From the IMG/VR virus record IMGVR_UViG_3300028392_000057: a DNA stretch of 64,000 bases. One strand, written 5' to 3'. The notes under the pieces are model-generated. The model ran no database searches and had not been told where the DNA came from. It was given only the letters and a program-made list of their open reading frames with translations. This document shows, in pieces, positions 1 to 64,000 of this stretch; within the stretch, counting starts at the first letter, position 1, and the number at the start of each line of letters is the position of its first letter. This stretch comes from an uncultured virus (IMG/VR IMGVR_UViG_3300028392_000057). Taxonomy: Duplodnaviria > Heunggongvirae > Uroviricota > Caudoviricetes. The position numbers and the translations under genes are program-made.

Positions 1-19
1 CTGTGGTAACATCAACAGT

Positions 20-2563
20 TTGCTAGTGGGGTTATTTGAAGGTGGCTCTAACAATATAGCAATACAGACACAATCTGGTTATAATCCCTTCTCTGGTTGG
101 AATAATACATTAAACGTTTGGCAACATATTGCTGTAGTTCGTTCATCAGGTACAGTAACTATCTATCAGGACGGTGTAGCATTTAATTCTGTTTCCATAC
201 CAGATGATATTGCTTACGATCCTGCAAACGGTTATTTCCTAAGCATCGGTAGCCCAACAGTAGATGGTACAACAGGTACTGAAAGTATAAATTCGCAGTA
301 CGTTGGTTTAATAACAAATATGCGTTATGTTGTTGGTACAGCAGTTTACACTGGTAACTTTACACCAAGTACTGATCCACTAACTTTAATTCCGGGCACA
401 GAGTTGTTGCTACAAGTTGCAAATTCAGGTACACTTGCTGAAGCACTTTATATTGGAACCATAGCAAACAATTCATCTATTATTTCAAACGGTAATGCTT
501 GGACATTTGGCGGTGACGGCAATCTAACATTACCAAGTAATACATCAAGTATCAATTACGCTAATGGTAGTCCATATGGCGGTGGTGGCAATGCTAACAC
601 AGGTAATATCACATTCAATGACATTAATATCATTGGCACAGGTAACTTAAACTTACAACCAGATCCTGCTAACGCTGGTTCATATTTAGATATCTTCATA
701 TCATCTGGTCCAGACATTCACCTTGTTGCTAGCGCAAGTGCAAATCTTATATTAGGTAAAGACGAGCAATCTAATGTAATGACAAGTTGGGACGGCAATG
801 TTTATATACAGTCTTGGGATGTTAATACTAATACTCAAGGTGGTGTTTGGACATTTGGCGGAGATGGTAACTTAACATTACCAAATGATGCCACTATTTC
901 GGACTCTAGTAATGTCGCAAGTTTGAATGCCGGTGGGAACACCAGATTTGCACAATTATATTGGAATGGCAACATAGGAAATGGTAATCCCTACGATGGT
1001 AGTGATTATTATACTTGGGCATATACCAGTAATGTAGGATTTACGATACGGCATTTTAATAATAACACATCAACCGATAATGAGTGGAAATTTGGCATAG
1101 ATGGTAATCTAACATTACCCACAGGAACTCCTAGCATCAACTATGCTAATGGTAGCCCATATGGTGGAGGCGGTGGTGCTAACACAGGTAATGTGACATT
1201 TGACGACCAAGTGGTAGTAGGCACCGGAAGCAATGATGGCAGTGGCGGATTGTATCTAGCTCCTGGACTAGACAGCACAGCAAATCTACAATACTTAAGA
1301 GTTCGTGGTGGTGATGTTGCTTCACACATACATTTAGATACGGGCAACAACCGTTATTACGATCAATACTTTGGCGACGACAGCAAGTTTGTAAAACTGG
1401 AAGCTGACGGCAACGTAAAAATTGGTACTTCTGATTTCATCAGCAACTCAGCACAGTGGACATTTGGTGTGGATGGTAACTTAACATTACCAGCTAACAG
1501 CACTATAAAAAATAATGCAGAAGTAAGTTACGACGGTGGAGTTACTATACAAGTTAGTGACTTAGCTAATGCAGTGGTAGCAAGTCCTGGATCAATAGTT
1601 GGTAATACATATAACAATACTGGATTTACAAAAATTATATTTACTGATAGTACTTTATATAATGCATTAGTTACAGCCGGCATAGCGCCAGAAACAATAG
1701 TTGCTACAACATGGTCTAATGGTAGCACCACGCAACTTAACACTTATGTATATGTACAATTCCCAGGTAGTCCAAATACATTTTCACTTCGACCATGTGA
1801 TAGTAATGGAAATACTGTAGTAGGTGATTGGGTATTCCCTTCAGTAGTAGGTACTACTATACCGGCTAATGTAGCTATTACTTCAGTTAGCCCGTCTACA
1901 TTCCATATATGGAACTTTGTTTCTGATGGTAACTTGACTGTACCAAAAGCTATAGTTGGAGCAGGGTATTCTCGACTTGATATGGTTACTGATGGCCCTA
2001 ACACAGCATATCTTGGTACTACTAATAATGATACAACAGCCTTGTACCTTCAGAAAGACACGATACAACTGTATGCTAATACAGATGTGTATATTAGTGC
2101 TAATACTGGTGGAACAACTCAAGGTTGGACATTTGGTGCAGATGGTAACTTGACCTTACCAGTTACTGTATTAGATGTTGGATTGACCGAGCAGACTACA
2201 ATCCGTAGTCAGCGTAAGATTATTCCACCATACCATTGGAGCGCAATTATTAATAGTGCTTTCCCGGACCCAACTGTAGTGTACACTGCAACTAGTAGTG
2301 CAATAACTTCAATGAAAGTAACGGTTCAAGTTCAACACTCAGGATTCAGAATTGAGATGTTTGATGTGTCAGCGACCTATACAGGTAGTGATACTTATTA
2401 CTCAGTAAGTAATAGACTTAAGCCACCTACAATCACAGATACTACTGTGTTGGTTAACTTGAATGGTTCAGGTGTTATGCAGATTACATTAACAATTAAC
2501 TCAGGCTCTAAACCAGCTTATATAACATACGATGCAACAGAGTTTGGTATACCACAAGATTAA
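20..2563 (+). CDS. Tail fibre/virion adhesin-like protein with N-terminal LamG-like domain (5' end probably outside the window)
   Basis: WQHIAVVRSSGTVTIYQDG and ITNMRYVVGTAVYTGNFTP LamG-type motifs; repeated W(T/K/N)FGxDGNLTLP motif. Confidence 0.65.
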   Translation: MLVGLFEGGSNNIAIQTQSGYNPFSGWNNTLNVWQHIAVVRSSGTVTIYQDGVAFNSVSIPDDIAYDPANGYFLSIGSPTVDGTTGTESINSQYVGLITNMRYVVGTAVYTGNFTPSTDPLTLIPGTELLLQVANSGTLAEALYIGTIANNSSIISNGNAWTFGGDGNLTLPSNTSSINYANGSPYGGGGNANTGNITFNDINIIGTGNLNLQPDPANAGSYLDIFISSGPDIHLVASASANLILGKDEQSNVMTSWDGNVYIQSWDVNTNTQGGVWTFGGDGNLTLPNDATISDSSNVASLNAGGNTRFAQLYWNGNIGNGNPYDGSDYYTWAYTSNVGFTIRHFNNNTSTDNEWKFGIDGNLTLPTGTPSINYANGSPYGGGGGANTGNVTFDDQVVVGTGSNDGSGGLYLAPGLDSTANLQYLRVRGGDVASHIHLDTGNNRYYDQYFGDDSKFVKLEADGNVKIGTSDFISNSAQWTFGVDGNLTLPANSTIKNNAEVSYDGGVTIQVSDLANAVVASPGSIVGNTYNNTGFTKIIFTDSTLYNALVTAGIAPETIVATTWSNGSTTQLNTYVYVQFPGSPNTFSLRPCDSNGNTVVGDWVFPSVVGTTIPANVAITSVSPSTFHIWNFVSDGNLTVPKAIVGAGYSRLDMVTDGPNTAYLGTTNNDTTALYLQKDTIQLYANTDVYISANTGGTTQGWTFGADGNLTLPVTVLDVGLTEQTTIRSQRKIIPPYHWSAIINSAFPDPTVVYTATSSAITSMKVTVQVQHSGFRIEMFDVSATYTGSDTYYSVSNRLKPPTITDTTVLVNLNGSGVMQITLTINSGSKPAYITYDATEFGIPQD

Positions 2564-2584
2564 TAAGAATAAGGAAAAATAAAA

Positions 2585-4090
2585 ATGTCAGCAAATTTAA
2601 TACCAATCACATCAGACGGTGGATTTACTACAGCAGGAAACATTACGGGTAATATCGCAAATGTATATGCTATGAACATATCTCAAAGTATTACTTGGTC
2701 CGGTGATTCATCAGTTTATGAAGATACTAGCCTCGTGCTCCAAGGTAATGTTTCGGTAAGTATTACTTCTCCTAATACAACTCAAATTACTGCTAATACA
2801 AGCACTTGGAGTTTTGACAATACTGGTAACTTAACTATCCCGGGTAATCTTGTAATAACAGGCAACACTAGTGTATTTGGATCAAATGTTGCATTATTAC
2901 AATCGAATCCTGATCTACCATTACTATCAATATCAAGTGGTAGTAACGGTGGTACATCAAGTCTCTGGGTAGAAAATATCGGCGGTATCGGCAGTAGTAA
3001 CATAGCGGCAGTATATACCAATCCTACAGTAGGGTCAGGTATTGTTAGAATAGCAGTAGGACAAAATGGTGGCAACAGTGGTCCTAATCTATGGGACTTT
3101 AATGCTAACGGTAGTATATCATTCCCTGATAGTTCAGTTCAAACCACTGCTTATACAGGTGGCTTTGGTGGTAACACGGACTGGGCTAATATTGGTAATA
3201 TTAACAATACTAATGGGCCTACAAAACTAGCTATAGGTCAAAATGCTGGCTCAAACACGCAAGGCAATAGTGCAGTAGCAATTGGAATTGACGCAGGCGA
3301 AAACAACCAGGGTTTTATTTCAATAGCAATTGGAGCAGGTGCTGGTGGTAATGGTCAAGGCCAAGCCGCAGTGGCCATTGGTACAGACACTGGAGCTAAT
3401 ATACAAGGTATTGAAGCAATAGCTATTGGCTTTAAGGCCGGTAATCAAGGCCAAGGTCAGCAATCTATAGCAATTGGTGCAAAAGCTGGTAACGTTAATC
3501 AAGGCAACAATTCAATCATATTGAATGCTACTGGTAATCCGTTGGATCAAACAACAGCCAATACATTCACAGTATCACCAGTCCGCAATGATACTTCAAA
3601 TATTGCTGAAGTTATGTTCTACAATGCTACTAGCAAAGAAGTTACATACGGTAACACAATAAGCGTTGCAGGGAATGTGACTGCTAACAACTTTATTGGT
3701 AATGGAAGTCAACTTACTGGTATTCCTACACAAACAACAGGTAATTGGACACTTACACCTGGAGTTAACACAGCGAATATTAATGTTCCAACAAGTGGCA
3801 CTTACTCAATTTGGATTAACGGTAATATTCCAAACGGTATTATAACATATACTGCTACTGCGGTCGTTACAAATACAAATGTACCAGTGCTAGGTGAACA
3901 ATATGGTTGGTATTATTTAGCAGGAAATGCATTAGTACTTACATCAATACCAAATCAGTTTGTTGGAACACAGGGTGTAATTAGCAATGCGGCACCTTAC
4001 TCAGGCAACACAGCCAATGTATTTACATTTGGTATCACTAACAACAGCGGTGCTAACGCTGTTGTTAGTTATGGTTATACAAAACTATAA
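2585..4090 (+). CDS. Fibre protein with YadA-head-like (AIAIG) repeats
   Basis: Tandem QGxxAVAIGxxAG repeats; N/G/T/S-rich composition; AAGGA RBS. Confidence 0.6.
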   Translation: MSANLIPITSDGGFTTAGNITGNIANVYAMNISQSITWSGDSSVYEDTSLVLQGNVSVSITSPNTTQITANTSTWSFDNTGNLTIPGNLVITGNTSVFGSNVALLQSNPDLPLLSISSGSNGGTSSLWVENIGGIGSSNIAAVYTNPTVGSGIVRIAVGQNGGNSGPNLWDFNANGSISFPDSSVQTTAYTGGFGGNTDWANIGNINNTNGPTKLAIGQNAGSNTQGNSAVAIGIDAGENNQGFISIAIGAGAGGNGQGQAAVAIGTDTGANIQGIEAIAIGFKAGNQGQGQQSIAIGAKAGNVNQGNNSIILNATGNPLDQTTANTFTVSPVRNDTSNIAEVMFYNATSKEVTYGNTISVAGNVTANNFIGNGSQLTGIPTQTTGNWTLTPGVNTANINVPTSGTYSIWINGNIPNGIITYTATAVVTNTNVPVLGEQYGWYYLAGNALVLTSIPNQFVGTQGVISNAAPYSGNTANVFTFGITNNSGANAVVSYGYTKL

Positions 4091-4127
4091 AAGTTAGTTA
4101 TAAGTTAAATAGACAAAAGGGTATAAC

Positions 4128-4865
4128 ATGGTAGCACCGGGAATAAGAATAGGCGAAGGAATAGATATCGGGGGCGGTATCGACATAGGTAGCGCAGGCC
4201 CTGTTGCGAACTTATTGTTGAGTTTAGATGCAGGCAACCCTGCAAGTTATCCTGGAGCAGGGGGCTACTCTACCTGGACTGACACCATTGGATCAATGAC
4301 ATTTACTCTTGTTAATGGTCCCACATACAACAGTGCCAACGGTGGATACATACAGTTCGATCCTGGTTCAGGACAGTATGCAGCCAGCCCTACAAACTTA
4401 GGTACACTTGCTAACTGGAGTATTGAAGCGTGGCATTACTATGATGGTACTAATACTTCTGCTGGCCCCAACATATTCACAGAATACCCATACGGCGGCG
4501 GCACTATCAATCTTGGACTGGGTGCCAACGGTGCTGATACTGATTTACAGGCATGGTATTATAGTGCGGGATTTCAAACTACTCCGTCTGGGTACTCACT
4601 AACACCCGGTGCCTGGTATCAGATTGTGGGCACATTTAATGGCACTACTCTCAACTTGTATGTAAACAACACCCTGGTACAGACGGCCAATGCTCCACCC
4701 GGTGCCGCTGCCAACCCTGGAATCGGGTATGGATTGATGACTCGTTGGGATTCAGGTGGGTTCTGGGGCGGCCGATTGGCCATTGTCAAAGTATATGATA
4801 ATGCTATTGGTCAGTCAGGAGTTACTACCAGCTGGAATGCTAACAAAGCAAGATTTGGTTTATAA
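4128..4865 (+). CDS. Concanavalin A/LamG-like domain virion protein
   Basis: LLLSLDAGNPASYPG start, WYQIVGTFNGTTLNLYVN, and WNANKARFGL end typical of this phage family. Confidence 0.7.
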   Translation: MVAPGIRIGEGIDIGGGIDIGSAGPVANLLLSLDAGNPASYPGAGGYSTWTDTIGSMTFTLVNGPTYNSANGGYIQFDPGSGQYAASPTNLGTLANWSIEAWHYYDGTNTSAGPNIFTEYPYGGGTINLGLGANGADTDLQAWYYSAGFQTTPSGYSLTPGAWYQIVGTFNGTTLNLYVNNTLVQTANAPPGAAANPGIGYGLMTRWDSGGFWGGRLAIVKVYDNAIGQSGVTTSWNANKARFGL

Positions 4866-4868
4866 AAT

Positions 4869-5705
4869 ATGAAGCAAGATCCTCGCACGATTATAAACAC
4901 GGACGAGGATCATACCTTTAATAAGCCTGTCACTAAAAAAATCAAAGTTAGGACACTTGCAAACAAACTCAATTTGCAATGGGTACCTGATAAATTAGAT
5001 AGTAGAGATTACAAATACCAACTAACAACAAAGACAAGTCCTAATAGTATTGATTTAAGAAATTATTGTAGTCCAATCGAAAATCAAGGTAGTCTTGGAA
5101 GCTGTACTGGACAGGCAATTGCCGGCGCAATAGAATTATTAAACAAACGCAATGGCAACTATAGGGATATCAGTAGACTGTTCATATACTATTATGAACG
5201 ATTAATATTAGGTACAGTTAATTATGATAGCGGTGCTTATATACGTGATGGTATCAAAGCAACTAATAAATATGGAGCAAGCTTAGAAAGTTATTGGCCG
5301 TATGATATTAAGAAATACAGGTATGAACCAATCATTGAAGCAAAAAATGATGCACTAAATCGTAAGGTAACTCGCTATGAACGTATAGCCGATTTAGAAG
5401 GCTTTATAGATGCATTGTCAAATGGATATCCAATCATTATGGGTTTCAATGTCTATACAAGTTTTATGTCAAATAATGTTGCTAGAACAGGTGTCATGCC
5501 TTATCCAAATACAAAACGTGAAGTACTATTAGGTGGTCATGCTGTATTGATTGTTGGATACAATAAAAGTAAAAAAGTATTGATTGCAAGAAACAGTTGG
5601 GGAACTAATTGGGGTGATAATGGATATTTCTATATGCCATTTGATATCATCAGTCCATCAATGAGCGATGATTACTGGATTATCAAATCAGTTAATAACC
5701 CATAA
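4869..5705 (+). CDS. Papain-family (C1A) cysteine protease
   Basis: NQGSLGSCTG catalytic Cys, GGHAVLIVGY His, RNSWGTNWGDNGYF Asn motif. Confidence 0.9.
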   Translation: MKQDPRTIINTDEDHTFNKPVTKKIKVRTLANKLNLQWVPDKLDSRDYKYQLTTKTSPNSIDLRNYCSPIENQGSLGSCTGQAIAGAIELLNKRNGNYRDISRLFIYYYERLILGTVNYDSGAYIRDGIKATNKYGASLESYWPYDIKKYRYEPIIEAKNDALNRKVTRYERIADLEGFIDALSNGYPIIMGFNVYTSFMSNNVARTGVMPYPNTKREVLLGGHAVLIVGYNKSKKVLIARNSWGTNWGDNGYFYMPFDIISPSMSDDYWIIKSVNNP

Positions 5706-5730
5706 AAATGCCCCAATTAAGGGGCATTTT
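5704..5730. terminator. Bidirectional intrinsic terminator between convergent gene blocks
   Basis: AAAAATGCCCC-AATTAA-GGGGCATTTT inverted repeat flanked by A/T tracts. Confidence 0.85.
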
Positions 5731-5942
5731 TATTTCATCTTCTCTAGCATATAAGTTGTGAATTTGTTTTCACACATTGCCGGAATCTCAACGAATGGAT
5801 CCTCTAAATAGAATGGACAACCATTCTTCCATTTGCCTTTCTGTTTAAAGTATTTAAATTCTAGCAAATCTTTTTTATTTGCTGGATTAAATTCTCTACG
5901 AGGATTAAATGAGCGGCGAAATGTAGATAAATTCATGTTCAT
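5730..5942 (-). CDS. Hypothetical protein
   Basis: 70-aa ORF in the minus-strand run. Confidence 0.7.
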   Translation of the reverse strand: MNMNLSTFRRSFNPRREFNPANKKDLLEFKYFKQKGKWKNGCPFYLEDPFVEIPAMCENKFTTYMLEKMK

Positions 5943-5967
5943 AGTAAGAGGGCCTAAGCCCTATTAA

Positions 5968-6348
5968 TTATTCAGCAATAGCAGACAATACATCTTCTGC
6001 GGACACTTGTGATTTTTTAGCACGTGCTTTAATTGCATCAATGCTTGGCTTTGTTTTGGAAGCTTTTACTTTAACTTCACCTTTACTTGCCTCTTTAGTT
6101 TTATCTTCTAGTGTATCACTGATAGTTGCCTGATCGCTTGCGCTAGCAAACTCAGGTAATGTAGCAAGATACTTCAATGCTTCTACCTTAGTCATTTCTG
6201 AAGGTAGCTCAACAAAGTCCACACGTGAAGCACCACCTTTAGTGAACTGCTTGATACGACGGACCATGTCATCTGTGAAACGAACTTTAGCGTTACCATT
6301 GTGAATAGTAATACCAGCGATTTTGAAAGTTTGATTAGAATTAGCCAT
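5968..6348 (-). CDS. Hypothetical protein
   Basis: AAGGA RBS; upstream sigma70 promoter at 6413-6441. Confidence 0.8.
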   Translation of the reverse strand: MANSNQTFKIAGITIHNGNAKVRFTDDMVRRIKQFTKGGASRVDFVELPSEMTKVEALKYLATLPEFASASDQATISDTLEDKTKEASKGEVKVKASKTKPSIDAIKARAKKSQVSAEDVLSAIAE

Positions 6349-6561
6349 TGTGTTTCCTTTAAATAAAAGCTAAGTTTAAAAAATGTGCCGATAACTTCTC
6401 AGCACTGTTATAATGATAACACAAACGGACATTGTTGTCAACCATTGTGTTACCCATTATTAGTTGTTCTTCCACAATAGTGAAAGACCTATTAAGACTA
6501 GCGATAGCCAGCCGATTGATTCAGCGTGGGTACCAATAAATGTAAAGATTTTTTCTAACAT

Positions 6562-6978
6562 TTATTTTTCCAAACTATAGGGCTTGTCCCATTTGCCAAT
6601 GTTAACATCGACATAGTAGGCAGTGTTGAAATAGTCAATCATTGCATCGGATTCGTCATACCAATCGGCCGACTTCAATGCTTTGAATGCTTCAGTTAAG
6701 AAAGATTTAGCCTTGCCATCATAGTGATCCTGAAACCAGTAAGGATTCACCTGATCGTAACCATTTGTAGTAGGTTTGAAGCCACGTTGTACCTGATAAA
6801 AGTCATTACCGCAAACCCGATTACTGTTGCCAATAAAGTCAATAGCACCCGATTTGAGCGTTAATACAATAGTACTATGATTGCGGACACTCAGTGAGCC
6901 TTTAACTTTGTACTTAGCCATTATGGGCTTAAGCATTTTAGTAATCTTTGCTTTGCGTTCCTGATTCATATAAGCCAT
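6562..6978 (-). CDS. Conserved phage early protein (DAMIDYF motif, possibly LPD29-like)
   Basis: RBS and promoter upstream; YDESDAMIDYFNTAYY motif. Confidence 0.65.
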   Translation of the reverse strand: MAYMNQERKAKITKMLKPIMAKYKVKGSLSVRNHSTIVLTLKSGAIDFIGNSNRVCGNDFYQVQRGFKPTTNGYDQVNPYWFQDHYDGKAKSFLTEAFKALKSADWYDESDAMIDYFNTAYYVDVNIGKWDKPYSLEK

Positions 6979-7010
6979 TTTGTTTCCTTTTCTTTACTGT
7001 CTAAGATTCT

Positions 7011-7039
7011 ATTATAACACCAAATCCATTTATTGTCAA
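7011..7039 (-). promoter_or_regulatory. Sigma70-type early promoter
   Basis: TTGACA-17 nt-TATAAT. Confidence 0.85.
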
Positions 7040-7040
7040 G

Positions 7041-7172
7041 TTATTGTTCCATCGGGTCACCAAGAAAATACTCGGTGACATAGGTGACAACAATATCTTT
7101 GCCAGAATGAATCTTTAAGTATTCACCTAGTGCTTCAACACTTCTAAACAAATAACCATTTGCTTTGTACAT
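7041..7172 (-). CDS. Small hypothetical protein, 43 aa (MYKANGYLFRSVEALGEYLK...)
   Basis: ORF between two duplicated promoter+RBS cassettes; absent from the ORF track. Confidence 0.65.
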   Translation of the reverse strand: MYKANGYLFRSVEALGEYLKIHSGKDIVVTYVTEYFLGDPMEQ

Positions 7173-7204
7173 TTCTATTCCTTTTCTTTACTGTCTAAGA
7201 TTCT

Positions 7205-7233
7205 ATTGTATACCCAAACCGATTTATTGTCAA
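7205..7233 (-). promoter_or_regulatory. Sigma70-type early promoter
   Basis: TTGACA-17 nt-TACAAT; leader nearly identical to that of the 7011 promoter. Confidence 0.8.
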
Positions 7234-7411
7234 CCTTTTTAAGAATTTATTGTCCTAAAAGGACTAAATTCTTCAGTCTGACCTTCAATAGATTCTACTA
7301 CATCATAGATAAAAATCACCGGTACATCAAGCACCGCGGAGATAGTTGCAGGATGTGTGCCTTTGTCAAGCATTTCCTCAATCTCCATATACAGATTAGC
7401 CATCTTGCTCA

Positions 7412-7687
7412 TTACAATACCTCCAACATGTTAGCGGGCACTTTCCAACTACGGAACTGACCCGGCTGATCTACAATAATAAATTTACGATTGATTTTCT
7501 TTACAACACCGGAGATTGTACCACGGGTTGAACTTGTGAATTTCACATTGGAACCGATCGTCAATGCCGATTTGTTTCGTACTACTAGTTGGGCACGGGC
7601 AAAACGCATTGCATCACCGATGCTATTCAATTCTTCGTTAGTGAAGTCACCCTGCATGATAGCAGTATTAATTTGCTTGATGTTCAT
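7412..7687 (-). CDS. Hypothetical protein (possible SH3/KOW-like)
   Basis: AAGGAG RBS; promoter at 7717-7745. Confidence 0.75.
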   Translation of the reverse strand: MNIKQINTAIMQGDFTNEELNSIGDAMRFARAQLVVRNKSALTIGSNVKFTSSTRGTISGVVKKINRKFIIVDQPGQFRSWKVPANMLEVL

Positions 7688-7716
7688 TTGAACTCCTTTT
7701 GACTGAATAAGACTCT

Positions 7717-7745
7717 ATTATATACCCAACACCATTTGTTGTCAA
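7717..7745 (-). promoter_or_regulatory. Sigma70-type early promoter
   Basis: TTGACA-17 nt-TATAAT. Confidence 0.85.
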
Positions 7746-7933
7746 ATTTCGTTGAGTTTTGGATGTTTGGGTTTACGAATGTACAGACCTTTTTTGGACT
7801 GTACGACCTTAGGTTTGAACGGAGTGTTGCTAGAAAACAACACTTTGTGGGCCCGATGTTTGGGCTGTTCAACAGTAAAAGATAAGATTTTTCGTTTCAT
7901 AATGCATATTATAGCATAGGAAACGTATTTATG

Positions 7934-9262
7934 TCAACTAAAATTTTGTAGTTCTAGTTTTATAGATTCTAGTACAGTATCCCATGTACCATTTGTTTGA
8001 CGGAACAACCTCATACAACTGTAGAATGGGCTATCATTTCGGTTCATAAACCATCGCCAATCACAACCGTAATCAGTTAACATCACCCATGTGGGTATAC
8101 CAAGTGCTCCGGATAAGTGTGGTATAACGGTATCAATTGATATCACTAAATCTAATTGGCTAATCAATCCTGCTGTATTGTAGAAGCCTGATATATTTTC
8201 ATGGAATGTTTTAACATTGTATTTTGCTAACAATTCTAATATTTGTTCATCTACTTCATATGATAGACTAACGAATTCATATTCATCACTTACAATTGAC
8301 AATAACTTTTCTAACTCTATCCTACGAAAACGAGATATGAATGCAACCTTATTTGGACTAGATAGTAACCCAATACGTTTCTTTGTTTTAGGGCCTAATA
8401 GTTGTTTCCATGTTTGTTTCATTCCTTCATCTACATCCAAATATGCAGATGGACTAGGTATAGTATTAATTGTAGTACCAAAGCATTTGGGAAGATCCAT
8501 CAGTGCTACATGAAAATTATATACAGGTAAGTGTTCATCTGCATTTAATACTAACAAATCAGGAAAATTAAACTTAAACAAATCATACAATTGAGGTTTA
8601 GTTATCAATAAAACGATAGCACCTTTTTGTTTTAATACGTTAATGAAACGAATAAATTGTATGCTATCACCAAACCCTTGTTCATAATATACCAATACTC
8701 TTTTATTCACAATGTCTTGTGAACCATCATATTCGGGACCGGGTAAATTAGGTTTAAAACTGATATCACTTTGATAATACCAACGAGCATTGTATTTTTT
8801 CCAACCTTCAACTAAATCACCTTTCATCAAATGACACACTGATTCATTCAATTCATAGTTTACATCATTTGGTTTTAGTTCTTGTGCTATTTTTAAGAAT
8901 GGTACAGCAAGTTCAGGTAATCCAAACTCACGTAATGTATTCCCGTAGTTACTGTATGCAGTGGGATGTTTAGGATCCAATGCAAATGTATGTGCAAAGG
9001 TAATTAATGCTTCTTTGTATCTACCCAGATTACGCAAGGCGGTACCGCGACTAAGCCAACTCTCTGCATAATCATGTTTACAAGGTAATTCAAAACATTC
9101 TAATGCTTCTTGATCCTGTCCTAGTTGACAAAGAGCGATACCAAGATTATGTAATGCTACATAATTTTCTGGCTCTTGTTGTAAAAATCTTTTATAACAT
9201 TCTGTGGCTTCATAATATTCTTTAGCCATATAGTGAATGTTACCTTGCTCAAAGTCATTCAT
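7934..9262 (-). CDS. TPR-repeat glycosyltransferase (GT9-like C-terminus)
   Basis: N-terminal TPRs (ALHNLGIAL, AYSNYGNTL); EQGFGDSIQFIRF, LDLVISIDT and CDWRW motifs. Confidence 0.85.
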   Translation of the reverse strand: MNDFEQGNIHYMAKEYYEATECYKRFLQQEPENYVALHNLGIALCQLGQDQEALECFELPCKHDYAESWLSRGTALRNLGRYKEALITFAHTFALDPKHPTAYSNYGNTLREFGLPELAVPFLKIAQELKPNDVNYELNESVCHLMKGDLVEGWKKYNARWYYQSDISFKPNLPGPEYDGSQDIVNKRVLVYYEQGFGDSIQFIRFINVLKQKGAIVLLITKPQLYDLFKFNFPDLLVLNADEHLPVYNFHVALMDLPKCFGTTINTIPSPSAYLDVDEGMKQTWKQLLGPKTKKRIGLLSSPNKVAFISRFRRIELEKLLSIVSDEYEFVSLSYEVDEQILELLAKYNVKTFHENISGFYNTAGLISQLDLVISIDTVIPHLSGALGIPTWVMLTDYGCDWRWFMNRNDSPFYSCMRLFRQTNGTWDTVLESIKLELQNFS

Positions 9263-9549
9263 GGTATAGAGATATTAACTTGTTTTACTTTTTTAAGAGT
9301 GAAACTGCGCCACTCATTCTTTTCTAAATCAAACACACGCATACTTGTAGTTGATTCTTTACGAGTTTTTGCACCTTCTTTGATTTCAACTTTAGGTAAT
9401 TTATCTTCTTCTAGTGTACATTGCATTACACGGTCAGTGCCATCGGCTTTGGTAAACGTAACGGTAGCAGGACCTAGACGTAGCATCCCATTTAGCCATT
9501 CACTGAATTTAGTCCAATCACTATCAGTCCAAGTTTCTTGAATATTCAT
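9259..9549 (-). CDS. SH3-barrel protein (WYL_2/DUF2693-like)
   Basis: VTFTKADGTDRVMQCTL...VFDLEKNEWRSF motif of T4-like phage proteins. Confidence 0.75.
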   Translation of the reverse strand: MNIQETWTDSDWTKFSEWLNGMLRLGPATVTFTKADGTDRVMQCTLEEDKLPKVEIKEGAKTRKESTTSMRVFDLEKNEWRSFTLKKVKQVNISIP

Positions 9550-9917
9550 TTAATTTCCTCTGAGGGTAAGCAACCAAACACAACGAATGGTATAAGATTT
9601 AAAGGTGTGGGTAATAATAGTGTAATAGCAAACCAAGGATTTACACCGGCGTCATTGCAACGTCTAATAGCGGTTGCAATCCACATCCAAAATGCTAGTA
9701 CACTACCTACACAAACTATTGCCAATGCGGATATCCACCCAATAAAGCCAATCAGTAACAGTGTGAATGGCGTGCTAATTAGTGCAACTACTGTTGCTAA
9801 TAAACCCACTAACATAATTAGCAATACACCAATTAAGTACACACCCCAATATTCACTGCGTGAGGCTTTACCCTCAAACGCAAAGTATTTTTTATATTTT
9901 TCTATTTTAGATAACAT
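9546..9917 (-). CDS. DUF805 inner membrane protein
   Basis: FEGKASRSEYW and AIRRCNDAG motifs; transmembrane segments. Confidence 0.85.
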   Translation of the reverse strand: MLSKIEKYKKYFAFEGKASRSEYWGVYLIGVLLIMLVGLLATVVALISTPFTLLLIGFIGWISALAIVCVGSVLAFWMWIATAIRRCNDAGVNPWFAITLLLPTPLNLIPFVVFGCLPSEEIK

Positions 9918-10218
9918 CTTCTTCTTTCCAAAGTGTAAAAAAAGTATTTATTTTTTGTTCTTCATTCCAAGATTTGGTGTAGTCATTATCTTTATCGCAC
10001 AAAAATAATGCTTCATCTTTAGTAACAACACGATGGCTTACAATCAGTTCGCCGATATGTTCTTGGCTAAATTCTTTTGCCTCTTCCATAGTAACTGTAT
10101 CTAAGGCCCAGTCAATTTTGTCTTTGCCGTAGTTATCAGTACCGATAGGAACTTCAACCATGTAACGTTGACGGAATGTGTTTACCGTTTCCACTAATAC
10201 CCATTGTGTTTGTGTCAT
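9907..10218 (-). CDS. Hypothetical protein
   Basis: Translationally coupled ORF in operon. Confidence 0.7.
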   Translation of the reverse strand: MTQTQWVLVETVNTFRQRYMVEVPIGTDNYGKDKIDWALDTVTMEEAKEFSQEHIGELIVSHRVVTKDEALFLCDKDNDYTKSWNEEQKINTFFTLWKEEDVI

Positions 10219-10502
10219 ATAACCATCCTTAATAATCCAATACTATCAATTGTGGTCAACAATAGATAGTTAGCCAGCATGCCAAAAGATTTCCTAGTCC
10301 AACTAGCCCAAGCATACAAAGCACAGCCAGTGATCCAAACAGGATAAAGAGTAAGAAGCGGTGGATTGGGTACTGTGAGTGCCATAGTAATACTGCAACC
10401 AATACTAATAGCCCATGCAAGAAGCTCAATAACAAAGCGAATTCTGTTAGACTTAAAGTCATCTTTTATCCACGAAAAAATACCATAAAAAATATCGTTC
10501 AT
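10215..10502 (-). CDS. Hypothetical membrane protein
   Basis: Three hydrophobic segments. Confidence 0.7.
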   Translation of the reverse strand: MNDIFYGIFSWIKDDFKSNRIRFVIELLAWAISIGCSITMALTVPNPPLLTLYPVWITGCALYAWASWTRKSFGMLANYLLLTTIDSIGLLRMVI

Positions 10503-10545
10503 AATATATTATACACTATGAACGATACAATAGCAAATAATTTGG

Positions 10546-10851
10546 TCACTGATTACAGGTTCGTGTGCGAGTGATTGTGCCATCTGAGTTTTGTGTCTCT
10601 GTCCAAGGTGTACAAACTTGTCCTTGTGCAGGTTGAGGATTTTGTACAACAACTGGTTGTTGTACAATTACCTGTTGCTGTTTTGCAATTTCATAACCGA
10701 TTACACCTGTGACTACTGGTGCTACCCACCAACCAAATCCAGGTCCGCCTCGATAATAACCACCGTGACGTATACCATGGCCATGATAATGTTGCGCCAT
10801 TGCTGTTCCCGTAACTGCTAATAATGACAATGCTAATAGAACTTTTTTCAT
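10546..10851 (-). CDS. Small secreted protein
   Basis: Signal peptide MKKVLLALSLLAVTGTAMA; AGGAG RBS. Confidence 0.8.
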   Translation of the reverse strand: MKKVLLALSLLAVTGTAMAQHYHGHGIRHGGYYRGGPGFGWWVAPVVTGVIGYEIAKQQQVIVQQPVVVQNPQPAQGQVCTPWTETQNSDGTITRTRTCNQ

Positions 10852-10881
10852 AACTATCTCCTGTTACACTTATATAACGTG

Positions 10882-11406
10882 TCAGGCTAATGTTCCGTTG
10901 ACACGGTGACGGTCGATTACTTCTTGTAAAATAATCTCTATCATCTTATTTAGTGTAATATCACGTTTATGTGCTTCCATAGATAATTTTAATATTAGTT
11001 CATCATCTATATCAATTGGAAACTGAACACGGGTATCACATTCTTCTCCGTTACAAAGAGCCTTAGCCTTCTCAAGGAAATCTTCTTCCATTTCTAAATC
11101 AATAAACTTAATATCGTCCCAAGCAATGTCAGTATCTACTTGTCGTTTCTCTGATTCTTTATATAAAGCATCTTTATAATCAGGATTCAACCAACGATAG
11201 GGTTTTTTATCTTCGTCCCAAGCTTCACGTTTAACGGAAACTTCAGCCTGATAAATTGTTTGGTCAACAGTACTATAAATTACCGATGCATGTGCAAAAT
11301 CACTTTCGTAATCTAAATATCTACCATCTGGATAGCAATTCCATTGATACTCACTACCACCGGTAATTTTGTGATCCAATACTTCATTAACTTCATTCAA
11401 TTTCAT
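10882..11406 (-). CDS. Hypothetical protein with C-terminal ribbon-helix-helix-like segment
   Basis: PIDIDDELILKLSMEAHKRDITLNKMIEIIL. Confidence 0.65.
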   Translation of the reverse strand: MKLNEVNEVLDHKITGGSEYQWNCYPDGRYLDYESDFAHASVIYSTVDQTIYQAEVSVKREAWDEDKKPYRWLNPDYKDALYKESEKRQVDTDIAWDDIKFIDLEMEEDFLEKAKALCNGEECDTRVQFPIDIDDELILKLSMEAHKRDITLNKMIEIILQEVIDRHRVNGTLA

Positions 11407-11620
11407 TTTCTTCTTTCAAAAGTTTTTCACAACTGTCACTTACATTTTTTGGAAAATCGTGTAAATTTTTTACAATTAATTCACACCTATACTTAAGAGT
11501 GATGATTGGCTGAGGTGGTTCTTCTTCTTCAGGAACATGCATCCAATATAATCCAAATAATATTGCTATTATAGCAAATATTTTTTGTTTGTGCAAGTGT
11601 AAAATATCCCAAAAGTCCAT
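11393..11620 (-). CDS. Small membrane protein
   Basis: One transmembrane segment. Confidence 0.55.
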   Translation of the reverse strand: MDFWDILHLHKQKIFAIIAILFGLYWMHVPEEEEPPQPIITLKYRCELIVKNLHDFPKNVSDSCEKLLKEENEIE

Positions 11621-11746
11621 AAAGATATTTATACATTTACACCTCTACAATATAATAAAGACTATGTGGATAGGTTTCGTGTAGCCATTCTAACATACCT
11701 TCTTCGTATGGAAGAATGACCGACTTATACTTATTAGTAATATACC

Positions 11747-12055
11747 TCACGCTACAAACCAATCTGCATCATCTTTTAATTCAATGGATTCGGCACCGTC
11801 ATATTCATTTATTCTAAACATTGCGCCTTCGGGTATCAATGCTACTTTCAAGTCCACAATACCACCGGTATATAGTTTAGGATATTTTAGTGTAATATAT
11901 GTTTTCAATTCATCCCATTTGTTTTCTTCTACCAACTTGACGATAGCAGGGTCAAACAATATTTCAGGATAGTCTTGGTTCCATGTATACCAGCCCGAAC
12001 CATAGTCAGGACTATACAATACAGCGACCATTCCGTCTCTAATCAATTTGTTCAT
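11747..12055 (-). CDS. Conserved phage hypothetical protein
   Basis: VAVLYSPDYGSGW...FRINEYDGAESI; start trimmed to the Met after AGGAG. Confidence 0.75.
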   Translation of the reverse strand: MNKLIRDGMVAVLYSPDYGSGWYTWNQDYPEILFDPAIVKLVEENKWDELKTYITLKYPKLYTGGIVDLKVALIPEGAMFRINEYDGAESIELKDDADWFVA

Positions 12056-12210
12056 TTTATCTCCTGTCTGGGCAAACATACGGCCCTTACATTTTTATCC
12101 GTTAATTCTTTAATAGCTTGTTTACAAACTGTTTCATCCGTATACCGATTTACCTGATTTAAAACAGGCATTGAGGTTCCTAAAATTATATATAGTATCC
12201 AACTCATTCT

Positions 12211-12438
12211 TTATCTCCATGCATTAACTAAACCAATTAAACAAGTAACTATTGCTACTACGTTTACTACCAATTGCGGGTTATTCTTTACACGGATTGT
12301 CCATGTTAAAAACATAATTGTACCTAATGTAAATGCTACAATGTTGTAGGGGTGTGCATCAGGTCCAATTGCGTTACAGATATGGCCAGCAATAATAAAT
12401 ACTGCACCAGTCCATTGTAATATATCGTTTACTTTCAT
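12211..12438 (-). CDS. Small membrane protein
   Basis: Start trimmed to MKVNDILQW; three hydrophobic segments. Confidence 0.65.
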   Translation of the reverse strand: MKVNDILQWTGAVFIIAGHICNAIGPDAHPYNIVAFTLGTIMFLTWTIRVKNNPQLVVNVVAIVTCLIGLVNAWR

Positions 12439-12662
12439 TCTACTCCAAAATGTTCTGACAACCATTGTCTTGTGTGAAAACGTGCTATCAATTGATGACC
12501 ACCCGGATCTAAAACATTCATACATTCCTTAACAATCAATTCGGCAAACTTCTCCTTAAAAACTTCGTACCTCAACACACGTTCATGGTGTGAATAGGGG
12601 GCATGTTGCTCTGCCGAATAATCTTCAGCCTGCTCAATAAGTTCTTTAATTCTTTCGTTCAT
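12435..12662 (-). CDS. Hypothetical protein (MNERIKEL...EHFGVE type)
   Basis: Coupled start/stop with both neighbours. Confidence 0.7.
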   Translation of the reverse strand: MNERIKELIEQAEDYSAEQHAPYSHHERVLRYEVFKEKFAELIVKECMNVLDPGGHQLIARFHTRQWLSEHFGVE

Positions 12663-13000
12663 TACTTTACTCCAAATGTGTTCAATGCTGGTTGCAATGT
12701 GTTAATCAATTCTGTCTCACGTGCGTGAGCAGGACGCTTACCACGGACAACTTCTAATGTGCCAAATACAAAACGTTCAGCACCATGCTCACGTAAGGCA
12801 CGACTCAAACCCCAGTTTTTGTTTTCTGTCATAGCCCGTTGCATGTGCTTTTGCATACGACGGACTAGTGTTCTACGTACATTGCCATTAAAACAAAGTG
12901 CGGTTAAACCAATGTAGTACTCAAGTGTTACTGTATCTTGGATATAGTAAATCACTTGATTTCTATCAGTTCTACGTTTGCGGACGATTTTTGAGTTCAT
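12662..13000 (-). CDS. GIY-YIG-like nuclease domain protein
   Basis: VIY...YYIG, RxxxH and E-LI...LN motifs; promoter at 13007-13035 directly upstream. Confidence 0.65.
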   Translation of the reverse strand: MNSKIVRKRRTDRNQVIYYIQDTVTLEYYIGLTALCFNGNVRRTLVRRMQKHMQRAMTENKNWGLSRALREHGAERFVFGTLEVVRGKRPAHARETELINTLQPALNTFGVK

Positions 13001-13148
13001 AGATGAATTATACACTATAACCCATTTATTGTCAAATATTGGCAAAAATCGCTAGAAGTGTATCAGTATATGTTCCTGAATAGTCTAGCGATTTTGAAGC
13101 ACCTGAGGTGCTAAAATGAGTACTTTTGTTTCTTAAATATGTAGTACT

Positions 13149-13439
13149 TTAGTGTACTACTTCCCCTATACTTGTATTCATGTAGGTTTTGATTTCTTTG
13201 TTTAAGTCTCTTTGAGTATATCCTAAATCAGCCAACTCTTGTATTAATGCTATAAATAATCCATGAGTAGCGACACCGGGAATATATTCTGGATCATCAT
13301 TATTATTTTCAAATTCTTCTAATAATGGTAATAATGTATCATATATAAAATCACATGATAATAATGCGCTTTTTTCTATTTGCTCTACTTCTTCACTAGT
13401 ATTAACCATTTTAACTTCTTTTGCCATAATATTATTCAC
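13149..13439 (-). CDS. Acidic hypothetical protein
   Basis: ORF track. Confidence 0.6.
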   Translation of the reverse strand: MNNIMAKEVKMVNTSEEVEQIEKSALLSCDFIYDTLLPLLEEFENNNDDPEYIPGVATHGLFIALIQELADLGYTQRDLNKEIKTYMNTSIGEVVH

Positions 13440-13881
13440 TTATTGTTTTAGTATATTCATAGTTAATGGTTTCTATATTTTCACGGAATATAATAGCACC
13501 ATTTTTTAAATGAAATCTTCTAGCCATTTCTGTTTTAGGACTTAATGTCACAAATCTATTTACACTAGGATATTGCTCCTGAATACCTTTTACCGCTTGT
13601 ATTAATAAATCACGGCCTTTACCGGCTTTATAACTCCAGATAGTATAGAATACAGCGGTAGTTGGAACCTCTGATACATTAGATAAATCATCTACTCCGG
13701 CTGGAACAAAATCATGGAAACTAACACATACCATTGCATCCGGATCATCATCATTACTAGATAATGCCGCAACCATTCTACCATTACTTACTCTAAAATC
13801 GGTAGAAATTTCTGGTCTAACTGGATCATCTTTAATAAAATTTAATAGTTTGTGTGTTAAGTCTGTTATGAAGTGGAGCAT
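13432..13881 (-). CDS. Malonyl-CoA decarboxylase C-terminal (GNAT-fold)-like protein
   Basis: TAVFYTIWS...GKGRDLL...RFVTLSP resembles the MCD catalytic domain motifs. Confidence 0.55.
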   Translation of the reverse strand: MLHFITDLTHKLLNFIKDDPVRPEISTDFRVSNGRMVAALSSNDDDPDAMVCVSFHDFVPAGVDDLSNVSEVPTTAVFYTIWSYKAGKGRDLLIQAVKGIQEQYPSVNRFVTLSPKTEMARRFHLKNGAIIFRENIETINYEYTKTISE

Positions 13882-13928
13882 TTTAATCCTTGGGGTGTGT
13901 TAATCGTATTTAGCACAAATTTAATAAT

Positions 13929-14861
13929 ATGCTATTATTTACGCTAAATATTGACATGAAAAATATTATTGAATGGAATGTTGGATTGAATGGGTTTAAA
14001 AAATGTACCTTAGAATTAAGTGATACTATCCATAATTTCACTACAGAAATATTAGATGTTCCGTTTAATAGTAATCGAAGTATTACTGATATATTTAATG
14101 ACCATTTATCTATTAGACAAACCAAATATGTGGAAGTATTGTATAGTGGTGGGTTGGATAGTGAATTGGTATTATTGTCATGTATTAAAAACAGTATACC
14201 TGTAATAGCAATTACTTTAATTATAAAAGTAGATGGTATGATAATCAATACACATGATATATATTATGCTGAAAAATTTTGTAGGGAGAATGGTATAAGT
14301 CATAAACTGGTTGAATTGAATGCTGATAAGTTTTTTCAAAATGGTGATCATTTAAAATATTTGACTCCTTATTATATCATAGAACCTCACGTAGCCACAC
14401 ATTTATGGTTAATTGAACAATGTAGTTATTTCCCTATAATAGGAGGGGATTGGCCTTGGGCACAAACTCATAATGAGAATCCGGTACTGTCCCCATTTAG
14501 ATTAGAGTTTGCAAGTTATGAAAGATTTATGCTTGATAAAGGTATTAATGGAATAGGAAATATGATAAGTTACAGTTTAGATTCTTCCATTAAACTTATA
14601 CAAATACATTTAGATAATCCAATGGAAGGTGATACTATTTCTAGTTTTAAATCTCGGATGTATCAAATAATGTACCCAAAATTAGAAAAAAGAATAAAAA
14701 GTCACGGCTGGGAACAGCTTAAAACACAAACCTTTAATCTATCTATATATAGAATAGATTTAATTAAAAAATTAAAGCCTACTTGGCATCAAATTAAATG
14801 GAATAATACCATAAAAACCCTTTTAGATACATTGGTTAATGAAAATGACAAATTCAAATAA
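13929..14861 (+). CDS. PP-loop adenine nucleotide alpha-hydrolase (asparagine-synthase-like, no glutaminase domain)
   Basis: VLYSGGLDSE motif; real start probably MKNIIEW. Confidence 0.7.
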   Translation: MLLFTLNIDMKNIIEWNVGLNGFKKCTLELSDTIHNFTTEILDVPFNSNRSITDIFNDHLSIRQTKYVEVLYSGGLDSELVLLSCIKNSIPVIAITLIIKVDGMIINTHDIYYAEKFCRENGISHKLVELNADKFFQNGDHLKYLTPYYIIEPHVATHLWLIEQCSYFPIIGGDWPWAQTHNENPVLSPFRLEFASYERFMLDKGINGIGNMISYSLDSSIKLIQIHLDNPMEGDTISSFKSRMYQIMYPKLEKRIKSHGWEQLKTQTFNLSIYRIDLIKKLKPTWHQIKWNNTIKTLLDTLVNENDKFK

Positions 14862-15435
14862 ATTTGATACACATGAATCCTTTTATCATGGCTTAATAAA
14901 AAGTAAGTTATGGTTATGTGAGGAATTAGAAATTGTAATGTATAGCGAATTCGTTAAAGATCCTACGTTACATGTATTAGGATGTTGGGATAACTTACTA
15001 GCATTTATGTTAATTACTCGCAAACCTGAATTTTATAATACGGTATACGGTTATGATATAAATCCAGAAGCAATTACTACGGCTAATCGTGTATGTGATA
15101 TGTGGCAGTATGAGAAACCAAATGTACATAATCATATACAGGATGTTAATGATTATGATTTTAGTAATTGTAATGACTCTATTTTTATAAACTGTAGTAT
15201 AGACCAGATGGATAGTAATAAATGGTATGATACAGTTCCTAATAATAGTTTAGTATGTATTCAAACTACCGATATATCGGATCCTAAATTTCCCTGGTAT
15301 ATAAAACAAACCACTAGTAGTTTAGATGAGTTAATTAATAAGTTTAATCTAAATAAATTATTGTATTCCGGACAAAAACATGTACAATATAAAGAAAATG
15401 GATATAATCGTTATATGATTATAGGCTGTAAATAA
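14839..15435 (+). CDS. Class I SAM-dependent methyltransferase-like protein
   Basis: SKLWL, VLGCW, YDINPEA and INCSIDQM motifs. Confidence 0.65.
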   Translation: MKMTNSNKFDTHESFYHGLIKSKLWLCEELEIVMYSEFVKDPTLHVLGCWDNLLAFMLITRKPEFYNTVYGYDINPEAITTANRVCDMWQYEKPNVHNHIQDVNDYDFSNCNDSIFINCSIDQMDSNKWYDTVPNNSLVCIQTTDISDPKFPWYIKQTTSSLDELINKFNLNKLLYSGQKHVQYKENGYNRYMIIGCK

Positions 15436-15460
15436 AAATAGGACCCGAAGGTCCTATTTT
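15435..15460. terminator. Bidirectional intrinsic terminator
   Basis: AAAATAGGACC-CGAA-GGTCCTATTTT. Confidence 0.85.
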
Positions 15461-16043
15461 ACATTGTAGGTCCGTTGCCGTTTTTGAAACCTACACTACC
15501 ACCTTCACTTTCAATACGTTTGATAACATCTTCAAACAGTATAGGTGTGTAATCTGTATGCTCAACGCATACACAATGATATCTAGCATCAATTATAGGA
15601 ATGCCATACTTGCCCACAGGTTCCATCATTACACGATTGGCGTGTAAGTGACCGTGAATGTTAGTTCCAAAACGACCTAAGGATTCAGTATGAATAGGTA
15701 TATGACTTAATATCATTCCATTCATAACATGATAGGCGCGCAATTCACGGAAGTATAATCTATACTCATCATCACGGAAGATATCGTGGTTACCACGAAT
15801 CAATACTTTGTCGCCATTTAAGCGGCCTACGGTAGATAATGCTTTGCGATTGATAACTACATCTCCCAAAAAATAGCACTTGTCTTTGGGGCCTACCACT
15901 TCATTGTATCGTCGGACTAATTCTTCATCCATTTCATCTGGATCAGTCCATGGCCTTAATTTTGTAATACCATCATTACGTGTAAATTTACAAACGCCGG
16001 CGTGCCCAAAATGTGGGTCAGAATAAAGAAAAACTTTTGGCAT
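15459..16043 (-). CDS. Calcineurin-like metallophosphoesterase
   Basis: SDPHFGH, LGDV, GNHD and HGHLH motifs; start trimmed to MPKVFLYSD after AGGAG. Confidence 0.9.
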   Translation of the reverse strand: MPKVFLYSDPHFGHAGVCKFTRNDGITKLRPWTDPDEMDEELVRRYNEVVGPKDKCYFLGDVVINRKALSTVGRLNGDKVLIRGNHDIFRDDEYRLYFRELRAYHVMNGMILSHIPIHTESLGRFGTNIHGHLHANRVMMEPVGKYGIPIIDARYHCVCVEHTDYTPILFEDVIKRIESEGGSVGFKNGNGPTM

Positions 16044-16085
16044 AAAACATCTCCTAAATGATAAATAGATAAACAAGGACAATAT

Positions 16086-16730
16086 ATGATTGACGCTTAT
16101 GTTTACAAAATAACTAACAAAATTACTAGCGAATTTTACTACGGGTACCGCTATAAAAACCAAACACTTGGAATTACTCCAGAACATGACCTTTGGATAA
16201 TATATTTTACATCTTCTACTCGTATAAAGAAAGATATAAAACAGTACGGAAAAGAGGCATTTATAATAGAGATTATATATAGAAATATAGATTCTGTCAA
16301 GTGCTGGCAACAAGAACAAATTACAATTAAACAAGAATGGGGGAACCCGTTGTTATTAAATGGCAAATATCATGACCCGAATTCAAACGTAGAAATATTT
16401 CGTAGGGTTAATATATTAACTGAAAAAACAAGAAATAAAATGTCCATAGCAGGAAAAGGTCGTCCTAAATCAGAAGAACACAAAAAAAATATTGCTATAT
16501 CAAATACCGGCAAAATCGGATCAGACCAAAAAAGAGCAAAACTATCTGCTTACCGAAAAGGCAAAACAACTAACAAAGGAATGTCGCCCCCTAAATACAC
16601 ATGTCAACATTGCGGATTTATAGTATCAAATGGCAATCTTAAAAGATGGCACGGAGATAAGTGTAAATCCGTTGATCCTGTCGGTCATATAATTAGAACA
16701 GCACAAGTTTCTTCTATTAATAAAAAATAA
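16086..16730 (+). CDS. Free-standing homing endonuclease (GIY-YIG-like plus NUMOD3)
   Basis: YVYKITN...YYGYR, KSEEHKKNIA NUMOD3 repeats, CQHC...RWHGDKCK; TAAATA upstream. Confidence 0.8.
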   Translation: MIDAYVYKITNKITSEFYYGYRYKNQTLGITPEHDLWIIYFTSSTRIKKDIKQYGKEAFIIEIIYRNIDSVKCWQQEQITIKQEWGNPLLLNGKYHDPNSNVEIFRRVNILTEKTRNKMSIAGKGRPKSEEHKKNIAISNTGKIGSDQKRAKLSAYRKGKTTNKGMSPPKYTCQHCGFIVSNGNLKRWHGDKCKSVDPVGHIIRTAQVSSINKK

Positions 16731-16775
16731 GTGGACCTATATTTTTTTTAAAAAATATCAATTATACTACTTATT

Positions 16776-16849
16776 TGGCATCCCCCGAGGGACTCGAACC
16801 CCCACTAACGGTTTTGGAGACCGCAGTACTGCCATTATACTAGAGAGAC
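16776..16849 (-). tRNA. tRNA-Trp(CCA)
   Basis: Cloverleaf, loop CT-CCA-AA, encoded CCA end. Confidence 0.9.
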
Positions 16850-16854
16850 ATTGT

Positions 16855-17076
16855 TTATAAATTTTTTCTAATACGTTTGAGATATTCTCGTCCAACTAGT
16901 CCAGCTTCAATTTCCATTAATGCAGTTACAGTGGGTCCTGCTTTTGTATTGAGCAATGATTTATGCCCACGCTTTAATTCTCTTACACGTTGTGAGGCAA
17001 TAAGAACTAAATCAAATCGACTACCGACCATGAGTGCGGCTTCTTCACTTGTATATCTTGCTCTGCTTTCAGTCAT
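16855..17076 (-). CDS. rpoZ: DNA-directed RNA polymerase subunit omega
   Basis: ARYT...SRFDLVLIASQRVREL...PTVTALMEIEAG matches the RpoZ consensus. Confidence 0.9.
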   Translation of the reverse strand: MTESRARYTSEEAALMVGSRFDLVLIASQRVRELKRGHKSLLNTKAGPTVTALMEIEAGLVGREYLKRIRKNL

Positions 17077-17101
17077 ATCATCTTTCTATTGTTAAACTTG
17101 G

Positions 17102-17242
17102 TTATCTTGTTACTTTTCTAATCAACTTGTACCAATAGTATTTGAAACCACGAAATACAAGTATATCAAAACTAATTGTAGGATTAACTTCTTTCACAAT
17201 GTGACCGTATGCTCTGTTGATTACATCTTCACTTTTGCTCAT
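17102..17242 (-). CDS. Small hypothetical protein
   Basis: AAGGAG RBS; start trimmed to MSKSEDV. Confidence 0.6.
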   Translation of the reverse strand: MSKSEDVINRAYGHIVKEVNPTISFDILVFRGFKYYWYKLIRKVTR

Positions 17243-17257
17243 AATTACTCCTTTGTT

Positions 17258-17333
17258 TGGTGGGTCGTGAGAGACTCGAACTCCCGACATTCTGCGTGTA
17301 AGGCAGACGCTCTACCAACTGAGCTAACGACCC
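17258..17333 (-). tRNA. tRNA-Val(TAC)
   Basis: Cloverleaf, CT-TAC-AC loop, CCA. Confidence 0.95.
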
Positions 17334-17338
17334 GATAT

Positions 17339-17518
17339 TTAACCACCTTGGTTACTATCTTTAACTTCTGTTTGATTAGCAATTTTTTCAAACGCTTCAT
17401 CTTCATTCTGTTGATCCTCAATAGTTCTTGGATCAGGCTTGCGAAAAATATTGTTCCAGTTGTTGTCAAATGTATTTAAATCAACACTGTATGGTCTTGG
17501 CAAGCTACCTTTAGTCAT
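17339..17518 (-). CDS. Small hypothetical protein, 59 aa (MTKGSLPRPYSVD...)
   Basis: Coupled to the upstream ORF; KGSxPRP motif; absent from the ORF track. Confidence 0.65.
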   Translation of the reverse strand: MTKGSLPRPYSVDLNTFDNNWNNIFRKPDPRTIEDQQNEDEAFEKIANQTEVKDSNQGG

Positions 17519-17682
17519 TTGCTATTATCCTTACGAGAACTTGTACGTGAATTGCTTTTTTCAATCTCTACAAAACTACGAATAAAAGCTCCACGTACAT
17601 GTGCATCACGAATAAGTGTTGCCGCACGTTTAACTGCTTTGGGAAGTTTAACTGCCCGTGAATCATATCCTCTACATGTCAT
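17515..17682 (-). CDS. Small basic hypothetical protein
   Basis: AAGGA RBS; start trimmed to MTCRGYD. Confidence 0.65.
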   Translation of the reverse strand: MTCRGYDSRAVKLPKAVKRAATLIRDAHVRGAFIRSFVEIEKSNSRTSSRKDNSK

Positions 17683-17704
17683 AACATTTCCTTTTAAAAA
17701 ACTA

Positions 17705-17781
17705 TGGTCGGAGTACAAAGATTCGAACTTTGGACCCCCTGGTCCCAAACCAGGTGCGCTACCAGACTGCGCTACACTCCG
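17705..17781 (-). tRNA. tRNA-Pro(TGG)
   Basis: Cloverleaf, TT-TGG-GA loop, CCA. Confidence 0.95.
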
Positions 17782-17785
17782 TAAC

Positions 17786-17860
17786 TGGATGCGGGGGACG
17801 GATTCGCACCGCCGATCTTCAGGTTATGAGCCTGATGAGTTACTACTTCTCTACCCCGCG
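17786..17860 (-). tRNA. tRNA-fMet(CAT), initiator type
   Basis: CGCGGGG start with C1:A72 mismatch, CT-CAT-AA loop. Confidence 0.9.
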
Positions 17861-17866
17861 CTATCT

Positions 17867-17940
17867 TGGTGGAGGATAACAGAATCGAACTGTTACGAAG
17901 ACCTTGCAAAGGTCCCAGGCTCCCATTACATCAATCCCCC
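17867..17940 (-). tRNA. tRNA-Ala(TGC)
   Basis: G3:U70 pair, TT-TGC-AA loop, CCA. Confidence 0.9.
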
Positions 17941-18017
17941 AAACTAAAACATACTAACCATTCTGTTACCACTGTATACCTACAGCTTGTATCCATCTGT
18001 TTAATATGTTTTAGTTT
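17941..18017 (-). ncRNA. Stalk-enclosed RNA element A
   Basis: 17-bp closing duplex filling the whole gap between tRNA-Leu and tRNA-Ala. Confidence 0.6.
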
Positions 18018-18093
18018 GGTGCCCTAGGAGAGACTCGAACTCTCAGCTTACGGCTTCTAAGACCGCTGTGTCTACCAATTTCACCACCAGGGC
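18017..18093 (-). tRNA. tRNA-Leu(TAG), short variable arm
   Basis: CT-TAG-AA loop, 77 nt, CCA. Confidence 0.9.
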
Positions 18094-18101
18094 ATTTTAC
18101 T

Positions 18102-18130
18102 ATTATAACAAAAAACTATTTATCTGTCAA
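18102..18130 (-). promoter_or_regulatory. Sigma70-type promoter inside the tRNA array
   Basis: TTGACA-17 nt-TATAAT. Confidence 0.85.
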
Positions 18131-18158
18131 TACTATTGGTCAACAACTAAATATATAT

Positions 18159-18719
18159 ATGATTACATCCGAACAACTATATGAGTTAAACTTACCGGCA
18201 TTCAGTGAGGTAACATTGCCTTCCTTTAAGGGATTTGATGATGACCATTTACCATTTAATTATATGAGACTAGATAGAATCGATCATATTTTTAAACCAG
18301 AATATATTAATCTTTTGGGTTTAAATTGGTGTAAACTAAGTTATTTTAAAAAAACAGATTTCAAAGGAGCATTGCATTCAGATGCAATAGTTCCTGAAGA
18401 TTTTATGTTTGGCATTAATTGGATAGACGGTGGTACAGGTGTACTAGAATTTTATGACCATGATGAGGTTGAAGTAGATGGAATTACTGGTGGGGCTTTA
18501 AATAAAGATAACTGGGGAGTAGTTACAAAATACAAACCTATACTTACTCCTAGCAAACAGTATGATACAAACAACAATAAGGCATACTTAGTAAATGCTT
18601 CTACAATACACCGAGCAATTGGAATTGGACCAAGAAAATGTTACAGCCTTCGAACTAATGACAGACGTATAGCATGGGATGATATCGTTAAACTTTTTTC
18701 TAACCTTATTATACGATAA
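18159..18719 (+). CDS. Putative Fe(II)/2OG oxygenase- or cupin-like protein
   Basis: GALHSD...IHRAIG...RKCYSLR (HxD...H...R pattern). Confidence 0.5.
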   Translation: MITSEQLYELNLPAFSEVTLPSFKGFDDDHLPFNYMRLDRIDHIFKPEYINLLGLNWCKLSYFKKTDFKGALHSDAIVPEDFMFGINWIDGGTGVLEFYDHDEVEVDGITGGALNKDNWGVVTKYKPILTPSKQYDTNNNKAYLVNASTIHRAIGIGPRKCYSLRTNDRRIAWDDIVKLFSNLIIR

Positions 18720-18722
18720 TTT

Positions 18723-18796
18723 TGGAGCGGGGTAGGAGAATCGAACTCCTTTGACTAGCTTGGAAGGCTAGGACACAACCAATATGCCAACCCCGC
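18723..18796 (-). tRNA. tRNA-Gly(TCC)
   Basis: CT-TCC-AA loop, U73, CCA. Confidence 0.95.
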
Positions 18797-18804
18797 ATAT
18801 ATTC

Positions 18805-18880
18805 TGGAGTAGGTGACAGGGATCGAACCTGCATAGCACGGATTTGCAATCCGCTACCTAACCATTCGGTACACACCTAC
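18805..18880 (-). tRNA. tRNA-Cys(GCA)
   Basis: TT-GCA-AA loop, U73, CCA. Confidence 0.9.
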
Positions 18881-18883
18881 ATA

Positions 18884-18974
18884 AAAGCATATTGAAACAC
18901 ACTAACTACCTTGGTATGTACTAAGGTTCAATGAACCGATACGACCCTATCTTTAATGTATTTCAATATGCTCT
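18884..18974 (-). ncRNA. Stalk-enclosed RNA element B
   Basis: 22-bp closing duplex whose G:U pairs work only on the minus strand. Confidence 0.6.
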
Positions 18975-19168
18975 GCATCCCCCGGCGGTAATTATAGAGT
19001 ATCAAGATATGACGCTATCATACCCATCACACACTCCTTCCACCCGCTTCCCGACAGGGACCGTTCTCGCATTGCTAGCGGCCTTTAGGTTTAAAGACTA
19101 CCACCCGTACATGTCACTGTACTTCTCATCGTGTGGGTCACACTATCCGAAGACACCCGGAACGTTCG
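18975..19168 (-). ncRNA. Structured ncRNA candidate of unknown class (~190 nt)
   Basis: GC-rich non-coding segment with several complementary arms (GGTGGTAGT/ATTACCGCC, GTCTTT/AAAGGC, CCGCT/AGCGG). Confidence 0.6.
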
Positions 19169-19203
19169 GTATAAATACAGTCTTAAACATAAGACTGTAT
19201 TAA

Positions 19204-19812
19204 ATGATTTATACTTTGCAATTACCTAAACCATCTGATAACTTAATTAACTTAGTTAAATCAGTCGCTCTAGATCGACCAATAAATGTTAGTTCTAGAA
19301 ATTGGCACAGTTCAATACAAGGTCCTGATATTAACTGTGCCGCTGGTGATTTTTTTTCTAACGACAGTATTAATCTCATAGCTACACAAGAATTCCAGCC
19401 ATTGTTTAAGCATAAACTATATGCAACAATTGGTGTTATACATAATATAAATCCTATAGAATTTGCATCATATCCACCACACTCTGATAGAGTGCGAACA
19501 GCAAGTATAAATTTTTATATTGAGTTAGGTGGAGATAATGTTAGCACTATCTTTTATGATAAAGAAGATTTAGCAAGTGATACTGTAGGAGGAAATGTAC
19601 TTACATATAAAGAGGTATCTGCACAACAAGAATATTTTTTTAATACTGGTACTTGGTATCTAATGAATAGCAGAAACTTTCACAGTGTGGAAAATATCAA
19701 AACCACACGAATTATTTTCGGGTTATCATTCTTAAATATTAGCATTGAAGAATTACTAAAAAGTTTGGCGGAGAGTGTGGGATTCGAACCCACGCACCGT
19801 TATTCACAGTGA
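19204..19812 (+). CDS. Putative Fe(II)/2OG oxygenase- or cupin-like protein
   Basis: YPPHSD...FHSVEN...TRIIFGL; TATAAATA upstream; 3' end overlaps tRNA-Ser antisense. Confidence 0.55.
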   Translation: MIYTLQLPKPSDNLINLVKSVALDRPINVSSRNWHSSIQGPDINCAAGDFFSNDSINLIATQEFQPLFKHKLYATIGVIHNINPIEFASYPPHSDRVRTASINFYIELGGDNVSTIFYDKEDLASDTVGGNVLTYKEVSAQQEYFFNTGTWYLMNSRNFHSVENIKTTRIIFGLSFLNISIEELLKSLAESVGFEPTHRYSQ

Positions 19813-19854
19813 CAGATTAGCAATCTGCTGGTTTAACCACTCACCCAACTCTCC
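19766..19854 (-). tRNA. tRNA-Ser(GCT)
   Basis: Long variable arm, TT-GCT-AA loop, G73, CCA. Confidence 0.95.
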
Positions 19855-19862
19855 TAAATACA

Positions 19863-19939
19863 TGGTACCCCCGCTGGGATTTGAACCCAGAAAAACGGCT
19901 TATGAGGCCGGCATTATAACCTGATTTAATTAAAGGGGC
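19863..19939 (-). tRNA. tRNA with CAT anticodon (Ile2/lysidine type or Met)
   Basis: CT-CAT-AA loop, GCCCC acceptor stem, CCA; imperfect stems. Confidence 0.75.
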
Positions 19940-19948
19940 ATCATTCTT

Positions 19949-20033
19949 TGGTGCGGGCACCCGGACTCGAACCGGGATGCACAAGGCGATAGATTTTAAG
20001 TCTATTGGGTCTAACCAATTTCCCCATGCCCGC
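19949..20033 (-). tRNA. tRNA-Leu(TAA)
   Basis: CT-TAA-AA loop, variable arm, CCA. Confidence 0.95.
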
Positions 20034-20050
20034 ATTTATAAACAATCTGT

Positions 20051-20079
20051 ATTATATATCAAATAGTTTTTGTTGTCAA
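20051..20079 (-). promoter_or_regulatory. Sigma70-type promoter inside the tRNA array
   Basis: TTGACA-17 nt-TATAAT. Confidence 0.85.
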
Positions 20080-20085
20080 ATATTT

Positions 20086-20160
20086 TGGCGGTCCCAGCGG
20101 GTAACGATCCCGCTCCTCATGCGTGACAGGCATGTATGCGTCCGTGAACACTTTGAGACC
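20086..20160 (-). tRNA. tRNA-Asp(GTC), atypical T-loop
   Basis: CT-GTC-AC loop, G73, CCA; T-loop ATCGTTA. Confidence 0.85.
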
Positions 20161-20165
20161 AATAT

Positions 20166-20250
20166 TGGTGGAGATTACTGGGATTGAACCAGTCGTGCCA
20201 TAAGGCGGCGGATTTACAATCCACTGCATCACCATTGATGCTTCATCTCC
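20166..20250 (-). tRNA. tRNA-Tyr(GTA)
   Basis: TT-GTA-AA loop, variable arm, CCA. Confidence 0.9.
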
Positions 20251-20255
20251 AAAAT

Positions 20256-20456
20256 TAGTATAAGCTACTTGTTTCCACGCCAGCCCTTAATTGAGCGGTT
20301 ACTCTGTCCATCTCATTTATTCAAAGTCTGTGTGCAGTTGAGATTCTGCCTATCAGAGCCTGCGAGGGTATTTTTAATCCTCACGCTAACGGTTTTCTGC
20401 CACCGGATCTCTGTCGCTAATCAAACGCTATTTTAACGAAAATAGTAACGGGATAC
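20256..20456 (-). ncRNA. Structured ncRNA candidate of unknown class (~200 nt)
   Basis: Fills the gap between tRNA-Glu and tRNA-Tyr; hairpins CTATTTT/AAAATAG and GCGTGAGG/CCCTCGC; ATCTCA/TGAGAT pairing. Confidence 0.6.
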
Positions 20457-20532
20457 TGGAGCTCGGTACGGGATTCGAACCCGTGTGAATGCCGTGAAAG
20501 GGCACTATCCTAGGCCGCTAGATGAACCGAGC
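20457..20532 (-). tRNA. tRNA-Glu(TTC)
   Basis: CT-TTC-AC loop, CCA. Confidence 0.9.
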
Positions 20533-20540
20533 CAAATATT

Positions 20541-20660
20541 ATTAGTTTTGCTGACGCACTGTTTGCTATGTCTCAACGGAATTGGTGGCCACACTACCGT
20601 TTATATACATAGTTACTCAGGGTTGACGTTTCCCCCATGGCTTACATCAGCAAAACTAAT
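20541..20660 (-). ncRNA. Structured ncRNA candidate (120 nt) with 18-bp closing stem
   Basis: ATTAGTTTTGCTGATGTA...TGCGTCAGCAAAACTAAT. Confidence 0.6.
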
Positions 20661-20665
20661 AACAC

Positions 20666-20900
20666 ACTATATGAAAACACATTATGGGAACTACATTCGT
20701 CTGTCCAGGACCGTCTCCTGTACCCCGGCTTGTACACCGGGAACTCTGAACTTCGTCATTACTGCCTAACTGCCCGTCACGTTCATAACTTTCGTTATCA
20801 TACGCTTCCTGATGTATGTCTCGGCGTGTATCCGTCGATACCCTTATAACCTTCGTACATCCTAACGGATCAGGTAACCCTTAATATGTTTACATATAGT
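20666..20900 (-). ncRNA. Stalk-enclosed RNA element C (~235 nt, internally structured)
   Basis: 19-bp closing duplex; internal hairpins ATAACGAAAGTTAT, CCCGG-TGTACAAG-CCGGG, CAGGA/TCCTG. Confidence 0.65.
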
Positions 20901-20936
20901 CCCTGTAACTTGTACAGGGCTATATGATAACTTAAC

Positions 20937-20948
20937 TTTTTAAAGAAC
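20937..20948 (-). promoter_or_regulatory. boxA-like antitermination element
   Basis: GTTCTTTAAAAA about 40 nt downstream of the promoter at 20989-21017. Confidence 0.55.
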
Positions 20949-20988
20949 TTTGTTGATTAGTACGATGACTTTTTCAACTCATGCTATG

Positions 20989-21017
20989 ATTGTATCACAA
21001 TCACCATTTATTGTCAA
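20989..21017 (-). promoter_or_regulatory. Sigma70-type promoter
   Basis: TTGACA-17 nt-TACAAT. Confidence 0.8.
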
Positions 21018-21070
21018 ATTCTTTTTTGTGTCTCTGTGTCCAAGAACTTGTTCAATCAATCTATACATAG

Positions 21071-21099
21071 AGTATAGCACTATTTGGATTTATTGTCAA
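21071..21099 (-). promoter_or_regulatory. Sigma70-type promoter (tandem with the 20989 promoter)
   Basis: TTGACA-17 nt-TATACT. Confidence 0.75.
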
Positions 21100-21128
21100 A
21101 CTATTAGTTGTTGTAAATAAACAACATT

Positions 21129-21203
21129 TGGTCCGGGGTACAGGAATCGAACCTGTATTGACTGCTTAGAAGGCAGCTGTATTATCCATTATACTAACCC
21201 CAG
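21129..21203 (-). tRNA. tRNA-Arg(TCT)
   Basis: CT-TCT-AA loop, CCA. Confidence 0.9.
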
Positions 21204-21224
21204 ATAGATTTTTGGCTTGTCTAT

Positions 21225-21253
21225 ATTATAGCAGAATACTCATTTAGTGTCAA
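21225..21253 (-). promoter_or_regulatory. Sigma70-type promoter
   Basis: TTGACA-17 nt-TATAAT with TG extension. Confidence 0.85.
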
Positions 21254-21256
21254 GCC

Positions 21257-22435
21257 CTACATCTTCTGACGATACCATTTACGGACAACACCCTCAGCGA
21301 TCTTACCTCGTATATCTTCACTATACGGTGAATTTAAATGCCTTGGCAATGTATAATTGCTAGGAAAATTGTTATAACTGTCAATGCTCATTCCCAAAAA
21401 CCAATTGCCCATGTTGTAACTCAATACCGTAAATAGTGCTTCATATTCATCGGCTTGCTCCTGTTCGTCCGTTACTAAATTAATTAGGTTGTTGTATATA
21501 TTATCAGGATCAATATTGTCTCCGTCAAAACTGTGAATTGCCATATCAGCTATCCAAATTGGTTTTTTATATTTTTGATTAACTAATTCAAAAAACTTAA
21601 TAGTGTCTACACCATTTGTATTATTTTTCCAACCTGCAATCAAATCAGCAACTGTTGGATTATTTGAATTAGTTAAGTATTTAGGAAACCATCCTACACC
21701 AATAATATCCAATTTACTTAATATAGTCTCACCAACCATATCAACCTGATTTTTTCCATTGTAGTACATTCCATTTGAATATATTACAGTGGTTAATTGT
21801 CCTTTATATACCTTGCGTATTTCTGTAATGAGATTTAACCAACCATTTTGATTTTTAACATCATACGTTAGATGTTGAACCTCATCTCCTATAATTACAA
21901 ATCTATCCACAGATCCTTGCTGTGCTATATTTGCTATTCTTGACATACTACTAGTATGGTTAGATATCCATTCGTCAAAATTAGAAGGTGATGAATGAAC
22001 AGTACTTAACAAATTGGTAACGTTTGTATTTTTATGTACAAAAGGGTAAACTGTTATAGTTAAACCTGCCGCTTTAAGCTTTCGAAAGAATGTTAGCAAA
22101 TCATTGTCACTTGGATTAAAGTTAATATTTGAATTAGGACTATTAGAAGATGGGGTATCGTAATACCCTGCACTAATCGTTACTTTAACATCATTAGCAC
22201 CCAATGCTTTAATGTTTTTAATATGGTCATCAATGTTAGTCCATCCGGGTAGTCCTAACAGGCTATCACTATTTAAAACCATGTTTACACTTTTAATAGC
22301 AAACTTGTTTTTTATATTGTTATCTATAATTTGAGGATATGCTTCAATGATAGGTGTAGTTGGTTGACCACCTCCGCCACCGCATCCTACAAGTATGATT
22401 GCTAATATCGTACTAGCAATAGAATTAATTCTCAT
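21257..22435 (-). CDS. Lipoprotein, GH113-like TIM-barrel glycoside hydrolase
   Basis: Lipobox ILVGC followed by GGGGG; IIGDEV, LITEIRKVYKGQLT and EQEQADEYEALF motifs. Confidence 0.65.
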   Translation of the reverse strand: MRINSIASTILAIILVGCGGGGGQPTTPIIEAYPQIIDNNIKNKFAIKSVNMVLNSDSLLGLPGWTNIDDHIKNIKALGANDVKVTISAGYYDTPSSNSPNSNINFNPSDNDLLTFFRKLKAAGLTITVYPFVHKNTNVTNLLSTVHSSPSNFDEWISNHTSSMSRIANIAQQGSVDRFVIIGDEVQHLTYDVKNQNGWLNLITEIRKVYKGQLTTVIYSNGMYYNGKNQVDMVGETILSKLDIIGVGWFPKYLTNSNNPTVADLIAGWKNNTNGVDTIKFFELVNQKYKKPIWIADMAIHSFDGDNIDPDNIYNNLINLVTDEQEQADEYEALFTVLSYNMGNWFLGMSIDSYNNFPSNYTLPRHLNSPYSEDIRGKIAEGVVRKWYRQKM

Positions 22436-22557
22436 GGAAAACTCCGTATTTAATGATGTGTTTTTTATACAAATAATCAGCGGGTTTTATTATAAACATA
22501 CCTGCTAAATCAATCTATACATATATTATAGTACCGATTGAATTTATTGTCAAATTT

Positions 22558-22612
22558 TGGTCTATAGTACAAAAATAGAACCTGTATTGATTGCTTAGAA
22601 GGCTAACCCCAG
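22558..22612 (-). pseudogene. Degenerate tRNA-Arg(TCT) copy
   Basis: AACCTGTATTGAttGCTTAGAAGGC and CTAACCCCAGATA match 21129-21206, with the D-arm deleted. Confidence 0.75.
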
Positions 22613-22624
22613 ATAAATAGTCGT

Positions 22625-23206
22625 ATGGAAAACAACACCTTATACGATGAACTAGAATTACCCAAAAATTGTACTCCCGATGATATCAAACAAAAATATA
22701 GAATACTAGCACAAACACATCATCCCGATAAAGGTGGTGATATAGAAAAATTTAAACGAATCAAATTAGCATATGAAACATTAAGTGATCCTGTTAAACG
22801 TGAACACTATGATAGTACCGGAGATCATTATGATGATACCAATCTTGATGCTGAAGTTTATGCAAGACTTTCAAATATGGTATCACAATACAGTCAACAG
22901 ATAAATCCAGAATTTGACGATTTAATTTTACAAATGAAGTTTGACATACATCATGCACAAAATCAAACCAATACTGCTATAGTAGATTGTAACGCTCTAA
23001 TAACAAAATTGAACATTGTTGCAAAAAAAATCAAATTAAAAAAAGAGGGTGATAATATATTAAAATCTTTTGTTGAGAAAAAAATAAACATTCATCATAC
23101 TGAACTGGTAAATCATAAAAGAGCCTTAATAGTTTTTTCACGAATGTTAGAAATATTAGAAGATTACCATTATAGTCATAGTGACTGGCAACTTCTAATT
23201 CAATGA
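22625..23206 (+). CDS. DnaJ-domain (J-domain) protein
   Basis: LYDELEL...HHPDKGGD...AYETLSDPVKREHYD. Confidence 0.9.
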   Translation: MENNTLYDELELPKNCTPDDIKQKYRILAQTHHPDKGGDIEKFKRIKLAYETLSDPVKREHYDSTGDHYDDTNLDAEVYARLSNMVSQYSQQINPEFDDLILQMKFDIHHAQNQTNTAIVDCNALITKLNIVAKKIKLKKEGDNILKSFVEKKINIHHTELVNHKRALIVFSRMLEILEDYHYSHSDWQLLIQ

Positions 23207-23281
23207 TGGTCCGGCGTGCAGGAATCGAACCCACATTCATCGGGTAGAAGCCGATTGTATTATCCATTATACTAACGCCAG
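23207..23281 (-). tRNA. tRNA-Arg(TCT), second copy
   Basis: ATCGG-CTTCTAC-CCGAT anticodon arm, CCA. Confidence 0.85.
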
Positions 23282-23292
23282 CTACTTTGTTG

Positions 23293-23892
23293 TCAATAAC
23301 TTTGACCGTTTTTGTATCGCTCTCGGCGCGAATGTCTACCCTTACCTTTATTTTTTGCTTTGTATGTTGGGGTTTGGCTATGACAATTTGGGCATAATAA
23401 ACATAAATTTTCAGGAGTATTATTATCACTGTTTCCGTCTCTATGCTCAAGCTCTAATGTTATATTTTTTCCATTCCACTCAGCGATACCGCATTCAGCA
23501 CATTTACTATCCTGTTGTTCTTTGATATGCCGGCGAACAGCAGATAATCCCGTTATTGTTTCCCTTGCAATCCATTTTCTAATAGTTTCTGCTGATTGAA
23601 AATCTTGCTGACAACGAACCGAACAATATTTACTATTTTTTCCAATTAGCTTACTACATTGAGGACAACTATTAGTTGAAACAATTAATCTTTTTGTATT
23701 ATTATGTGATGCAGAGCAAGATGAATTACAAAATTTTTTATATCTACCCTCATAATTAATGAGTGCATTACAATGCCCACATTTTTTTGGGTTAGACAGA
23801 TATGCTTCTATATTTGCTTGCTTTTTTTTTGCTGTAATTAGTGCAGAAACTTCTGCGCCTAATTTACCTGCTTGTGATTTGCTCATTTTCAT
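23293..23892 (-). CDS. HNH homing endonuclease
   Basis: LELEHRDGNSDNNTPENLCLLCPNCHSQT; Zn-finger repeats. Confidence 0.9.
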   Translation of the reverse strand: MKMSKSQAGKLGAEVSALITAKKKQANIEAYLSNPKKCGHCNALINYEGRYKKFCNSSCSASHNNTKRLIVSTNSCPQCSKLIGKNSKYCSVRCQQDFQSAETIRKWIARETITGLSAVRRHIKEQQDSKCAECGIAEWNGKNITLELEHRDGNSDNNTPENLCLLCPNCHSQTPTYKAKNKGKGRHSRRERYKNGQSY

Positions 23893-23949
23893 AGTTGAAC
23901 TTTCTTGTATACTAGTATTTAGTCCTCAACTCTAAAAACAGCATTTATT

Positions 23950-24023
23950 TGGTGCCCCACGACAGAATTGAACTGCCATCACAGGATTACAAAACCAGTG
24001 TACTACCATTGTACTAGTAGGGC
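23950..24023 (-). tRNA. tRNA-Thr(TGT)
   Basis: TT-TGT-AA loop, CCA; mismatched anticodon stem. Confidence 0.85.
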
Positions 24024-24030
24024 GGAAATT

Positions 24031-24106
24031 TGGCTCCTTGAACACGGTTCGAACGTGTGACCCAAGCATTAACAGTGCTTTGCTCTACCGACTGAGCTAT
24101 CAAGGA
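24031..24106 (-). tRNA. tRNA-Asn(GTT)
   Basis: CT-GTT-AA loop, G73, CCA. Confidence 0.95.
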
Positions 24107-24135
24107 ATATGTATTTTATTTAATAATATTGTACA

Positions 24136-24696
24136 CTAACTTAATAATATTCTACTATGTTTTGGAACACCTGCTAACAAATATTCCATTTGGTCAGCAA
24201 GTATAGTTCTATGTTGTAGTATCATATTTTCGTAGTGATTTGGGACATAAGGTGCGTATAATAATTCCATACGTACTTCTTTTAAACTCTTATGTCCTTT
24301 TTTACTGTTACAAGTTTTACAACTGGTAACCACGTTCATCCAAGTGTTTTCACCACCCTTACTTCTAGGGACAATGTGGTCACGACTTAATAGATGATAA
24401 TTGGGAAACTGTTCACCGCAATAAGCACATACATGTCTATCACGACCGAACAATGTTTTATTAGTTAGTGCTACACATGAGTGTTTATATGGATTGAATC
24501 CATGACCTTTGATGGCAATAATGCTACTAGCTTCTAAGTAACTTAATGTGCCGTCATTTTGTGTGCCACCTCGATATCTAGCCACAATGTTCCCCATTGA
24601 CCATGCAATGGCATCTTTTGCTTTATAGGTAATTGCGTCATCATTTGATATCCATTGCCGGGGAACTCCCGAGATATCTAGTGCTAGAACAGCCAT
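24136..24696 (-). CDS. HNH endonuclease (McrA-like)
   Basis: LFGRDRHVCAYCG...DHIVPRSKGG...NVVTSCKTCNSKKG; start trimmed to the Met after AAGGAG. Confidence 0.9.
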   Translation of the reverse strand: MAVLALDISGVPRQWISNDDAITYKAKDAIAWSMGNIVARYRGGTQNDGTLSYLEASSIIAIKGHGFNPYKHSCVALTNKTLFGRDRHVCAYCGEQFPNYHLLSRDHIVPRSKGGENTWMNVVTSCKTCNSKKGHKSLKEVRMELLYAPYVPNHYENMILQHRTILADQMEYLLAGVPKHSRILLS

Positions 24697-24744
24697 GTAG
24701 TACTCCTTTTCTGTTATTATCACTAATTGTATTTAATCACTTGT

Positions 24745-24819
24745 TGGCGGGTCCTGCAGGAATTGAACCCACATCCCGAAGTTCGAAGCATCGTATTCTA
24801 TCCATTGAACTAAGGACCC
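24745..24819 (-). tRNA. tRNA-Arg(TCG)
   Basis: CT-TCG-AA loop, CCA. Confidence 0.85.
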
Positions 24820-24825
24820 AATAAA

Positions 24826-24978
24826 GGTGGGAGCCTAACTATCTTATTGTTAATAAGCCTCATTAGATTGTCTCGTATAGGCAAGTTTATACTACCCGTC
24901 AATCATACTATAGTGTCATCACAGTTAACCCCACTGTGATTAGATTGACAGGGACTTAAACCTATCGTCTATCCCATA
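24826..24978 (-). ncRNA. Structured ncRNA candidate (~150 nt)
   Basis: Nested arms TGGGA/TCCCA, ATAGG/CCTAT, TGTCAATC/GATTGACG, ATCACAGT/ACTGTGAT. Confidence 0.6.
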
Positions 24979-24983
24979 AACAG

Positions 24984-25538
24984 TTAATTTTCAAGTAAAT
25001 AAATAGGGTCTTTGTCAAAAGCTAATGATAGTGTAATTCTAGGCACAGGATTATCTATGGGTAAATACACACTATGCAATACTTTTGTTCTTAACACCGT
25101 CGCTTGTTTTATTTCTACTCTATCAACTAATACTAGATTTTCATACTTATCAGCCATGAAACAGAATCTCCCACCACCATCTGGATTAACATATCTTGGA
25201 GATTCAGTGTCACTAGTATAAAAATTAGTATATGTGTCTTGACAATTTAGTAATGGTAAATTTACTCTGGCGTGTGAAGGGTAAGCGTCAATATGAGGTC
25301 TACTGTGTTTAGGTAAATACATTACATAGACTGCTGCCATTATAATTTTTAAGTCATGTTTTTGAAATGCCAATTGAAGTTCGGGGCATACCTTCATTAA
25401 CATTTCTAAATCAAGATAATACCAATTAGTATTTGCCAACGATCTAGTATAGGCTCTATCGACTGTTTTTACGTATGCTAAACATTTATTTATAATGGTA
25501 GCAAAATAATCTATTTCTAATGGTTTATAATAAATCAT
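24984..25538 (-). CDS. Putative Fe(II)/2OG oxygenase- or cupin-like protein
   Basis: SRPHID...LHSVY...PRITLSL; start trimmed to MIYYKPL. Confidence 0.55.
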   Translation of the reverse strand: MIYYKPLEIDYFATIINKCLAYVKTVDRAYTRSLANTNWYYLDLEMLMKVCPELQLAFQKHDLKIIMAAVYVMYLPKHSRPHIDAYPSHARVNLPLLNCQDTYTNFYTSDTESPRYVNPDGGGRFCFMADKYENLVLVDRVEIKQATVLRTKVLHSVYLPIDNPVPRITLSLAFDKDPIYLLEN

Positions 25539-25552
25539 TCTATATTTATCAC

Positions 25553-25627
25553 TGGCACCCCCTGATGGATTCGAACCACCGAATGTCGGAATCAAAATCC
25601 GAGGCCTTACCGCTTGGCGAAGGGGGT
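25553..25627 (-). tRNA. tRNA-Gln(TTG)
   Basis: TT-TTG-AT loop, CCA. Confidence 0.95.
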
Positions 25628-25632
25628 ATAAA

Positions 25633-25709
25633 TGGTAGCCTCACTCTGACTCGAACAGAGGACCTATGCGTTATCAACACATTGCTCTAACCAACTGAGC
25701 TATGAGGCT
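25633..25709 (-). tRNA. tRNA-Ile(GAT)
   Basis: TT-GAT-AA loop, CCA. Confidence 0.95.
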
Positions 25710-25713
25710 GTAA

Positions 25714-25788
25714 TGGTGGATGTAAGTAGATTTGAACTACTGACCTATTCCGTATGAAGGAATTGCACTACCGCTGTGCTATACATCC
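25714..25788 (-). tRNA. tRNA-Met(CAT), elongator type
   Basis: TT-CAT-AC loop, paired G1:C72, CCA. Confidence 0.85.
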
Positions 25789-25789
25789 T

Positions 25790-25866
25790 TGGGGTGCTTG
25801 ATGGGATTCGAACCCACGTATATCGGAATCACAATCCGAGGTCTTAACCGCTTGACGACAAGCACC
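25790..25866 (-). tRNA. tRNA-His(GTG)
   Basis: TT-GTG-AT loop, G-1:C73, CCA. Confidence 0.95.
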
Positions 25867-25867
25867 A

Positions 25868-25957
25868 TGGTAGAAACGGTGAGATTCGAACTCACGGACC
25901 CTTTCGGATCGACAGTTTTCAAGACTGTTGCAATAGGCCGGACTCTGCCACGTTTCC
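25868..25957 (-). tRNA. tRNA-Ser(TGA)
   Basis: CT-TGA-AA loop, long variable arm, CCA. Confidence 0.95.
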
Positions 25958-26143
25958 TTAGGCTTTTTTATCTATTTGATTATTATAATGTGTAGGCTCT
26001 AATTTACCTACTTTATCGTATAGATACTGTACAACCTCTAAGTATTGCTTATTAGTTGCAGGATCTTCTAATGTTTTATAAACTGTTGTGCGATATTGAT
26101 GATTGGTAATATCGTTTACTGCTGATATGGTTTGAATTATCAT
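25958..26143 (-). CDS. Small hypothetical protein
   Basis: Start trimmed to MIIQTISAV; TATAAATA just upstream. Confidence 0.55.
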   Translation of the reverse strand: MIIQTISAVNDITNHQYRTTVYKTLEDPATNKQYLEVVQYLYDKVGKLEPTHYNNQIDKKA

Positions 26144-26156
26144 GCAGTATTTATAC

Positions 26157-26233
26157 TGGTGGAAGCAGAGGGATTCGAACCCTCGACTCACGGATTAAAA
26201 GTCCGTTACTCTAGCCAACTGAGTTATGCTTCC
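26157..26233 (-). tRNA. tRNA-Lys(TTT)
   Basis: CT-TTT-AA loop, CCA. Confidence 0.95.
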
Positions 26234-26239
26234 ATATAT

Positions 26240-26316
26240 TGGTGCGACCGGAGAAATTCGAATTCCCGACTCCTAAGTTCGTAGCCTAGTACTCTATCCA
26301 TCTGAGTTACGGTCGC
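26240..26316 (-). tRNA. tRNA-Arg(ACG)
   Basis: CT-ACG-AA loop, CCA. Confidence 0.95.
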
Positions 26317-26403
26317 ATTCTAAAACACACCTAGTACTCCCTGATCTAATGGGTCTAGCGTTTTCAGCTAATATTGTTTTTCACTAGGTATATTTTAGAA
26401 TGC
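26315..26403 (-). ncRNA. Stalk-enclosed RNA element D
   Basis: 21-bp closing duplex with two G:U pairs, abutting the tRNA-Arg 5' end. Confidence 0.6.
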
Positions 26404-26548
26404 CGTGTATCTCTACACGACATGGTAGGGTTAATACCCTACCCAGTAGTCTTACTAACATGTTGTCTCCATGCTTTCATGTGTACTGTCCGCCCATTCG
26501 ATACATTTAACGCTGTATTCCGGCTCTCGTTGCCTATTCACGCTGTCA
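26401..26548 (-). ncRNA. Structured ncRNA candidate (~150 nt)
   Basis: Hairpins GGTAGGG-TATTAA-CCCTACC, TGTCGTGTA-GAGA-TACACGGCA, CATG-AAAG-CATG. Confidence 0.55.
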
Positions 26549-26716
26549 TCAATCAGTATAAGTTAGTCGGTTGACTTTCTTAACAGCCTCTTGATAGACT
26601 TTAGCACGGTCGATCTTATTTTGTATCAACTGTGCTACTTGCTCCTTCGTCAGAACATGATTGCTAAACCAATCACGCTTTGTTTCAGTAGTTTTGTATT
26701 GTATCTCTTTATCCAT
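26549..26716 (-). CDS. Small protein, 55 aa (MDKEIQYKTTETKRDWFSNHVLTKEQVAQLIQNKIDRAKVYQEAVKKVNRLTYTD)
   Basis: GAGAGGA RBS; first ORF after the attenuator terminator; absent from the ORF track. Confidence 0.65.
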   Translation of the reverse strand: MDKEIQYKTTETKRDWFSNHVLTKEQVAQLIQNKIDRAKVYQEAVKKVNRLTYTD

Positions 26717-26726
26717 TTATTGTCAA
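26698..26726 (-). promoter_or_regulatory. Sigma70-type promoter overlapping the 55-aa ORF start
   Basis: TTGACA-17 nt-TACAAT. Confidence 0.6.
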
Positions 26727-26736
26727 ATCCTCTCTG

Positions 26737-26777
26737 TAAAAGCAAAAACCCCTGAGATTTCTTAGTTCCCAGGGGTT
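26737..26777 (-). terminator. Intrinsic terminator of the leader (attenuator)
   Basis: ACCCCTGGGA-ACTAAGAAA-TCTCAGGGGT followed by TTTTGCTTTT. Confidence 0.85.
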
Positions 26778-26805
26778 AGATAAAAGTAGTTATGATGTTA
26801 ACTTG

Positions 26806-26943
26806 TTACCTAGTCCCCGGGCTTATCTCTTGGTTATCATTTGAGCCACGAATACTTGATGGATATGCTGGCACAAAGGATGCACTGGCTAACGTTAGCC
26901 ACTGTCCGATATGTTTCAGCATGTTACAAGGTTTATTCATCAT
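26806..26943 (-). CDS. Putative attenuator leader peptide, 45 aa, containing all 20 amino acids
   Basis: MMNKPCNMLKHIGQWLTLASASFVPAYPSSIRGSNDNQEISPGTR*; lies between promoter and terminator; last codons complementary to the terminator 5' arm. Confidence 0.75.
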   Translation of the reverse strand: MMNKPCNMLKHIGQWLTLASASFVPAYPSSIRGSNDNQEISPGTR

Positions 26944-26978
26944 AGTTTTTATTTAGTCCTGTTCTTCAACTAATATGT

Positions 26979-27007
26979 ATTATAGCAGGATTTTAAATTA
27001 TTGTCAA
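26979..27007 (-). promoter_or_regulatory. Consensus sigma70 promoter heading the leader and tRNA array
   Basis: TTGACA-17 nt-TATAAT with extended -10 TG. Confidence 0.9.
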
Positions 27008-27045
27008 CAGTTTTTTGTAGTTGTTTTCCCAAAGTATGTTTTTAA

Positions 27046-27366
27046 TTAAAGAGTTGCAGGATCTACTTCTACGAATCCGTCATGTAAGATAGTTGTGACA
27101 ATATTATGTTCAGCGTTATATGCAGTTCTCCCTGGAGTACTACTTAATGCAGCCATTGCGGTACGATATGTTAAATATTGTTCCTCTGTGTTAAAATACA
27201 ATGCAAACTTTTTGGTATTTACATCTTCTAATGTGTATTTACAATAAGTTACGATACTGTTCAGTGTGTTCCAACGTATGTCTGATTCAACTACGTATTG
27301 GTTAGGCCACCAAATAGCGTCAGCTGGTTTAGTCTGTCGTGTTTCAAATAAATAATATGTAGTCAT
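27046..27366 (-). CDS. Hypothetical protein
   Basis: GAGGA RBS; start trimmed to MTTYYLF. Confidence 0.65.
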   Translation of the reverse strand: MTTYYLFETRQTKPADAIWWPNQYVVESDIRWNTLNSIVTYCKYTLEDVNTKKFALYFNTEEQYLTYRTAMAALSSTPGRTAYNAEHNIVTTILHDGFVEVDPATL

Positions 27367-27436
27367 GTTAGTTGTCCTCAACTGTATTTATCATAAATTT
27401 AATATTTTTGCACAATGTAGTTATATAAATACGGGT

Positions 27437-28138
27437 ATGTTGACTAATACAAGTTTTGTTATTTTTGGATTTCCTAGGTCAGGAACCAAGCTTCTTGCCA
27501 ATATATTAGAACAGCAAGGATATTACAATTTTGGAGAGTTTTTTGATACTTTTGCAAGTTATATTACTGATGACTTAATAGCAAAAAGACTTCCTCCTAA
27601 CAATCAAATAGAAATATTTAATAAAATATATGAAAATTCTTGGGAGGAACTATTTAAACATCGCATTTTATTAGAGGATAGAATATTAAAATTTAAATCA
27701 TATGATAATAAACTTAACTCAACCGTAACCATGCATGGATATCCGATAGAAATGTCAGTTATTTTATTTGATTTATTGAATGATCGACATTTTTTATGTA
27801 CTAGGAGAAAAAACAAACTAGAACAACTTTTAAGTAGAATTCTTACCTATCAATTTAAAAATTATAATGAGGAATTTGACTCACAAAAAATGTCAATTAG
27901 TTTGTCACAATTTGACCGATTTTTCTTTGATTTAAAAAATACAGAGAAAACACAAGATTATCTAATATCAATTGGGCGAGGGACAATAATAGATTTTGAC
28001 CAATTAATTTTAGGACAGATAGAGTTAGGTTTTAATTATAAGGTAACTACTACTGACCAACATAAGGATTTAAAAAGCCTCATTCTTAATTATGATGAAA
28101 TAGCTAATAGATTTGAATATTTAAGTTCTAAATATTAA
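27437..28138 (+). CDS. Sulfotransferase-like (Stf0-type) protein
   Basis: FGFPRSGTKLL PAPS-binding loop, RRKNKLEQLLS; TATAAATA at 27424-27431. Confidence 0.7.
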   Translation: MLTNTSFVIFGFPRSGTKLLANILEQQGYYNFGEFFDTFASYITDDLIAKRLPPNNQIEIFNKIYENSWEELFKHRILLEDRILKFKSYDNKLNSTVTMHGYPIEMSVILFDLLNDRHFLCTRRKNKLEQLLSRILTYQFKNYNEEFDSQKMSISLSQFDRFFFDLKNTEKTQDYLISIGRGTIIDFDQLILGQIELGFNYKVTTTDQHKDLKSLILNYDEIANRFEYLSSKY

Positions 28139-28139
28139 A

Positions 28140-28952
28140 TTATTTTAAGAATGGTAAAAATATTCTGCATGGATCAAATTCCCACCATTTGCCACTAACT
28201 CCAGTACCAAAATCATATGATTTAGGATCATGATGGTGATTATTATGCCAACCCTGTCCCCAAGCTAAGAAACCAAGAATAAAGTTATTTTGAGAGTAAT
28301 CTTTATTATTAAAGTTTCTGTATCCTATAAAGCCTTTACGGTGACCAAATACATTAACAATATTGTCTTGTATTAATGCAAGTGATGATGGTAATAATGA
28401 TAACATTAATGCTAATTTCCAATCTATCAATAATAATATTAAAGGGATTGTCCAATATATAATTCGATAGTGTTTATGGAACCATATATGATTTGGTTTC
28501 CTAAGTTGTTTTACTGCATATTTTAAATTAACTAAATTGGGTCCGTTTGTTTCGGTGAGTTTTAATGACCATCCAATGAATGCATTGAATATACTTTTTG
28601 TAGGGGAATGTAAATCTCTATCGGTATCACTATACGGATGATGATTTCCTATATGAATTGCGGTCCATGTAATACTTGATCCTTGACCACTCATTGCTCC
28701 ACAAAACAATAATATGTTTTCTTTCCAAAGAGGTAATTTAGGATGAGTTTGGTGTGAAAAGATTCGGTGATATCCTACTGCAACACCCAAGCCAGCAAAT
28801 AATATCCAACTAAAAAGAGTAAAGAACAAATAGTAAGTAGGAATGATATTTGCAATTAGTAACCAAACTGCAATAAGTCCAAAAATTAATGTGGGTAAAA
28901 AATCAAACCATACATATTTAGAAATATTTTTAAACATAACATTATTTATCAA
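28140..28952 (-). CDS. Delta-9 acyl-lipid/acyl-CoA fatty acid desaturase
   Basis: His boxes HRIFSH, HIGNHH, GWHNNHH; WWEFDP. Confidence 0.9.
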   Translation of the reverse strand: MINNVMFKNISKYVWFDFLPTLIFGLIAVWLLIANIIPTYYLFFTLFSWILFAGLGVAVGYHRIFSHQTHPKLPLWKENILLFCGAMSGQGSSITWTAIHIGNHHPYSDTDRDLHSPTKSIFNAFIGWSLKLTETNGPNLVNLKYAVKQLRKPNHIWFHKHYRIIYWTIPLILLLIDWKLALMLSLLPSSLALIQDNIVNVFGHRKGFIGYRNFNNKDYSQNNFILGFLAWGQGWHNNHHHDPKSYDFGTGVSGKWWEFDPCRIFLPFLK

Positions 28953-29504
28953 TCAATATATTCCGCCGGCATTAACTAATTTGCCACGAAATTTCGGTTT
29001 TAGGAAAACACATTTTACTACTGTTTCATTTTTATCTAATATTCTATCATATAGAACTTGCCAAACTAAGGTATATTTACATTTTTGATTTTCTCCAACA
29101 ATATACTCATCTGTTATAATATATCTTGATTGAACTTCTCTACTAGCAATGTATTTCCAAATAGTATCTTTATTTTTTATTCTATTAGGTGTTTTGATAT
29201 ACCATTTATAAATGCCAATTTGTTCGTTTACTGATATTAATGTATCAAGCAACTTACTATTTGCTTCTCTATGAAATCCATATACTCTAGTTAAAAACCA
29301 ACTAGCCTCATCAATAGATTCATAATACGCCATTATTGTTAATAATTTGCCAGTATTAGAGAACACCCCATATGAATGAAATGCTTGTAGATCCTTTAAG
29401 TACGTATGACAAAAATCTTCTATATAATACTCATTGGTATCAATAGACTTTAAAAAATTTATAACATCAGAACTATGTTCATTTGTTAATTTAATTATGG
29501 TCAT
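28953..29504 (-). CDS. Hypothetical protein, possible GNAT fold
   Basis: Operon position; beta/alpha pattern only. Confidence 0.45.
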   Translation of the reverse strand: MTIIKLTNEHSSDVINFLKSIDTNEYYIEDFCHTYLKDLQAFHSYGVFSNTGKLLTIMAYYESIDEASWFLTRVYGFHREANSKLLDTLISVNEQIGIYKWYIKTPNRIKNKDTIWKYIASREVQSRYIITDEYIVGENQKCKYTLVWQVLYDRILDKNETVVKCVFLKPKFRGKLVNAGGIY

Positions 29505-30414
29505 TTATTCCTCTTAATATTTTAATAATATTATTATATTCAATCCCATCTAAAGATGGTTCTAATCTAGTAATGTGTGAATTTCCTAATTGTCTATAAA
29601 ATTCATTATTCAATCCCATTAACTTTTCATAACCATGTGTTTTAGTTTTTGGTCTAATATTAGGTATAAGTTTATTTAATATTTTATTTTTGCTACTTAC
29701 TGAACTCAATTTATAATTATACTGAGTGTTAACCAATGTGTTTATATCTGGATCTTCCAGATAATATAGCATTATTTCAGGGGTATAACTAAACCATTCA
29801 TTAACAATAGGGATGTTATATAACTTACTACATCTAATTGCACTACCATCTTCATTTTCACGAAAACAATAATGCCAAAAACTATTTGGATTAAATCCTC
29901 TACGTAACATCAACTCTCCTCCCATTATAGAAGGCATTCCCAAATTAATTATTTCTTGAAATACAATCAAATATGCCAATTGACTACATTGAATTGTGTC
30001 TGCAAATTCTTTTGCTTTCCCACTATATGCAAATTCTTTAACATTTACATCAATTATGTAGAGAGGAACATCTAATTCATTTGCAATTGCAATTGCTTCT
30101 ATTACATCAGCAAGATTTAAATCGTTCTCAAATCTGATAGTAAAACACTTTGGTTTTATTCCAATATCAACAAAATTACGAACTACTATTTCACTATCGG
30201 TTCCGCCACTTAAAAATATACCAAAATCACTATTAAAATTTTTATATACTAAATCAGCAATACGATGTAATTCGGATAAGTAATTACTGGTTCTATAATA
30301 ATCATTGTCAATTGATCCTACAGTTACCTTATAAGAATCAATTGAATTGATCCTGTCTCCAAATAAACGATCACCTATATAGTATTTTAAATGATTATTA
30401 TGTGTAAAATTCAT
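29491..30414 (-). CDS. PP-loop adenine nucleotide alpha-hydrolase (asparagine-synthase-like)
   Basis: IFLSGGTDSE motif; KTHGYE near the C-terminus; paralog of 13929. Confidence 0.7.
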   Translation of the reverse strand: MNFTHNNHLKYYIGDRLFGDRINSIDSYKVTVGSIDNDYYRTSNYLSELHRIADLVYKNFNSDFGIFLSGGTDSEIVVRNFVDIGIKPKCFTIRFENDLNLADVIEAIAIANELDVPLYIIDVNVKEFAYSGKAKEFADTIQCSQLAYLIVFQEIINLGMPSIMGGELMLRRGFNPNSFWHYCFRENEDGSAIRCSKLYNIPIVNEWFSYTPEIMLYYLEDPDINTLVNTQYNYKLSSVSSKNKILNKLIPNIRPKTKTHGYEKLMGLNNEFYRQLGNSHITRLEPSLDGIEYNNIIKILRGINDHN

Positions 30415-30950
30415 CTTTGATATTCCGCTACAAATTGTTCAGTATAGTATATATTCTTTTTTCCCAATGGTTTAAACTTTCTATAGATATCAGGCCAATC
30501 ATTGAATATTGCTGTTCTTTTACCTTCACTAGCCCTTACAAAAAATTGATAGATAGCACTGTTGTATGAATCGGCAGTAATATATAAATGTTTATATGGT
30601 GTAGTGTTCTCTATGATTTTAGGTAAGATATATTCCCCCATATAATAATTAGCTCGATATTTGGGGTTTATATAGGCTCTAGTAAGCGCAAGTGCAATCG
30701 TTTGATCTAAATCATATTCATTCCAACCAGCACTACATAAGAATTCTCCTGCATCTTCTAATACATAATAACATCCTCTATGATATCGACCATTTACATC
30801 ACTCAATATATAGAAAATGTTGGCAGGATCATTACGATAATCTGGATGGTAATTTTTTACAATATTAAGATTGGTTATATTAGAAAAGGATTCCCCTAAT
30901 AACTTCATTACAAAAGTGTTAGAGGAATCATGTAACTGATGCAGTTGCAT
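30411..30950 (-). CDS. GNAT-like acetyltransferase
   Basis: YYVLEDAGEFLCSAGW...LTRAYINPKYR...ITADSYN. Confidence 0.55.
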   Translation of the reverse strand: MQLHQLHDSSNTFVMKLLGESFSNITNLNIVKNYHPDYRNDPANIFYILSDVNGRYHRGCYYVLEDAGEFLCSAGWNEYDLDQTIALALTRAYINPKYRANYYMGEYILPKIIENTTPYKHLYITADSYNSAIYQFFVRASEGKRTAIFNDWPDIYRKFKPLGKKNIYYTEQFVAEYQR

Positions 30951-30956
30951 TAGGTG

Positions 30957-31085
30957 TTAAATAGTTTCGTAATCGACCTTAAAACCACCGCACTCTGGGC
31001 AAGGAAAATCTTCTGGTAAATCATCCCATTTACCTTCTGTTTCTTCATCGTGTACATGGCCACAAATTACGCAAATATGATCCAT
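30957..31085 (-). CDS. Rubredoxin (42 aa)
   Basis: MDHICVICGH...WDDLPEDFPCPECG; absent from the ORF track. Confidence 0.9.
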   Translation of the reverse strand: MDHICVICGHVHDEETEGKWDDLPEDFPCPECGGFKVDYETI

Positions 31086-31552
31086 TATCTTGCCTCCACT
31101 TGATTTAATTCATCTAACTTAGCTTGATATGCTTCAGCATGACGTTGTTCAACTTTAGCCAGTGCCGCAAAACGCTTTTCTGCTTTCTTCAATACTTCTT
31201 TGAATTCACTAGCATGGCGCTGTGATTCTTCAATCTGATGCGTTGCTTCATTTGCGGCCTGTAAGTTACCTTCAAATTCAGCAACTTCACGGAAGTGAGG
31301 ATACATCTCCGTAAACTCATATGTTTCACCTTCAATTGCTAACTCTAAACATTTACGTGTATCTGGTTTACCAATGATTAGTTCTAGGTGACCCCATGAA
31401 TGCAACAACTCTTGGTCTGCTGTATGTTCAAAGTGTTTTGCGATATCTTCATATCCTTCTGCACGTGCGATTTTAGCAAAGTAGCGATACTTAGTATGCG
31501 CTTGACTTTCACCAGAATATGCACTGTGTAGGCTATTAATAGTTTCTGACAT
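31085..31552 (-). CDS. Rubrerythrin (ferritin-like domain)
   Basis: GESQAHTKYRYFA, QELLH, AIEGETYE, ESQRH. Confidence 0.9.
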   Translation of the reverse strand: MSETINSLHSAYSGESQAHTKYRYFAKIARAEGYEDIAKHFEHTADQELLHSWGHLELIIGKPDTRKCLELAIEGETYEFTEMYPHFREVAEFEGNLQAANEATHQIEESQRHASEFKEVLKKAEKRFAALAKVEQRHAEAYQAKLDELNQVEAR

Positions 31553-31584
31553 TTTTATTCCTTTATGTGTGTATATCAAAGATG

Positions 31585-31890
31585 TCAATCTTCAATTTGT
31601 TTTATTAAACCATTGCTATGTTTATCTGTAGCTTTTTCAGTATCTTGGTACAATCGTTTCTCTTGTGCTGTTAGTGTATCTTTATGTGTCCTACGTGGAT
31701 TGCCACATAGTGGGCATTGTGGATTGCCACAATCCATAACATGATGTTTTGCTAAACGATGTGGTTCTTTAATTGATTTATCATAAAAACTTACACCATG
31801 TTGTTTAGCAATACGAACTTGTCTTGCAATTGCAACATCATTTTTATGACGGCGGCGGCTGTTTATGTATTTTGCTGTATCATTTGACAT
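31585..31890 (-). CDS. Hypothetical protein with CxxxxCxxC motif
   Basis: DCGNPQCPLCGNPRR. Confidence 0.75.
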   Translation of the reverse strand: MSNDTAKYINSRRRHKNDVAIARQVRIAKQHGVSFYDKSIKEPHRLAKHHVMDCGNPQCPLCGNPRRTHKDTLTAQEKRLYQDTEKATDKHSNGLIKQIED

Positions 31891-32279
31891 TAGTGCCTCT
31901 GTTTATAATCATTTACTGCGGCTTTGATGGCGTCTTCCGCAAGGATTGAGCAATGGATTTTGACTGGGGGGAGTGCAAGTTCTTCTGCGATTTGAGAGTT
32001 TCGGAGTTCGGCAGCTTCATCCAATGTCTTACCTTTGACCCACTCAGTGACAAGACTTGAGCTAGCAATTGCCGACCCGCACCCATACGTTTTAAATTTG
32101 GCATCTGTTATTATCCCTGTTAATTTATCTACTTTTATTTGGAGTTTCATTACATCTCCTAACTAACCACACGCCGGGGCTCCTACCATACCAGTCCCAA
32201 CGTGCGTGTCCTCCTTATCAAAAGTTCCCGCATTGCGGGGGTTATTATAGTGATCCAACACTTTATCTGAATATGCCAT
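31890..32279 (-). CDS. iscU: Fe-S cluster scaffold IscU, interrupted by an in-frame TAG (9-nt insertion)
   Basis: MAYSDKVLDHYNNPRN...GAPACG * L G DVMKLQIKV...GCGSAIASSS...LPPVKIHCS, all in one frame. Confidence 0.9.
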
Positions 32280-32868
32280 TAAAGTTCTCCATTATATTAT
32301 TAACTATTTCTTCAGATTGAAACGTATCCCATTTCTTTCTGTTTTCCTCACCTGTTATAAATCTTAAATTACATAGATGTCCTATAATCATAGGATCAAT
32401 TTTAAGTTCATATCCCTGTTTAAAGGGTATGATGTGATCTACTTGAATATCTGTTTTCTTTTTACCAGTCACTGGCATTAAATTTTGCTTTCTAAGTCTA
32501 TATAGAGACCGGCGAGTTGCCTTCCTACATTCTCTCTTGTATTTAACTAATTCATCATTTATCTGTTTTTTAGGCCTTTGATTGTTTAATTTACCTTCCC
32601 AGTTTGGGTTTGATGAACCGGTCCATTTTTCTTTTTGTGTCAGATTATCTTTCCCCTTATTCCAACCATGACCCTTTTTAAGACCTTCTGTGTTTAGTTT
32701 AGACTTTTGGTCAGGTGTCATTTTTATACCCTTGTTCCAAGGTATATTACCTACACGATTTATCGGATTTTTGCAAGGAGTTGAACAAAACTCTAAAAAT
32801 CTAGGTTTAGTTACAAACTCAATTCCACAATGCGAACAAGATATTAATAAGCCATATTTATTTTTCAT
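32263..32868 (-). CDS. HNH homing endonuclease with NUMOD-type repeats
   Basis: PWNKG repeats, QVDHIIPF...NLRFITGEENRKK; overlaps the iscU start. Confidence 0.85.
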   Translation of the reverse strand: MKNKYGLLISCSHCGIEFVTKPRFLEFCSTPCKNPINRVGNIPWNKGIKMTPDQKSKLNTEGLKKGHGWNKGKDNLTQKEKWTGSSNPNWEGKLNNQRPKKQINDELVKYKRECRKATRRSLYRLRKQNLMPVTGKKKTDIQVDHIIPFKQGYELKIDPMIIGHLCNLRFITGEENRKKWDTFQSEEIVNNIMENFNGIFR

Positions 32869-32906
32869 ATAACTATTTATCTAGGTGCGCCCGTTTGTGA
32901 GGGTTA

Positions 32907-33023
32907 TTAATCCTTTTTGAACATAGTCAATATTTTTGCTTGAATATTCTTTGCAAACTGAGGTTGAGGGAAATTCCAACCAATAAAAGCACCTAGTGCT
33001 AACCAAAATAATGTTTCTAACAT
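32907..33023 (-). CDS. Small membrane protein, 38 aa (MLETLFWLALGAFIGWNFPQP...)
   Basis: AAGGAG RBS; absent from the ORF track. Confidence 0.7.
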   Translation of the reverse strand: MLETLFWLALGAFIGWNFPQPQFAKNIQAKILTMFKKD

Positions 33024-33050
33024 GATATATACTCCTTGTATGTATTGTAT

Positions 33051-33617
33051 TTAGTATGCTTCAAGTTCTTCATCTGCTACTATCCAACCTAATTTCAATA
33101 AATCTTCTCGTATCTCATCAGTTACACAGCTTTCTGGTACAAACTTTTTACCTTGAATATACGATTCTTGTTGTTCTTTAGTAAGAGCACGAAATTCATC
33201 ATCATCTAGTATCTTACTATCTCTGATACCACTACAGTACCAGTCAATGTAATCACCCTTACCTTGCATATCAGCAATGATGCCACCTGCATGTCTCCAA
33301 CTACAACTCCAACGTTTCTCGGTTAATATAGGCCATACATCATTTTTAGTAAAATCATTGTTACACATTGAGGCATACAAGTGTTGTGCATATACTTCAT
33401 CACCTTTAACTTTATCAATAATCCATTGAGTACTGCGTAAATCATACTCCATGTTATCTTTTTGCCATAATGGATCTACAATATTAGCTTCATCTTGTTC
33501 ACGCCAAGTTTTGAACATTTCTAAATATTCAGGAGAAGGTAATTTACCTGCTTCTTCTTGTCGTTTAACATAATTTTCTAATTGAAATGTATTTCTATCT
33601 GGACTACTACTTATCAT
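33051..33617 (-). CDS. Conserved phage hypothetical protein
   Basis: YAQHLYASMCNN...SCSWR...GDYIDWYCSG. Confidence 0.75.
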   Translation of the reverse strand: MISSSPDRNTFQLENYVKRQEEAGKLPSPEYLEMFKTWREQDEANIVDPLWQKDNMEYDLRSTQWIIDKVKGDEVYAQHLYASMCNNDFTKNDVWPILTEKRWSCSWRHAGGIIADMQGKGDYIDWYCSGIRDSKILDDDEFRALTKEQQESYIQGKKFVPESCVTDEIREDLLKLGWIVADEELEAY

Positions 33618-34083
33618 CTTCTACCTCTATCCAAGTGTGATCGCCTAACCATTTAACTTTGCAAATGTATTCATAGTCAACTGGCTTACCAGTAGACCAA
33701 TCATTGGGACCATGAATACTTAATCTAGTGTACTGTTTACGTGTGTCAAATAGTAACCAATATATATTTCCATTTGATAATTGAAAATCATATTTAGCGG
33801 CATGAACCATATCAGTCAAATCAAGTCTATGCTTAATCTGTTCAGCTTGCTTCTGTAATACTTCAACTAGTTCCATGATTCTATCATACTCTTGCTTGGC
33901 ATGCAACCTTGCAACATTGAGCATAATATCTTTATGCTTTTCTACAGGGACTAAATCAAATTTAGGTCCTGAACTTTCAGTAGCATATGGTGTTACATTA
34001 CGATTAAAGAAATGTATTAGTGAACCACTACTAGTTGAATCATAACTACTGACACCGTTTGCTGAATTTGGTTTGTCACTCAT
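33607..34083 (-). CDS. DUF2452-like protein
   Basis: TPYATESSGPKF...VKWLGDHTW. Confidence 0.6.
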   Translation of the reverse strand: MSDKPNSANGVSSYDSTSSGSLIHFFNRNVTPYATESSGPKFDLVPVEKHKDIMLNVARLHAKQEYDRIMELVEVLQKQAEQIKHRLDLTDMVHAAKYDFQLSNGNIYWLLFDTRKQYTRLSIHGPNDWSTGKPVDYEYICKVKWLGDHTWIEVEDDK

Positions 34084-34089
34084 TAGCTA

Positions 34090-34674
34090 TTATATGTTAT
34101 TTTCTGTTTTAGTACTATTATTTTGGGTAGACTTTTTGACTCTACTATAAAATATATGATTGCCAATCTTTGCTACTTGTTTATAAGGCCATAATGGGTC
34201 AACTGTTAAGTTATGAAAGAACAATGCTGATTTGGGTACAACATCACTGTATGCGTCATTAGCCATAATATCATATGCTACTTGTTGGGCTTGTTTATAT
34301 TTTAGACTGTTTATGTTTGGTTCACCTTTACCTTCACAAACCCAACTAAATTGACATTGTTTTACTTTAACAGATTCATCATCTACTATTTTCTCTACAA
34401 CATTTGATTGATATACTACAGCGCAAGGTGTTTTAGCAAAGCCATGATTTACTCTATTAAGTACCACTCTGGCTACTGCGGCTTGACCCATTATACTTTC
34501 ATTGCCTGCTTCATAAAATATATTCTTAGCCATACATGCTAATTGTTTTGGATCTATGACTTTAGCTACTACTTCTGGTTCTTCTACTACTCTAGTATCC
34601 ACAAACTCATATGTCATACAAGTAATCACAATCATGGTAAAGGCGGCTATAGGTTTAATAAAATTTAAATTCAT
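34090..34674 (-). CDS. SleB-like cell wall hydrolase
   Basis: CMAKNIFYEAGNE...AVARVVLNRV...CQFSW...IGNHIFY. Confidence 0.9.
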   Translation of the reverse strand: MNLNFIKPIAAFTMIVITCMTYEFVDTRVVEEPEVVAKVIDPKQLACMAKNIFYEAGNESIMGQAAVARVVLNRVNHGFAKTPCAVVYQSNVVEKIVDDESVKVKQCQFSWVCEGKGEPNINSLKYKQAQQVAYDIMANDAYSDVVPKSALFFHNLTVDPLWPYKQVAKIGNHIFYSRVKKSTQNNSTKTENNI

Positions 34675-34684
34675 AGTTGATACT

Positions 34685-36304
34685 TTAAATCATATCCCAG
34701 CAGTCACAATTACAACGAATAACTTCATCAATTGCTTCTGGGATAGTGTAGGTAGATGGTAACAAATTCTTAGATGTGTATAATACATTTAAATTTGCAG
34801 GTATGATATTTGTATAAGGAGAACCTGCAAATGATCCTAGTGCAGTAGCATTACCAACATCTACCGCAGAAGGCAACGCTGGCGTAGATCCACCACCAAC
34901 TTGTCCGGAACCTGTCCAGCCATTATTATTACCAACATTGACTGCGCCACCTGCTCCCAAATAAGCAGGGTTAGTAACATAGTAATTATTATTCTCTGGA
35001 TTATAAAAACCATATGGGTTGGTGGTAACTTCATTTCCAGTATTACAATCAACTTGACTTAATTTTGCAGGAGGTGAATTATTAATTGAGCCATTTGCTA
35101 ATAACGTTTTGTTTTCTACTACTGTAATTGAATCACTGATATTATTGTCTAATGAAATGCCAATTTGTGTCAATCTAGCTTGATTTCGTGATTCACGCAT
35201 CATACCCACTATACTTTGTCCACCGGGTAAGCATGTGTTAGCTATTGCTTCAATACTCTGTGCTTGCATATGTGGATCTGTATTCAATGCAAATTGTGGA
35301 ACTGAATCAGTAAATGCATATTGTGTAGTAGGAAATTGTGCTAAATCTGTAATTGGGGCAATTGTTGGTACTGGTACTGGTAAAGCAGTACTTAATGCAC
35401 GTTGTTCAATAGTTAATTGAGTTCCAGTAAGATTCCAATTAGTATTCATCTGTTCAGCTAATCTTTGTTTACTAGTTTGTATTGCTAATATTTCTGCATT
35501 GGCAGCGTCAATGTAACCTTGCACAACTGTATTCATTGTAGGCCATCCACCCCCGGGTGGAGGGTCTATTACTACCGTGCTTGCTATGCCAGAATAACTT
35601 ATTGATATTATTCTACCAAATGTAACTATATTGGTAGAATCGGTACCTATTGTAGCAATTGCAGGATTACCACCTACTGTTACAGTAGGTGCATTGGTAT
35701 ATCCTCCACCTCTATTTGTATAGGTGAATGAACTACCATTCCAAGTTGCAGTTGCACCCTCCCAAGTCACTGCCAAATATAATTGTTTGTATATGTTATA
35801 CAATACGGGTGTTTCCAATGCATTAATTAATCCAAGAATATCTATACCTATATAAGGTAGTCCAGTCATACACCCAAAGAAGTCACTCATGGTATACGTT
35901 CCATATGGCCCACTACCTAATGCTACCAATGGTAATGATCCACTTACTAATGTATTATCTACCGGAACACTAGTTCCATTTACTTGTAGACCATTAATGG
36001 TCTCAATATTAGTTACAACTTGTGCAAACTTTTCTATTGGGATAGAAGATATATTTTTAACTTGTTGCATTGATACACTAAATGCGCCGGCTGCTGTTGC
36101 TAAATTTGGTGGCAATATACCATCTAGATATGATCCAAATCCTATGGGAAATTGTTGTACATTTTTATTATTTGTGGGTACTGTTATAGTATCATCTATA
36201 ACTTTAGTTGTTCCACTAGTAGGAGGTGCATAGGCTGCACCAATAGAATCAATTGAATCTTCACGTTCTGATACTATTCTAAGATTTTGAGAAAGTATTG
36301 CCAT
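34685..36304 (-). CDS. Putative virion/baseplate-associated protein
   Basis: Downstream of PAAR in a coupled operon; S/T/N/G-rich. Confidence 0.5.
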   Translation of the reverse strand: MAILSQNLRIVSEREDSIDSIGAAYAPPTSGTTKVIDDTITVPTNNKNVQQFPIGFGSYLDGILPPNLATAAGAFSVSMQQVKNISSIPIEKFAQVVTNIETINGLQVNGTSVPVDNTLVSGSLPLVALGSGPYGTYTMSDFFGCMTGLPYIGIDILGLINALETPVLYNIYKQLYLAVTWEGATATWNGSSFTYTNRGGGYTNAPTVTVGGNPAIATIGTDSTNIVTFGRIISISYSGIASTVVIDPPPGGGWPTMNTVVQGYIDAANAEILAIQTSKQRLAEQMNTNWNLTGTQLTIEQRALSTALPVPVPTIAPITDLAQFPTTQYAFTDSVPQFALNTDPHMQAQSIEAIANTCLPGGQSIVGMMRESRNQARLTQIGISLDNNISDSITVVENKTLLANGSINNSPPAKLSQVDCNTGNEVTTNPYGFYNPENNNYYVTNPAYLGAGGAVNVGNNNGWTGSGQVGGGSTPALPSAVDVGNATALGSFAGSPYTNIIPANLNVLYTSKNLLPSTYTIPEAIDEVIRCNCDCWDMI

Positions 36305-37554
36305 TACATTGCACCTCCGCCACCACCACCACCGCCACCGCCGCCTCCATCTCCACCACCGCCATCTCCACCACCGGCATTTACATCAGCAATGGTTGTG
36401 GCAACTGCATTTTGTATAACAGCAGTTTCTGGTTGAGTTATTATAGATTCTGCTATAGGTGGTGTTCCGGTAGGTGTTTGTGTACCAATTTGATTTGATA
36501 CTAAAGGACTATTAAGATTACCATTGGTAGACCCGTTACTGTATATAGGATAATATGTCTTACTATTAGTAGGAGCCCTAGTTGTATTGTAAACAGGAAC
36601 AGTTAGTGTTTGATAACTATTAGGAAATAACTTTTTTGGATTTAACAAATCTGCTAACGATTCTACTCCACGTGTTTTACAATTCAATGTTACTAATACA
36701 TCATTAAGGCTATCGCCTACTATAAGATTAAATGCACCATATAGTCTACGTTGTTGTTCTTTTGTGGCAGAATTGATATTAGATAACAATTGACTTAATT
36801 CATCTAATTGTAGTCCAGATGCTAATATAGCTAAACTCACATCTTTTGTTATACAATTATATTGTTGTAATGTTGATAATAAATTAGATGGTAAACCAAA
36901 TGTTGATATCGTTGATAAGTTGATTGCTTTGCCACTGGTAATTAAATCACGACCAAATGCTGATGTTGCTAAACTTATTCCAGCAATATCAGCACTAATC
37001 AAATCATTCATATTACTATACGTGCCATCTAAAAAGTCTTGCGAATTTGTCATTGACATAATAGCTTTGTTAGAATTCTCAACAAAACTACTTGCCGCCA
37101 TAAAGGCTGACAGATAATCTTTATATTCTGGTAAGCCATTGTTATAATTAAATTCATTATAACCTTGAAGTGCAAACAATCTTACATAACCCCAACGTGT
37201 TACTTCATTGGTTTTAGTATAATCACTAGCCCAGTTGGGATAACCCGTCCAATTAAATGTAGGTGCTTTGCTATTACCTAATGCAGGTATGGTTGTAGAA
37301 CCAATTGTAATTAGATTATTGTATGTTGATGTGTTAACTTGTCCCCTACCATATGCATCATTGATAGCATATGTAAGTAATCGTAAACATGAATTATTAA
37401 CAATTATACCTAAGTTTGTAGCAGATGTTTTACTAGTACTAACACCGGTATATTCAACCATGATAGGGTTTATGTTAAACCCTTTATTTTGTAGTAATGA
37501 ACTTAGTGTATTAACACCAAGTGGGCTTTGTTTTCCTGAATCGCTCATGGACAA
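36304..37554 (-). CDS. Putative virion/baseplate-associated protein with C-terminal poly-Gly
   Basis: Overlaps the PAAR gene end. Confidence 0.5.
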   Translation of the reverse strand: MSMSDSGKQSPLGVNTLSSLLQNKGFNINPIMVEYTGVSTSKTSATNLGIIVNNSCLRLLTYAINDAYGRGQVNTSTYNNLITIGSTTIPALGNSKAPTFNWTGYPNWASDYTKTNEVTRWGYVRLFALQGYNEFNYNNGLPEYKDYLSAFMAASSFVENSNKAIMSMTNSQDFLDGTYSNMNDLISADIAGISLATSAFGRDLITSGKAINLSTISTFGLPSNLLSTLQQYNCITKDVSLAILASGLQLDELSQLLSNINSATKEQQRRLYGAFNLIVGDSLNDVLVTLNCKTRGVESLADLLNPKKLFPNSYQTLTVPVYNTTRAPTNSKTYYPIYSNGSTNGNLNSPLVSNQIGTQTPTGTPPIAESIITQPETAVIQNAVATTIADVNAGGGDGGGGDGGGGGGGGGGGGAM

Positions 37555-37829
37555 AATACATCAGGACTACCATCAACGATACTGTGACCGCAACTGTTTC
37601 CTGACCCTACTCTAAGTACCGCACTACCTTCAGCAAATACTGTTGGACTAGCACTTGTAGTTGTAGCGGCTTTGTGTGGTGGATGACCTTTTTTACTCCA
37701 AGGAGCATGCGGAGTAATTGTACTAACGTGTATACCAACTTGGATTCCATTGGCAAAGACAGTACCAGCACCTCTTACGATGGCGCCGCCCTCTTGATTC
37801 TTGTCACCTACACGACTTAGTTTTGCCAT
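37545..37829 (-). CDS. PAAR-domain spike tip protein (T4 gp5.4-like)
   Basis: LSRVGD...TVFANG...LRVGSGNSCGHSIVDGSPDVF. Confidence 0.85.
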   Translation of the reverse strand: MAKLSRVGDKNQEGGAIVRGAGTVFANGIQVGIHVSTITPHAPWSKKGHPPHKAATTTSASPTVFAEGSAVLRVGSGNSCGHSIVDGSPDVFCP

Positions 37830-37830
37830 T

Positions 37831-38136
37831 TTACCCCAATACGATTTTTTTACTAGGTATCTTAATACCAGTTGTTGCTTCTAAATATTTGTCTTTTATA
37901 CTGTCATCCGTTTCAGCATAAAGAGCAATACTACTAGTATTTAGCTTAAATTCACCCTTCGGATTTGCAGTGAATACACTAGGAATCATTTGCATACCTT
38001 GTTGTGTAGGGGCAATAGATACTGGCTCTTCAATTTTAATGAATTCACTACCTGCTTGAATCACTTTCGCTATCAGTTCTTCCCCTGAGTTAAGTTTAAA
38101 TGTATATACTGAGTTTGGTTGGATTGCTATTTGCAT
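37831..38136 (-). CDS. Conserved T4-like phage Sm-like protein
   Basis: FKLNSGEELIAKV...YLEATTGIKIP. Confidence 0.7.
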   Translation of the reverse strand: MQIAIQPNSVYTFKLNSGEELIAKVIQAGSEFIKIEEPVSIAPTQQGMQMIPSVFTANPKGEFKLNTSSIALYAETDDSIKDKYLEATTGIKIPSKKIVLG

Positions 38137-38366
38137 TAGATACTTTCTGTTAATTTTTGTTTTAATTCTGTAAATCCACCAATCAATTCATCATCTAAAA
38201 AGATTTGTGGTACTGTTCTGGCAGTTGGTACTGCTTCTAATAATTCTTCTTTAGTGTATCCGTCCCCAATTTTCTTTTCTTCAAACGGAATACCCTTTTG
38301 TGTTAGTAATGCCTTTGCTTGGTCGCAATAAGGACAATGGTAACGGGACCAAATAACTGCTTTCAT
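38136..38366 (-). CDS. nrdC: Glutaredoxin
   Basis: CPYC, TVPQIF and IGGF motifs. Confidence 0.9.
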   Translation of the reverse strand: MKAVIWSRYHCPYCDQAKALLTQKGIPFEEKKIGDGYTKEELLEAVPTARTVPQIFLDDELIGGFTELKQKLTESI

Positions 38367-38377
38367 TTTTATTCTCC

Positions 38378-39478
38378 TTATATATTAGGCAAGTCATCAT
38401 AGTTTAATGATTCACTCATTACACCTATAACATAATTTGTTGATTCGGTTTCTTGCAATGCAGATTGTTTTTTACTTGTATCACTATGTTTATTAAACCA
38501 AGGAATAGGTGTACTCTTTGGTGCAGGATTATTATATCGTATACCAATTTCTTTTAATGCACCCACAGCAGTATAATCAACAAAGTCTTTTAACACTGTT
38601 GCATTCAAGCCAATAACTGGACCCATCTTAAACAGATAGTCTGCCCACTCTTTTTCTTCACGAATAACATCCAAGTAGAGTTGATAAACTTCAGCTTCGC
38701 ACTCCAATTTAACTTGTGCAAAACGACTATCTTCTTTAACTACCTGATTAATAAGGTAAGCAGTCCAACCTTTATGAAGAAGTTCATCTTGGAGAATTAA
38801 ACTGATAATATTGCCATTACCAATAAAGATTTTGTTCTCAACCATTGCTAAACTAGTAGCAAAACTTACCATAAATCTAAATGCTTCTAATGCATAACTA
38901 GCATGTAGTGCCATATAAATTGCTTTGATATGTTCTTTTTCATTAATATTTTCACCCAACTCTTTACGACAATTTACTTTGTGCAATTCATCATAGTAAC
39001 GACCGACACTGCTTGCCATGTCTACAATCTCTTTTGTATCATGTATAGTATTGAATACATCTTTAGGTACATTGTAAATGTTACGAATGATGTGACTATA
39101 ACTACGACTGTGAATGTTAGTTTCAAAGAACGTCCAGTTGTAAACTAATGCTTCAAGTTCTGGTAATGATATGACAGGTGCAAACACTTGACTAGGGCCG
39201 CGCCCTTGTAAACTATCTAATGCTGTTTGACGTAATAGATTACTGGTAAAGATATGTTTAACTGCATCGCTTGAATCTTTGAAATCATTGGCATCTTTAG
39301 TAAGACTGACTTCTTCTGGAACCCAGAAGAAACCACGTGCGGTTGTTTCAAAGTCTACAATCTTTTTATATTTTACTTCTTCAAATCTTTGAATGGTTAC
39401 GGGACCTTCCGGGTCCAAAAACATTTTTCTATTCAAATAATCTGTCTTTGTGTGTAAGTTATATTGTTGTTTGCTCAT
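38378..39478 (-). CDS. nrdB: Ribonucleotide reductase class Ia beta subunit
   Basis: FFWVPEEV, LDSLQGR, ETNIHSRSY, DELLH. Confidence 0.97.
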   Translation of the reverse strand: MSKQQYNLHTKTDYLNRKMFLDPEGPVTIQRFEEVKYKKIVDFETTARGFFWVPEEVSLTKDANDFKDSSDAVKHIFTSNLLRQTALDSLQGRGPSQVFAPVISLPELEALVYNWTFFETNIHSRSYSHIIRNIYNVPKDVFNTIHDTKEIVDMASSVGRYYDELHKVNCRKELGENINEKEHIKAIYMALHASYALEAFRFMVSFATSLAMVENKIFIGNGNIISLILQDELLHKGWTAYLINQVVKEDSRFAQVKLECEAEVYQLYLDVIREEKEWADYLFKMGPVIGLNATVLKDFVDYTAVGALKEIGIRYNNPAPKSTPIPWFNKHSDTSKKQSALQETESTNYVIGVMSESLNYDDLPNI

Positions 39479-40551
39479 TGAAACGGTTTCCTTGGAATAA
39501 TCATAATATGTGGGAGACTTTCATCTTCTTTGTGTTTATGGCTCGGTGTGCCATGAACCATTTTACCATGTGCATTCATATCAGGCGACCCTAATGCTTT
39601 GGCATAGTCAACTTTACCCCTGAAGCAACCGATGCTATATGGAAATTCATTGTTCAAGTGATAGTGATAGATGTTTTTCATTTTGCCATCCCATAGTACT
39701 GGATGAGTATGTCCGTGACATTCATCTAGTTGCTCATTGGTAACCATTTTACCATCATCGCCTCTAGGGCCATAGATGCCAAAGCCATCAAATGCATAAC
39801 CAAACAATGGTGAATGTCCTTCTGTTCCTTGATTAGGGAAACACTTCCATGAATAACCATGCAAGTGATATTGTTGAGCATAAGGATGTCCCCAGCATTG
39901 GTCAATTGGTAATAATGAAGTTGGATTATACCATGCAGTGCCACTGGCATTTGCTAATTCAAAATGCCACACAGTACCGGTTAGTGTTACACCAATTGGC
40001 AATGAAGCAATTGGATTTGGAGTAGCACTAGGTTTTGGATGTTTTGGTAGTTGAACAACTAGTCTATAAGGACTAATGCCAATTGCCGCGGCGCTTGAGT
40101 AGTCTGATCCAGGAATGCCTGTTCTAAAATCATGTCCACCGGGTGCAACACTGTAATACTTGTATGCTTCAGTTCCTTGTTGTACCGGATACTCTCCCAT
40201 TACAGTTGATGGTAATCCATTACCTTTAAAATAACGGTACTTTTTATCACTAGTTATAGTGAATACACTTCCTTCTTTTGCATAATCTTTAGCATACTTG
40301 GTACCACTAACGTATGGCATCTTTGAAATAACAATTGTGTTATTTGAAGAATCTACCCACGGTTGTGTGCTTATGTCAAGCTTAGTGTTTCCTGGAATTA
40401 CAAGAAGTAAATCTGGTGCTAAGAATATTCCACCACGCTCGGCCTTATAAGGGCTTATAGTTCCTGAGTTTGATAATGTGGTTGGTGCATCTTCTGCCTT
40501 AGCTACTAATGCTATACTAATCAATAATCCTATTAATATATTTTTAATCAT
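39475..40551 (-). CDS. Secreted YHYH-domain protein
   Basis: Signal peptide; DQCWGHP, YHLH, GYAFDGFGIYGP, LDECHGH, YHYH. Confidence 0.85.
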   Translation of the reverse strand: MIKNILIGLLISIALVAKAEDAPTTLSNSGTISPYKAERGGIFLAPDLLLVIPGNTKLDISTQPWVDSSNNTIVISKMPYVSGTKYAKDYAKEGSVFTITSDKKYRYFKGNGLPSTVMGEYPVQQGTEAYKYYSVAPGGHDFRTGIPGSDYSSAAAIGISPYRLVVQLPKHPKPSATPNPIASLPIGVTLTGTVWHFELANASGTAWYNPTSLLPIDQCWGHPYAQQYHLHGYSWKCFPNQGTEGHSPLFGYAFDGFGIYGPRGDDGKMVTNEQLDECHGHTHPVLWDGKMKNIYHYHLNNEFPYSIGCFRGKVDYAKALGSPDMNAHGKMVHGTPSHKHKEDESLPHIMIIPRKPFQ

Positions 40552-40560
40552 TTTTTTCCT

Positions 40561-41577
40561 TTATAATTTACAAGCTTCGCAATCTTCTTCATCCATATCA
40601 TTAAAGCCACTTGGCAAATCTAATACAGTTTCATCTTGGCTCTTACTACCTGCTTTGTTAATCAAGCTATAGTAGAATGTCTTTAGTCCCCAATAATGAG
40701 CTTGCATTAAGTTCTTAGCAATCAATGTTGTTGGAACTTTACGTTCAGGGAAATGTGCAGGGTTATAGAATGTGTTAGTACTTATACTTTGGTCAACATA
40801 GGCTGCAATCACTGCCGCTGTTTTTAAGTAACCATCACAATCTTTTTGATCCCACATCAATTGATATTTGTTTTTCAACTTATGATATTCGGGAACAACT
40901 TGTACAAAACTTCCTGCCTTGCTTTCTTTAACACTTATCAAACTCATTGGCAACTCAATACCATTGGTACTGTTAATTACCACTGAACTAGATTCTACAG
41001 GAGCAACGGCCATTTGTGTAGCATTACGGACACCATAACTACGCATCATAGCACGTAGTCCTTCCCAATTAAGTTCTGGATCAAAGTTAGTTAATTCGTT
41101 TACACCTTTAGCACGTAGTTCCCAGGGAAAGATGCCTTGCCCATAACGTGTTTTATCGCTATGTTCACAACGACCACGCTCTTGTGCTAGTTCCACACTT
41201 GCTTCAGTTAAATAGAAGGATAAGTGTTCCATCCACGTCTTGACTTCAGCCAATGCGTCTTTTTCTCCGTACTTGAGACTTCGCTTGGCGTGCCAGTAGG
41301 CAAGATTAGTGATTCCAATTCCAAGAGGTCTGATTTCATCGTTTGATAGTTTAGATTGAATGGATAGAAAGTCTTGATAGTCAAGAATGTTATTGAGGCT
41401 ACGATGCAATATGCGGCAAGCACGGCGCATGTCTTCTGGGTTACGGAACGCACCCCAATTTATTGACCCGAGAGTACAGAGGGCCACCCTCCCCTCAACT
41501 TCGTCAACCTCATAATAATCATATTCGTCATCTAATTCTTCAGGTAGATATTCTATTTCTTCGTATAGTTTGTTCAT
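40561..41577 (-). CDS. nrdA: Ribonucleotide reductase alpha subunit, C-terminal fragment
   Basis: EGRVALCTLGSINW, GLKTFYY, terminal CEACKL; novel acidic N-terminal head. Confidence 0.95.
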   Translation of the reverse strand: MNKLYEEIEYLPEELDDEYDYYEVDEVEGRVALCTLGSINWGAFRNPEDMRRACRILHRSLNNILDYQDFLSIQSKLSNDEIRPLGIGITNLAYWHAKRSLKYGEKDALAEVKTWMEHLSFYLTEASVELAQERGRCEHSDKTRYGQGIFPWELRAKGVNELTNFDPELNWEGLRAMMRSYGVRNATQMAVAPVESSSVVINSTNGIELPMSLISVKESKAGSFVQVVPEYHKLKNKYQLMWDQKDCDGYLKTAAVIAAYVDQSISTNTFYNPAHFPERKVPTTLIAKNLMQAHYWGLKTFYYSLINKAGSKSQDETVLDLPSGFNDMDEEDCEACKL

Positions 41578-42329
41578 AATGTTCTGCCTTTTTTGTATGT
41601 CATGTTCTCTTTCAGGAACTTTTCTAAATCTTTTTCATTAAGTTTAATATTTTTAATGCCGTTTGTTGCCCAGCGATGTCTTGAGGTTGCTGATGATAAT
41701 TGTTTGCGATGGTCTTCGCTTCTATAGTAAGGATCATACTTAACTAGCACATCTAACTTTTTGTTTACTTCTTCTACTAGTTGTTTAAATCCATTGTCAA
41801 TCCTATTTTTTAAAATCATTTGACTAACACCTAACTTTTCCTTAAGGACTGCTTCAATTTCTTTTCTAAGCAAGTAACCTCCTTGCTTATTGTTTTCTAT
41901 ACAAAACTGATACACTACATCTATTAGCATCTCTTTGGTAATACTGGGTTTAGCATTACTATTATTCATTCCGGTTGAATTAAACGACTTTAACTTACGG
42001 TGCTCTATCATCTTTTCTTCTGTATATTTTTCAAGGGTATTTCCACCATCTCCGCCCCGAGTCATATTGTATCCGTTTTTGAAGGTATCTAACTTTTCAA
42101 CGAATGTTTCTTCTAACTTTTTGGCTTCATCTTTGGTGTATACTTCTGCTAACACATCTGAAACGATGTTCTCATATCCATACTTATTGATAGCACGATG
42201 GAAATGTCTATCACTTCCTTCTAATGCTTCGCCGATATGATCCTGTAATCGTTCTTCCATTGTTTTACCTGTATATCCTATGTATTTCTTGCCATTTAAT
42301 GTGTGACAATAGACAATATATTTCTTCAT
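41574..42329 (-). mobile_element. GIY-YIG homing endonuclease gene inserted in nrdA
   Basis: YIVYCH...KYIGYT, RLQDH, NGYNMTRGGDGG. Confidence 0.9.
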
Positions 42330-42377
42330 AAAAATTATTTCCTCTAGTCTTATTTATGCTTGAAATACTATTACCTA

Positions 42378-43850
42378 CTATTTTATCTTCCTAATCTTAA
42401 CTATGTCTGTGGGTTTAGTTTTCATAAACTCATCAACATTGGACTTTTTAACCCGAATCAATTTTCTAGTCGGATCGATCTTCTTAAAACTCTTTGTCGG
42501 CAAAAGTACCTCTAAGCAAAGGTTGGATTGATAAATTGTATGATATTCAGGATCAAATGGTCCTTGACTCATAACATTGTCAACGAACACTAAGTAGATA
42601 CGCCCTGTATCTGTTCGTTCTTTAAGAATGCCACTCTTGAATACTTCTTCAGCACTCATTGTTTTCTTTCTTAAGTCTTTACGTTTTTCATATTTAACAT
42701 ATAGTTCTTCAAATAATTCAGTATTACTATAGAATGCTTGATATAAGTCTGGCACTTCATTTGGATCAAAGAATGTTATTTGTTCTTTATTTTTAAATCT
42801 TCTCCAGAAGAATGCACTAAGAACAACCCCATAGTCCATGAACCTGACACGTGTTTCATCGGTTCCTTGATTGTTTTTAAGTACGATAAGGTCATCAAAC
42901 TGATGATGCCAAATGGGATAAAATACAGTAGCACTTGCATTACGAATACCTCCTTGACTGCAACTTCTTAAGTCTCCGAACCATTTCTTTAAGAATGGTA
43001 TCATGCCGGTGTGCATTATTTCGCCACCACGAATAGGACTACCCAATGAACGTAGTCTACCAATTTCTAAACCAATACCAGCACGTTTGCTGGCATACTT
43101 TGCCATCATTTCCCCGGATGCGAAAATACTGTCCAAATCATCATCCGAGCGAATAAGAACGCAACTACTAAATTGTTTAGTAGGCGTTCCCAAGCCGGCA
43201 AGTACGGGGGTTGCAAGTGTGAATAATCCGTCACTGGCTGCTGTATAGTATTCTTTAATGTATCGCATTCTTGCACTGTTTGGTTCTTCACTATGGAAGA
43301 CTGTTGCGGCTGCAACCATGTATCTAATTTGTGGCGTTTCATATATTTCTTTCGTACTACGATTCTTTACTAAGTATTTTTCAATCAATTGTTCAATGGC
43401 GGCATAACTATAACTTTCGTCTTTAGAATGATCCAACATGTCATTCATCTTGTTCCAATCTTCTTCATTATACCATGACAATAGTTCATCAGTATAAAGA
43501 CCGGTCTCTACATTCTTTTTAACTATTTCATAGAGATGCGGCACATTATAGCTACCATATACATCCTTCCTCAACATACTGACACGTTGTTTACCTGCTA
43601 CGTATTGATAGTTTGTATGACCTATATCAGTATTATTTTCTACATCAATCAAGTCAACGATAGCACGTAGTGTAATCTCATCAATTTCGGTAGTGGTGAT
43701 GCCATCATAGAAGTGTAGTTGTGATTTTATTTCTATCATTGAAGGGCTAACGTCTGCTATTCCCTTACATACTTTTGCTACTTGCGCTTGCCATTTTTCC
43801 AGAGTAAGCGGCTCTTTTATACCAGAGCGTTTGGTGACGTTAATTTTCAT
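42378..43850 (-). CDS. nrdA: Ribonucleotide reductase alpha subunit, N-terminal fragment
   Basis: ATP-cone VTKRSG, FSSCVL, SQGGIR, QSNLCLE; novel basic C-terminal tail. Confidence 0.95.
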   Translation of the reverse strand: MKINVTKRSGIKEPLTLEKWQAQVAKVCKGIADVSPSMIEIKSQLHFYDGITTTEIDEITLRAIVDLIDVENNTDIGHTNYQYVAGKQRVSMLRKDVYGSYNVPHLYEIVKKNVETGLYTDELLSWYNEEDWNKMNDMLDHSKDESYSYAAIEQLIEKYLVKNRSTKEIYETPQIRYMVAAATVFHSEEPNSARMRYIKEYYTAASDGLFTLATPVLAGLGTPTKQFSSCVLIRSDDDLDSIFASGEMMAKYASKRAGIGLEIGRLRSLGSPIRGGEIMHTGMIPFLKKWFGDLRSCSQGGIRNASATVFYPIWHHQFDDLIVLKNNQGTDETRVRFMDYGVVLSAFFWRRFKNKEQITFFDPNEVPDLYQAFYSNTELFEELYVKYEKRKDLRKKTMSAEEVFKSGILKERTDTGRIYLVFVDNVMSQGPFDPEYHTIYQSNLCLEVLLPTKSFKKIDPTRKLIRVKKSNVDEFMKTKPTDIVKIRKIK

Positions 43851-44293
43851 ATGTTGCCTATTTTTTTAATTATTATTTGTAAATCTAATTTTTGTACTAT
43901 TTTAAAATCTTTTAGTTTATTACTTATGACCGTATCAGGCCAGTAATTGAGCAGATATTTTGCGTTGTCGACCATGACTAATGCCACGTCTTCACTATTA
44001 TCGTCTTTTCCTAAGCAAAAGTCAATGTCTGTGATACCCAATAGTAATAGAGTATATATCATTCCCAAACCTCTAGCCAAATGACAATATTCGTTATCGT
44101 TAATTAATTCCCATGGACCGGGCCATGATTCAATTTCATGTGGATGTAGGTAATGTGTTACCAATGGTGCGTATTGCCACCACTTGTCTATTTCTACACA
44201 TTGGGTTTGTATATTAGAATTTTGGAGAGTTTGTCTTAAATTATACCAGTACTGGAGTCTGGTGTCATAGTTTAATTGAAATACGTTCATCAC
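43847..44293 (-). CDS. Conserved phage hypothetical protein
   Basis: WPGPWELI...ARGLGMIYTL; coupled to nrdA. Confidence 0.7.
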   Translation of the reverse strand: MMNVFQLNYDTRLQYWYNLRQTLQNSNIQTQCVEIDKWWQYAPLVTHYLHPHEIESWPGPWELINDNEYCHLARGLGMIYTLLLLGITDIDFCLGKDDNSEDVALVMVDNAKYLLNYWPDTVISNKLKDFKIVQKLDLQIIIKKIGNI

Positions 44294-44333
44294 ACTGTAC
44301 TTATCATTACAACAAGTACAGTATGAAATTGTA

Positions 44334-47300
44334 TTAGAATCGTCCTACCGCTACTTCAATGATACCCGATTCACCATTGAAGTTTTCTAGTGATTTACCA
44401 ATGATAGTACCCGCACGTGCTATATTATTAGCAGTAGCATGTCCATTAGTACTTGATACTAGTAAGTCACCTTTGTAAACAGGACCTTGTACTTTAACTG
44501 GCACACGACCTTGCAGAGCAATGTTAACAACATGTTCACCTTCACATGCACTATTCATAATATAAGCTGGATTTGTTGTTACAACCCCTGCTACACGTGT
44601 ACTGTCAAATAGATTAGCTAGTGTGACTTCTTTATCACCACCAAATATTAATACTGTACCGGGTGTGTACTCTGCGTCAGCAACATATTTTTCTGCCAAG
44701 TCAGCATAAGTTGCTTGTAGTCTTGATCCTGAACTTAATGTCCAGTTACCTGTTAAGTTACCTGCTGTACCAGAACCGCCGGTTGTGATGTTAGCATTTG
44801 TTATTTGACCACTTACACTTAATGAACTTAGTGTACCAACACTTGTAATGTTACCTTGTGCCGCAGTAGTTACTGTACCTGCTGTGGTTGCATTTGTGGC
44901 ACTAGATACAGTACCCGATACATTTGCACCTGCTACACTATTGGCTGTTGTTGCAAATGCGACTGCACCTGAAACATTACCACCTGCTACTGCATTGGCT
45001 GTTGTTGCAAATGCGACTGCACCTGAAACATTACCACCTGCTACTGCATTGGCTGTTGTTGCGAATGTAGCAAGACCCGCAGAAGCAACATTTAAGTTAG
45101 CAACTTGTGTAGTAGATGTAACAACAAACGGTGCTGTACCTGTAGCTAGTGTAGTTATGTATTGACCAGTAATATTTGATGTTGTACCAGTATGATTTGT
45201 AGCACTTATATTACCGGCAGTGATATTACCTGATACACTTAAACTTGTTAATGTACCAACTGATGTAATGTTACCTTGAGCCGCAGTTGTTACGGTACCG
45301 GCTGTTGTAGAACTTGTAGCACTAGACACTGTACCAGATACGTTAGCACCTGCTACACTATTAGCAGTTGTTGCAAATGCGACTGCACCTGAGACATTAC
45401 CACCTGCTACTGCATTGGCTGTAGTTGCGAATGCTACTGCGCCGGATACATTAGCGCCGGCTACACTGTTTGCTGATGCCGCTATAGTAGCACTAGACGC
45501 AAGACCTGTCAATGCACCGGTGAACGTGGTGGCAGTTACGTTACCAGCATTGATATTACCACTTACTGATAAACTAGTTAGTGTACCAACTGCTGTAATT
45601 TGTGTTTGACTTGCATTTGCACTAAAAACAGTACCAGTTAATGTTAGTCCTGTTCCTGCTGTGTAACTACCTGCGCCACTGAACTGTGCCCAAGTCATTG
45701 CGGTTACACCAATTGTACCGCCTGCATTTGAAGTACATACCCAACCAGTGTCTGCTTGTGTGGTTCCTGTTTCAACAAATACATATGCTCCTGGAACTTC
45801 TGTCCAGTTATCCATATCTGGTGTTCGTGTCCATGAACCTGCGGCACATAAATATAACCCGTTTTCTGCAGGAGCTGATTGATTTTTAACTAATACTCTA
45901 TTACCGGCTACAATAGATATACCATCAATAGTTTGTGCGCCGGTTAATGTAATATTAACTGTAGTTGCGGCTACAACGCTAGCCTTAGTATCAAGACCTT
46001 GTGCTACTGTATCTACATATGCTTTTGTTGCCGCATCAGTATCATTAACTGGTGTTGCGAGACTTATAATGTTAAAGCTATTTAAGTTAACATTGCCACC
46101 AAAACTACCTGTTCCAGTTGCAACTAATATTGCTGTACCAATATTGCCGATGTTGGCATTACCTGATGCAGTTATATTTTTTGTAGAGAGATAACCAAAA
46201 CCCGCATCTCCGCCAATTTCAGTAGCACCTGCACCTACTTTTAATACTTGATTTGGATTGTCCCATACCAAACTGGCAGTATCAGTGAGTTGTTTACTTG
46301 TACCTACATACGGGACACGGGTAGAAGTTAGATTGTTGACTATTAAATTGCCACCAGTAATATTACTGGTTGCACTTAGTGTACCTGATATATTTGCACC
46401 AGTACCAGTAATAGTCATTGTTGTATTACCAACTGCGGCAATAGTTACATTACCATTAGCAGTAGCTATATTTACATTACTATTACCATTTGATACCCCT
46501 GCTGAATTTAATCCAGTTAACTGACTACCGTTACCAATAAAGAAGCTAGCAGTAACATTACCTGTAGCACTTACAATACCACCTGTTATTAAATTAGCAC
46601 CTGTTACATTACCTGAGGAAGAAACACTTGTTAATGTACCAACTGATGTGATGTTAGGTTGAGCCGCAGTTGTAACGGTACCTGCTGTAGTAGCACTTGT
46701 AGCCGCACCTGATAATGCTCCAGTGAATGTTGTGGCTGCTACATTACCTGCATTTACGTTACCGGAAATATTAGCCGTTACTGCAAAAATTGTGCTATTT
46801 GCAATCAAGTTACTGGCTGCGATGTTACCAGCATCAGTGATAGTGGCTTTGTCGCCACCAGTAGTGAAGAAATTAATGTATCCTGCAGGACCAGCAGCCA
46901 TATAGACGCCTGTGCCACCATTTACAATAATAGATGCGTTTACGTTACCAGCAGTTACTAAGTTACCACCAGTGATGTTACCACTAGAACTTAAACTTGT
47001 TAATGTGCCTGTACTTGTAATGTTAGGTTGTGCATTAGTTGTTACTGTACCTGCTGTTACAGCATTTCCTGAAATATTACCAGTAATGTTACCAATAAAG
47101 TTTGGTGCTGTAACGTTACCACTAGCACTTAGTGTACCTGTAATGTTTGCCCCAGTACTAGTTACAACTAATACATTTGCGACACCAGCTACGCTTGTTG
47201 TTACATTGCCGCTTATACCAATGATATCAACATTACTTGTACCGTTAGCAATAGATGAAACGCTGATATCTCCTGCATTCAATGTACCGGTTACTGATAA

Positions 47301-47540
47301 ATTAGCAACAGTCATTGTGCCAGTAGTCTTATTAAAGACTAAGCTAGCATTGCCGTTAATACTACCGTTGTCATTGAAAAAGACCTGTGTATTTGAACCC
47401 TGAACAGTTGGGAAATATGTTACATCCCCACTTGGGTTTTTAACTGCCATCGTGCTGGTATCAGTAATAAATAGCGTACTTTTTCCGGCTGGTGGAGTTG
47501 ATATAGTATTTGCTGGTTCTTGTTTTAATATTAAACTCAT
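44334..47540 (-). CDS. Tail fibre protein with C-terminal intramolecular-chaperone-like domain
   Basis: AQPNITSVGTL repeats, DAATKAYVD, YADLAEKY...ALQGRVPVKV...GTIIGKSLE. Confidence 0.75.
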   Translation of the reverse strand: MSLILKQEPANTISTPPAGKSTLFITDTSTMAVKNPSGDVTYFPTVQGSNTQVFFNDNGSINGNASLVFNKTTGTMTVANLSVTGTLNAGDISVSSIANGTSNVDIIGISGNVTTSVAGVANVLVVTSTGANITGTLSASGNVTAPNFIGNITGNISGNAVTAGTVTTNAQPNITSTGTLTSLSSSGNITGGNLVTAGNVNASIIVNGGTGVYMAAGPAGYINFFTTGGDKATITDAGNIAASNLIANSTIFAVTANISGNVNAGNVAATTFTGALSGAATSATTAGTVTTAAQPNITSVGTLTSVSSSGNVTGANLITGGIVSATGNVTASFFIGNGSQLTGLNSAGVSNGNSNVNIATANGNVTIAAVGNTTMTITGTGANISGTLSATSNITGGNLIVNNLTSTRVPYVGTSKQLTDTASLVWDNPNQVLKVGAGATEIGGDAGFGYLSTKNITASGNANIGNIGTAILVATGTGSFGGNVNLNSFNIISLATPVNDTDAATKAYVDTVAQGLDTKASVVAATTVNITLTGAQTIDGISIVAGNRVLVKNQSAPAENGLYLCAAGSWTRTPDMDNWTEVPGAYVFVETGTTQADTGWVCTSNAGGTIGVTAMTWAQFSGAGSYTAGTGLTLTGTVFSANASQTQITAVGTLTSLSVSGNINAGNVTATTFTGALTGLASSATIAASANSVAGANVSGAVAFATTANAVAGGNVSGAVAFATTANSVAGANVSGTVSSATSSTTAGTVTTAAQGNITSVGTLTSLSVSGNITAGNISATNHTGTTSNITGQYITTLATGTAPFVVTSTTQVANLNVASAGLATFATTANAVAGGNVSGAVAFATTANAVAGGNVSGAVAFATTANSVAGANVSGTVSSATNATTAGTVTTAAQGNITSVGTLSSLSVSGQITNANITTGGSGTAGNLTGNWTLSSGSRLQATYADLAEKYVADAEYTPGTVLIFGGDKEVTLANLFDSTRVAGVVTTNPAYIMNSACEGEHVVNIALQGRVPVKVQGPVYKGDLLVSSTNGHATANNIARAGTIIGKSLENFNGESGIIEVAVGRF

Positions 47541-47691
47541 TTTTCTTCCTGGTGTTTCAAGTAGTTTTCTACCACATATTACTATTATTTATCATTTTTT
47601 TAATCTTATTGTGTTTAGGATTATTAAAATAACAGGAAAATTTGAGTGTTACGATGACATTTTTGCCCCGATATAGCACAAAATAATTGGA

Positions 47692-47808
47692 CTATCTAGT
47701 CCAATTATTAACTTTAACTTCGAAAGGATACGTAGCACCGGTACCACCTGTTATTAATACTCCTTGACTGGGACCAGCTGTTATGGTTATTCCTGTTAGT
47801 GTTGTCAT
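47692..47808 (-). CDS. Short ORF, 38 aa, possibly a truncated virion gene
   Basis: MTTLTGITITAGPSQGVLITGG...; ends inside a 13-bp hairpin. Confidence 0.35.
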   Translation of the reverse strand: MTTLTGITITAGPSQGVLITGGTGATYPFEVKVNNWTR

Positions 47809-47816
47809 AATCGTTT

Positions 47817-48263
47817 TTAAGGTTGTGTAGGCCAAATGATTTCCCAAGGAAATCCTGATTGTGATGGTACATCACGTAACGATTGACGATATATAGCCCA
47901 TGCAGTTTTATCTGCGGTGCTGTCAGCTAATTGTGTCCAATCACAATCTTTTAACAATTGATTACGATTATCACGTACAGATTTAGATTGGCTAGCATCT
48001 AAAGCATCTTTTGCTTCTTGTCCCATATCAGCAACACTGTATTTTGTGAACCATTGACCATTGATCTCTTGAACACCATCAGCAAATGCTATTTGATAGC
48101 GTGTTGGTTGTGCTTGTGGTCCTTCTAAAACTACATCGGCATCCAAACTTTCTATAATCTGTGTTGTTGTTAACTCCCAAGTAGGGCCGTTGTTGTCTCT
48201 TATATATGTACGAAATTCATTTTCGTACATTACTGTTCCTGTTTCTCTAATTCGTATTTGCAT
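47817..48263 (-). CDS. Tail fibre assembly chaperone-like protein
   Basis: VRDNRNQLLKDCDWTQL...YRQSLRDVPSQSGFPWEIIWP. Confidence 0.85.
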   Translation of the reverse strand: MQIRIRETGTVMYENEFRTYIRDNNGPTWELTTTQIIESLDADVVLEGPQAQPTRYQIAFADGVQEINGQWFTKYSVADMGQEAKDALDASQSKSVRDNRNQLLKDCDWTQLADSTADKTAWAIYRQSLRDVPSQSGFPWEIIWPTQP

Positions 48264-48272
48264 GATTTTCCT

Positions 48273-50270
48273 TTAAGCAATTGCTAAGAAGATATAAGTA
48301 CCGCCGGAAGCATTAATACCGGCTGCTGTGCTGACAATTTGAAAGCCACCTGTTGCGGTGTAGATGCTGTTTGCGTTAACTTCAGCGGCTGTGCTGTTCA
48401 AAAGCAATGATGGGTCAGTACCAGAAACCATACCACGAGCTGTGTCCCAGACATACCAATCACCGGTTGAGTCAGTGCGCTTTACTAAAACAAATCTGGC
48501 ACCGCCTGCAAACCCGCAAGAGATGGTTTGTGTTGCTCCTGTGCCTGTATATCTTCCTACTTTGGATACCCCAGCGCAGGTTGCAAAAAGATAGGTGACG
48601 TATGTAGACCCATTGGCATTCATGCCATTACCAATGGTGCTGTTAACCGTGATGGTTGTAGAGCTTAAATTTAACGTATCTCCGCCTGCGGCACTATTGG
48701 TGTTAAGTTGCAAAAATCCAGTCATAGAAGTAGTGCTTCCTTGGAACACCGTCCACCCAATATTGGCACTTCGGACTTTGGTAATAACCAATTCTGGTAC
48801 TACACCAAGGTTATGGCTAACAGCCTGAGTACCCGGGCCGTTTCCTGTATAGCAAACCTCATCAAAGAAGCTGGGGGCGCGTTGAAAGTTCCAACTTATG
48901 TACGGTACGCCGTTGTAATATTGTGGCTTTAAAAATCCCGTGCTATTCCAAAAGTTTGTCATTGTACTATTTGGAGAATCTTCAGCGGTAGTTGCAGATG
49001 TAACCAACTGTTTTGTTGATTGGGTTGCAGTTGTACTAACCCCACGCAAACGGTCGTTAACAGAAGAGTTAAAACCATCTCCGGGCGGATACGCCTGCAT
49101 CTGCATATCAACTGGGAAGTTAGTTGTAATTGCGGTGCCCGTTGCACCTGAAGCATTGTATTGAGGACTAAACACACTCGTACCCACTGTAGGCACTTTC
49201 ATTGGGCCACGGCGTATGGCTATGTAGATGAATGTTTCTGTAGTGTTGGTTAAATTTGAACTCGGTACATTTAATGTAAAACCTGTTGCAGTTGGAGAAA
49301 CAAAAGCGCCATTTGCTGTAGCTGGATTTTCTGCATCGGAAGTGTTTGCTAATAGTGTATTGTCGTTTCCAGAAACCGGCATACCACGCATATTGTCAAA
49401 AATAGCCCATCCTGTGTAAGCACTTGTAGCACCTGTGGCTCTTTTAATCATTATCCATTGGGGTTCATACCCAAGGGTAACAGTTGTAGCTGTTGAATCG
49501 CTACCCGTATAAGACCCACACGAAATCACATTGTCTGAACCAGTCAGACCAAAGCCTCCTGCGTTGTCGGCAAATAGGTAAGCGACGTAAGTACCGCCAG
49601 AAGCATTGACAGTTGAATTAGTACCTACGCTAAAGACTGAGCTTGTTGGGGTTGTGCTGTTCCACCATGTTGCGCCCGTTGCTTTGGCGGCTGTAGTATT
49701 TAAAACAAGATATTCTGTATTGGCTAAACTACTGTGGTACACAGCCCAATCTGCTGTTGTATCTGTGCGTTTTACCATAATACAACCGGGGACAGCTCCA
49801 AGACTGTGGGCAATAGTTGTATTTGCGCCCGTGCCGGTATATGTCACAACATCAAAGAACTTTGGTTGCTTGCGGAATGTCCATGAAACCATAGGGCCTG
49901 TAGTTCCGCTATTTATATTTCCATAGTTATCAAAAACCGAACCGCTAAAAGTAAATCCATTAGTGTTTAATGTAATAGAACCCGCCCCACCACCATTAAC
50001 TCTAAGAGCATCTTGAGCAACAGTTCGGTCTGAATAAATAGCGTTATTCCCACGCGCACTATCAACCCATGAATGAGATTGAGTACCATCCGTTCTTGTT
50101 TTAAACCACATCAAACCACCATTTGCAGATAAATTGATGCCGTTAGTAATTGTTTGTGTAGAGTCGTTAGTTTGGTAAAGATATGTGCTAAACACATCTT
50201 CAATATAGTTGGCAGTACCTCCAGCGGATGAACTACCGTACATATATCCGCCAACTGCGGCATTAAACAT
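48273..50270 (-). CDS. Tail-fibre-associated beta-repeat protein (putative receptor binding)
   Basis: Repeated YTGTG...TIAHSLG/ISCG...IKR/VKR modules; ends YIFLAIA. Confidence 0.7.
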   Translation of the reverse strand: MFNAAVGGYMYGSSSAGGTANYIEDVFSTYLYQTNDSTQTITNGINLSANGGLMWFKTRTDGTQSHSWVDSARGNNAIYSDRTVAQDALRVNGGGAGSITLNTNGFTFSGSVFDNYGNINSGTTGPMVSWTFRKQPKFFDVVTYTGTGANTTIAHSLGAVPGCIMVKRTDTTADWAVYHSSLANTEYLVLNTTAAKATGATWWNSTTPTSSVFSVGTNSTVNASGGTYVAYLFADNAGGFGLTGSDNVISCGSYTGSDSTATTVTLGYEPQWIMIKRATGATSAYTGWAIFDNMRGMPVSGNDNTLLANTSDAENPATANGAFVSPTATGFTLNVPSSNLTNTTETFIYIAIRRGPMKVPTVGTSVFSPQYNASGATGTAITTNFPVDMQMQAYPPGDGFNSSVNDRLRGVSTTATQSTKQLVTSATTAEDSPNSTMTNFWNSTGFLKPQYYNGVPYISWNFQRAPSFFDEVCYTGNGPGTQAVSHNLGVVPELVITKVRSANIGWTVFQGSTTSMTGFLQLNTNSAAGGDTLNLSSTTITVNSTIGNGMNANGSTYVTYLFATCAGVSKVGRYTGTGATQTISCGFAGGARFVLVKRTDSTGDWYVWDTARGMVSGTDPSLLLNSTAAEVNANSIYTATGGFQIVSTAAGINASGGTYIFLAIA

Positions 50271-53200
50271 TATGCGTATCCTTTAGTCAATGTGGCATAG
50301 TAAGTAGCACCATCATAGAACACAGTAATAATATCAATACTAGATGCCGCAGTACTTAAAGTTTTACTATTACCAGCAAACTTCATAGTACTTGTTAACA
50401 ATCTACTTCCAGTAGCATCTTGTGTAATAATTACCACTGCTGAACTACCTGCAACTGCATTAGTTAATGTGCTAAAAGTAAAATTACTATTAGCTGTATA
50501 GTTAAAAATAGTACCTGCAGCTACGTTAGGACTAATACTTGTACTTGTGTTACCGCCTGCAACTACTGTTTCTTTGTATGCAGTAAAGTTAACATTAGGT
50601 GCGGCAATTGAATTTCCAAACAATATATTGTTGTTTGCAGAATAGCCAGTCATTGCTATGCCACTTACTACACCCGTTGCATTTTGACTGAATAACCTAT
50701 AGTTGTTTGAACCATCAACATCTAAATTCCAAGTACTATTTGCTTGACCGGTAATATTATTAATACCAACATAACCTAATACTATTTGACCACCTTCGCC
50801 ACCACTAGATCCAACAATTAAATTATCTACACCTGTTATTCTACCAGCAGAATTTAAATTACCAATGTTAGCATTACCTGATACAGAAACACTGGTTAAC
50901 GTACCAATACTTGTTATATTTGGTTGAGCACCTGTTGTTAATACAGCAGTTGTATAACTTGCTGTTAATAAGTTTCCTGCATTTATGTTACCAACGGTAG
51001 CATTACCAGATACACTTAATGTACCTGCTACATTAGCACCAGTACCAGTTATTGTTAGTGTTGTGTTGCCTGCAGACGCAATAGTTACATTGCCGTTTGC
51101 AGTTGCAATATTTACATTACTATTACCATTTGATACACCTGCTGTGCTTAATCCAGTTAACTGACTACCATTACCAATATAGAAGTTAGCAGTAATATTA
51201 CCACTTGCACTGAATGTATTAGCAGAAATTACATTACCACCGGTCATGTTACCACCACTTCCACTTGATATAATATTACCAATAGTAGCATTACCTGATA
51301 CGCTTACAGTATTAGCAGAGATTACATTAGCACCAGTGATATTGCCACCGGTTCCATTTGATGTAAGATTAGCGAACGCGGCATTACCTGATACGCTTAG
51401 TGTACCATTAACATTAGCGCCAGTACCAGTAACTACCAATACGTTAGCAACACCTACTGCACTAATATTAACATTGCCGTTACTTGATGGAATATTTACA
51501 TTACTGTTACCATTAGCATATGAACCTATTAAATTACCAAATGTTCCGTTTCCTGATACACTTAAGCTTGCTAATGTACCCACTGATGTGATATTTGGCT
51601 GAGCACCTGTAGTTAATACAGCAGTTGTATAACTTGCTGTTAATAAGTTTCCTGCATTTATGTTACCAAATGTTCCGTTTCCTGATACGCTTAATGTACC
51701 TGCTATATTAGCACCAGTACCAGTGATAGTCATTGTTGTGTTACCCACAGCAGTAACAGTTACATTTCCGTTCGCTGTAGCTATATTTACATTACTGTTA
51801 CCATTAGCTAGTGGGCCTATTAAATTACCAACTGTTGCATTACCTGATACGCTTAATGTACCTGCTATATTTGCACCAGTTGTAGTAAATACTGCCCTTG
51901 CTGTTGCATTACCTGCAACAAACATTGTTATATTTGCATTAGACGTAATAGAAATATTACTATTACCACTAGCATATGGTCCTATTAAATTACCAACTGT
52001 TGCATTACCTGATACACTTAATGTACTTAATGTGCCTAAGCTTGTAACGTTGGGTTGAGCCGCAGTAGTTAATGTACCAGTGAAATAGTTAGCAGAAATT
52101 ACGTTAGCGTTACTAATGTTACCACCAGAGCCACCTGCAGTAATCAAGTTACCAACAGTAGCATTACCTGTAACTGTTAGTATACCACCTGTTACTAAGT
52201 TAGCACCAGTGATATTACCTGTAGCAGTGATTAATGTTGTACCAATGTTACCAATGTTTGCGTTGCCAGAGATTGATAAACTTGTTAGTGTACCAACTGC
52301 TGTTAAACTTGAAGTAACAACTGTTGCACCTAATGTAGTACCAACAATGTTAGCTGCCTGAACACTTGAGATACCGTTAGCATTACCAGTAATAACACCT
52401 GTATTAGCTGTCAATGCAACTGCTGTAATAGTACCGTTAACACCCAATGATGTTAGTGTACCAACACTCGTAATATTAGGTTGAGCCGCAGTTGTTACTG
52501 TACCTGCTGTTGTAGCACTAGTTGCCGCACCACTTAGTGCACCAACAAATGTTGTCGCTGTAATAGCTCCGTTACTTACATTAGCTACAAACACAGAGTT
52601 TGCATAGTTTTGTAAGTTACCACTAGTAGCAGTCCACATACCTAAATAATAATTACCAGTAGTAGATGCTGTAACAACATCATAGTCACTTACGTTAGCA
52701 CGTGCTACATATAAGTTGGGGACTACTGTCGTACTTGTTACAGTGAATGGAGCTGTACCAGTTGCTATGTTAGAAACAAGTATGTTGGCACTTATTACGT
52801 TAGCACCAGAAATGTTACCACCTGTACCACTTGATACAATATTACCTATTGTAGCGTTGCCTGATACACTTAATGTACCGGCTATGTTTGAGCCTGTACC
52901 AGTAACTACTAATACGTTTGCTATGCCTGCAGATGAAAGGTTAACGTTACCATTAGCACTTGGGATATTAACATTACTGTTACCATTTGATACACCTGCT
53001 GTACTTAATCCAGTTAATGCTGAACCATTACCAATAAAGAAGTTTGCTGTAACATTACCGGTAGCAGATACTATGCCACCTGTAATAATATTACCTGCAT
53101 TCAAGTTACCGGTAGCAGTGATTAGTCCACCTGTACCAATGTTGCCAATGTTTGCATTACCAGAAACAGAAACACTAGTTAAAGTACCGGTACTTGTAAT

Positions 53201-55639
53201 GTTTGGTTGAGCCGCAGTAGTTAATGAACCGGCTACTGTTGTAAATACGCCTGCGGCTGCTCCTATATTACCAACGTTAGCATTACCAGTAACAGATAGA
53301 ACACCACCTGTTACTAAGTTACCACCTTGAATATTACCAGTAGCTGTAATTAAACCAGCTGTACCAATGTTGCCAATGTTTGCATTGCCAGAAATTGATA
53401 ATGATGTTATAGTTCCAAGAGAAGTAATGTTAGGTTGTGCTGCCGTTACCAATGAACCTGCAACAGTTGTAAACACACCTGCTGCCGCACCAATATTACC
53501 TACGTTAGCATTACCAGTAGCAGTAATAATACCAGTACCAATATTGCCAATGTTTGCGTTGCCAGAGATTGATAGACTTGTTAGTGTACCAACTGCTGTG
53601 ATTTGTGTTTGACTTGCATTTGCGCTGATGGTAGTACCAGTGATAGCAATACCTGTACCAGCATCATATACTTGACTTGTACTGAATGTACTGAATGTAA
53701 TTAATGATGTGCCAAATGTAATAGTTCCTGTTGGGGCACTTACAATGAATGCTACACCCTCATTGACTACACCGCCGGTTGTAAAGAAGTAATCATTAAC
53801 ACTTAACTGTGTTGTACTATCTGGACCGTATTCATCTGTGTCAGTAGAGCGAACAATCGTTGTTGTATTTGCGTATGTATAAACCCCGTTCCATGCCGCG
53901 TTAGCTTCGTTCTTAACAAGAATACGTGTTCCAACTGTTTGAACGTTTGCACTATCAATATTTAAATATGTACCTGTAGTAACTAAGTTTGCACCAACAC
54001 CAGCAGTACCGTTGTTATAAGTTACTGTACCACCTGTAGCAATTGCTAATGTTGTTGTTGTAGCGACATTGACTGGTGCGTGATAACTGATACCACTTGA
54101 TATCATTGTATCAACATATAACTTAGATGCGGCATCTGTATTAGCAACTGCATAACCAATGTTTCCTACCCACTTGCCGTTCATATTGATATTACCACTG
54201 AATGCACTATCACCTGTACCAGTTGAACTTACGATACCACCTGTAGTTAAGTTACCACCAGTAACATTACCGGTTACACTTACTGTTGTACCAGTGTGAT
54301 TAGTTGCAGATACATTACCAAATGTACCGTTACCAGTAGCACTTACAACACCACCAGTAATAATGTTACCTGCATTTAAGTTACCGGTTGCTGTTATTAA
54401 TCCAGCTGTACCAATGTTACCAATGTTTGCATTGCCAGATACACTTAAACTACTTAATGTACCAGTACTTGTGATATTTGGCTGAGCACCTGTTGTTATT
54501 ACCGCAGTTGAATAGTTTGCTGTCAGTAAGTTACCTGCATTAACATTACCAAATACACCGTTACCGGTAACACTTAAACTTGCTAGTGTCCCAACTGATG
54601 TGATGTTTGGCTGTGCGGCTGTTGTTAATGTACCTGTAAATAGATTAGCAGAGATTACATTAGCACCTGTTATATTTCCACCAGTACCACTTAATATGAT
54701 ATTACCAATTGTTGCATTACCAGAAACACTTAATGTCCCTGATACATTAGCCCCAGTACCAGTAATAGTCATCGTTGTATTACTAGCACTAGTAATAGTT
54801 ACATTGCCATTGGCTGTTGCTATATTAACGTTACTATTACCGTTCGATACACCGGCTGAGCTAACTGATATAAATGACAACCCACCAGATCCATTTGTAC
54901 TTAATACTTGTCCACTTGAACCACCAGTAATAGTTACATTTCCAACTGCACCTAAATTACTTGTACCAGATACACTTAAACTACTTAATGTACCAGTACT
55001 TGTGATGTTTGGCTGAGGTCCTGTTGTTAATGTACCTGTAAATAGATTAGCAGAGATTACATTAGCACCAGTGATGTTACCACCACTTGATATGATATTA
55101 CCTAATCTAGCATTACCTGTTATACTTAATGTTTGTCCAGATATGTCACTGTTTCCTGTATTACCTGCAAATACTGTTTGTCCACCGCCTGGGTTTGTCA
55201 ATACAATAGTAGTAGCATTAGAACTAATAGTAGCATTACCTAAATAAATTGTATTGCCTGTTAGAAATAAATTGCTCCATTGATTAGTTGCGTTACCTAA
55301 ACTTTGAACGCCGTTTCCAACTGGAATTAAATTGCTATTAACTACACCAGAGACAGACAGATTACCTATATTAGCATTACCAGATACACTTAAACTAGTT
55401 AATGTACCTGTACTTGTGATATTTGGTTGTGCGTTTGTTGTTACAGTTGCGGCTGTTGTCGCACTTGATACTGCTCCAGTAACATTAGCACCTTGAATGT
55501 TACTTAGATTGTTACCTGAGCCAATAAAGAAGTTAGCTGTAGCCGCGTTGCCTAAATTAGCATTGGTTGCGGTAACGTTGGCAAAGGTATAATTAGCAGT
55601 TGTATCTAAGTTGAACGGTTGTAATTTTGTAATTGCCAT
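50270..55639 (-). CDS. Long tail fibre-like repeat protein (1789 aa)
   Basis: Many AQPNITSxGTLxSLSVSGNA and SNGNSNVNIATANGNV repeats. Confidence 0.75.
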   Translation of the reverse strand: MAITKLQPFNLDTTANYTFANVTATNANLGNAATANFFIGSGNNLSNIQGANVTGAVSSATTAATVTTNAQPNITSTGTLTSLSVSGNANIGNLSVSGVVNSNLIPVGNGVQSLGNATNQWSNLFLTGNTIYLGNATISSNATTIVLTNPGGGQTVFAGNTGNSDISGQTLSITGNARLGNIISSGGNITGANVISANLFTGTLTTGPQPNITSTGTLSSLSVSGTSNLGAVGNVTITGGSSGQVLSTNGSGGLSFISVSSAGVSNGNSNVNIATANGNVTITSASNTTMTITGTGANVSGTLSVSGNATIGNIILSGTGGNITGANVISANLFTGTLTTAAQPNITSVGTLASLSVTGNGVFGNVNAGNLLTANYSTAVITTGAQPNITSTGTLSSLSVSGNANIGNIGTAGLITATGNLNAGNIITGGVVSATGNGTFGNVSATNHTGTTVSVTGNVTGGNLTTGGIVSSTGTGDSAFSGNINMNGKWVGNIGYAVANTDAASKLYVDTMISSGISYHAPVNVATTTTLAIATGGTVTYNNGTAGVGANLVTTGTYLNIDSANVQTVGTRILVKNEANAAWNGVYTYANTTTIVRSTDTDEYGPDSTTQLSVNDYFFTTGGVVNEGVAFIVSAPTGTITFGTSLITFSTFSTSQVYDAGTGIAITGTTISANASQTQITAVGTLTSLSISGNANIGNIGTGIITATGNANVGNIGAAAGVFTTVAGSLVTAAQPNITSLGTITSLSISGNANIGNIGTAGLITATGNIQGGNLVTGGVLSVTGNANVGNIGAAAGVFTTVAGSLTTAAQPNITSTGTLTSVSVSGNANIGNIGTGGLITATGNLNAGNIITGGIVSATGNVTANFFIGNGSALTGLSTAGVSNGNSNVNIPSANGNVNLSSAGIANVLVVTGTGSNIAGTLSVSGNATIGNIVSSGTGGNISGANVISANILVSNIATGTAPFTVTSTTVVPNLYVARANVSDYDVVTASTTGNYYLGMWTATSGNLQNYANSVFVANVSNGAITATTFVGALSGAATSATTAGTVTTAAQPNITSVGTLTSLGVNGTITAVALTANTGVITGNANGISSVQAANIVGTTLGATVVTSSLTAVGTLTSLSISGNANIGNIGTTLITATGNITGANLVTGGILTVTGNATVGNLITAGGSGGNISNANVISANYFTGTLTTAAQPNVTSLGTLSTLSVSGNATVGNLIGPYASGNSNISITSNANITMFVAGNATARAVFTTTGANIAGTLSVSGNATVGNLIGPLANGNSNVNIATANGNVTVTAVGNTTMTITGTGANIAGTLSVSGNGTFGNINAGNLLTASYTTAVLTTGAQPNITSVGTLASLSVSGNGTFGNLIGSYANGNSNVNIPSSNGNVNISAVGVANVLVVTGTGANVNGTLSVSGNAAFANLTSNGTGGNITGANVISANTVSVSGNATIGNIISSGSGGNMTGGNVISANTFSASGNITANFYIGNGSQLTGLSTAGVSNGNSNVNIATANGNVTIASAGNTTLTITGTGANVAGTLSVSGNATVGNINAGNLLTASYTTAVLTTGAQPNITSIGTLTSVSVSGNANIGNLNSAGRITGVDNLIVGSSGGEGGQIVLGYVGINNITGQANSTWNLDVDGSNNYRLFSQNATGVVSGIAMTGYSANNNILFGNSIAAPNVNFTAYKETVVAGGNTSTSISPNVAAGTIFNYTANSNFTFSTLTNAVAGSSAVVIITQDATGSRLLTSTMKFAGNSKTLSTAASSIDIITVFYDGATYYATLTKGYA

Positions 55640-55687
55640 GTAGTAATTCTCTTATTGTTTATCTATGTATTTAATCCAATTTATCTC

Positions 55688-55768
55688 TTAGACAGTGACT
55701 GTACCTGTGCCAGCAGATTTAGCTTGCATTTGTTGTGGGCGTGTCCAAATTCCTAAATAACTAGGCAT
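55688..55768 (-). pseudogene. Collapsed remnant of a glycine-rich virion gene (26 aa)
   Basis: MPSYLGIWTRPQQMQAKSAG-TGTVTV joins family N- and C-terminal motifs; AGGA RBS. Confidence 0.6.
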
Positions 55769-55776
55769 TGTTTATC

Positions 55777-57006
55777 CTATGACAAAATAAATGAACCGCT
55801 ACCAGCAGTAATGGTTGTTACTTTTTTAGTGCCAACTGTTACCGTGGACATTGTCAATCCAGATTGAGAAACAGTAAAGGTTGCTGGGCAAGAAATAACT
55901 ACAACGCCTGAACCACCTGCGCCACCTAAATACGCGGCGTTGCCTGATCCGCCGCCACCGCCACCTGTATTTGGAGAACCACCGGCGCCATTGCCAGTAG
56001 TTCCACCAGCACCGCCGCCACCTATTCCGCCTGCACCAGAAGCACTTGCAGAAGAATGTTGTCCGCCACCACCACCACCACCGTAGTAAGTGCCAGAAGA
56101 TGCGGGCCACTCATAACCTGCGCCACCATTACCAGAACCATTTGCATTCGCAGTACCAGCTTGACCTGCCGCACCAGCACCACCACCGCCACCGGGTCTA
56201 TACGGGCTTCTGCCCTGAGTTCCTGCGAGGTTGCCATATCCAATACCACCGCCACTAGGATTAGCTTGCGTTACAGACCCTACAGGAAATGGGGCTCCTG
56301 TTGAACCAGCAGAACCAGCAGAACCTCCGTTTGTCAAAGCATCATTGCCATCTTCAGAGTTATTACCGCCTTTACCACCACCTTTAGCAGTAGATGTTCC
56401 GCCCGCGTGTGTAAAGGTTGAATCATTACCAACCGCGTGAGTTGCGCCACCGGCGCCTACTGATACTGAATAACTTGTAGCAGTAAAGGTGAAATTATTG
56501 TAAATTACAAGCCCGCCAGCACCGCCTGCTCCAGCACCGTCATTATTACCCCCTCCACCACCGCCGGCTTGTACTAAGTACCAATCTGGCATAGAAGGAG
56601 CTATACTGTTAGAAGCCGCACTTGCTGGGCCTGTACCAATACTATTAGTAGCTGTTACTGTAAATGTATAAGTTGTTCCAGTTGTTAAACCAGTAACAGC
56701 AATAGTACCGGATCCGGCTTGACTTAATGTACCAGTGATTCCGCCTGGACTACTTGTTGCTGTATAACTTGTTATAGTTGAACCGCCATTACTTGCGGGA
56801 GCGGTAAATGCTACTGTTGCTGTTGTTGAGCTAGTAGCTGTTGCTGTACCTATTGTAGGTGCACCCGGTACGGTTATTGTTATTGGCCAGTTACCTGCTT
56901 GTTTAGCTTGCATTTGTTGACTAGCATTAAAAACACCAGAGGCTGATGTGGAATTGGCTACAGCTTGTGTAGCAGATATTATACCACCATAATATCTTTT
57001 AACCAT
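55777..57006 (-). CDS. Fibronectin type III plus glycine-rich domain virion protein
   Basis: VPGAPTIGTAT...GLTTGTTYTFTVTATN; GGGGGG tracts; GGSGVVVI. Confidence 0.8.
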   Translation of the reverse strand: MVKRYYGGIISATQAVANSTSASGVFNASQQMQAKQAGNWPITITVPGAPTIGTATATSSTTATVAFTAPASNGGSTITSYTATSSPGGITGTLSQAGSGTIAVTGLTTGTTYTFTVTATNSIGTGPASAASNSIAPSMPDWYLVQAGGGGGGNNDGAGAGGAGGLVIYNNFTFTATSYSVSVGAGGATHAVGNDSTFTHAGGTSTAKGGGKGGNNSEDGNDALTNGGSAGSAGSTGAPFPVGSVTQANPSGGGIGYGNLAGTQGRSPYRPGGGGGAGAAGQAGTANANGSGNGGAGYEWPASSGTYYGGGGGGGQHSSASASGAGGIGGGGAGGTTGNGAGGSPNTGGGGGGSGNAAYLGGAGGSGVVVISCPATFTVSQSGLTMSTVTVGTKKVTTITAGSGSFILS

Positions 57007-57007
57007 G

Positions 57008-57379
57008 TTAGCTTATATCCTCATAACTGCAAGTAACACACAATGTGTTAGCTGTCCCGGCTGTGGCTCCTAAACTACTGTTTTCTTCTAAGTAATACTG
57101 ACTTGTTTTATCAATAACGTTTAATGTACTATTTGCAGGGACACTTACATTACCTGTAATTTGAAACAATGTTCCACCAACGTTGGCTGCATTATAATAA
57201 CCAACTGTTACATTGGCTGTACTAGCTCCGTAGTTTGATACGTTTAATACGTTTACTTTTAAACATTTACCACTACCAACAGCATTGTTTAATACTGTGG
57301 TTGCCGCGGTTGTTGTTAGGTTTGCACCCGTTGTTTTACCATTGATTGTTGTTGCACTGATTATATTTGGTGCTGCCAT
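57008..57379 (-). CDS. Conserved phage virion-associated hypothetical protein
   Basis: MAAPNII...VPANSTL...YLEE...SYEDIS. Confidence 0.75.
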   Translation of the reverse strand: MAAPNIISATTINGKTTGANLTTTAATTVLNNAVGSGKCLKVNVLNVSNYGASTANVTVGYYNAANVGGTLFQITGNVSVPANSTLNVIDKTSQYYLEENSSLGATAGTANTLCVTCSYEDIS

Positions 57380-57380
57380 G

Positions 57381-60047
57381 TTATCCTCCGAATATTAATG
57401 AATAGCCTACTGCGGCGGCTGATGAGCCACCGGAGGTTAAGTTGATTGTTGTTACTTCTATCAAGCTGCCATTTGCAGGTGCGCTACTGAATGTTATGTT
57501 TGCGTTAGCTAGTGTATAACCCGTACGTAATACTGTTGCACCATTGTAGTTAACACTTGTTTGATTTATACCAATTGGAGTAGTGCTTAAAGTAAATATT
57601 GTTTGCACTCCATTACCAGTGAAGTTATCTACTGTTACGTTTGCTCCGCCTGGCATCGCTGCCCAACTTAGATTACCTGCACCATCTGTTGTAAGTGCAT
57701 AATTTGCTGTGCCACCTGTAATAACTACATTAGCGACTGCGCCTAAATTACTTTGTCCGGTTACTTTTAATGTACCATTGACGTTTGCACCAGTACCAGT
57801 TACTACTAATATGTTAGCGTTACCATTTACGCTAGTTGTTACATTGCCACCAGACGTTGCGATATTAACATTACTTGTGCCGTTGCTAATAGATGCGCCA
57901 CCACCACTTGATTGTGCTACCCAAGATAGAGTGCCAGATCCATTTGTGCTTAATACATATCCATTAGTGCCGCCTGTGATAGTTACATTACCTACGGCAC
58001 CTAGATTGCTTGTACCAGAAACTGATAATGATGTTAATGTACCTATACTTGTTATATTTGGCTGAGCACCTGTTGTAATTACTGCTGTTGTGTAGTTTGC
58101 CGTTATTAAATTACCACCATTGACATTACCAAACGAACCATTGCCTGTAGCAGATACGATACCACCTGTGATTATATTACCTGCATTTAAGTTTCCTGTA
58201 GCAGTAATCAATCCACCTGTACCAATGTTACCTATGTTGGCATTACCTGTTACACTTAAACTTGCTAATGTACCTGTGCTTGTTATATTTGGCTGTGCGG
58301 CTGTTGTTAATGTACCGGTAAAGAAGTTAGCAGAAACTAAATTAGCACCCGTGATGTTACCACCACCACCGCCGCTACTCGCAATTATATTACCAACAGT
58401 AGCATTACCAGAAACACTTAATGTTGTTAGTGTACCAACACTTGTGATATTTGGTTGAGCGTTAGTATACACAGTACCAGCTACTAATGCATTGCCCACT
58501 TGACCAGTAACATTACCACCTGTAATTGAACTTAATGTAGAGCCATTGCCTGATACGTTGGTGAATATACCAGATGTTGCACCAATGTTGCCTATGTTAG
58601 CATTACCGGATACACTTAATGTTGTTAGTGTACCAACTGCGGTGACTTGTGTTTGACTTGCGTTAGCACTGATAACAGTACCTGTAATTGCGATACCAGT
58701 ACCAGCAGTGTAAACTTGACTTGTACTAAACTGAGCAAATGTAATATTACTAGTACCAAATGTTATTGTACCAGTAGGTGCGCTAACTATAAAAGCAACA
58801 CCTTTATTAACAGTACCACCTTGAGTAAAGAAATAATCATTGATACTTAGTTGTGCTGTGCTATCTGGGCCATATTCGTCAGTGTCAGTAGAACGAATAA
58901 TAGCTGTTGTATTGGCGTAGGTGTAAACTCCGTTCCATGTAGCATTAGCTTCATCTTTAACTAAGATACGAGTGCCAACTGTTTGTACATTGGCACTGTC
59001 AATATTTAAATATGTACCAGTCGTGCTGATATAAGCACCTATACCATTGGCTGCACCATTTGGTGAAACATATGATGTTGTACCACTAGTAGCAATTGCT
59101 AATGTAGTTGTAGTTGCGACATTGACTGGTTGATGATACGCTATACCACTTGATATCATTGTATCAACATATGCTTTTGTAGCAACATCAGTAGTTAAAT
59201 TTGGATAACCAACGTTGTTTATCCAATATGTATTCATGTTGACATTAGCGCCAAATGATCCTGTGCCAGTAGCAACTAAGTTAGTTGTACCAATGTTACC
59301 TACATTGGCGTTACCAGAAACACTTATGCTAGTCAATGTACCAACACTTGTGATATTTGGTTGAGATTGAGTTGTTAATGTACCTGTAAAGAGATTTGCT
59401 GAAACTACATTAGCACCAGTAATATTACCGCCACCAGCACCAGATGTAATTAGATTGCCACCAATTGTAGCATTACCGGATACTGATAGACTAGTTAGTG
59501 TACCAATACTTGTAATATTTGGTTGTGCGTTAGTGTAGACTGTACCAGCTACTAAACTGTTAGATACTTGACCAGAAACATTGGCACCGGCTACACTATT
59601 TGCTGTTGTAGCATATGTTGCTAGATTAGCAGTACCATACAAGTTACCAGTGAAGTAATTAGCTACTGCGCTATTACCCAAATTACTATTACCTGATATA
59701 CTTAATGTCCCTGATACATTAGCCCCGGTACCAGTAATAGTCATTGTTGTATTACCAGCACTAGTGATAGTTACATTGCCATTTGCTGTTGCTATGTTAA
59801 CGTTACTATTACCATTACTGATACCTGATGAACTTACTGATATAAATGATAATCCACCTGAACCGTTTGTACTTAATACTTGACCACTAGAACCGCCGGT
59901 GATAGTTATATTGCCAACATTACCTAGATTTGCTGAAGTAGTAGCAGACAAGTTGGCAACAGAAATATTGGCAGAAACGTTCATACCGGTAACTGTGTAG
60001 TTACCAGATGTATCTATTCCTGATGGTTTAATTACTGTCAATGCCAT
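57381..60047 (-). CDS. Tail fibre-like repeat protein (888 aa)
   Basis: Same repeats and central domain as 50270-55639. Confidence 0.75.
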   Translation of the reverse strand: MALTVIKPSGIDTSGNYTVTGMNVSANISVANLSATTSANLGNVGNITITGGSSGQVLSTNGSGGLSFISVSSSGISNGNSNVNIATANGNVTITSAGNTTMTITGTGANVSGTLSISGNSNLGNSAVANYFTGNLYGTANLATYATTANSVAGANVSGQVSNSLVAGTVYTNAQPNITSIGTLTSLSVSGNATIGGNLITSGAGGGNITGANVVSANLFTGTLTTQSQPNITSVGTLTSISVSGNANVGNIGTTNLVATGTGSFGANVNMNTYWINNVGYPNLTTDVATKAYVDTMISSGIAYHQPVNVATTTTLAIATSGTTSYVSPNGAANGIGAYISTTGTYLNIDSANVQTVGTRILVKDEANATWNGVYTYANTTAIIRSTDTDEYGPDSTAQLSINDYFFTQGGTVNKGVAFIVSAPTGTITFGTSNITFAQFSTSQVYTAGTGIAITGTVISANASQTQVTAVGTLTTLSVSGNANIGNIGATSGIFTNVSGNGSTLSSITGGNVTGQVGNALVAGTVYTNAQPNITSVGTLTTLSVSGNATVGNIIASSGGGGGNITGANLVSANFFTGTLTTAAQPNITSTGTLASLSVTGNANIGNIGTGGLITATGNLNAGNIITGGIVSATGNGSFGNVNGGNLITANYTTAVITTGAQPNITSIGTLTSLSVSGTSNLGAVGNVTITGGTNGYVLSTNGSGTLSWVAQSSGGGASISNGTSNVNIATSGGNVTTSVNGNANILVVTGTGANVNGTLKVTGQSNLGAVANVVITGGTANYALTTDGAGNLSWAAMPGGANVTVDNFTGNGVQTIFTLSTTPIGINQTSVNYNGATVLRTGYTLANANITFSSAPANGSLIEVTTINLTSGGSSAAAVGYSLIFGG

Positions 60048-60080
60048 TATATCTTGTCCTTATTATGTATTTAGCTCATA

Positions 60081-60155
60081 TCAATATGTCGGGAATGCAC
60101 TTGTTGGTAATGTTTTAATAACAATTTTTTTGTCTAAAAATGTATAATGTACCAT
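60081..60155 (-). pseudogene. Collapsed two-gene remnant (24 aa)
   Basis: MVHYTFLDKKIVIKT-LPTSAFPTY; AAGGA RBS. Confidence 0.45.
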
Positions 60156-60164
60156 GTGTATTCC

Positions 60165-61991
60165 TTAGACAGTAATTGTTCCTGTACCAGCAGTAAATGT
60201 GTAAATTTTATTTCCACCTACAGTTGTTTTTGCATAAGTTAACCCTACTCCAATTGATGTAAAGTCTGGATAATTAGATGGGTACGCAATAATTACTATT
60301 CCAGAACCTCCTGCTCCACCTGCTTTTTGTTGCTGAATATTACCTATATGGCCACCACCACCACCACCGCCACCGGTGTTAGTAGTACCCGGTGCACCCA
60401 CAGCATCGGCATAACCACCGTTACCACCACCACCTGTACCGCCGGTACCTGCTGATAATCCAGCCGGGTGTGAGCCACCGCCACCACCACCTGCATAAGT
60501 TACAGAAGTACCGGAGATAGATGATGCTGTACCGTTACCACCATTGCCAGCTGCTCTGGTACTATTATTTGCATCTGCACCTACTGCACTAGCACCACCT
60601 CCGCCTGCGCCACCTTTGTCATAGTTATTGCCACCTAAACCACCATTATTACCTTGTGATGGTGAGGTGCTTGGAGTATTTCCAGATCCACCGGGGCCGT
60701 TGTTTGTTCCGCCACCGCCACCCGAACCACCACTTCCTGCTGTAGGAGGGGGGTAGTTTTCACTAGTTCCAAATCCACCGCCGGCTGCTGTAATTGTGCT
60801 GAAAACAGAACTTGTTCCACTAACACCAGGACCGCCGGTTCCAGTTCCTCCTGAACCGCCCTGAGCACCGGGAGGGCCGCCGGCGCCGCCTGTACCTACT
60901 GTTACAGTAAATGAGCCGCTAACTGCAAAAGAGGAGCCCGTTCTAAAGCCGCCGGCGCCACCGCCACCGCCAATTCCGCCACCGCCACCTCCGCCGCCAC
61001 CAACCACTAGATAATTTACAGTAGGTGTGACAGAATTTTGCACAACCCAATTAATCACTTGACTACTTGTTTTGCCACTGCTATTGGCTGTGGCAGTAAG
61101 TAAACTTGATGAATTAGCGGACACAGTTGGTGTCCCGCTAATATTGGCACCGGTGATACTAAGACCAGTCGGAAGAGTATTTGCTGTATATACTATACCA
61201 AATCCTGCAGCACTAGTTGCAACCATTGTTACATTGCTCATTGCCACATTTAATGATAAGGTGCTAGTTGAGTTAGGTGCAGGTGAACTCCATGTAACTA
61301 CGTCTGGCGTAATAGTTAAACTAAAACTACGATTGGTATCTTGTAATTGGGCATCAGTTGCTCTAACCGTAAATGTATATGTGGTGGGACTTGCTAATGC
61401 CTGACTTATACCAGTTATTGTTCCGTTACTGTTAAATGTTGCTCCTGGTGGTAATGAACCACTAAAAACACTATAAGTAATAGGTGCATCACCTGTTGCT
61501 GTAACTGTTTGATTGAAACTAGCAGTTTCATATACATTACCTAAAGTGCCGGCTGCGGTTGTCCAATTTGGTGTTCCACTGTATTGAATGCCTGGAATAG
61601 AAATTGCTGTGCTACCATCTGGATTTATAACATATATAACATAGCTACCAGTACTATTTGCTGGACTAGTAAATGTAATACTAGTTGAACTTACTACAGA
61701 TACTACTCCCACTGCACTACCATTAATTAATACACTTGCCCCGGCGACAAATCCAGAACCAGTTAATGTAATTGTTTGTCCACCTGCGGTATCGGCGGCT
61801 GTGTCGTCACCCGGATAAGCAATACTACTTACACGTGGTGCAACAATTGTACTACCAGTCACACTAACATTACCTAAAACTAAGGCATTTTGGACATACA
61901 TACTATTGAACTGGCTATTTGCATTGCCCATATCTGTATTTGCTGGTGGGTTAAAAATATTTTGATTTTTTAACTGATAATAATCTGCCAT
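60165..61991 (-). CDS. IPT/TIG, Ig-like and glycine-rich domain virion protein
   Basis: GGQTITLTGSGF, GSLPPG, LPTGLSI, YLVVGGGGGGG...GGSGIVIIAYP. Confidence 0.8.
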   Translation of the reverse strand: MADYYQLKNQNIFNPPANTDMGNANSQFNSMYVQNALVLGNVSVTGSTIVAPRVSSIAYPGDDTAADTAGGQTITLTGSGFVAGASVLINGSAVGVVSVVSSTSITFTSPANSTGSYVIYVINPDGSTAISIPGIQYSGTPNWTTAAGTLGNVYETASFNQTVTATGDAPITYSVFSGSLPPGATFNSNGTITGISQALASPTTYTFTVRATDAQLQDTNRSFSLTITPDVVTWSSPAPNSTSTLSLNVAMSNVTMVATSAAGFGIVYTANTLPTGLSITGANISGTPTVSANSSSLLTATANSSGKTSSQVINWVVQNSVTPTVNYLVVGGGGGGGGGIGGGGGAGGFRTGSSFAVSGSFTVTVGTGGAGGPPGAQGGSGGTGTGGPGVSGTSSVFSTITAAGGGFGTSENYPPPTAGSGGSGGGGGTNNGPGGSGNTPSTSPSQGNNGGLGGNNYDKGGAGGGGASAVGADANNSTRAAGNGGNGTASSISGTSVTYAGGGGGGSHPAGLSAGTGGTGGGGNGGYADAVGAPGTTNTGGGGGGGGHIGNIQQQKAGGAGGSGIVIIAYPSNYPDFTSIGVGLTYAKTTVGGNKIYTFTAGTGTITV

Positions 61992-62001
61992 TTTCTATAC
62001 C

Positions 62002-63027
62002 TTATACGTTTGTTAATACCCAGCCCTGAGAAGCATTATAATATACCAATGTAAATGCTGAACGGGCTGTGGTGACTGTCATATTTGAGGCTGCTCCTTG
62101 AATATTTGCACCATTTCTACTAACTGTAATAGCATGTACACTGGCATTACCAGTACCATCAATGATACCAACTTCAGTTCCTAATGTAGGACTGCTTGGA
62201 AGTGTAATAGTTATGTTAGCACTGTTAGTGTTAACGATGTATTTTGTGTTTGCGACTGCTGTAGTATTTCCAGTAGCTTCTACATAAGTGTAACCTGATG
62301 CACTTGCAACTCCACCAAGATTAAATGTCATTACCTCAATAGCGGCACCACTAGCCGGCGCACTACTTAATGTAACGTTTGCATTTGCAACTGAATATGC
62401 TGAATGTAATTGACTTACACCATCAATATTGATAATAGTATAATCTTCTGATGTAGGTGCATTGGTTAATGTAAAGACTGTTTGTACACCATTACCAGTG
62501 AATGAGTCAAGTACTATATTAGATCCGGATGATGATGCTACCCAACTTAGTCCACCTGAACCATTAGTACTTAACAGATATCCATTAGTACCGCCAGTGA
62601 TTGTTACGTTACCTACATTACCTAAATTAGTTGTACCAGAAACACTTAGTGTACCTGCAATGTTTGCACCTGTGCCAGTGACGGTCATTATGTTGGCATT
62701 ACCGGCTGTACTGATTGTTACATTACCACCGGATGTTGCAATACTAACATTACTTGTACCATTACTGATAGATGAGCCACCACCAGCTGATTGTGCTACC
62801 CAAGATAGATTTGAAGAACCATCTGTGCTTAGTACGTAACCATTAGTACCGCCGGATATTTTAACATTACCGGGTGCACCTAAGTTACTTACACCTGTGA
62901 CAGACAAGTTGGCCGTTATTGATACGTTTGATCCAGCAATATTGCCAGATGAAGCATCGAGTGTAATAGGACCGGTTGTAATGCCGTTCTTTACTACAAA
63001 GTTCTTTGTATAACCAGTTGTCGCCAC
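62002..63027 (-). CDS. Fibre/baseplate-related protein (GTG start)
   Basis: KNFVVKNG start, FTGNGVQTVFTL, ITLPSSPTLG...LVYYNASQGW. Confidence 0.7.
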   Translation of the reverse strand: MATTGYTKNFVVKNGITTGPITLDASSGNIAGSNVSITANLSVTGVSNLGAPGNVKISGGTNGYVLSTDGSSNLSWVAQSAGGGSSISNGTSNVSIATSGGNVTISTAGNANIMTVTGTGANIAGTLSVSGTTNLGNVGNVTITGGTNGYLLSTNGSGGLSWVASSSGSNIVLDSFTGNGVQTVFTLTNAPTSEDYTIINIDGVSQLHSAYSVANANVTLSSAPASGAAIEVMTFNLGGVASASGYTYVEATGNTTAVANTKYIVNTNSANITITLPSSPTLGTEVGIIDGTGNASVHAITVSRNGANIQGAASNMTVTTARSAFTLVYYNASQGWVLTNV

Positions 63028-63077
63028 AGTTCCATATTCCCTGTTGTATTAAATTGTAAGATGCAAATTAATGCATA

Positions 63078-64000
63078 TTATGTTAGTAGGTAAGTTGTTA
63101 TTAAGTTAACTGTTGCGGTTCCACCTGAACTAGTTGCATATAATGACACGTTTCCTGACACACCATTAATATTACTGCTAATATCAACAATGTCTGCTAC
63201 TGCGTTAGAACAAACTGATCCATAAATTGTTATGTAACTGTTTGTTCCATCTTGTACTAATAGTGCTTCAATTGACTGATATCCATTTGCACTTGAAGCA
63301 CTGATGATATATTTAGCAGTTCTATAAGTTGTTGTTGCAAATTGGTCAATAACAGTATTTGTTGTTGCTGATACATTTGACCTATTACTCTGTAGTCCAC
63401 CATTCAATAGAACGTTACCAGTTGTAACATTACCTGTTACAACCAAACTTGTTAGTGTACCAGTACTTGTGATATTAGGTTGTGCACCTGTAGTTAATGT
63501 ACCAGTAAAGTAGTTAGCAGAAACTAAGTTAGCACCTGTGATGTTACCACCACCTGCACCACTTGAAATTAAATTACCAACAGTAGCATTACCTGATACA
63601 CTCAATGTACCTGTGATGTTTGCACCAGTACCAGTAACAGTCATTGTTGTATTACCTGCAGAAGCAATAGTTACATTACCATTTGCAGTAGCGATATTGA
63701 CATTACTATTTCCGTTGCTGATACCTGATGAACTGATTGAAATAAATGACAATCCACCTGAACCATTTGTACTTAGTACTTGACCACTAGTACCACCAGT
63801 GATTGTTACATTACCTACAGCACCTAAATTACTTGTGCCAGATACACTTAAACTTGTTAATGTACCAGTACTTGTGATATTAGGTTGTGCACCTGTTGTT
63901 AATGTACCAGTGAAGTAGTTGGCAGAAACTAAGTTAGCACCTGTGATGTTACCACCACCGCCACCACTTGCAACTATGTTACCAACTGTAGCATTACCTG
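63078..64000 (-). CDS. Tail fibre-like repeat protein (partial; start outside the window)
   Basis: Same repeats continue to the window edge; C-terminal YRTAKYIISA domain. Confidence 0.7.
   Translation of the reverse strand, partial: GNATVGNIVASGGGGGNITGANLVSANYFTGTLTTGAQPNITSTGTLTSLSVSGTSNLGAVGNVTITGGTSGQVLSTNGSGGLSFISISSSGISNGNSNVNIATANGNVTIASAGNTTMTVTGTGANITGTLSVSGNATVGNLISSGAGGGNITGANLVSANYFTGTLTTGAQPNITSTGTLTSLVVTGNVTTGNVLLNGGLQSNRSNVSATTNTVIDQFATTTYRTAKYIISASSANGYQSIEALLVQDGTNSYITIYGSVCSNAVADIVDISSNINGVSGNVSLYATSSGGTATVNLITTYLLT

Follow-up and report, generated by a model that had tools for sequence, protein, structure and literature searches.

What are the long duplex stalks that sit between the tRNA genes of a large uncultured phage and many of its relatives, and what becomes of the sequences that they enclose? 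We analysed a stretch of 64,000 nucleotides of this phage (the window) together with related loci. We consider it probable that the stalks are RNase III sites at which the host enzyme likely cuts both strands; this would split the tRNA transcript and release exchangeable, stable RNAs (the cargoes), likely fold-based decoys for proteins. This reading starts from what was observed directly, namely the duplexes, their strand and spread, their match to the RNase III boxes, and the conservation and swapping of the cargoes. The features of the locus are listed in Table 1.

Table 1. Stalks, predicted released RNAs and neighbouring features of the tRNA array (positions in the window).
Feature	Position	Strand	Description
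tRNA array	16776..26316	(-)	25 tRNAs by ARAGORN, all minus strand
Stalk A	17939..18019	(-)	19 bp, from CCA of tRNA-Leu(TAG) into tRNA-Ala (its bases 1 and 2); cargo of 43 nt
RNA released from A, predicted	18012 to 17944	(-)	69 nt
Perfect sigma-70-type promoter match	18102..18130	(-)	Upstream of tRNA-Leu and stalk A
Stalk B	18884..18974	(-)	22 bp, RNA F on one side, tRNA-Cys on the other; 47-nt cargo
RNA released from B, predicted	18964 to 18892	(-)	73 nt
Conserved structured RNA F	18976..19175	(-)	3' end enters left arm of B; 35/202 loci
Additional tRNA in array	20169-20250	(-)	Detected by Rfam only
Stalk E	20536..20665	(-)	23 bp, 84-nt cargo; end 3 nt short of tRNA-Glu
RNA released from E, predicted	20648 to 20551	(-)	
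Stalk C	20666..20900	(-)	U·U mismatch adjoining predicted cut; cargo of ~195 nt with several stems, from an uncatalogued family that is widespread
RNA released from C, predicted	20892 to 20672	(-)	221 nt
Two sigma-70-type promoter matches	20989..21099	(-)	Directly upstream of C
Stalk D	26315..26403	(-)	22 bp, RNA H on one side, tRNA-Arg(ACG) on the other; 45-nt cargo
RNA released from D, predicted	26396 to 26320	(-)	77 nt
Conserved structured RNA H	26404..26550	(-)	3' end enters left arm of D; 39/202 loci

An earlier note on this DNA had described four stalks, A to D; all four lie on the minus (tRNA) strand where it had placed them, each with the core AAAYAYAY...RTRTGTTT, and a fifth, E, had been overlooked. 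Stalk A, given as 17 bp (17941-18017), has 19 bp (17939-18019), because the start of tRNA-Ala is base-paired to the CCA of tRNA-Leu. The differences between arms read, as claimed, as G:U pairs on the minus strand (one in A, three in B, three in D and, by eye, one in C, the arms of which also hold one U·U mismatch). Folding energies were -27.5 kcal/mol (z -7.2) on the minus strand versus -17.3 on the plus strand for A, -36.3 (z -8.3) versus -25.5 for B, and -34.2 (z -7.6) versus -26.1 for D; element C gave a z of -2.8. Between positions 16500 and 27500, four uninterrupted stalks of at least 17 bp occur (A, B, D and E), against a mean of 0.175 and a maximum of 1 in 40 block shuffles, a count that omits C because the mismatch breaks its helix.

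The stalk is not peculiar to this phage. It is a multicopy family of 479 distinct units, found in 74 of 78 related tRNA arrays, from which the earlier note had allowed that it might be absent; a single locus holds up to 17 units, many of them tandem copies that no tRNA separates. The strand followed that of the tRNAs in 93 cases and opposed it in none in a first count (33 were without a tRNA), and in a second (n=124) 97 were on the same strand, none on the opposite one, 22 showed the pattern on both strands and five had no tRNA. Strand was decided from G:U pairs and asymmetric patterns; the arm profile is near-palindromic, and its opposite-strand control (449 vs 431) was therefore uninformative. 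The left arm begins inside a tRNA CCA in 106 of 348 units, and the stalk end overlaps the start of the next tRNA by 2 nt in 48. Of 15 distinct B units, 14 have RNA F before them. One stalk pattern matched about 650 viral stretches, whereas among cellular genomes (n=185,579) it matched five stretches, carried by four small contigs; the cellular matches all lie inside tRNA clusters, and their contigs, small and from MAGs, resemble phage sequence assigned to the wrong bin. Inverted repeats around variable interiors, in multiple and tandem copies and with cargo exchanged in place (run X23), would also be expected of mobile DNA with terminal inverted repeats and a captured interior (MITE- or attC-like), but the strict orientation with the tRNAs, the excess of G:U pairs with a conserved U·G wobble on the tRNA strand, and the confinement to tRNA arrays and largely to viral sequences make this origin extremely improbable.

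Our literature searches turned up no description of the stalk. Its motifs are absent from six supplementary files of a set of 10,006 viral candidate RNAs (PMC10690425), of which files 1, 2 and 4 lay outside the search and may hold the stalk or its cargoes. Elements A-E had no match in Rfam 15 (GOLLD, ROOL, tmRNA, Y RNA, type III antitoxins and others) at the gathering score or at E<=5, the cargoes of two related loci (L182 and L200) had none in Rfam except one tRNA-like hit, and cultured phages gave only tRNA or chance matches for A, C/E and a tandem array.

The proposal of an RNase III-type processing stalk is supported by the arms, which match the enzyme's consensus in a single register and carry optimal distal and proximal box pairs; cutting is what we infer from this. 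Scanned against the consensus WNAGWGNNCWUNNN^NAWGNNCWCUNW quoted in PMC4357697, the arms scored 0.76 in the best register and 0.55 in the runner-up, the consensus being that of E. coli, which may not be the host. Nulls attained 0.76 in 0.6-0.8% of 20,000 trials (p about 0.007). Since the core served as the seed of the arm profile, some of the arm conservation is built in. The stalks measure 17-23 bp, against the at least 11 bp that a helix with one proximal plus distal box set needs, and 11-12 bp fall between the predicted cut and the cargo. Box pairs were counted over 309 distinct arm pairs against the optima in PMC1540722, again those of E. coli. The distal box has U-A in 268 and U·G in 181 (C-G in 81), both together in 168; the outer proximal box has G-C in 198, A-U/U-A in 302, A-U in 297 and A-U/U-A in 302. 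The inner proximal box is weaker, with optimal pairs at its four positions in 31/303/261/130 of 309: G-C is rare at position 1, and G-C/C-G, a catalytic antideterminant, occupies position 4 in 57, B being among the stalks with G-C there. Antideterminant pairs at -4 to -6, -11 and -12, in the orientation as we interpret it, total 20. Within the window, A and B have the distal U-A/U·G box, C has U-A/U-A, and D has C-G/C-G, which is other than the optimal pair; among 13 units collected from the cargo-A pattern alone, distal U-A is present in all 13 and U·G in 12. The arms hold 486 G:U against 144 A·C oppositions, 87 of the latter at a single position adjoining the cut, and this bias reflects retention of the distal U-A/U·G pairs, which RNase III binds best. 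Stalk E, by eye, is the same site with its orientation flipped; stalks of this type number 18 distinct, with three cargo lengths, and E itself is kept in 22 of 202 loci. The earlier note had seen a constant handle around variable cargo, and the cargo does vary and swap in place, but the core does not form a handle of its own: it makes up that half of the predicted RNase III site which faces the cargo, and the released RNA would retain it. No phage RNase III was found in five of five related complete records, which implies the host enzyme.

These observations suggest the following course of events. The array would be transcribed by the host sigma-70 polymerase; eight sigma-70-type promoter matches (11/12 or 12/12) occur between 16500 and 27500, all on the minus strand. 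RNase III would cut after base 7 of the left arm and base 14 of the right arm, leaving 2-nt 3' overhangs. Beyond its CCA, the upstream tRNA would carry about 4 nt, to be trimmed by exonucleases, and on the downstream tRNA RNase P would have a short leader to remove. The cargo would be released closed by the 11-12-bp helix formed by the core, which would shield its two ends. As sequence matters to the site in the stem alone, any folded RNA could be inserted.

Evidence from RNA libraries consists of assembled contigs, not raw reads, and contig depth cannot rank expression. In a freshwater RNA library (X2), a relative of C appears in circularly permuted form as a contig of 233 nt, with its 3' end joined to its 5' end; the junction, a region of 60 letters, keeps 13-16 arm letters versus 15 predicted, so that the ends deviate from the predicted cuts by no more than about 2 nt. 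This is a single contig, from one run and from a relative. It represents either a circle or a jump of the reverse transcriptase, template switching being a known artefact (PMC5888575). The junction form was not among 30 metagenome or two viral pattern matches, and DNA collections gave only unrelated matches. RNA ligases of the Rnl2 or RtcB type were absent from five of five related records, and no T4 Rnl1-type ligase was found in related records by a search run without a positive control. Other contigs of relatives run uncut across stalk A (17914-18022, in X2) and stalk D (26271-26410, in X1), and one (X4) continues through the left arm of C; these may be precursors or DNA. Such intact contigs could also mean that the stalk is never cut and is kept in the mature RNA, where RNase III or a different protein that binds double strands would use it as a handle, or where it would insulate folding, and the mismatch or G-C pair common beside the predicted inner cut fits this, as such a pair can block cleavage but not binding (PMC1540722). 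We nevertheless think it distinctly unlikely, given that the tRNA CCA and sometimes the first bases of the next tRNA are paired in the stalk and must be freed, and that the joined contig points to RNA ends within the helix, where the earlier note had expected discrete ones.

What the stalks enclose is diverse: hundreds of unrelated RNAs of 30-250 nt, in about 260 cargo clusters across the 479 units, with exchange between array slots. The slot after tRNA-Lys(TTT) holds 71 clusters in 89 units. The loops of the window, described as dissimilar, do fall into four different sequence clusters, but A and B are alike in being rods with purine-rich internal loops. A reading in which the stalks only separate tRNAs by way of RNase III, and the cargo, like the intervening sequences of 23S rRNA, is thrown away as filler, would agree with the excision of such sequences described in PMC8708148, with arms that often begin exactly at a tRNA CCA or end at a tRNA start, with the 169 of 260 clusters seen once, and with the resemblance of some cargoes to tRNA remnants. 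Yet the cargoes of A, B, C and D are each conserved, and in cargo A the unpaired segments are invariant while changes in the stalk are compensated; the cargo-A pattern alone retrieved 16 loci, 14 of them scored as enclosed by a stalk. The cargo-B pattern is enclosed at 40 of 42 loci, the remaining two being truncated by contig ends. Cargo C, an RNA of about 200 nt, covaries (224 of 252 cells paired vs 164 shuffled), and its homologues also occur outside tRNA arrays with their own promoter. These properties of A and C, together with the tandem units that have no tRNA between them, leave discarded filler quite improbable. C homologues outside the standard stalk are mostly closed all the same: of 38 such loci, 35 have a different long closing helix by a lenient duplex measure, and only five are near a tRNA.

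Could the released RNAs act by base pairing? A constant handle with a variable insert, and a 13-nt perfect match of cargo C to the 3' side of phage tRNA-Arg(TCT), would suit antisense guides directed at RNAs of the host or the phage, in the manner of CRISPR or small-RNA arrays. The matching segment is, however, an insertion absent in most C homologues, conservation tracks the fold, and the repeats are inverted pairs and not CRISPR-like direct repeats, so that we give this very little weight. The loop complementarity proposed earlier did not emerge against the phage's own 78-kb contig, with longest matches for A-E of 11-13 nt, within the shuffled range of 10-15. Taken alone, the cargoes gain only a little in folding over their shuffles (mean z -0.66). 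The potential for H-type pseudoknots, as in type III antitoxins, was marginal (6 of 200 vs 2.6 +/- 1.4, maximum 6), and CsrA-type ANGGA, Shine-Dalgarno, anti-SD and sarcin-ricin-like motifs were not enriched in the cargoes. Likeness to 4.5S RNA, parts of group I/II introns, RNase P or Y RNA was dropped for want of a model match.

Returning to exchangeable RNAs released by RNase III, their fast turnover, the conservation of fold and the tRNA T-loop motifs in some of them (only 21 of 253 representatives) hint that they may be decoys for host RNA-binding or RNA-cutting defence proteins; this is the weakest step, and we put it forward as a tentative and rather doubtful one. A bolder version, in which hundreds of plug-in small RNAs are excised by host RNase III and at least some are sealed as covalent circles, serving as long-lived decoys against RNA-targeting defences of the host and being replaced, as anti-CRISPR genes are, in the course of an arms race, seems to us unlikely.

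The stalk gives exact predicted ends for several hundred uncatalogued phage RNAs and is a search handle for RNA genes invisible to sequence comparison. It makes the old question of non-tRNA RNAs in phage tRNA clusters (T4 RNAC and RNAD, GOLLD) directly testable, shows natural selection converging on an RNase III site defined in vitro, U·G wobble included, and offers a natural cassette for obtaining several stable RNAs from one transcript.

RNase III has a role in the processing of T4 tRNAs. T4 RNAC and RNAD are likewise small, stable, role-unassigned RNAs from a phage tRNA region, but they are two fixed RNAs (PMC3014915, PMC9697503), and we saw no sequence in common with A, C/E or the tandem array. 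GOLLD and ROOL are also structured phage RNAs near tRNA islands, and GOLLD is present in four of ten related arrays scanned; they are large single families, however, and not cassettes (10.1101/2024.12.08.627333), and A-E match neither. The intervening sequences of 23S rRNA resemble the cargoes as variable, stem-borne inserts excised by RNase III, but they interrupt a mature RNA (PMC8708148), whereas stalk cargoes are intergenic and several are conserved RNAs themselves. Phage T7 sites such as R1.1 use host RNase III on a phage polycistron with the same proximal and distal box pairs; these sites lie between mRNAs as short hairpins, R1.1 being a stem of 49 nt, and release no enclosed RNA (PMC1540722, PMC8708148). 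In bacterial rRNA operons, too, the flanks of a functional RNA, 16S or 23S rRNA, form a long duplex within a tRNA-containing polycistron and are cut by RNase III to release it (PMC8708148); in contrast to those duplexes, the phage stalk is multicopy and closed in sequence, adjoins the tRNA CCA, and holds hundreds of unrelated RNAs.

The four long minus-strand RNA duplexes that the earlier note had placed between tRNAs of the window (stalks A to D) are confirmed, and their folding is far more favourable on the tRNA strand than on the opposite one. A fifth, stalk E, had been overlooked, and A, given as 17 bp, really has 19 bp, with the CCA of tRNA-Leu pairing with the start of tRNA-Ala. Uninterrupted stalks of at least 17 bp number four in 16500-27500 (A, B, D and E; expected 0.175, maximum 1 in 40 shuffles); C is broken by a U·U mismatch and hence lies outside this count. 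E-type stalks look, by eye, like a flipped version of the RNase III site, with three lengths of cargo (the RNA enclosed by a stalk) among 18 examples.

The stalk family is real and widespread. A first stalk pattern, which contained no tRNA information, matched 122 viral loci; in 93 cases the match shared its strand with a tRNA no more than 1 kb away, in none did such a tRNA lie on the opposite strand, and 33 matches had no tRNA at that distance. For a second pattern we estimate about 650 viral stretches; among 124 loci it lay on the tRNA strand in 97, on the opposite strand in 0, matched both strands in 22 and was without a tRNA in 5, and in 185,579 cellular genomes it found five stretches (four small contigs), each in a tRNA cluster. 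A neighbouring HNH gene is closely linked to such arrays: 78 of the 80 related loci gathered through it have at least three tRNAs, and the motif recurs in 74 of these 78 as at least one stalk (mean 3.6 per HNH-linked array, up to 17, commonly in tandem). The family consensus is approximately CCAUAUURAAACACAUUA...UAGUGUGUUUYAAUAUGG, the left arm beginning within the tRNA CCA in 106 of 348 distinct units; the stalk profile omitted the 58 of 203 loci that have fewer than three tRNAs. Between the stalks of the tandem runs at three related viral loci (L200:18790-20420, L182:3950-6570 and L187:4770-5590) lie further structured RNAs that are partly tRNA-like and terminate in ACCA, and in L200 a tRNA-like gene is enclosed by one stalk. 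GOLLD RNA also occurs in related arrays (4 of 10 loci scanned), as do permuted tmRNA matches in two loci (the set being L182, L052, L145, L008 and L010).

That these are RNase III-type stalks, as previously proposed, is upheld by the arms. The E. coli consensus, as quoted in PMC4357697, fits them in a single register (0.76 of informative positions; runner-up 0.55); shuffled or randomised consensuses equal this fit in 0.6-0.8% of trials. In the fitting register the left arm would be cut after base 7 and the right arm after base 14, and the positions on either side of the predicted cut are the least conserved of the duplex (position 8 is mismatched in 39%). According to PMC1540722, the optimal distal box is U-A followed by U·G, and a single box set is enough for RNase III. 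Among 309 distinct arm pairs, U-A is found in 268 and U·G in 181, versus 81 with the more stable C-G; the outer proximal box, which was not seeded, is optimal in 198, 302, 297 and 302, whereas the inner one is weaker (G-C at position 1 in 31, G-C or C-G at position 4 in 57). Against the signature counts the seeding of the arm profile on the core (the cargo-side AAAYAYAY...RTRTGTTT), and stalk D is without an optimal distal box. In 13 units retrieved by the cargo-A pattern alone, the distal U-A is kept in 13 and U·G in 12, and the outer pairs vary with compensation. In sequence the stalk matches an E. coli-type RNase III substrate, and cleavage is predicted. The enzyme would be the host's, because a search of five related records turned up no gene for RNase III.

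Of 23 sequencing runs matched, five were compared with the window, all as contigs. In a lake RNA run, one contig equals 20686-20878, cargo C between its arms, with zero differences and adapter-like letters at the end. In a freshwater RNA run, a C relative is represented by a contig of 233 nt that reads 20783-20752, 60 undisplayed letters, then 20891-20861, so that the 3' part stands first and the 5' part second. Placed on C homologues, the two ends of the contig share about 30 letters, the overlap to be expected from a closed cycle of roughly 203 nt; the assembly word length was presumably 31. In the predicted RNase III product the junction would contain 15 arm letters. Of the 13 homologues that have both anchors, the seven that share the contig's middle give this number, three give 13 and one gives 16, and two, both with an insertion, are incompatible with the 60 letters. 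Searches of DNA collections for the junction gave 30 and 2 pattern matches, none of them cargo C. The junction reflects either a true circular RNA or a jump of reverse transcriptase from one end to the adjacent one, which can create such a junction (PMC5888575); five related records yielded no RNA ligase, which favours the artefact, or else a host ligase. Circle or jump, each requires discrete ends at the predicted place. The joined form is a single contig from a single run, and against cleavage, RNA-library contigs of relatives span A, D and the left arm of C uncut.

In bacteria, RNase P and exonucleases mature the ends of tRNAs. Most likely, host RNase III would make two cuts per stalk, the tRNAs would then be completed by these enzymes, and the cargo would come free as a small RNA whose ends are held together by a helix of 11-12 bp. 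We regard such processing and release as probable; that the freed cargo acts as a decoy, its fold binding host RNA-binding or RNA-cutting defence proteins, is a tentative suggestion. A minority of cargoes carry T-loop motifs, more often than expected (21/253 vs 2.9); CsrA, ribosome-binding and sarcin-ricin-like motifs show no enrichment, and no antisense target stood out in the cargo's own contig.

The proposed design of constant handle and variable cargo holds across the family: 479 distinct units fall into 260 clusters (169 singletons) under a lenient clustering that exceeds the number of true cargo families, and cargo is swapped within slots. The slot after tRNA-Lys(TTT) has 71 clusters among 89 units, 23 of 120 clusters occur behind at least two different tRNAs, the Leu-Ala slot holds cargo A in the window and a B-type cargo in a related locus (L118), and one run (type not on record) has a 40-letter insert in place of cargo C within the same stalk. 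Patterns of the cargo only recovered cargo A from 16 loci, of which 14 were scored as enclosed and two have an indel in the stalk, and cargo B from 42 (40 enclosed, two cut by contig ends).

Cargo C is a multi-stem RNA of about 200 nt whose junctions are invariant and one of whose helices covaries (pairing in 224/252 cells, against a mean of 164 and at most 187 after shuffling). Its 5' motif, in 120 loci, lies in the standard stalk in 55, belongs to a C core outside it in 38, and is chance or truncated in 27. Among the 38, 35 are closed by a different long helix and 21 are preceded by a promoter of their own; a tRNA is close by in only 5, compared with 47 of the 55 inside. C is therefore a gene in its own right, which seems to require a closing helix in any location. 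In L295, L313, L342, L350 and related loci, the C homologue, mostly away from tRNAs and with a different closing helix, has its own sigma-70-type promoter, with a further promoter match and a protein gene downstream.

The virus record runs to 78 kb, the window being its first 64 kb, and its nearest relatives, which are complete records, measure about 350 kb or above. The best eight sigma-70-type promoter matches in the array stretch (11 or 12 of 12) are all on the minus strand. The split ribonucleotide reductase gene suggests an intron or homing element, with no Rfam match for an intron there. Relatives of RNA G are the deepest RNA-library contigs of the region, a flat contig depth that is no measure of expression.

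Features of the tRNA array and its surroundings
Feature	Position	Strand	Remarks
tRNA array	16776-26316	minus	25 tRNAs (ARAGORN) and 1 more (Rfam)
RNA polymerase omega subunit, phage copy	16855-17076	minus	Pfam PF01192; inside array; 416 relatives
Antisense protein genes within array	18159-18719, 19204-19812, 22625-23206	plus	one a DnaJ-domain protein
RNA F	18976-19175	minus	conserved non-coding, 35/202 loci; no Rfam match
RNA G, ~200 nt	20250-20456	minus	between tRNA-Glu and tRNA 20169-20250; conserved, 31/202 loci
Stalk E	20536-20665	minus	
Decayed tRNA-Arg(TCT) copy	22551-22603	minus	own perfect promoter match; 81% like copy at 21129-21203
HNH protein	24136-24723	minus	linked to such arrays
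RNA I	24822-24982	minus	conserved non-coding, 44/202 loci; no Rfam match
RNA H	26404-26550	minus	conserved non-coding, 39/202 loci; no Rfam match
RNA J	26770-26945	minus	conserved non-coding, 38/202 loci; behind first promoter; overlaps 45-codon ORF; no Rfam match
Ribonucleotide reductase large subunit	40561-43850	minus	two ORFs flanking GIY-YIG endonuclease gene

Stalk and cargoes have no family in Rfam, and no description of the stalk was found in the literature searched, which excluded three supplements of PMC10690425. In its predicted working the stalk resembles both the RNase III sites of T7 and the RNase III duplexes that flank 16S and 23S rRNA, and the genomic setting of the stalk units is similar to that of T4 RNAC/RNAD and of GOLLD/ROOL.

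What the first reader, a model, noticed from the sequence alone, without database searches (positions are those of the whole stretch)
26737..27007. Candidate whole-tRNA-pool-sensing attenuator: an all-20-amino-acid leader peptide heading the phage tRNA array
Seen in sequence (minus strand): a consensus promoter (27007-26979), then a 45-codon ORF (26943-26806), MMNKPCNMLKHIGQWLTLASASFVPAYPSSIRGSNDNQEISPGTR*, then a strong intrinsic terminator (26777-26737), then the array. The peptide contains every one of the 20 amino acids and uses 36 distinct codons in 45 positions: all three Ile codons, GGA/GGC/GGG, CCT/CCA/CCG, CTG/CTA/TTA, four Ser codons, CAA/CAG and CGT/AGG. That is unusual for this AT-biased genome. 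The last codons (CCCGGGGACTAGG, 26821-26809) can pair with the 5' arm of the terminator (TCTAACCCCTGGG, 26780-26768) as 7 bp plus 4 bp around a 2x2 loop, giving a mutually exclusive antiterminator. Established knowledge: trp/his/ilv-type attenuators have this layout but use runs of one or a few amino acids. Inference: a ribosome that finishes the leader masks the antiterminator so transcription stops, whereas a stall at almost any upstream codon permits read-through. The phage would then raise downstream tRNA/ncRNA/protein output when any host tRNA is uncharged or cleaved, for example by anticodon-nuclease defences. Caveat: further promoters lie downstream, including one at 26726-26698, so control may cover only part of the array.
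Basis: partly seen in the sequence, partly recalled or inferred. Interest (0 to 1): 0.93.

Follow-up and report, generated by a model that had tools for sequence, protein, structure and literature searches.

The report
All-amino-acid leader switch before tRNAs
An uncultured giant phage places a tiny gene that spells all 20 amino acids, wired to a stop/go RNA switch, in front of its tRNA genes, probably so that transcription runs on whenever ribosomes decode any amino acid too slowly.

Summary
The 45-codon ORF (26943-26806, minus strand) lies between a perfect sigma-70 promoter and a hairpin followed by a U-tract. It holds all 20 amino acids in 36 distinct codons. In this genome's long ORFs, 0.83% of 45-codon windows have all 20 amino acids, 0.02% have 36 or more codons, and none has both.

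A search anchored only on the 5'UTR found at least 118 related phage loci. They give 81 distinct peptides of 40-70 aa, and 73 contain all 20 amino acids, although even the single Cys, Trp, His, Asp and Glu change position. So composition is selected, not sequence.

The last codons and the stop codon form the 5' strand of an antiterminator that pairs with the terminator's 5' arm. Compensatory changes support this in two clades with different architectures. The 20th amino acid is always reached just upstream of that strand. The element heads the tRNA array in 41 of 47 loci.

Best reading, at about 0.65: a ribosome-dependent attenuator. Finished translation gives termination, and a stall at almost any codon gives read-through. 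Read-through enters a small ORF that only this transcript can express, then an unclassified structured RNA, then the tRNAs.

Function is untested, and downstream promoters limit its control of the array. I found no published account.

The parts
26979..27007 (-). Promoter P1, TTGACA-17-TATAAT with TG extension
   Evidence: 12 of 12 matches. A TTGACA...TAnnnT promoter is aligned at the same place in most relatives.
26944..26972 (-). 5' UTR with the family-wide motif AGGACUAAAUAA..ACU just before the AUG. The hairpin that most relatives carry here is missing in this window, a 39-nt gap against the second copy.
   Evidence: alignments. The motif alone retrieved at least 118 loci. The AGGA lies 13 nt from the AUG, which is atypical for this genome.
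26806..26943 (-). Leader ORF: 45 codons plus UAA, all 20 amino acids, 36 distinct codons
   Evidence: Frame kept in relatives and all-20 kept in 73 of 81 distinct peptides.
26806..26821 (-). 5' strand of the antiterminator: CCCGGGG (helix 1), AC, UAGGUAA (helix 2, includes the stop codon)
   Evidence: 95.4% and 86.6% of cells paired, with compensatory pairs 22-75 and 32-65; best upstream partner of the terminator arm in 36 of 36. The nucleotides are kept even where the reading frame over them shifts.
26768..26783 (-). 3' strand of the antiterminator: UUAUCUA, AC, CCCUGGG. It overlaps the terminator 5' arm.
26738..26775 (-). Intrinsic terminator: CCCCUGGG, 11-nt loop, CUCAGGGG, UUUUUGCUUUU
   Evidence: 93.6% of cells paired and 3 pairs with compensatory change in 38 sequences.
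26698..26726 (-). Promoter P2, TTGACA-17-TACAAT, conserved in most relatives
   Evidence: 11 of 12. (alignment and downstream sequences).
26549..26716 (-). ORF2, 55 aa, no known family. Its AUG (26716-26714) lies between the -35 and -10 of P2, so only P1 read-through RNA can carry it.
   Evidence: An ORF2 of 48-55 aa is present in 32 of 38 relatives. No Pfam or PHROG match above threshold. No lead from the Atlas.
26317..26548 (-). Structured RNA of no known family that ends at the 5' end of the first tRNA. It is the most constant downstream partner of the leader.
   Evidence: z = -6.68. (40 pairs, 30 with compensatory changes, 34 sequences). (no Rfam match). (it follows the terminator directly in some relatives).
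16776..26316 (-). tRNA array: 25 genes by ARAGORN plus tRNA-Tyr(GTA) at 20169-20250. No tRNA-Phe.

Best explanation
This is a ribosome-dependent transcription attenuator whose leader peptide has been selected to contain every amino acid.

Proposed sequence of events:
1. RNA polymerase starts at P1 and transcribes the 45-codon leader.
2. The leader's last five codons and stop codon (CCCGGGG-AC-UAGGUAA) can pair with UUAUCUA-AC-CCCUGGG. That segment includes most of the terminator's 5' arm.
3. If a ribosome translates the leader to its end in time, it covers or unwinds this strand. The terminator hairpin and U-tract then form and the transcript ends near 26738-26748.
4. If the ribosome is delayed at any earlier codon, or no ribosome is loaded, the antiterminator forms first. 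Polymerase then reads on into ORF2, the structured RNA and the first tRNAs.

All 20 amino acids lie upstream of the antiterminator strand. Usually so do both codon boxes of Leu, Ser and Arg, and both AUY and AUA for Ile. A shortage of almost any charged tRNA would therefore raise read-through.

Shown here: the anatomy, selection on composition, and conservation and covariation of both structures.
Inferred: translation of the leader, the timing between ribosome and polymerase, and the response to tRNA supply.
For: (1) Composition is selected, not sequence.
- The search anchored on the 5'UTR gave 118 loci. 115 hold a complete ORF, giving 81 distinct peptides of 40-70 aa. 73 have all 20 amino acids, 7 have 19, and 1 (L115, apparently unrelated) has 18.
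- The single Cys, Trp, His, Asp, Glu and Val sit at different positions in different clades.
- Column shuffling gives a mean of 15.1 of 35 peptides with all 20 (maximum 23 in 2000 shuffles), against 32 observed. For eight clade representatives it gives 2.75 against 7 of 8 observed (P = 0.0006).
- Controls: ORF2 in the same loci has all 20 in 0 of 32. None of 11 chance pattern matches in bacterial genomes has such an ORF.
- Only 24% of codon differences are synonymous, which I take (from memory, not a call) to be close to neutral. The peptide sequence itself is barely constrained.

(2) tRNA species are sampled, not only amino acids.
- Distinct codons average 34.7 against 30.6 expected from each peptide and the genome's codon usage. 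All 39 sequences lie above expectation.
- All eight groups (Leu UUR and CUN, Ser UCN and AGY, Arg CGN and AGR, Ile AUY and AUA) are present in 53 of 80 ORFs, against 13.5 expected.

(3) Alternative structures.
- Terminator: 93.6% of cells paired and 3 compensatory pairs.
- Short-clade antiterminator helix 1: 95.4% paired, with C-G changed to U-A in two separate lineages.
- Short-clade helix 2: 86.6% paired against 46-49% when slid by one column. Pair 32-65 changes from G-C to A-U or U-A in 5 sequences.
- Long clade (51-59 aa): a different 23-bp antiterminator with the stop codon in its apical loop. 91.4% paired against 47-50% when slid, with 4 compensatory pairs.
- The G-run nucleotides persist where the reading frame over them shifts.
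- The ORF end is the best upstream partner of the terminator arm in 36 of 36 sequences, median -15.4 kcal/mol against -9.8 for the next best site. In the wider set it is best in 58 of 71.
- The nascent-RNA MFE pairs ORF end with arm in 31 of 36. A footprint mask at the stop codon restores the terminator in 34 of 36.

(4) Positional logic. In 59 of 59 all-20 peptides with a clear G-run, the 20th amino acid is reached 5-19 nt before the run. A nominal stalled-ribosome edge lies upstream of the run in 33, where permutation expects 11.4.

(5) Context.
- Same-strand tRNAs follow in 41 of 47 loci. Five of the six misses hold under 700 nt of downstream DNA. No locus has a tRNA upstream.
- Both tRNA arrays of this record are headed by a copy of the element.
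- ORF2's AUG lies inside P2, so ORF2 needs read-through.
Against: - No direct expression data. The only RNA-library data are contigs of relatives, which cannot show 3' ends or strand.
- P2 directly follows the terminator and five further 12-of-12 promoters lie in the array. Control of tRNA output can be only partial.
- The completing residues (Glu, Asp, Gln) sit at the very edge of the proposed sensing zone. With a footprint of A-site + 11 nt, the stall would abut the G-run in 18 peptides and cover 1-4 nt of it in 8 of 59. By a stricter criterion the zone holds all 20 in only 14 of 77 peptides. Glu in particular may be sensed poorly.
- Seven relatives have the hairpin followed by only 2-3 U.
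- The AGGA lies 13 nt from the AUG, outside the usual 5-10 nt of this genome. Translation is inferred only from frame and composition.
- No upstream protector or pause hairpin was found, so synchrony of ribosome and polymerase is unexplained.
- In this window the terminator's upper stem is weakened and the unconstrained full-length MFE is the antiterminator fold. The switch may be leaky here.
- Sequences are related, so cell counts overstate the number of independent events.
- 7 of 80 family peptides lack one amino acid.
- The host is unknown.
Confidence: 0.65

Rival explanations
1. The same switch acts as a sensor of general translation capacity (ribosome availability, host shut-off, ribosome-targeting inhibitors, loss of coupling) and not of the charged-tRNA pool. 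The all-20 content would serve another purpose or be a side effect.
For: With no ribosome on the leader the antiterminator is the default fold (31 of 36). Any loss of translation would therefore give read-through. Known switches with the same logic respond to many stresses. Examples are the whiB7 uORF (passages read) and toiL (abstract).
Against: A general sensor needs no particular composition. Yet all 20 amino acids are kept by relocation in 73 of 81 peptides. Both codon boxes of the split amino acids are kept in 53 of 80, against 13.5 expected. The set is completed just before the antiterminator strand.
Confidence: 0.12
2. Translation of the leader toggles the two RNA folds, but the output is not intrinsic termination. 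The conserved hairpin would be a processing, stability or protein-binding site, or a Rho-related signal. Alternatively it would control ORF2 translation.
For: Seven relatives carry the same hairpin with only 2-3 U behind it. P2 already supplies transcripts of the downstream RNA genes. One RNA-library contig of a relative bridges the hairpin (record 17). That is a weak hint only.
Against: 71 of 80 examined relatives have the hairpin followed by 4 or more U. The window has UUUUUGCUUUU. ORF2's ribosome-binding region lies outside both folds.
Confidence: 0.1
3. The ORF encodes a small protein that acts as a product. The terminator simply ends its short mRNA, and the complementarity between ORF end and terminator arm is incidental.
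For: Part of the peptide is conserved in the closer relatives: SF(V/A)P(A/V)YPTSIRG. Two of my three searches were anchored on or near that part. Some leader peptides are reported to act in trans (peTrpL; search listing and abstract start only).
Against: Across the family the order of residues is free and only the composition is kept. Synonymous changes make up only 24% of codon differences. The G-run is kept as nucleotides across a frame shift. The pairing covaries in two architectures. No family matches in Pfam or PHROGs.
Confidence: 0.06
4. There is no regulation. P1, leader and terminator form an insulated, constitutive transcription unit or small RNA at the edge of the array, and the all-20 content is inherited by descent.
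For: Promoter and terminator alone would describe a stand-alone small RNA gene. Many counts come from related sequences.
Against: Descent alone does not explain relocation of single-copy residues with the set retained. It does not explain the compensatory changes in the antiterminator. It also does not explain an ORF2 whose start codon no other promoter can transcribe.
Confidence: 0.05

Closest known systems
Leader-peptide transcription attenuators of enterobacterial amino-acid operons (trpL, hisL, leuL, thrL, pheL, ilv leaders). Established knowledge, recalled.
   Same: A sigma-70 promoter and a short translated leader. An intrinsic terminator whose 5' arm can instead pair with an upstream strand. 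The position of the leading ribosome chooses the fold. A ribosome at the stop codon favours termination.
   Different: Those leaders carry runs of the one or few cognate codons. This one carries each amino acid once or a few times and keeps the full set. I found no 1:2-type protector or pause hairpin, so the untranslated default here is read-through. The downstream genes are a small ORF, a structured RNA and tRNAs in a phage, not biosynthetic enzymes.
whiB7 uORF attenuator of mycobacteria (bioRxiv 10.1101/2023.06.02.543512; passages read)
   Same: Efficient uORF translation gives a rho-independent terminator. Translation stress gives an antiterminator and read-through. [quoted passage not shown]
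   Different: Its uORF is enriched for alanine, with no reported selection for a complete amino-acid set. It controls a transcription factor of a cellular stress response, not RNA genes of a phage.
toiL uORF upstream of topAI in E. coli (eLife 2025, PMC12121999; abstract read)
   Same: One uORF senses many translation stresses through stalls at different positions that remodel downstream RNA structure.
   Different: It acts through occlusion of a ribosome-binding site and Rho-dependent termination. It is tuned to antibiotics. No composition rule is reported.
T-box riboswitches. Established knowledge, recalled.
   Same: They sense tRNA charging and decide between terminator and antiterminator.
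   Different: A T-box binds one specific tRNA directly and needs no translation. No T-box or any other Rfam family matches here.

Membership tests
Ribosome-dependent (leader-peptide) transcription attenuators | A short ORF in the 5' leader that is translated | tested here: inconclusive
   The frame is kept. All indels are multiples of three. There are no internal stops in 115 of 118 loci, and the composition is under selection. These argue for translation. There are no ribosome or peptide data, and the AGGA spacing of 13 nt is atypical.
Ribosome-dependent (leader-peptide) transcription attenuators | An intrinsic terminator between the leader and the downstream genes | tested here: met
   An 8-bp G+C-rich stem followed by UUUUUGCUUUU. 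Covariation. Hairpin followed by 4 or more U in 71 of 80 relatives.
Ribosome-dependent (leader-peptide) transcription attenuators | A mutually exclusive antiterminator that uses the terminator's 5' arm | tested here: met
   (pairing with compensatory changes in two clade-specific architectures); the ORF end is the best partner in 36 of 36.
Ribosome-dependent (leader-peptide) transcription attenuators | The leader ORF overlaps one strand of the switch, so ribosome position selects the fold | tested here: met
   The last 5 codons and the stop codon form the antiterminator 5' strand. In the long clade the stop codon lies in its apical loop. The mask test restores the terminator in 34 of 36.
Ribosome-dependent (leader-peptide) transcription attenuators | Regulatory codons enriched for the amino acid(s) of the regulated pathway | tested here: not met
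   There are no codon runs. Instead all 20 amino acids are present. This is the feature in which the element departs from the classical family.
Ribosome-dependent (leader-peptide) transcription attenuators | Read-through responds to translation of the leader or to tRNA charging | not testable with these tools
   This needs reporter, in vitro or 3'-end mapping experiments. RNA-library contigs cannot show ends.
trp-type attenuators specifically | An upstream protector or pause hairpin (1:2) that gives termination when the leader is not translated | tested here: not met
   In the nascent-RNA MFE the G-run pairs with the terminator arm in 31 of 36 sequences and with an upstream site in only 4. No conserved upstream partner was seen.
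T-box riboswitch (Rfam RF00230) and any other Rfam family | A match to the family covariance model | tested here: not met
   nothing but tRNAs reaches its gathering score. Only two weak terminator-like matches at E = 0.16 and 1.2 fall in 26300-27010.
Ribosome arrest peptides (SecM, TnaC type; recalled) | A conserved arrest motif at a fixed distance from the regulated element | tested here: inconclusive
   SIRG is kept in many members. The peptide is otherwise free to vary and residues relocate.

The most novel reading that the evidence does not exclude
The leader is a universal aminoacyl-tRNA gauge. One short reading frame samples all 20 amino acids, both codon boxes of Leu, Ser and Arg, and AUA, all upstream of an antiterminator. 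Loss or cleavage of any single tRNA species, for example by host anticodon nucleases or by decay of host tRNAs during infection, would then switch on read-through. Read-through enters ORF2, an unclassified structured RNA and the phage's own tRNA genes. This would be a self-correcting counter-defence loop for the translation supply of a giant phage.
Probability: 0.35. Interest if true: 0.95.

Novelty: new variant of a known kind. Interest (0 to 1): 0.85.

Why it matters
Classical attenuators each report on one or a few amino acids. A leader kept by selection to contain every amino acid and most split codon boxes would be the first switch known to monitor the whole charged-tRNA pool with one reading frame.

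It sits at the head of phage tRNA arrays. That gives a concrete, testable link between phage tRNA genes and the state of host translation, including tRNA-targeting defences, a question open for decades.

The promoter is a consensus sigma-70 site, so the prediction can be tested in a defined coupled system. Leave out one amino acid at a time and measure read-through.

The finding also points to two unstudied partners: a small ORF expressible only by read-through, and a well-supported structured RNA of no known family.

Tried and rejected
- BLAST of 26300-27400 against deposited phage genomes, near and distant modes: no match.
- Rfam: no family for the leader or the downstream RNA.
- PHROGs and Pfam: nothing for the leader, ORF2 or the upstream 111-aa ORF. 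Two sub-threshold Pfam hits for ORF2 (COMPASS-Shg1, NleF) lie below the curated cut-offs and I disregard them.
- Protein database search: one 45-aa relative only, because small ORFs are rarely called.
- Atlas search for ORF2: best score 0.76, no lead.
- The palindrome GGCUAACGUUAGCC inside the ORF is not conserved, so I rejected it as an element.
- A possible helix ACUUGU:ACAAGU between codons 5-7 and 29-30 appears in relatives' MFE folds. In this window its two end pairs are replaced by non-pairing bases, by my reading. I did not pursue it.
- The reading as a non-coding small RNA was suggested by 6 non-synonymous and 2 synonymous differences between the two copies (my count on the alignment). 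I rejected it because the frame is conserved, indels are multiples of three, and composition is under selection.
- In one search the columns E(antiterm) and ddG are unreliable. My forced pairs were mis-registered: the unconstrained MFE of the window RNA is an antiterminator fold at -61.8, yet the forced value was -55.8. I do not use them.
- In one search my script took a longer outer helix as the terminator arm in 8 sequences. In one search six peptides got a wrong partner. These rows are counted as misses.
- RNA-library contigs of four runs are relatives' contigs at 85-99% likeness. They cover parts of ORF1, ORF2 and the structured RNA. One (record 17) bridges the terminator. They show no starts, ends, strand or level, and DNA may be present in such libraries, so they are not evidence of regulation. 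Parts without cover mean nothing.
- The genome-contig scan with the 5'UTR pattern gave 11 matches, all chance.
Full report
**What is in the window**

On the minus strand, one search shows these features in order:
- A promoter, TTGACA-17-TATAAT, at 27007-26979. It matches 12 of 12 positions and has a TG extension.
- A 29-nt leader.
- A 45-codon ORF at 26943-26806.
- A 30-nt spacer.
- A hairpin: CCCCUGGG (26775-26768), an 11-nt loop, CUCAGGGG (26756-26749).
- UUUUUGCUUUU (26748-26738).
- A second promoter at 26726-26698, 11 of 12.
- A 55-aa ORF at 26716-26549.
- A 232-nt spacer.
- The first of 25 same-strand tRNA genes at 26316.

A 26th tRNA, Tyr-GTA at 20169-20250, was found only by Rfam.

**Where the window lies**

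The window is part of a 524,565-bp virus record. That record holds a second copy of the whole element, 91% identical, at the head of a second tRNA array of 31 genes. About 150 kb of the record exists in two inverted versions roughly 80% identical. It probably joins two related phage genomes. For this study that provides one natural comparison.

**Is the composition more than chance?**

In long ORFs of the same record:
- 0.83% of 45-codon windows hold all 20 amino acids (1103 of 132,830).
- 0.02% hold 36 or more codons (28).
- None holds both.
- Of 381 mechanical ORFs of 40-50 aa, only the two copies of this ORF hold all 20.

**Relatives**

Deposited phage genomes gave nothing. Exact-pattern scans of IMG/VR did.
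- A 20-mer at the ORF's 3' end found 31 loci.
- A degenerate 22-mer in the middle of the ORF found 47.

The third set is the fair sample, because nothing in its pattern depends on what the ORF encodes.
- 115 of the 118 loci hold a complete ORF, giving 81 distinct peptides of 40-70 aa.
- 73 contain all 20 amino acids and 7 contain 19. One, L115, looks unrelated and contains 18.
- The peptides differ greatly. The shortest all-20 member has 40 residues.
- The single Cys sits at position 6, 9, 15, 21, 24 or 37 in different lineages. Trp, His, Asp, Glu and Val move likewise.

Tests of selection on composition:
- Shuffling residues within alignment columns destroys the property. The mean is 15.1 of 35 peptides against 32 observed, with a maximum of 23 in 2000 shuffles. 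With one representative per clade below 75% identity the shuffle mean is 2.75 against 7 of 8 observed (P = 0.0006).
- Two controls behave normally. ORF2 in the same loci has 14-19 amino-acid types and never 20 (0 of 32). The 11 chance matches to the pattern in 185,579 bacterial and archaeal genomes have no such ORF.
- Indels inside the ORF are multiples of three.
- Only 24% of codon differences are synonymous.

So the frame and the composition are kept while the sequence drifts. That is what one expects if the act of decoding matters and the peptide does not.

**Codons**

- Given each peptide and this genome's codon usage, 30.6 distinct codons are expected and 34.7 are seen. All 39 sequences lie above expectation.
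- The ORFs also keep both codon boxes of Leu, Ser and Arg, and both AUY and AUA for Ile. All eight groups are present in 53 of 80, against 13.5 expected.
- The window's own array lacks a Phe tRNA although the leader has a Phe codon. The leader is therefore not simply matched to the phage's own tRNA set.

**The RNA switch, short clade**

In the short clade, to which the window belongs, CCCGGGG-AC-UAGGUAA pairs with UUAUCUA-AC-CCCUGGG. The first strand is the last five codons plus the stop codon. The second strand includes seven of the eight bases of the terminator's 5' arm. This fold is the unconstrained MFE of the window's full leader RNA.

On 38 aligned sequences:
- The terminator is 93.6% paired, with three pairs showing compensatory change.
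- Antiterminator helix 1 is 95.4% paired, with C-G replaced by U-A in two separate lineages. The other register fits worse at 81.5%.
- Helix 2 is 86.6% paired, against 46-49% when slid by one column. Pair 32-65 changes from G-C to A-U or U-A in five sequences.
- In L036, L048 and L071 the reading frame over the G-run is shifted (ending ...ARGTE) yet the nucleotides CCCGGGG remain. This shows a constraint at the RNA level.

**The RNA switch, long clade**

In the clade with longer leaders (51-59 aa, ending ...PGSFIEGAGYA) the antiterminator is built differently.
- CC(R)GGGG(A)GUUUCAUA pairs with UAUGAAACCCCUGG.
- A GGAG:CUCU helix follows.
- An apical hairpin holds the stop codon in its loop.
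- It has 23 pairs and is 91.4% paired, against 47-50% when slid. Four pairs show compensatory change.

Two architectures with one logic is the strongest argument that the competition between the folds is functional.

**Energetics and folding**

- The ORF end is the best upstream partner of the terminator arm in 36 of 36 sequences. The median is -15.4 kcal/mol, against -9.8 for the next site and -17.5 for the terminator itself.
- In the wider set it is the best partner in 58 of 71. Eight of the 13 misses are errors of my script.
- Folding the RNA as it exists before the terminator's 3' arm is made pairs the G-run with the arm in 31 of 36.
- Masking a ribosome footprint at the stop codon gives the terminator in 34 of 36.
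- The forced-energy columns are faulty and I do not use them.

**Positional logic**

If stalls are to be sensed, the codons must lie upstream of the antiterminator strand.
- In 59 of 59 all-20 peptides with a clear G-run, the 20th amino acid is reached 5-19 nt before the first G of the run. Codons over and behind the strand add nothing new. This includes the 12-15 extra codons of the long clade.
- With a nominal footprint of A-site + 11 nt, the stalled ribosome's edge lies upstream of the run in 33 peptides, at it in 18, and 1-4 nt into it in 8. Permutation of residues expects 11.4 in the first class.
- The completing residue is Glu (26), Asp (22), Gln (9), Trp (1) or Tyr (1).
- This is the weak point of the model. 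By the stricter criterion, all 20 lie clear of the whole strand in only 14 of 77 peptides, 19 in 36, and 18 in 18. Glu, Asp and Gln are the ones at the edge.
- A stall there may leave helix 2 and part of helix 1 free, which might still block the terminator. That is inference.

**What read-through would express**

- P2 is conserved and its -35 and -10 flank the AUG of ORF2. P2 transcripts therefore start behind that AUG, and only RNA from P1 that passes the terminator can encode ORF2.
- An ORF2 of 48-55 aa is present in 32 of 38 relatives. It has no known family.
- In other relatives the terminator is followed, with or without P2, directly by the next element. That element is a structured RNA that ends at the 5' end of the first tRNA.
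- In the window this RNA (26548-26317) folds with z = -6.68. Across 34 sequences RNAalifold predicts 40 pairs, 30 of them with compensatory changes. No Rfam family matches.
- Same-strand tRNAs follow the leader in 41 of 47 loci. Five of the six misses hold under 700 nt of downstream DNA. No locus has a tRNA upstream.
- Five more perfect promoters lie within the window's array. The switch can therefore modulate only part of tRNA transcription, but all of ORF2 expression.

**Expression data**

Four RNA-library runs hold contigs of relatives over parts of this stretch. One 346-nt contig bridges the terminator. Contigs show no ends or strand, and DNA may be present in such libraries. I draw no conclusion from them.

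**Comparison with what is known**

- The layout is that of leader-peptide attenuators of amino-acid operons (recalled knowledge). It departs from them in three ways: there are no codon runs, there is no protector hairpin so the untranslated default is read-through, and the target is different.
- The logic is the same as the whiB7 uORF attenuator. There, efficient uORF translation gives a rho-independent terminator and translation stress gives an antiterminator, and depletion of many amino acids induces it (passages read). That uORF is alanine-rich.
- toiL is another multi-signal uORF, but it works through Rho (abstract).
- I found no paper describing a leader with a complete amino-acid set or an attenuator ahead of phage tRNA genes. 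In searches I saw the listed top hits, and in one search both hits.
- Earlier notes of this scan report the same element in five other genomes with the same reading. They are not independent evidence. I had reached the reading before seeing them, and I tested its claims here.

**Verdict**

The most likely mechanism is a ribosome-dependent attenuator that terminates when the leader is translated to its end in time, and reads through when decoding of almost any codon lags (confidence 0.65).

It is a new variant of a known kind of switch. It is unusual enough, and easy enough to test in a defined system, to rank high.

Noticed in passing
window 26317-26548 (-): A structured RNA of no known family lies between ORF2 and the first tRNA and ends at the tRNA's 5' end. 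Its fold has z = -6.68. RNAalifold predicts 40 pairs, 30 with compensatory changes, in 34 sequences. 64 distinct homologues were seen. Invariant single-stranded motifs include AACGAG and GGGCGGAC. There is no Rfam match.
   Followed up: partly
window 26549-26716 (-): The start codon of the 55-aa ORF2 lies between the -35 and -10 of promoter P2, so only read-through RNA from P1 can encode it. The family motif is DW(F/L)..H.L(T/S).EQ...LI. No known family matches.
   Followed up: partly
window 20169-20250 (-): A 26th tRNA was missed by ARAGORN but scored 35.4 bits by Rfam. The anticodon loop reads GTA and there is a long variable arm, so it is tRNA-Tyr. The window's array has no tRNA-Phe, whereas the record's other array has one.
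   Followed up: partly
G000:C1 1-177,012 versus 360,000-524,565 (the window is 379,361-443,360): The 524,565-bp record holds two inverted, syntenic versions of about 150 kb at roughly 80% identity. It also holds a 4,089-bp direct repeat at 99.6% identity (172,924-177,012 and 520,477-524,565). There are two tRNA arrays, of 31 and 25 genes. It looks like two related phage genomes joined in one record. Other contigs with the element are 348-367 kb long.
   Followed up: partly
window 16272-27007 (-): Six perfect 12-of-12 sigma-70 consensus promoters lie in 12 kb, all on the tRNA strand: 27007, 22553, 21253, 20079, 18130 and 16300. None lies on the other strand.
   Followed up: no
L009 and L041 (same contig), first tRNA after the structured RNA: The tRNA-Arg(ACG) gene that follows the structured RNA in other relatives seems interrupted just after the anticodon region. 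ARAGORN finds no tRNA in the 1,522 nt held downstream of the mid-ORF anchor. This could be an insertion or an intron.
   Followed up: no
window 21257-22435 (-): A 392-aa ORF inside the tRNA array matches glycoside hydrolase family 113 (Pfam PF22612, E = 3.3e-17).
   Followed up: no
window 28140-28952 (-): A 270-aa ORF just upstream of the element has histidine-box motifs (HRIFSH, HHPYSD, HNNHHH) that I recall as typical of membrane fatty-acid desaturases (translation). Earlier notes of this scan describe a desaturase-containing enzyme island in related phages. I did not test this here.
   Followed up: no
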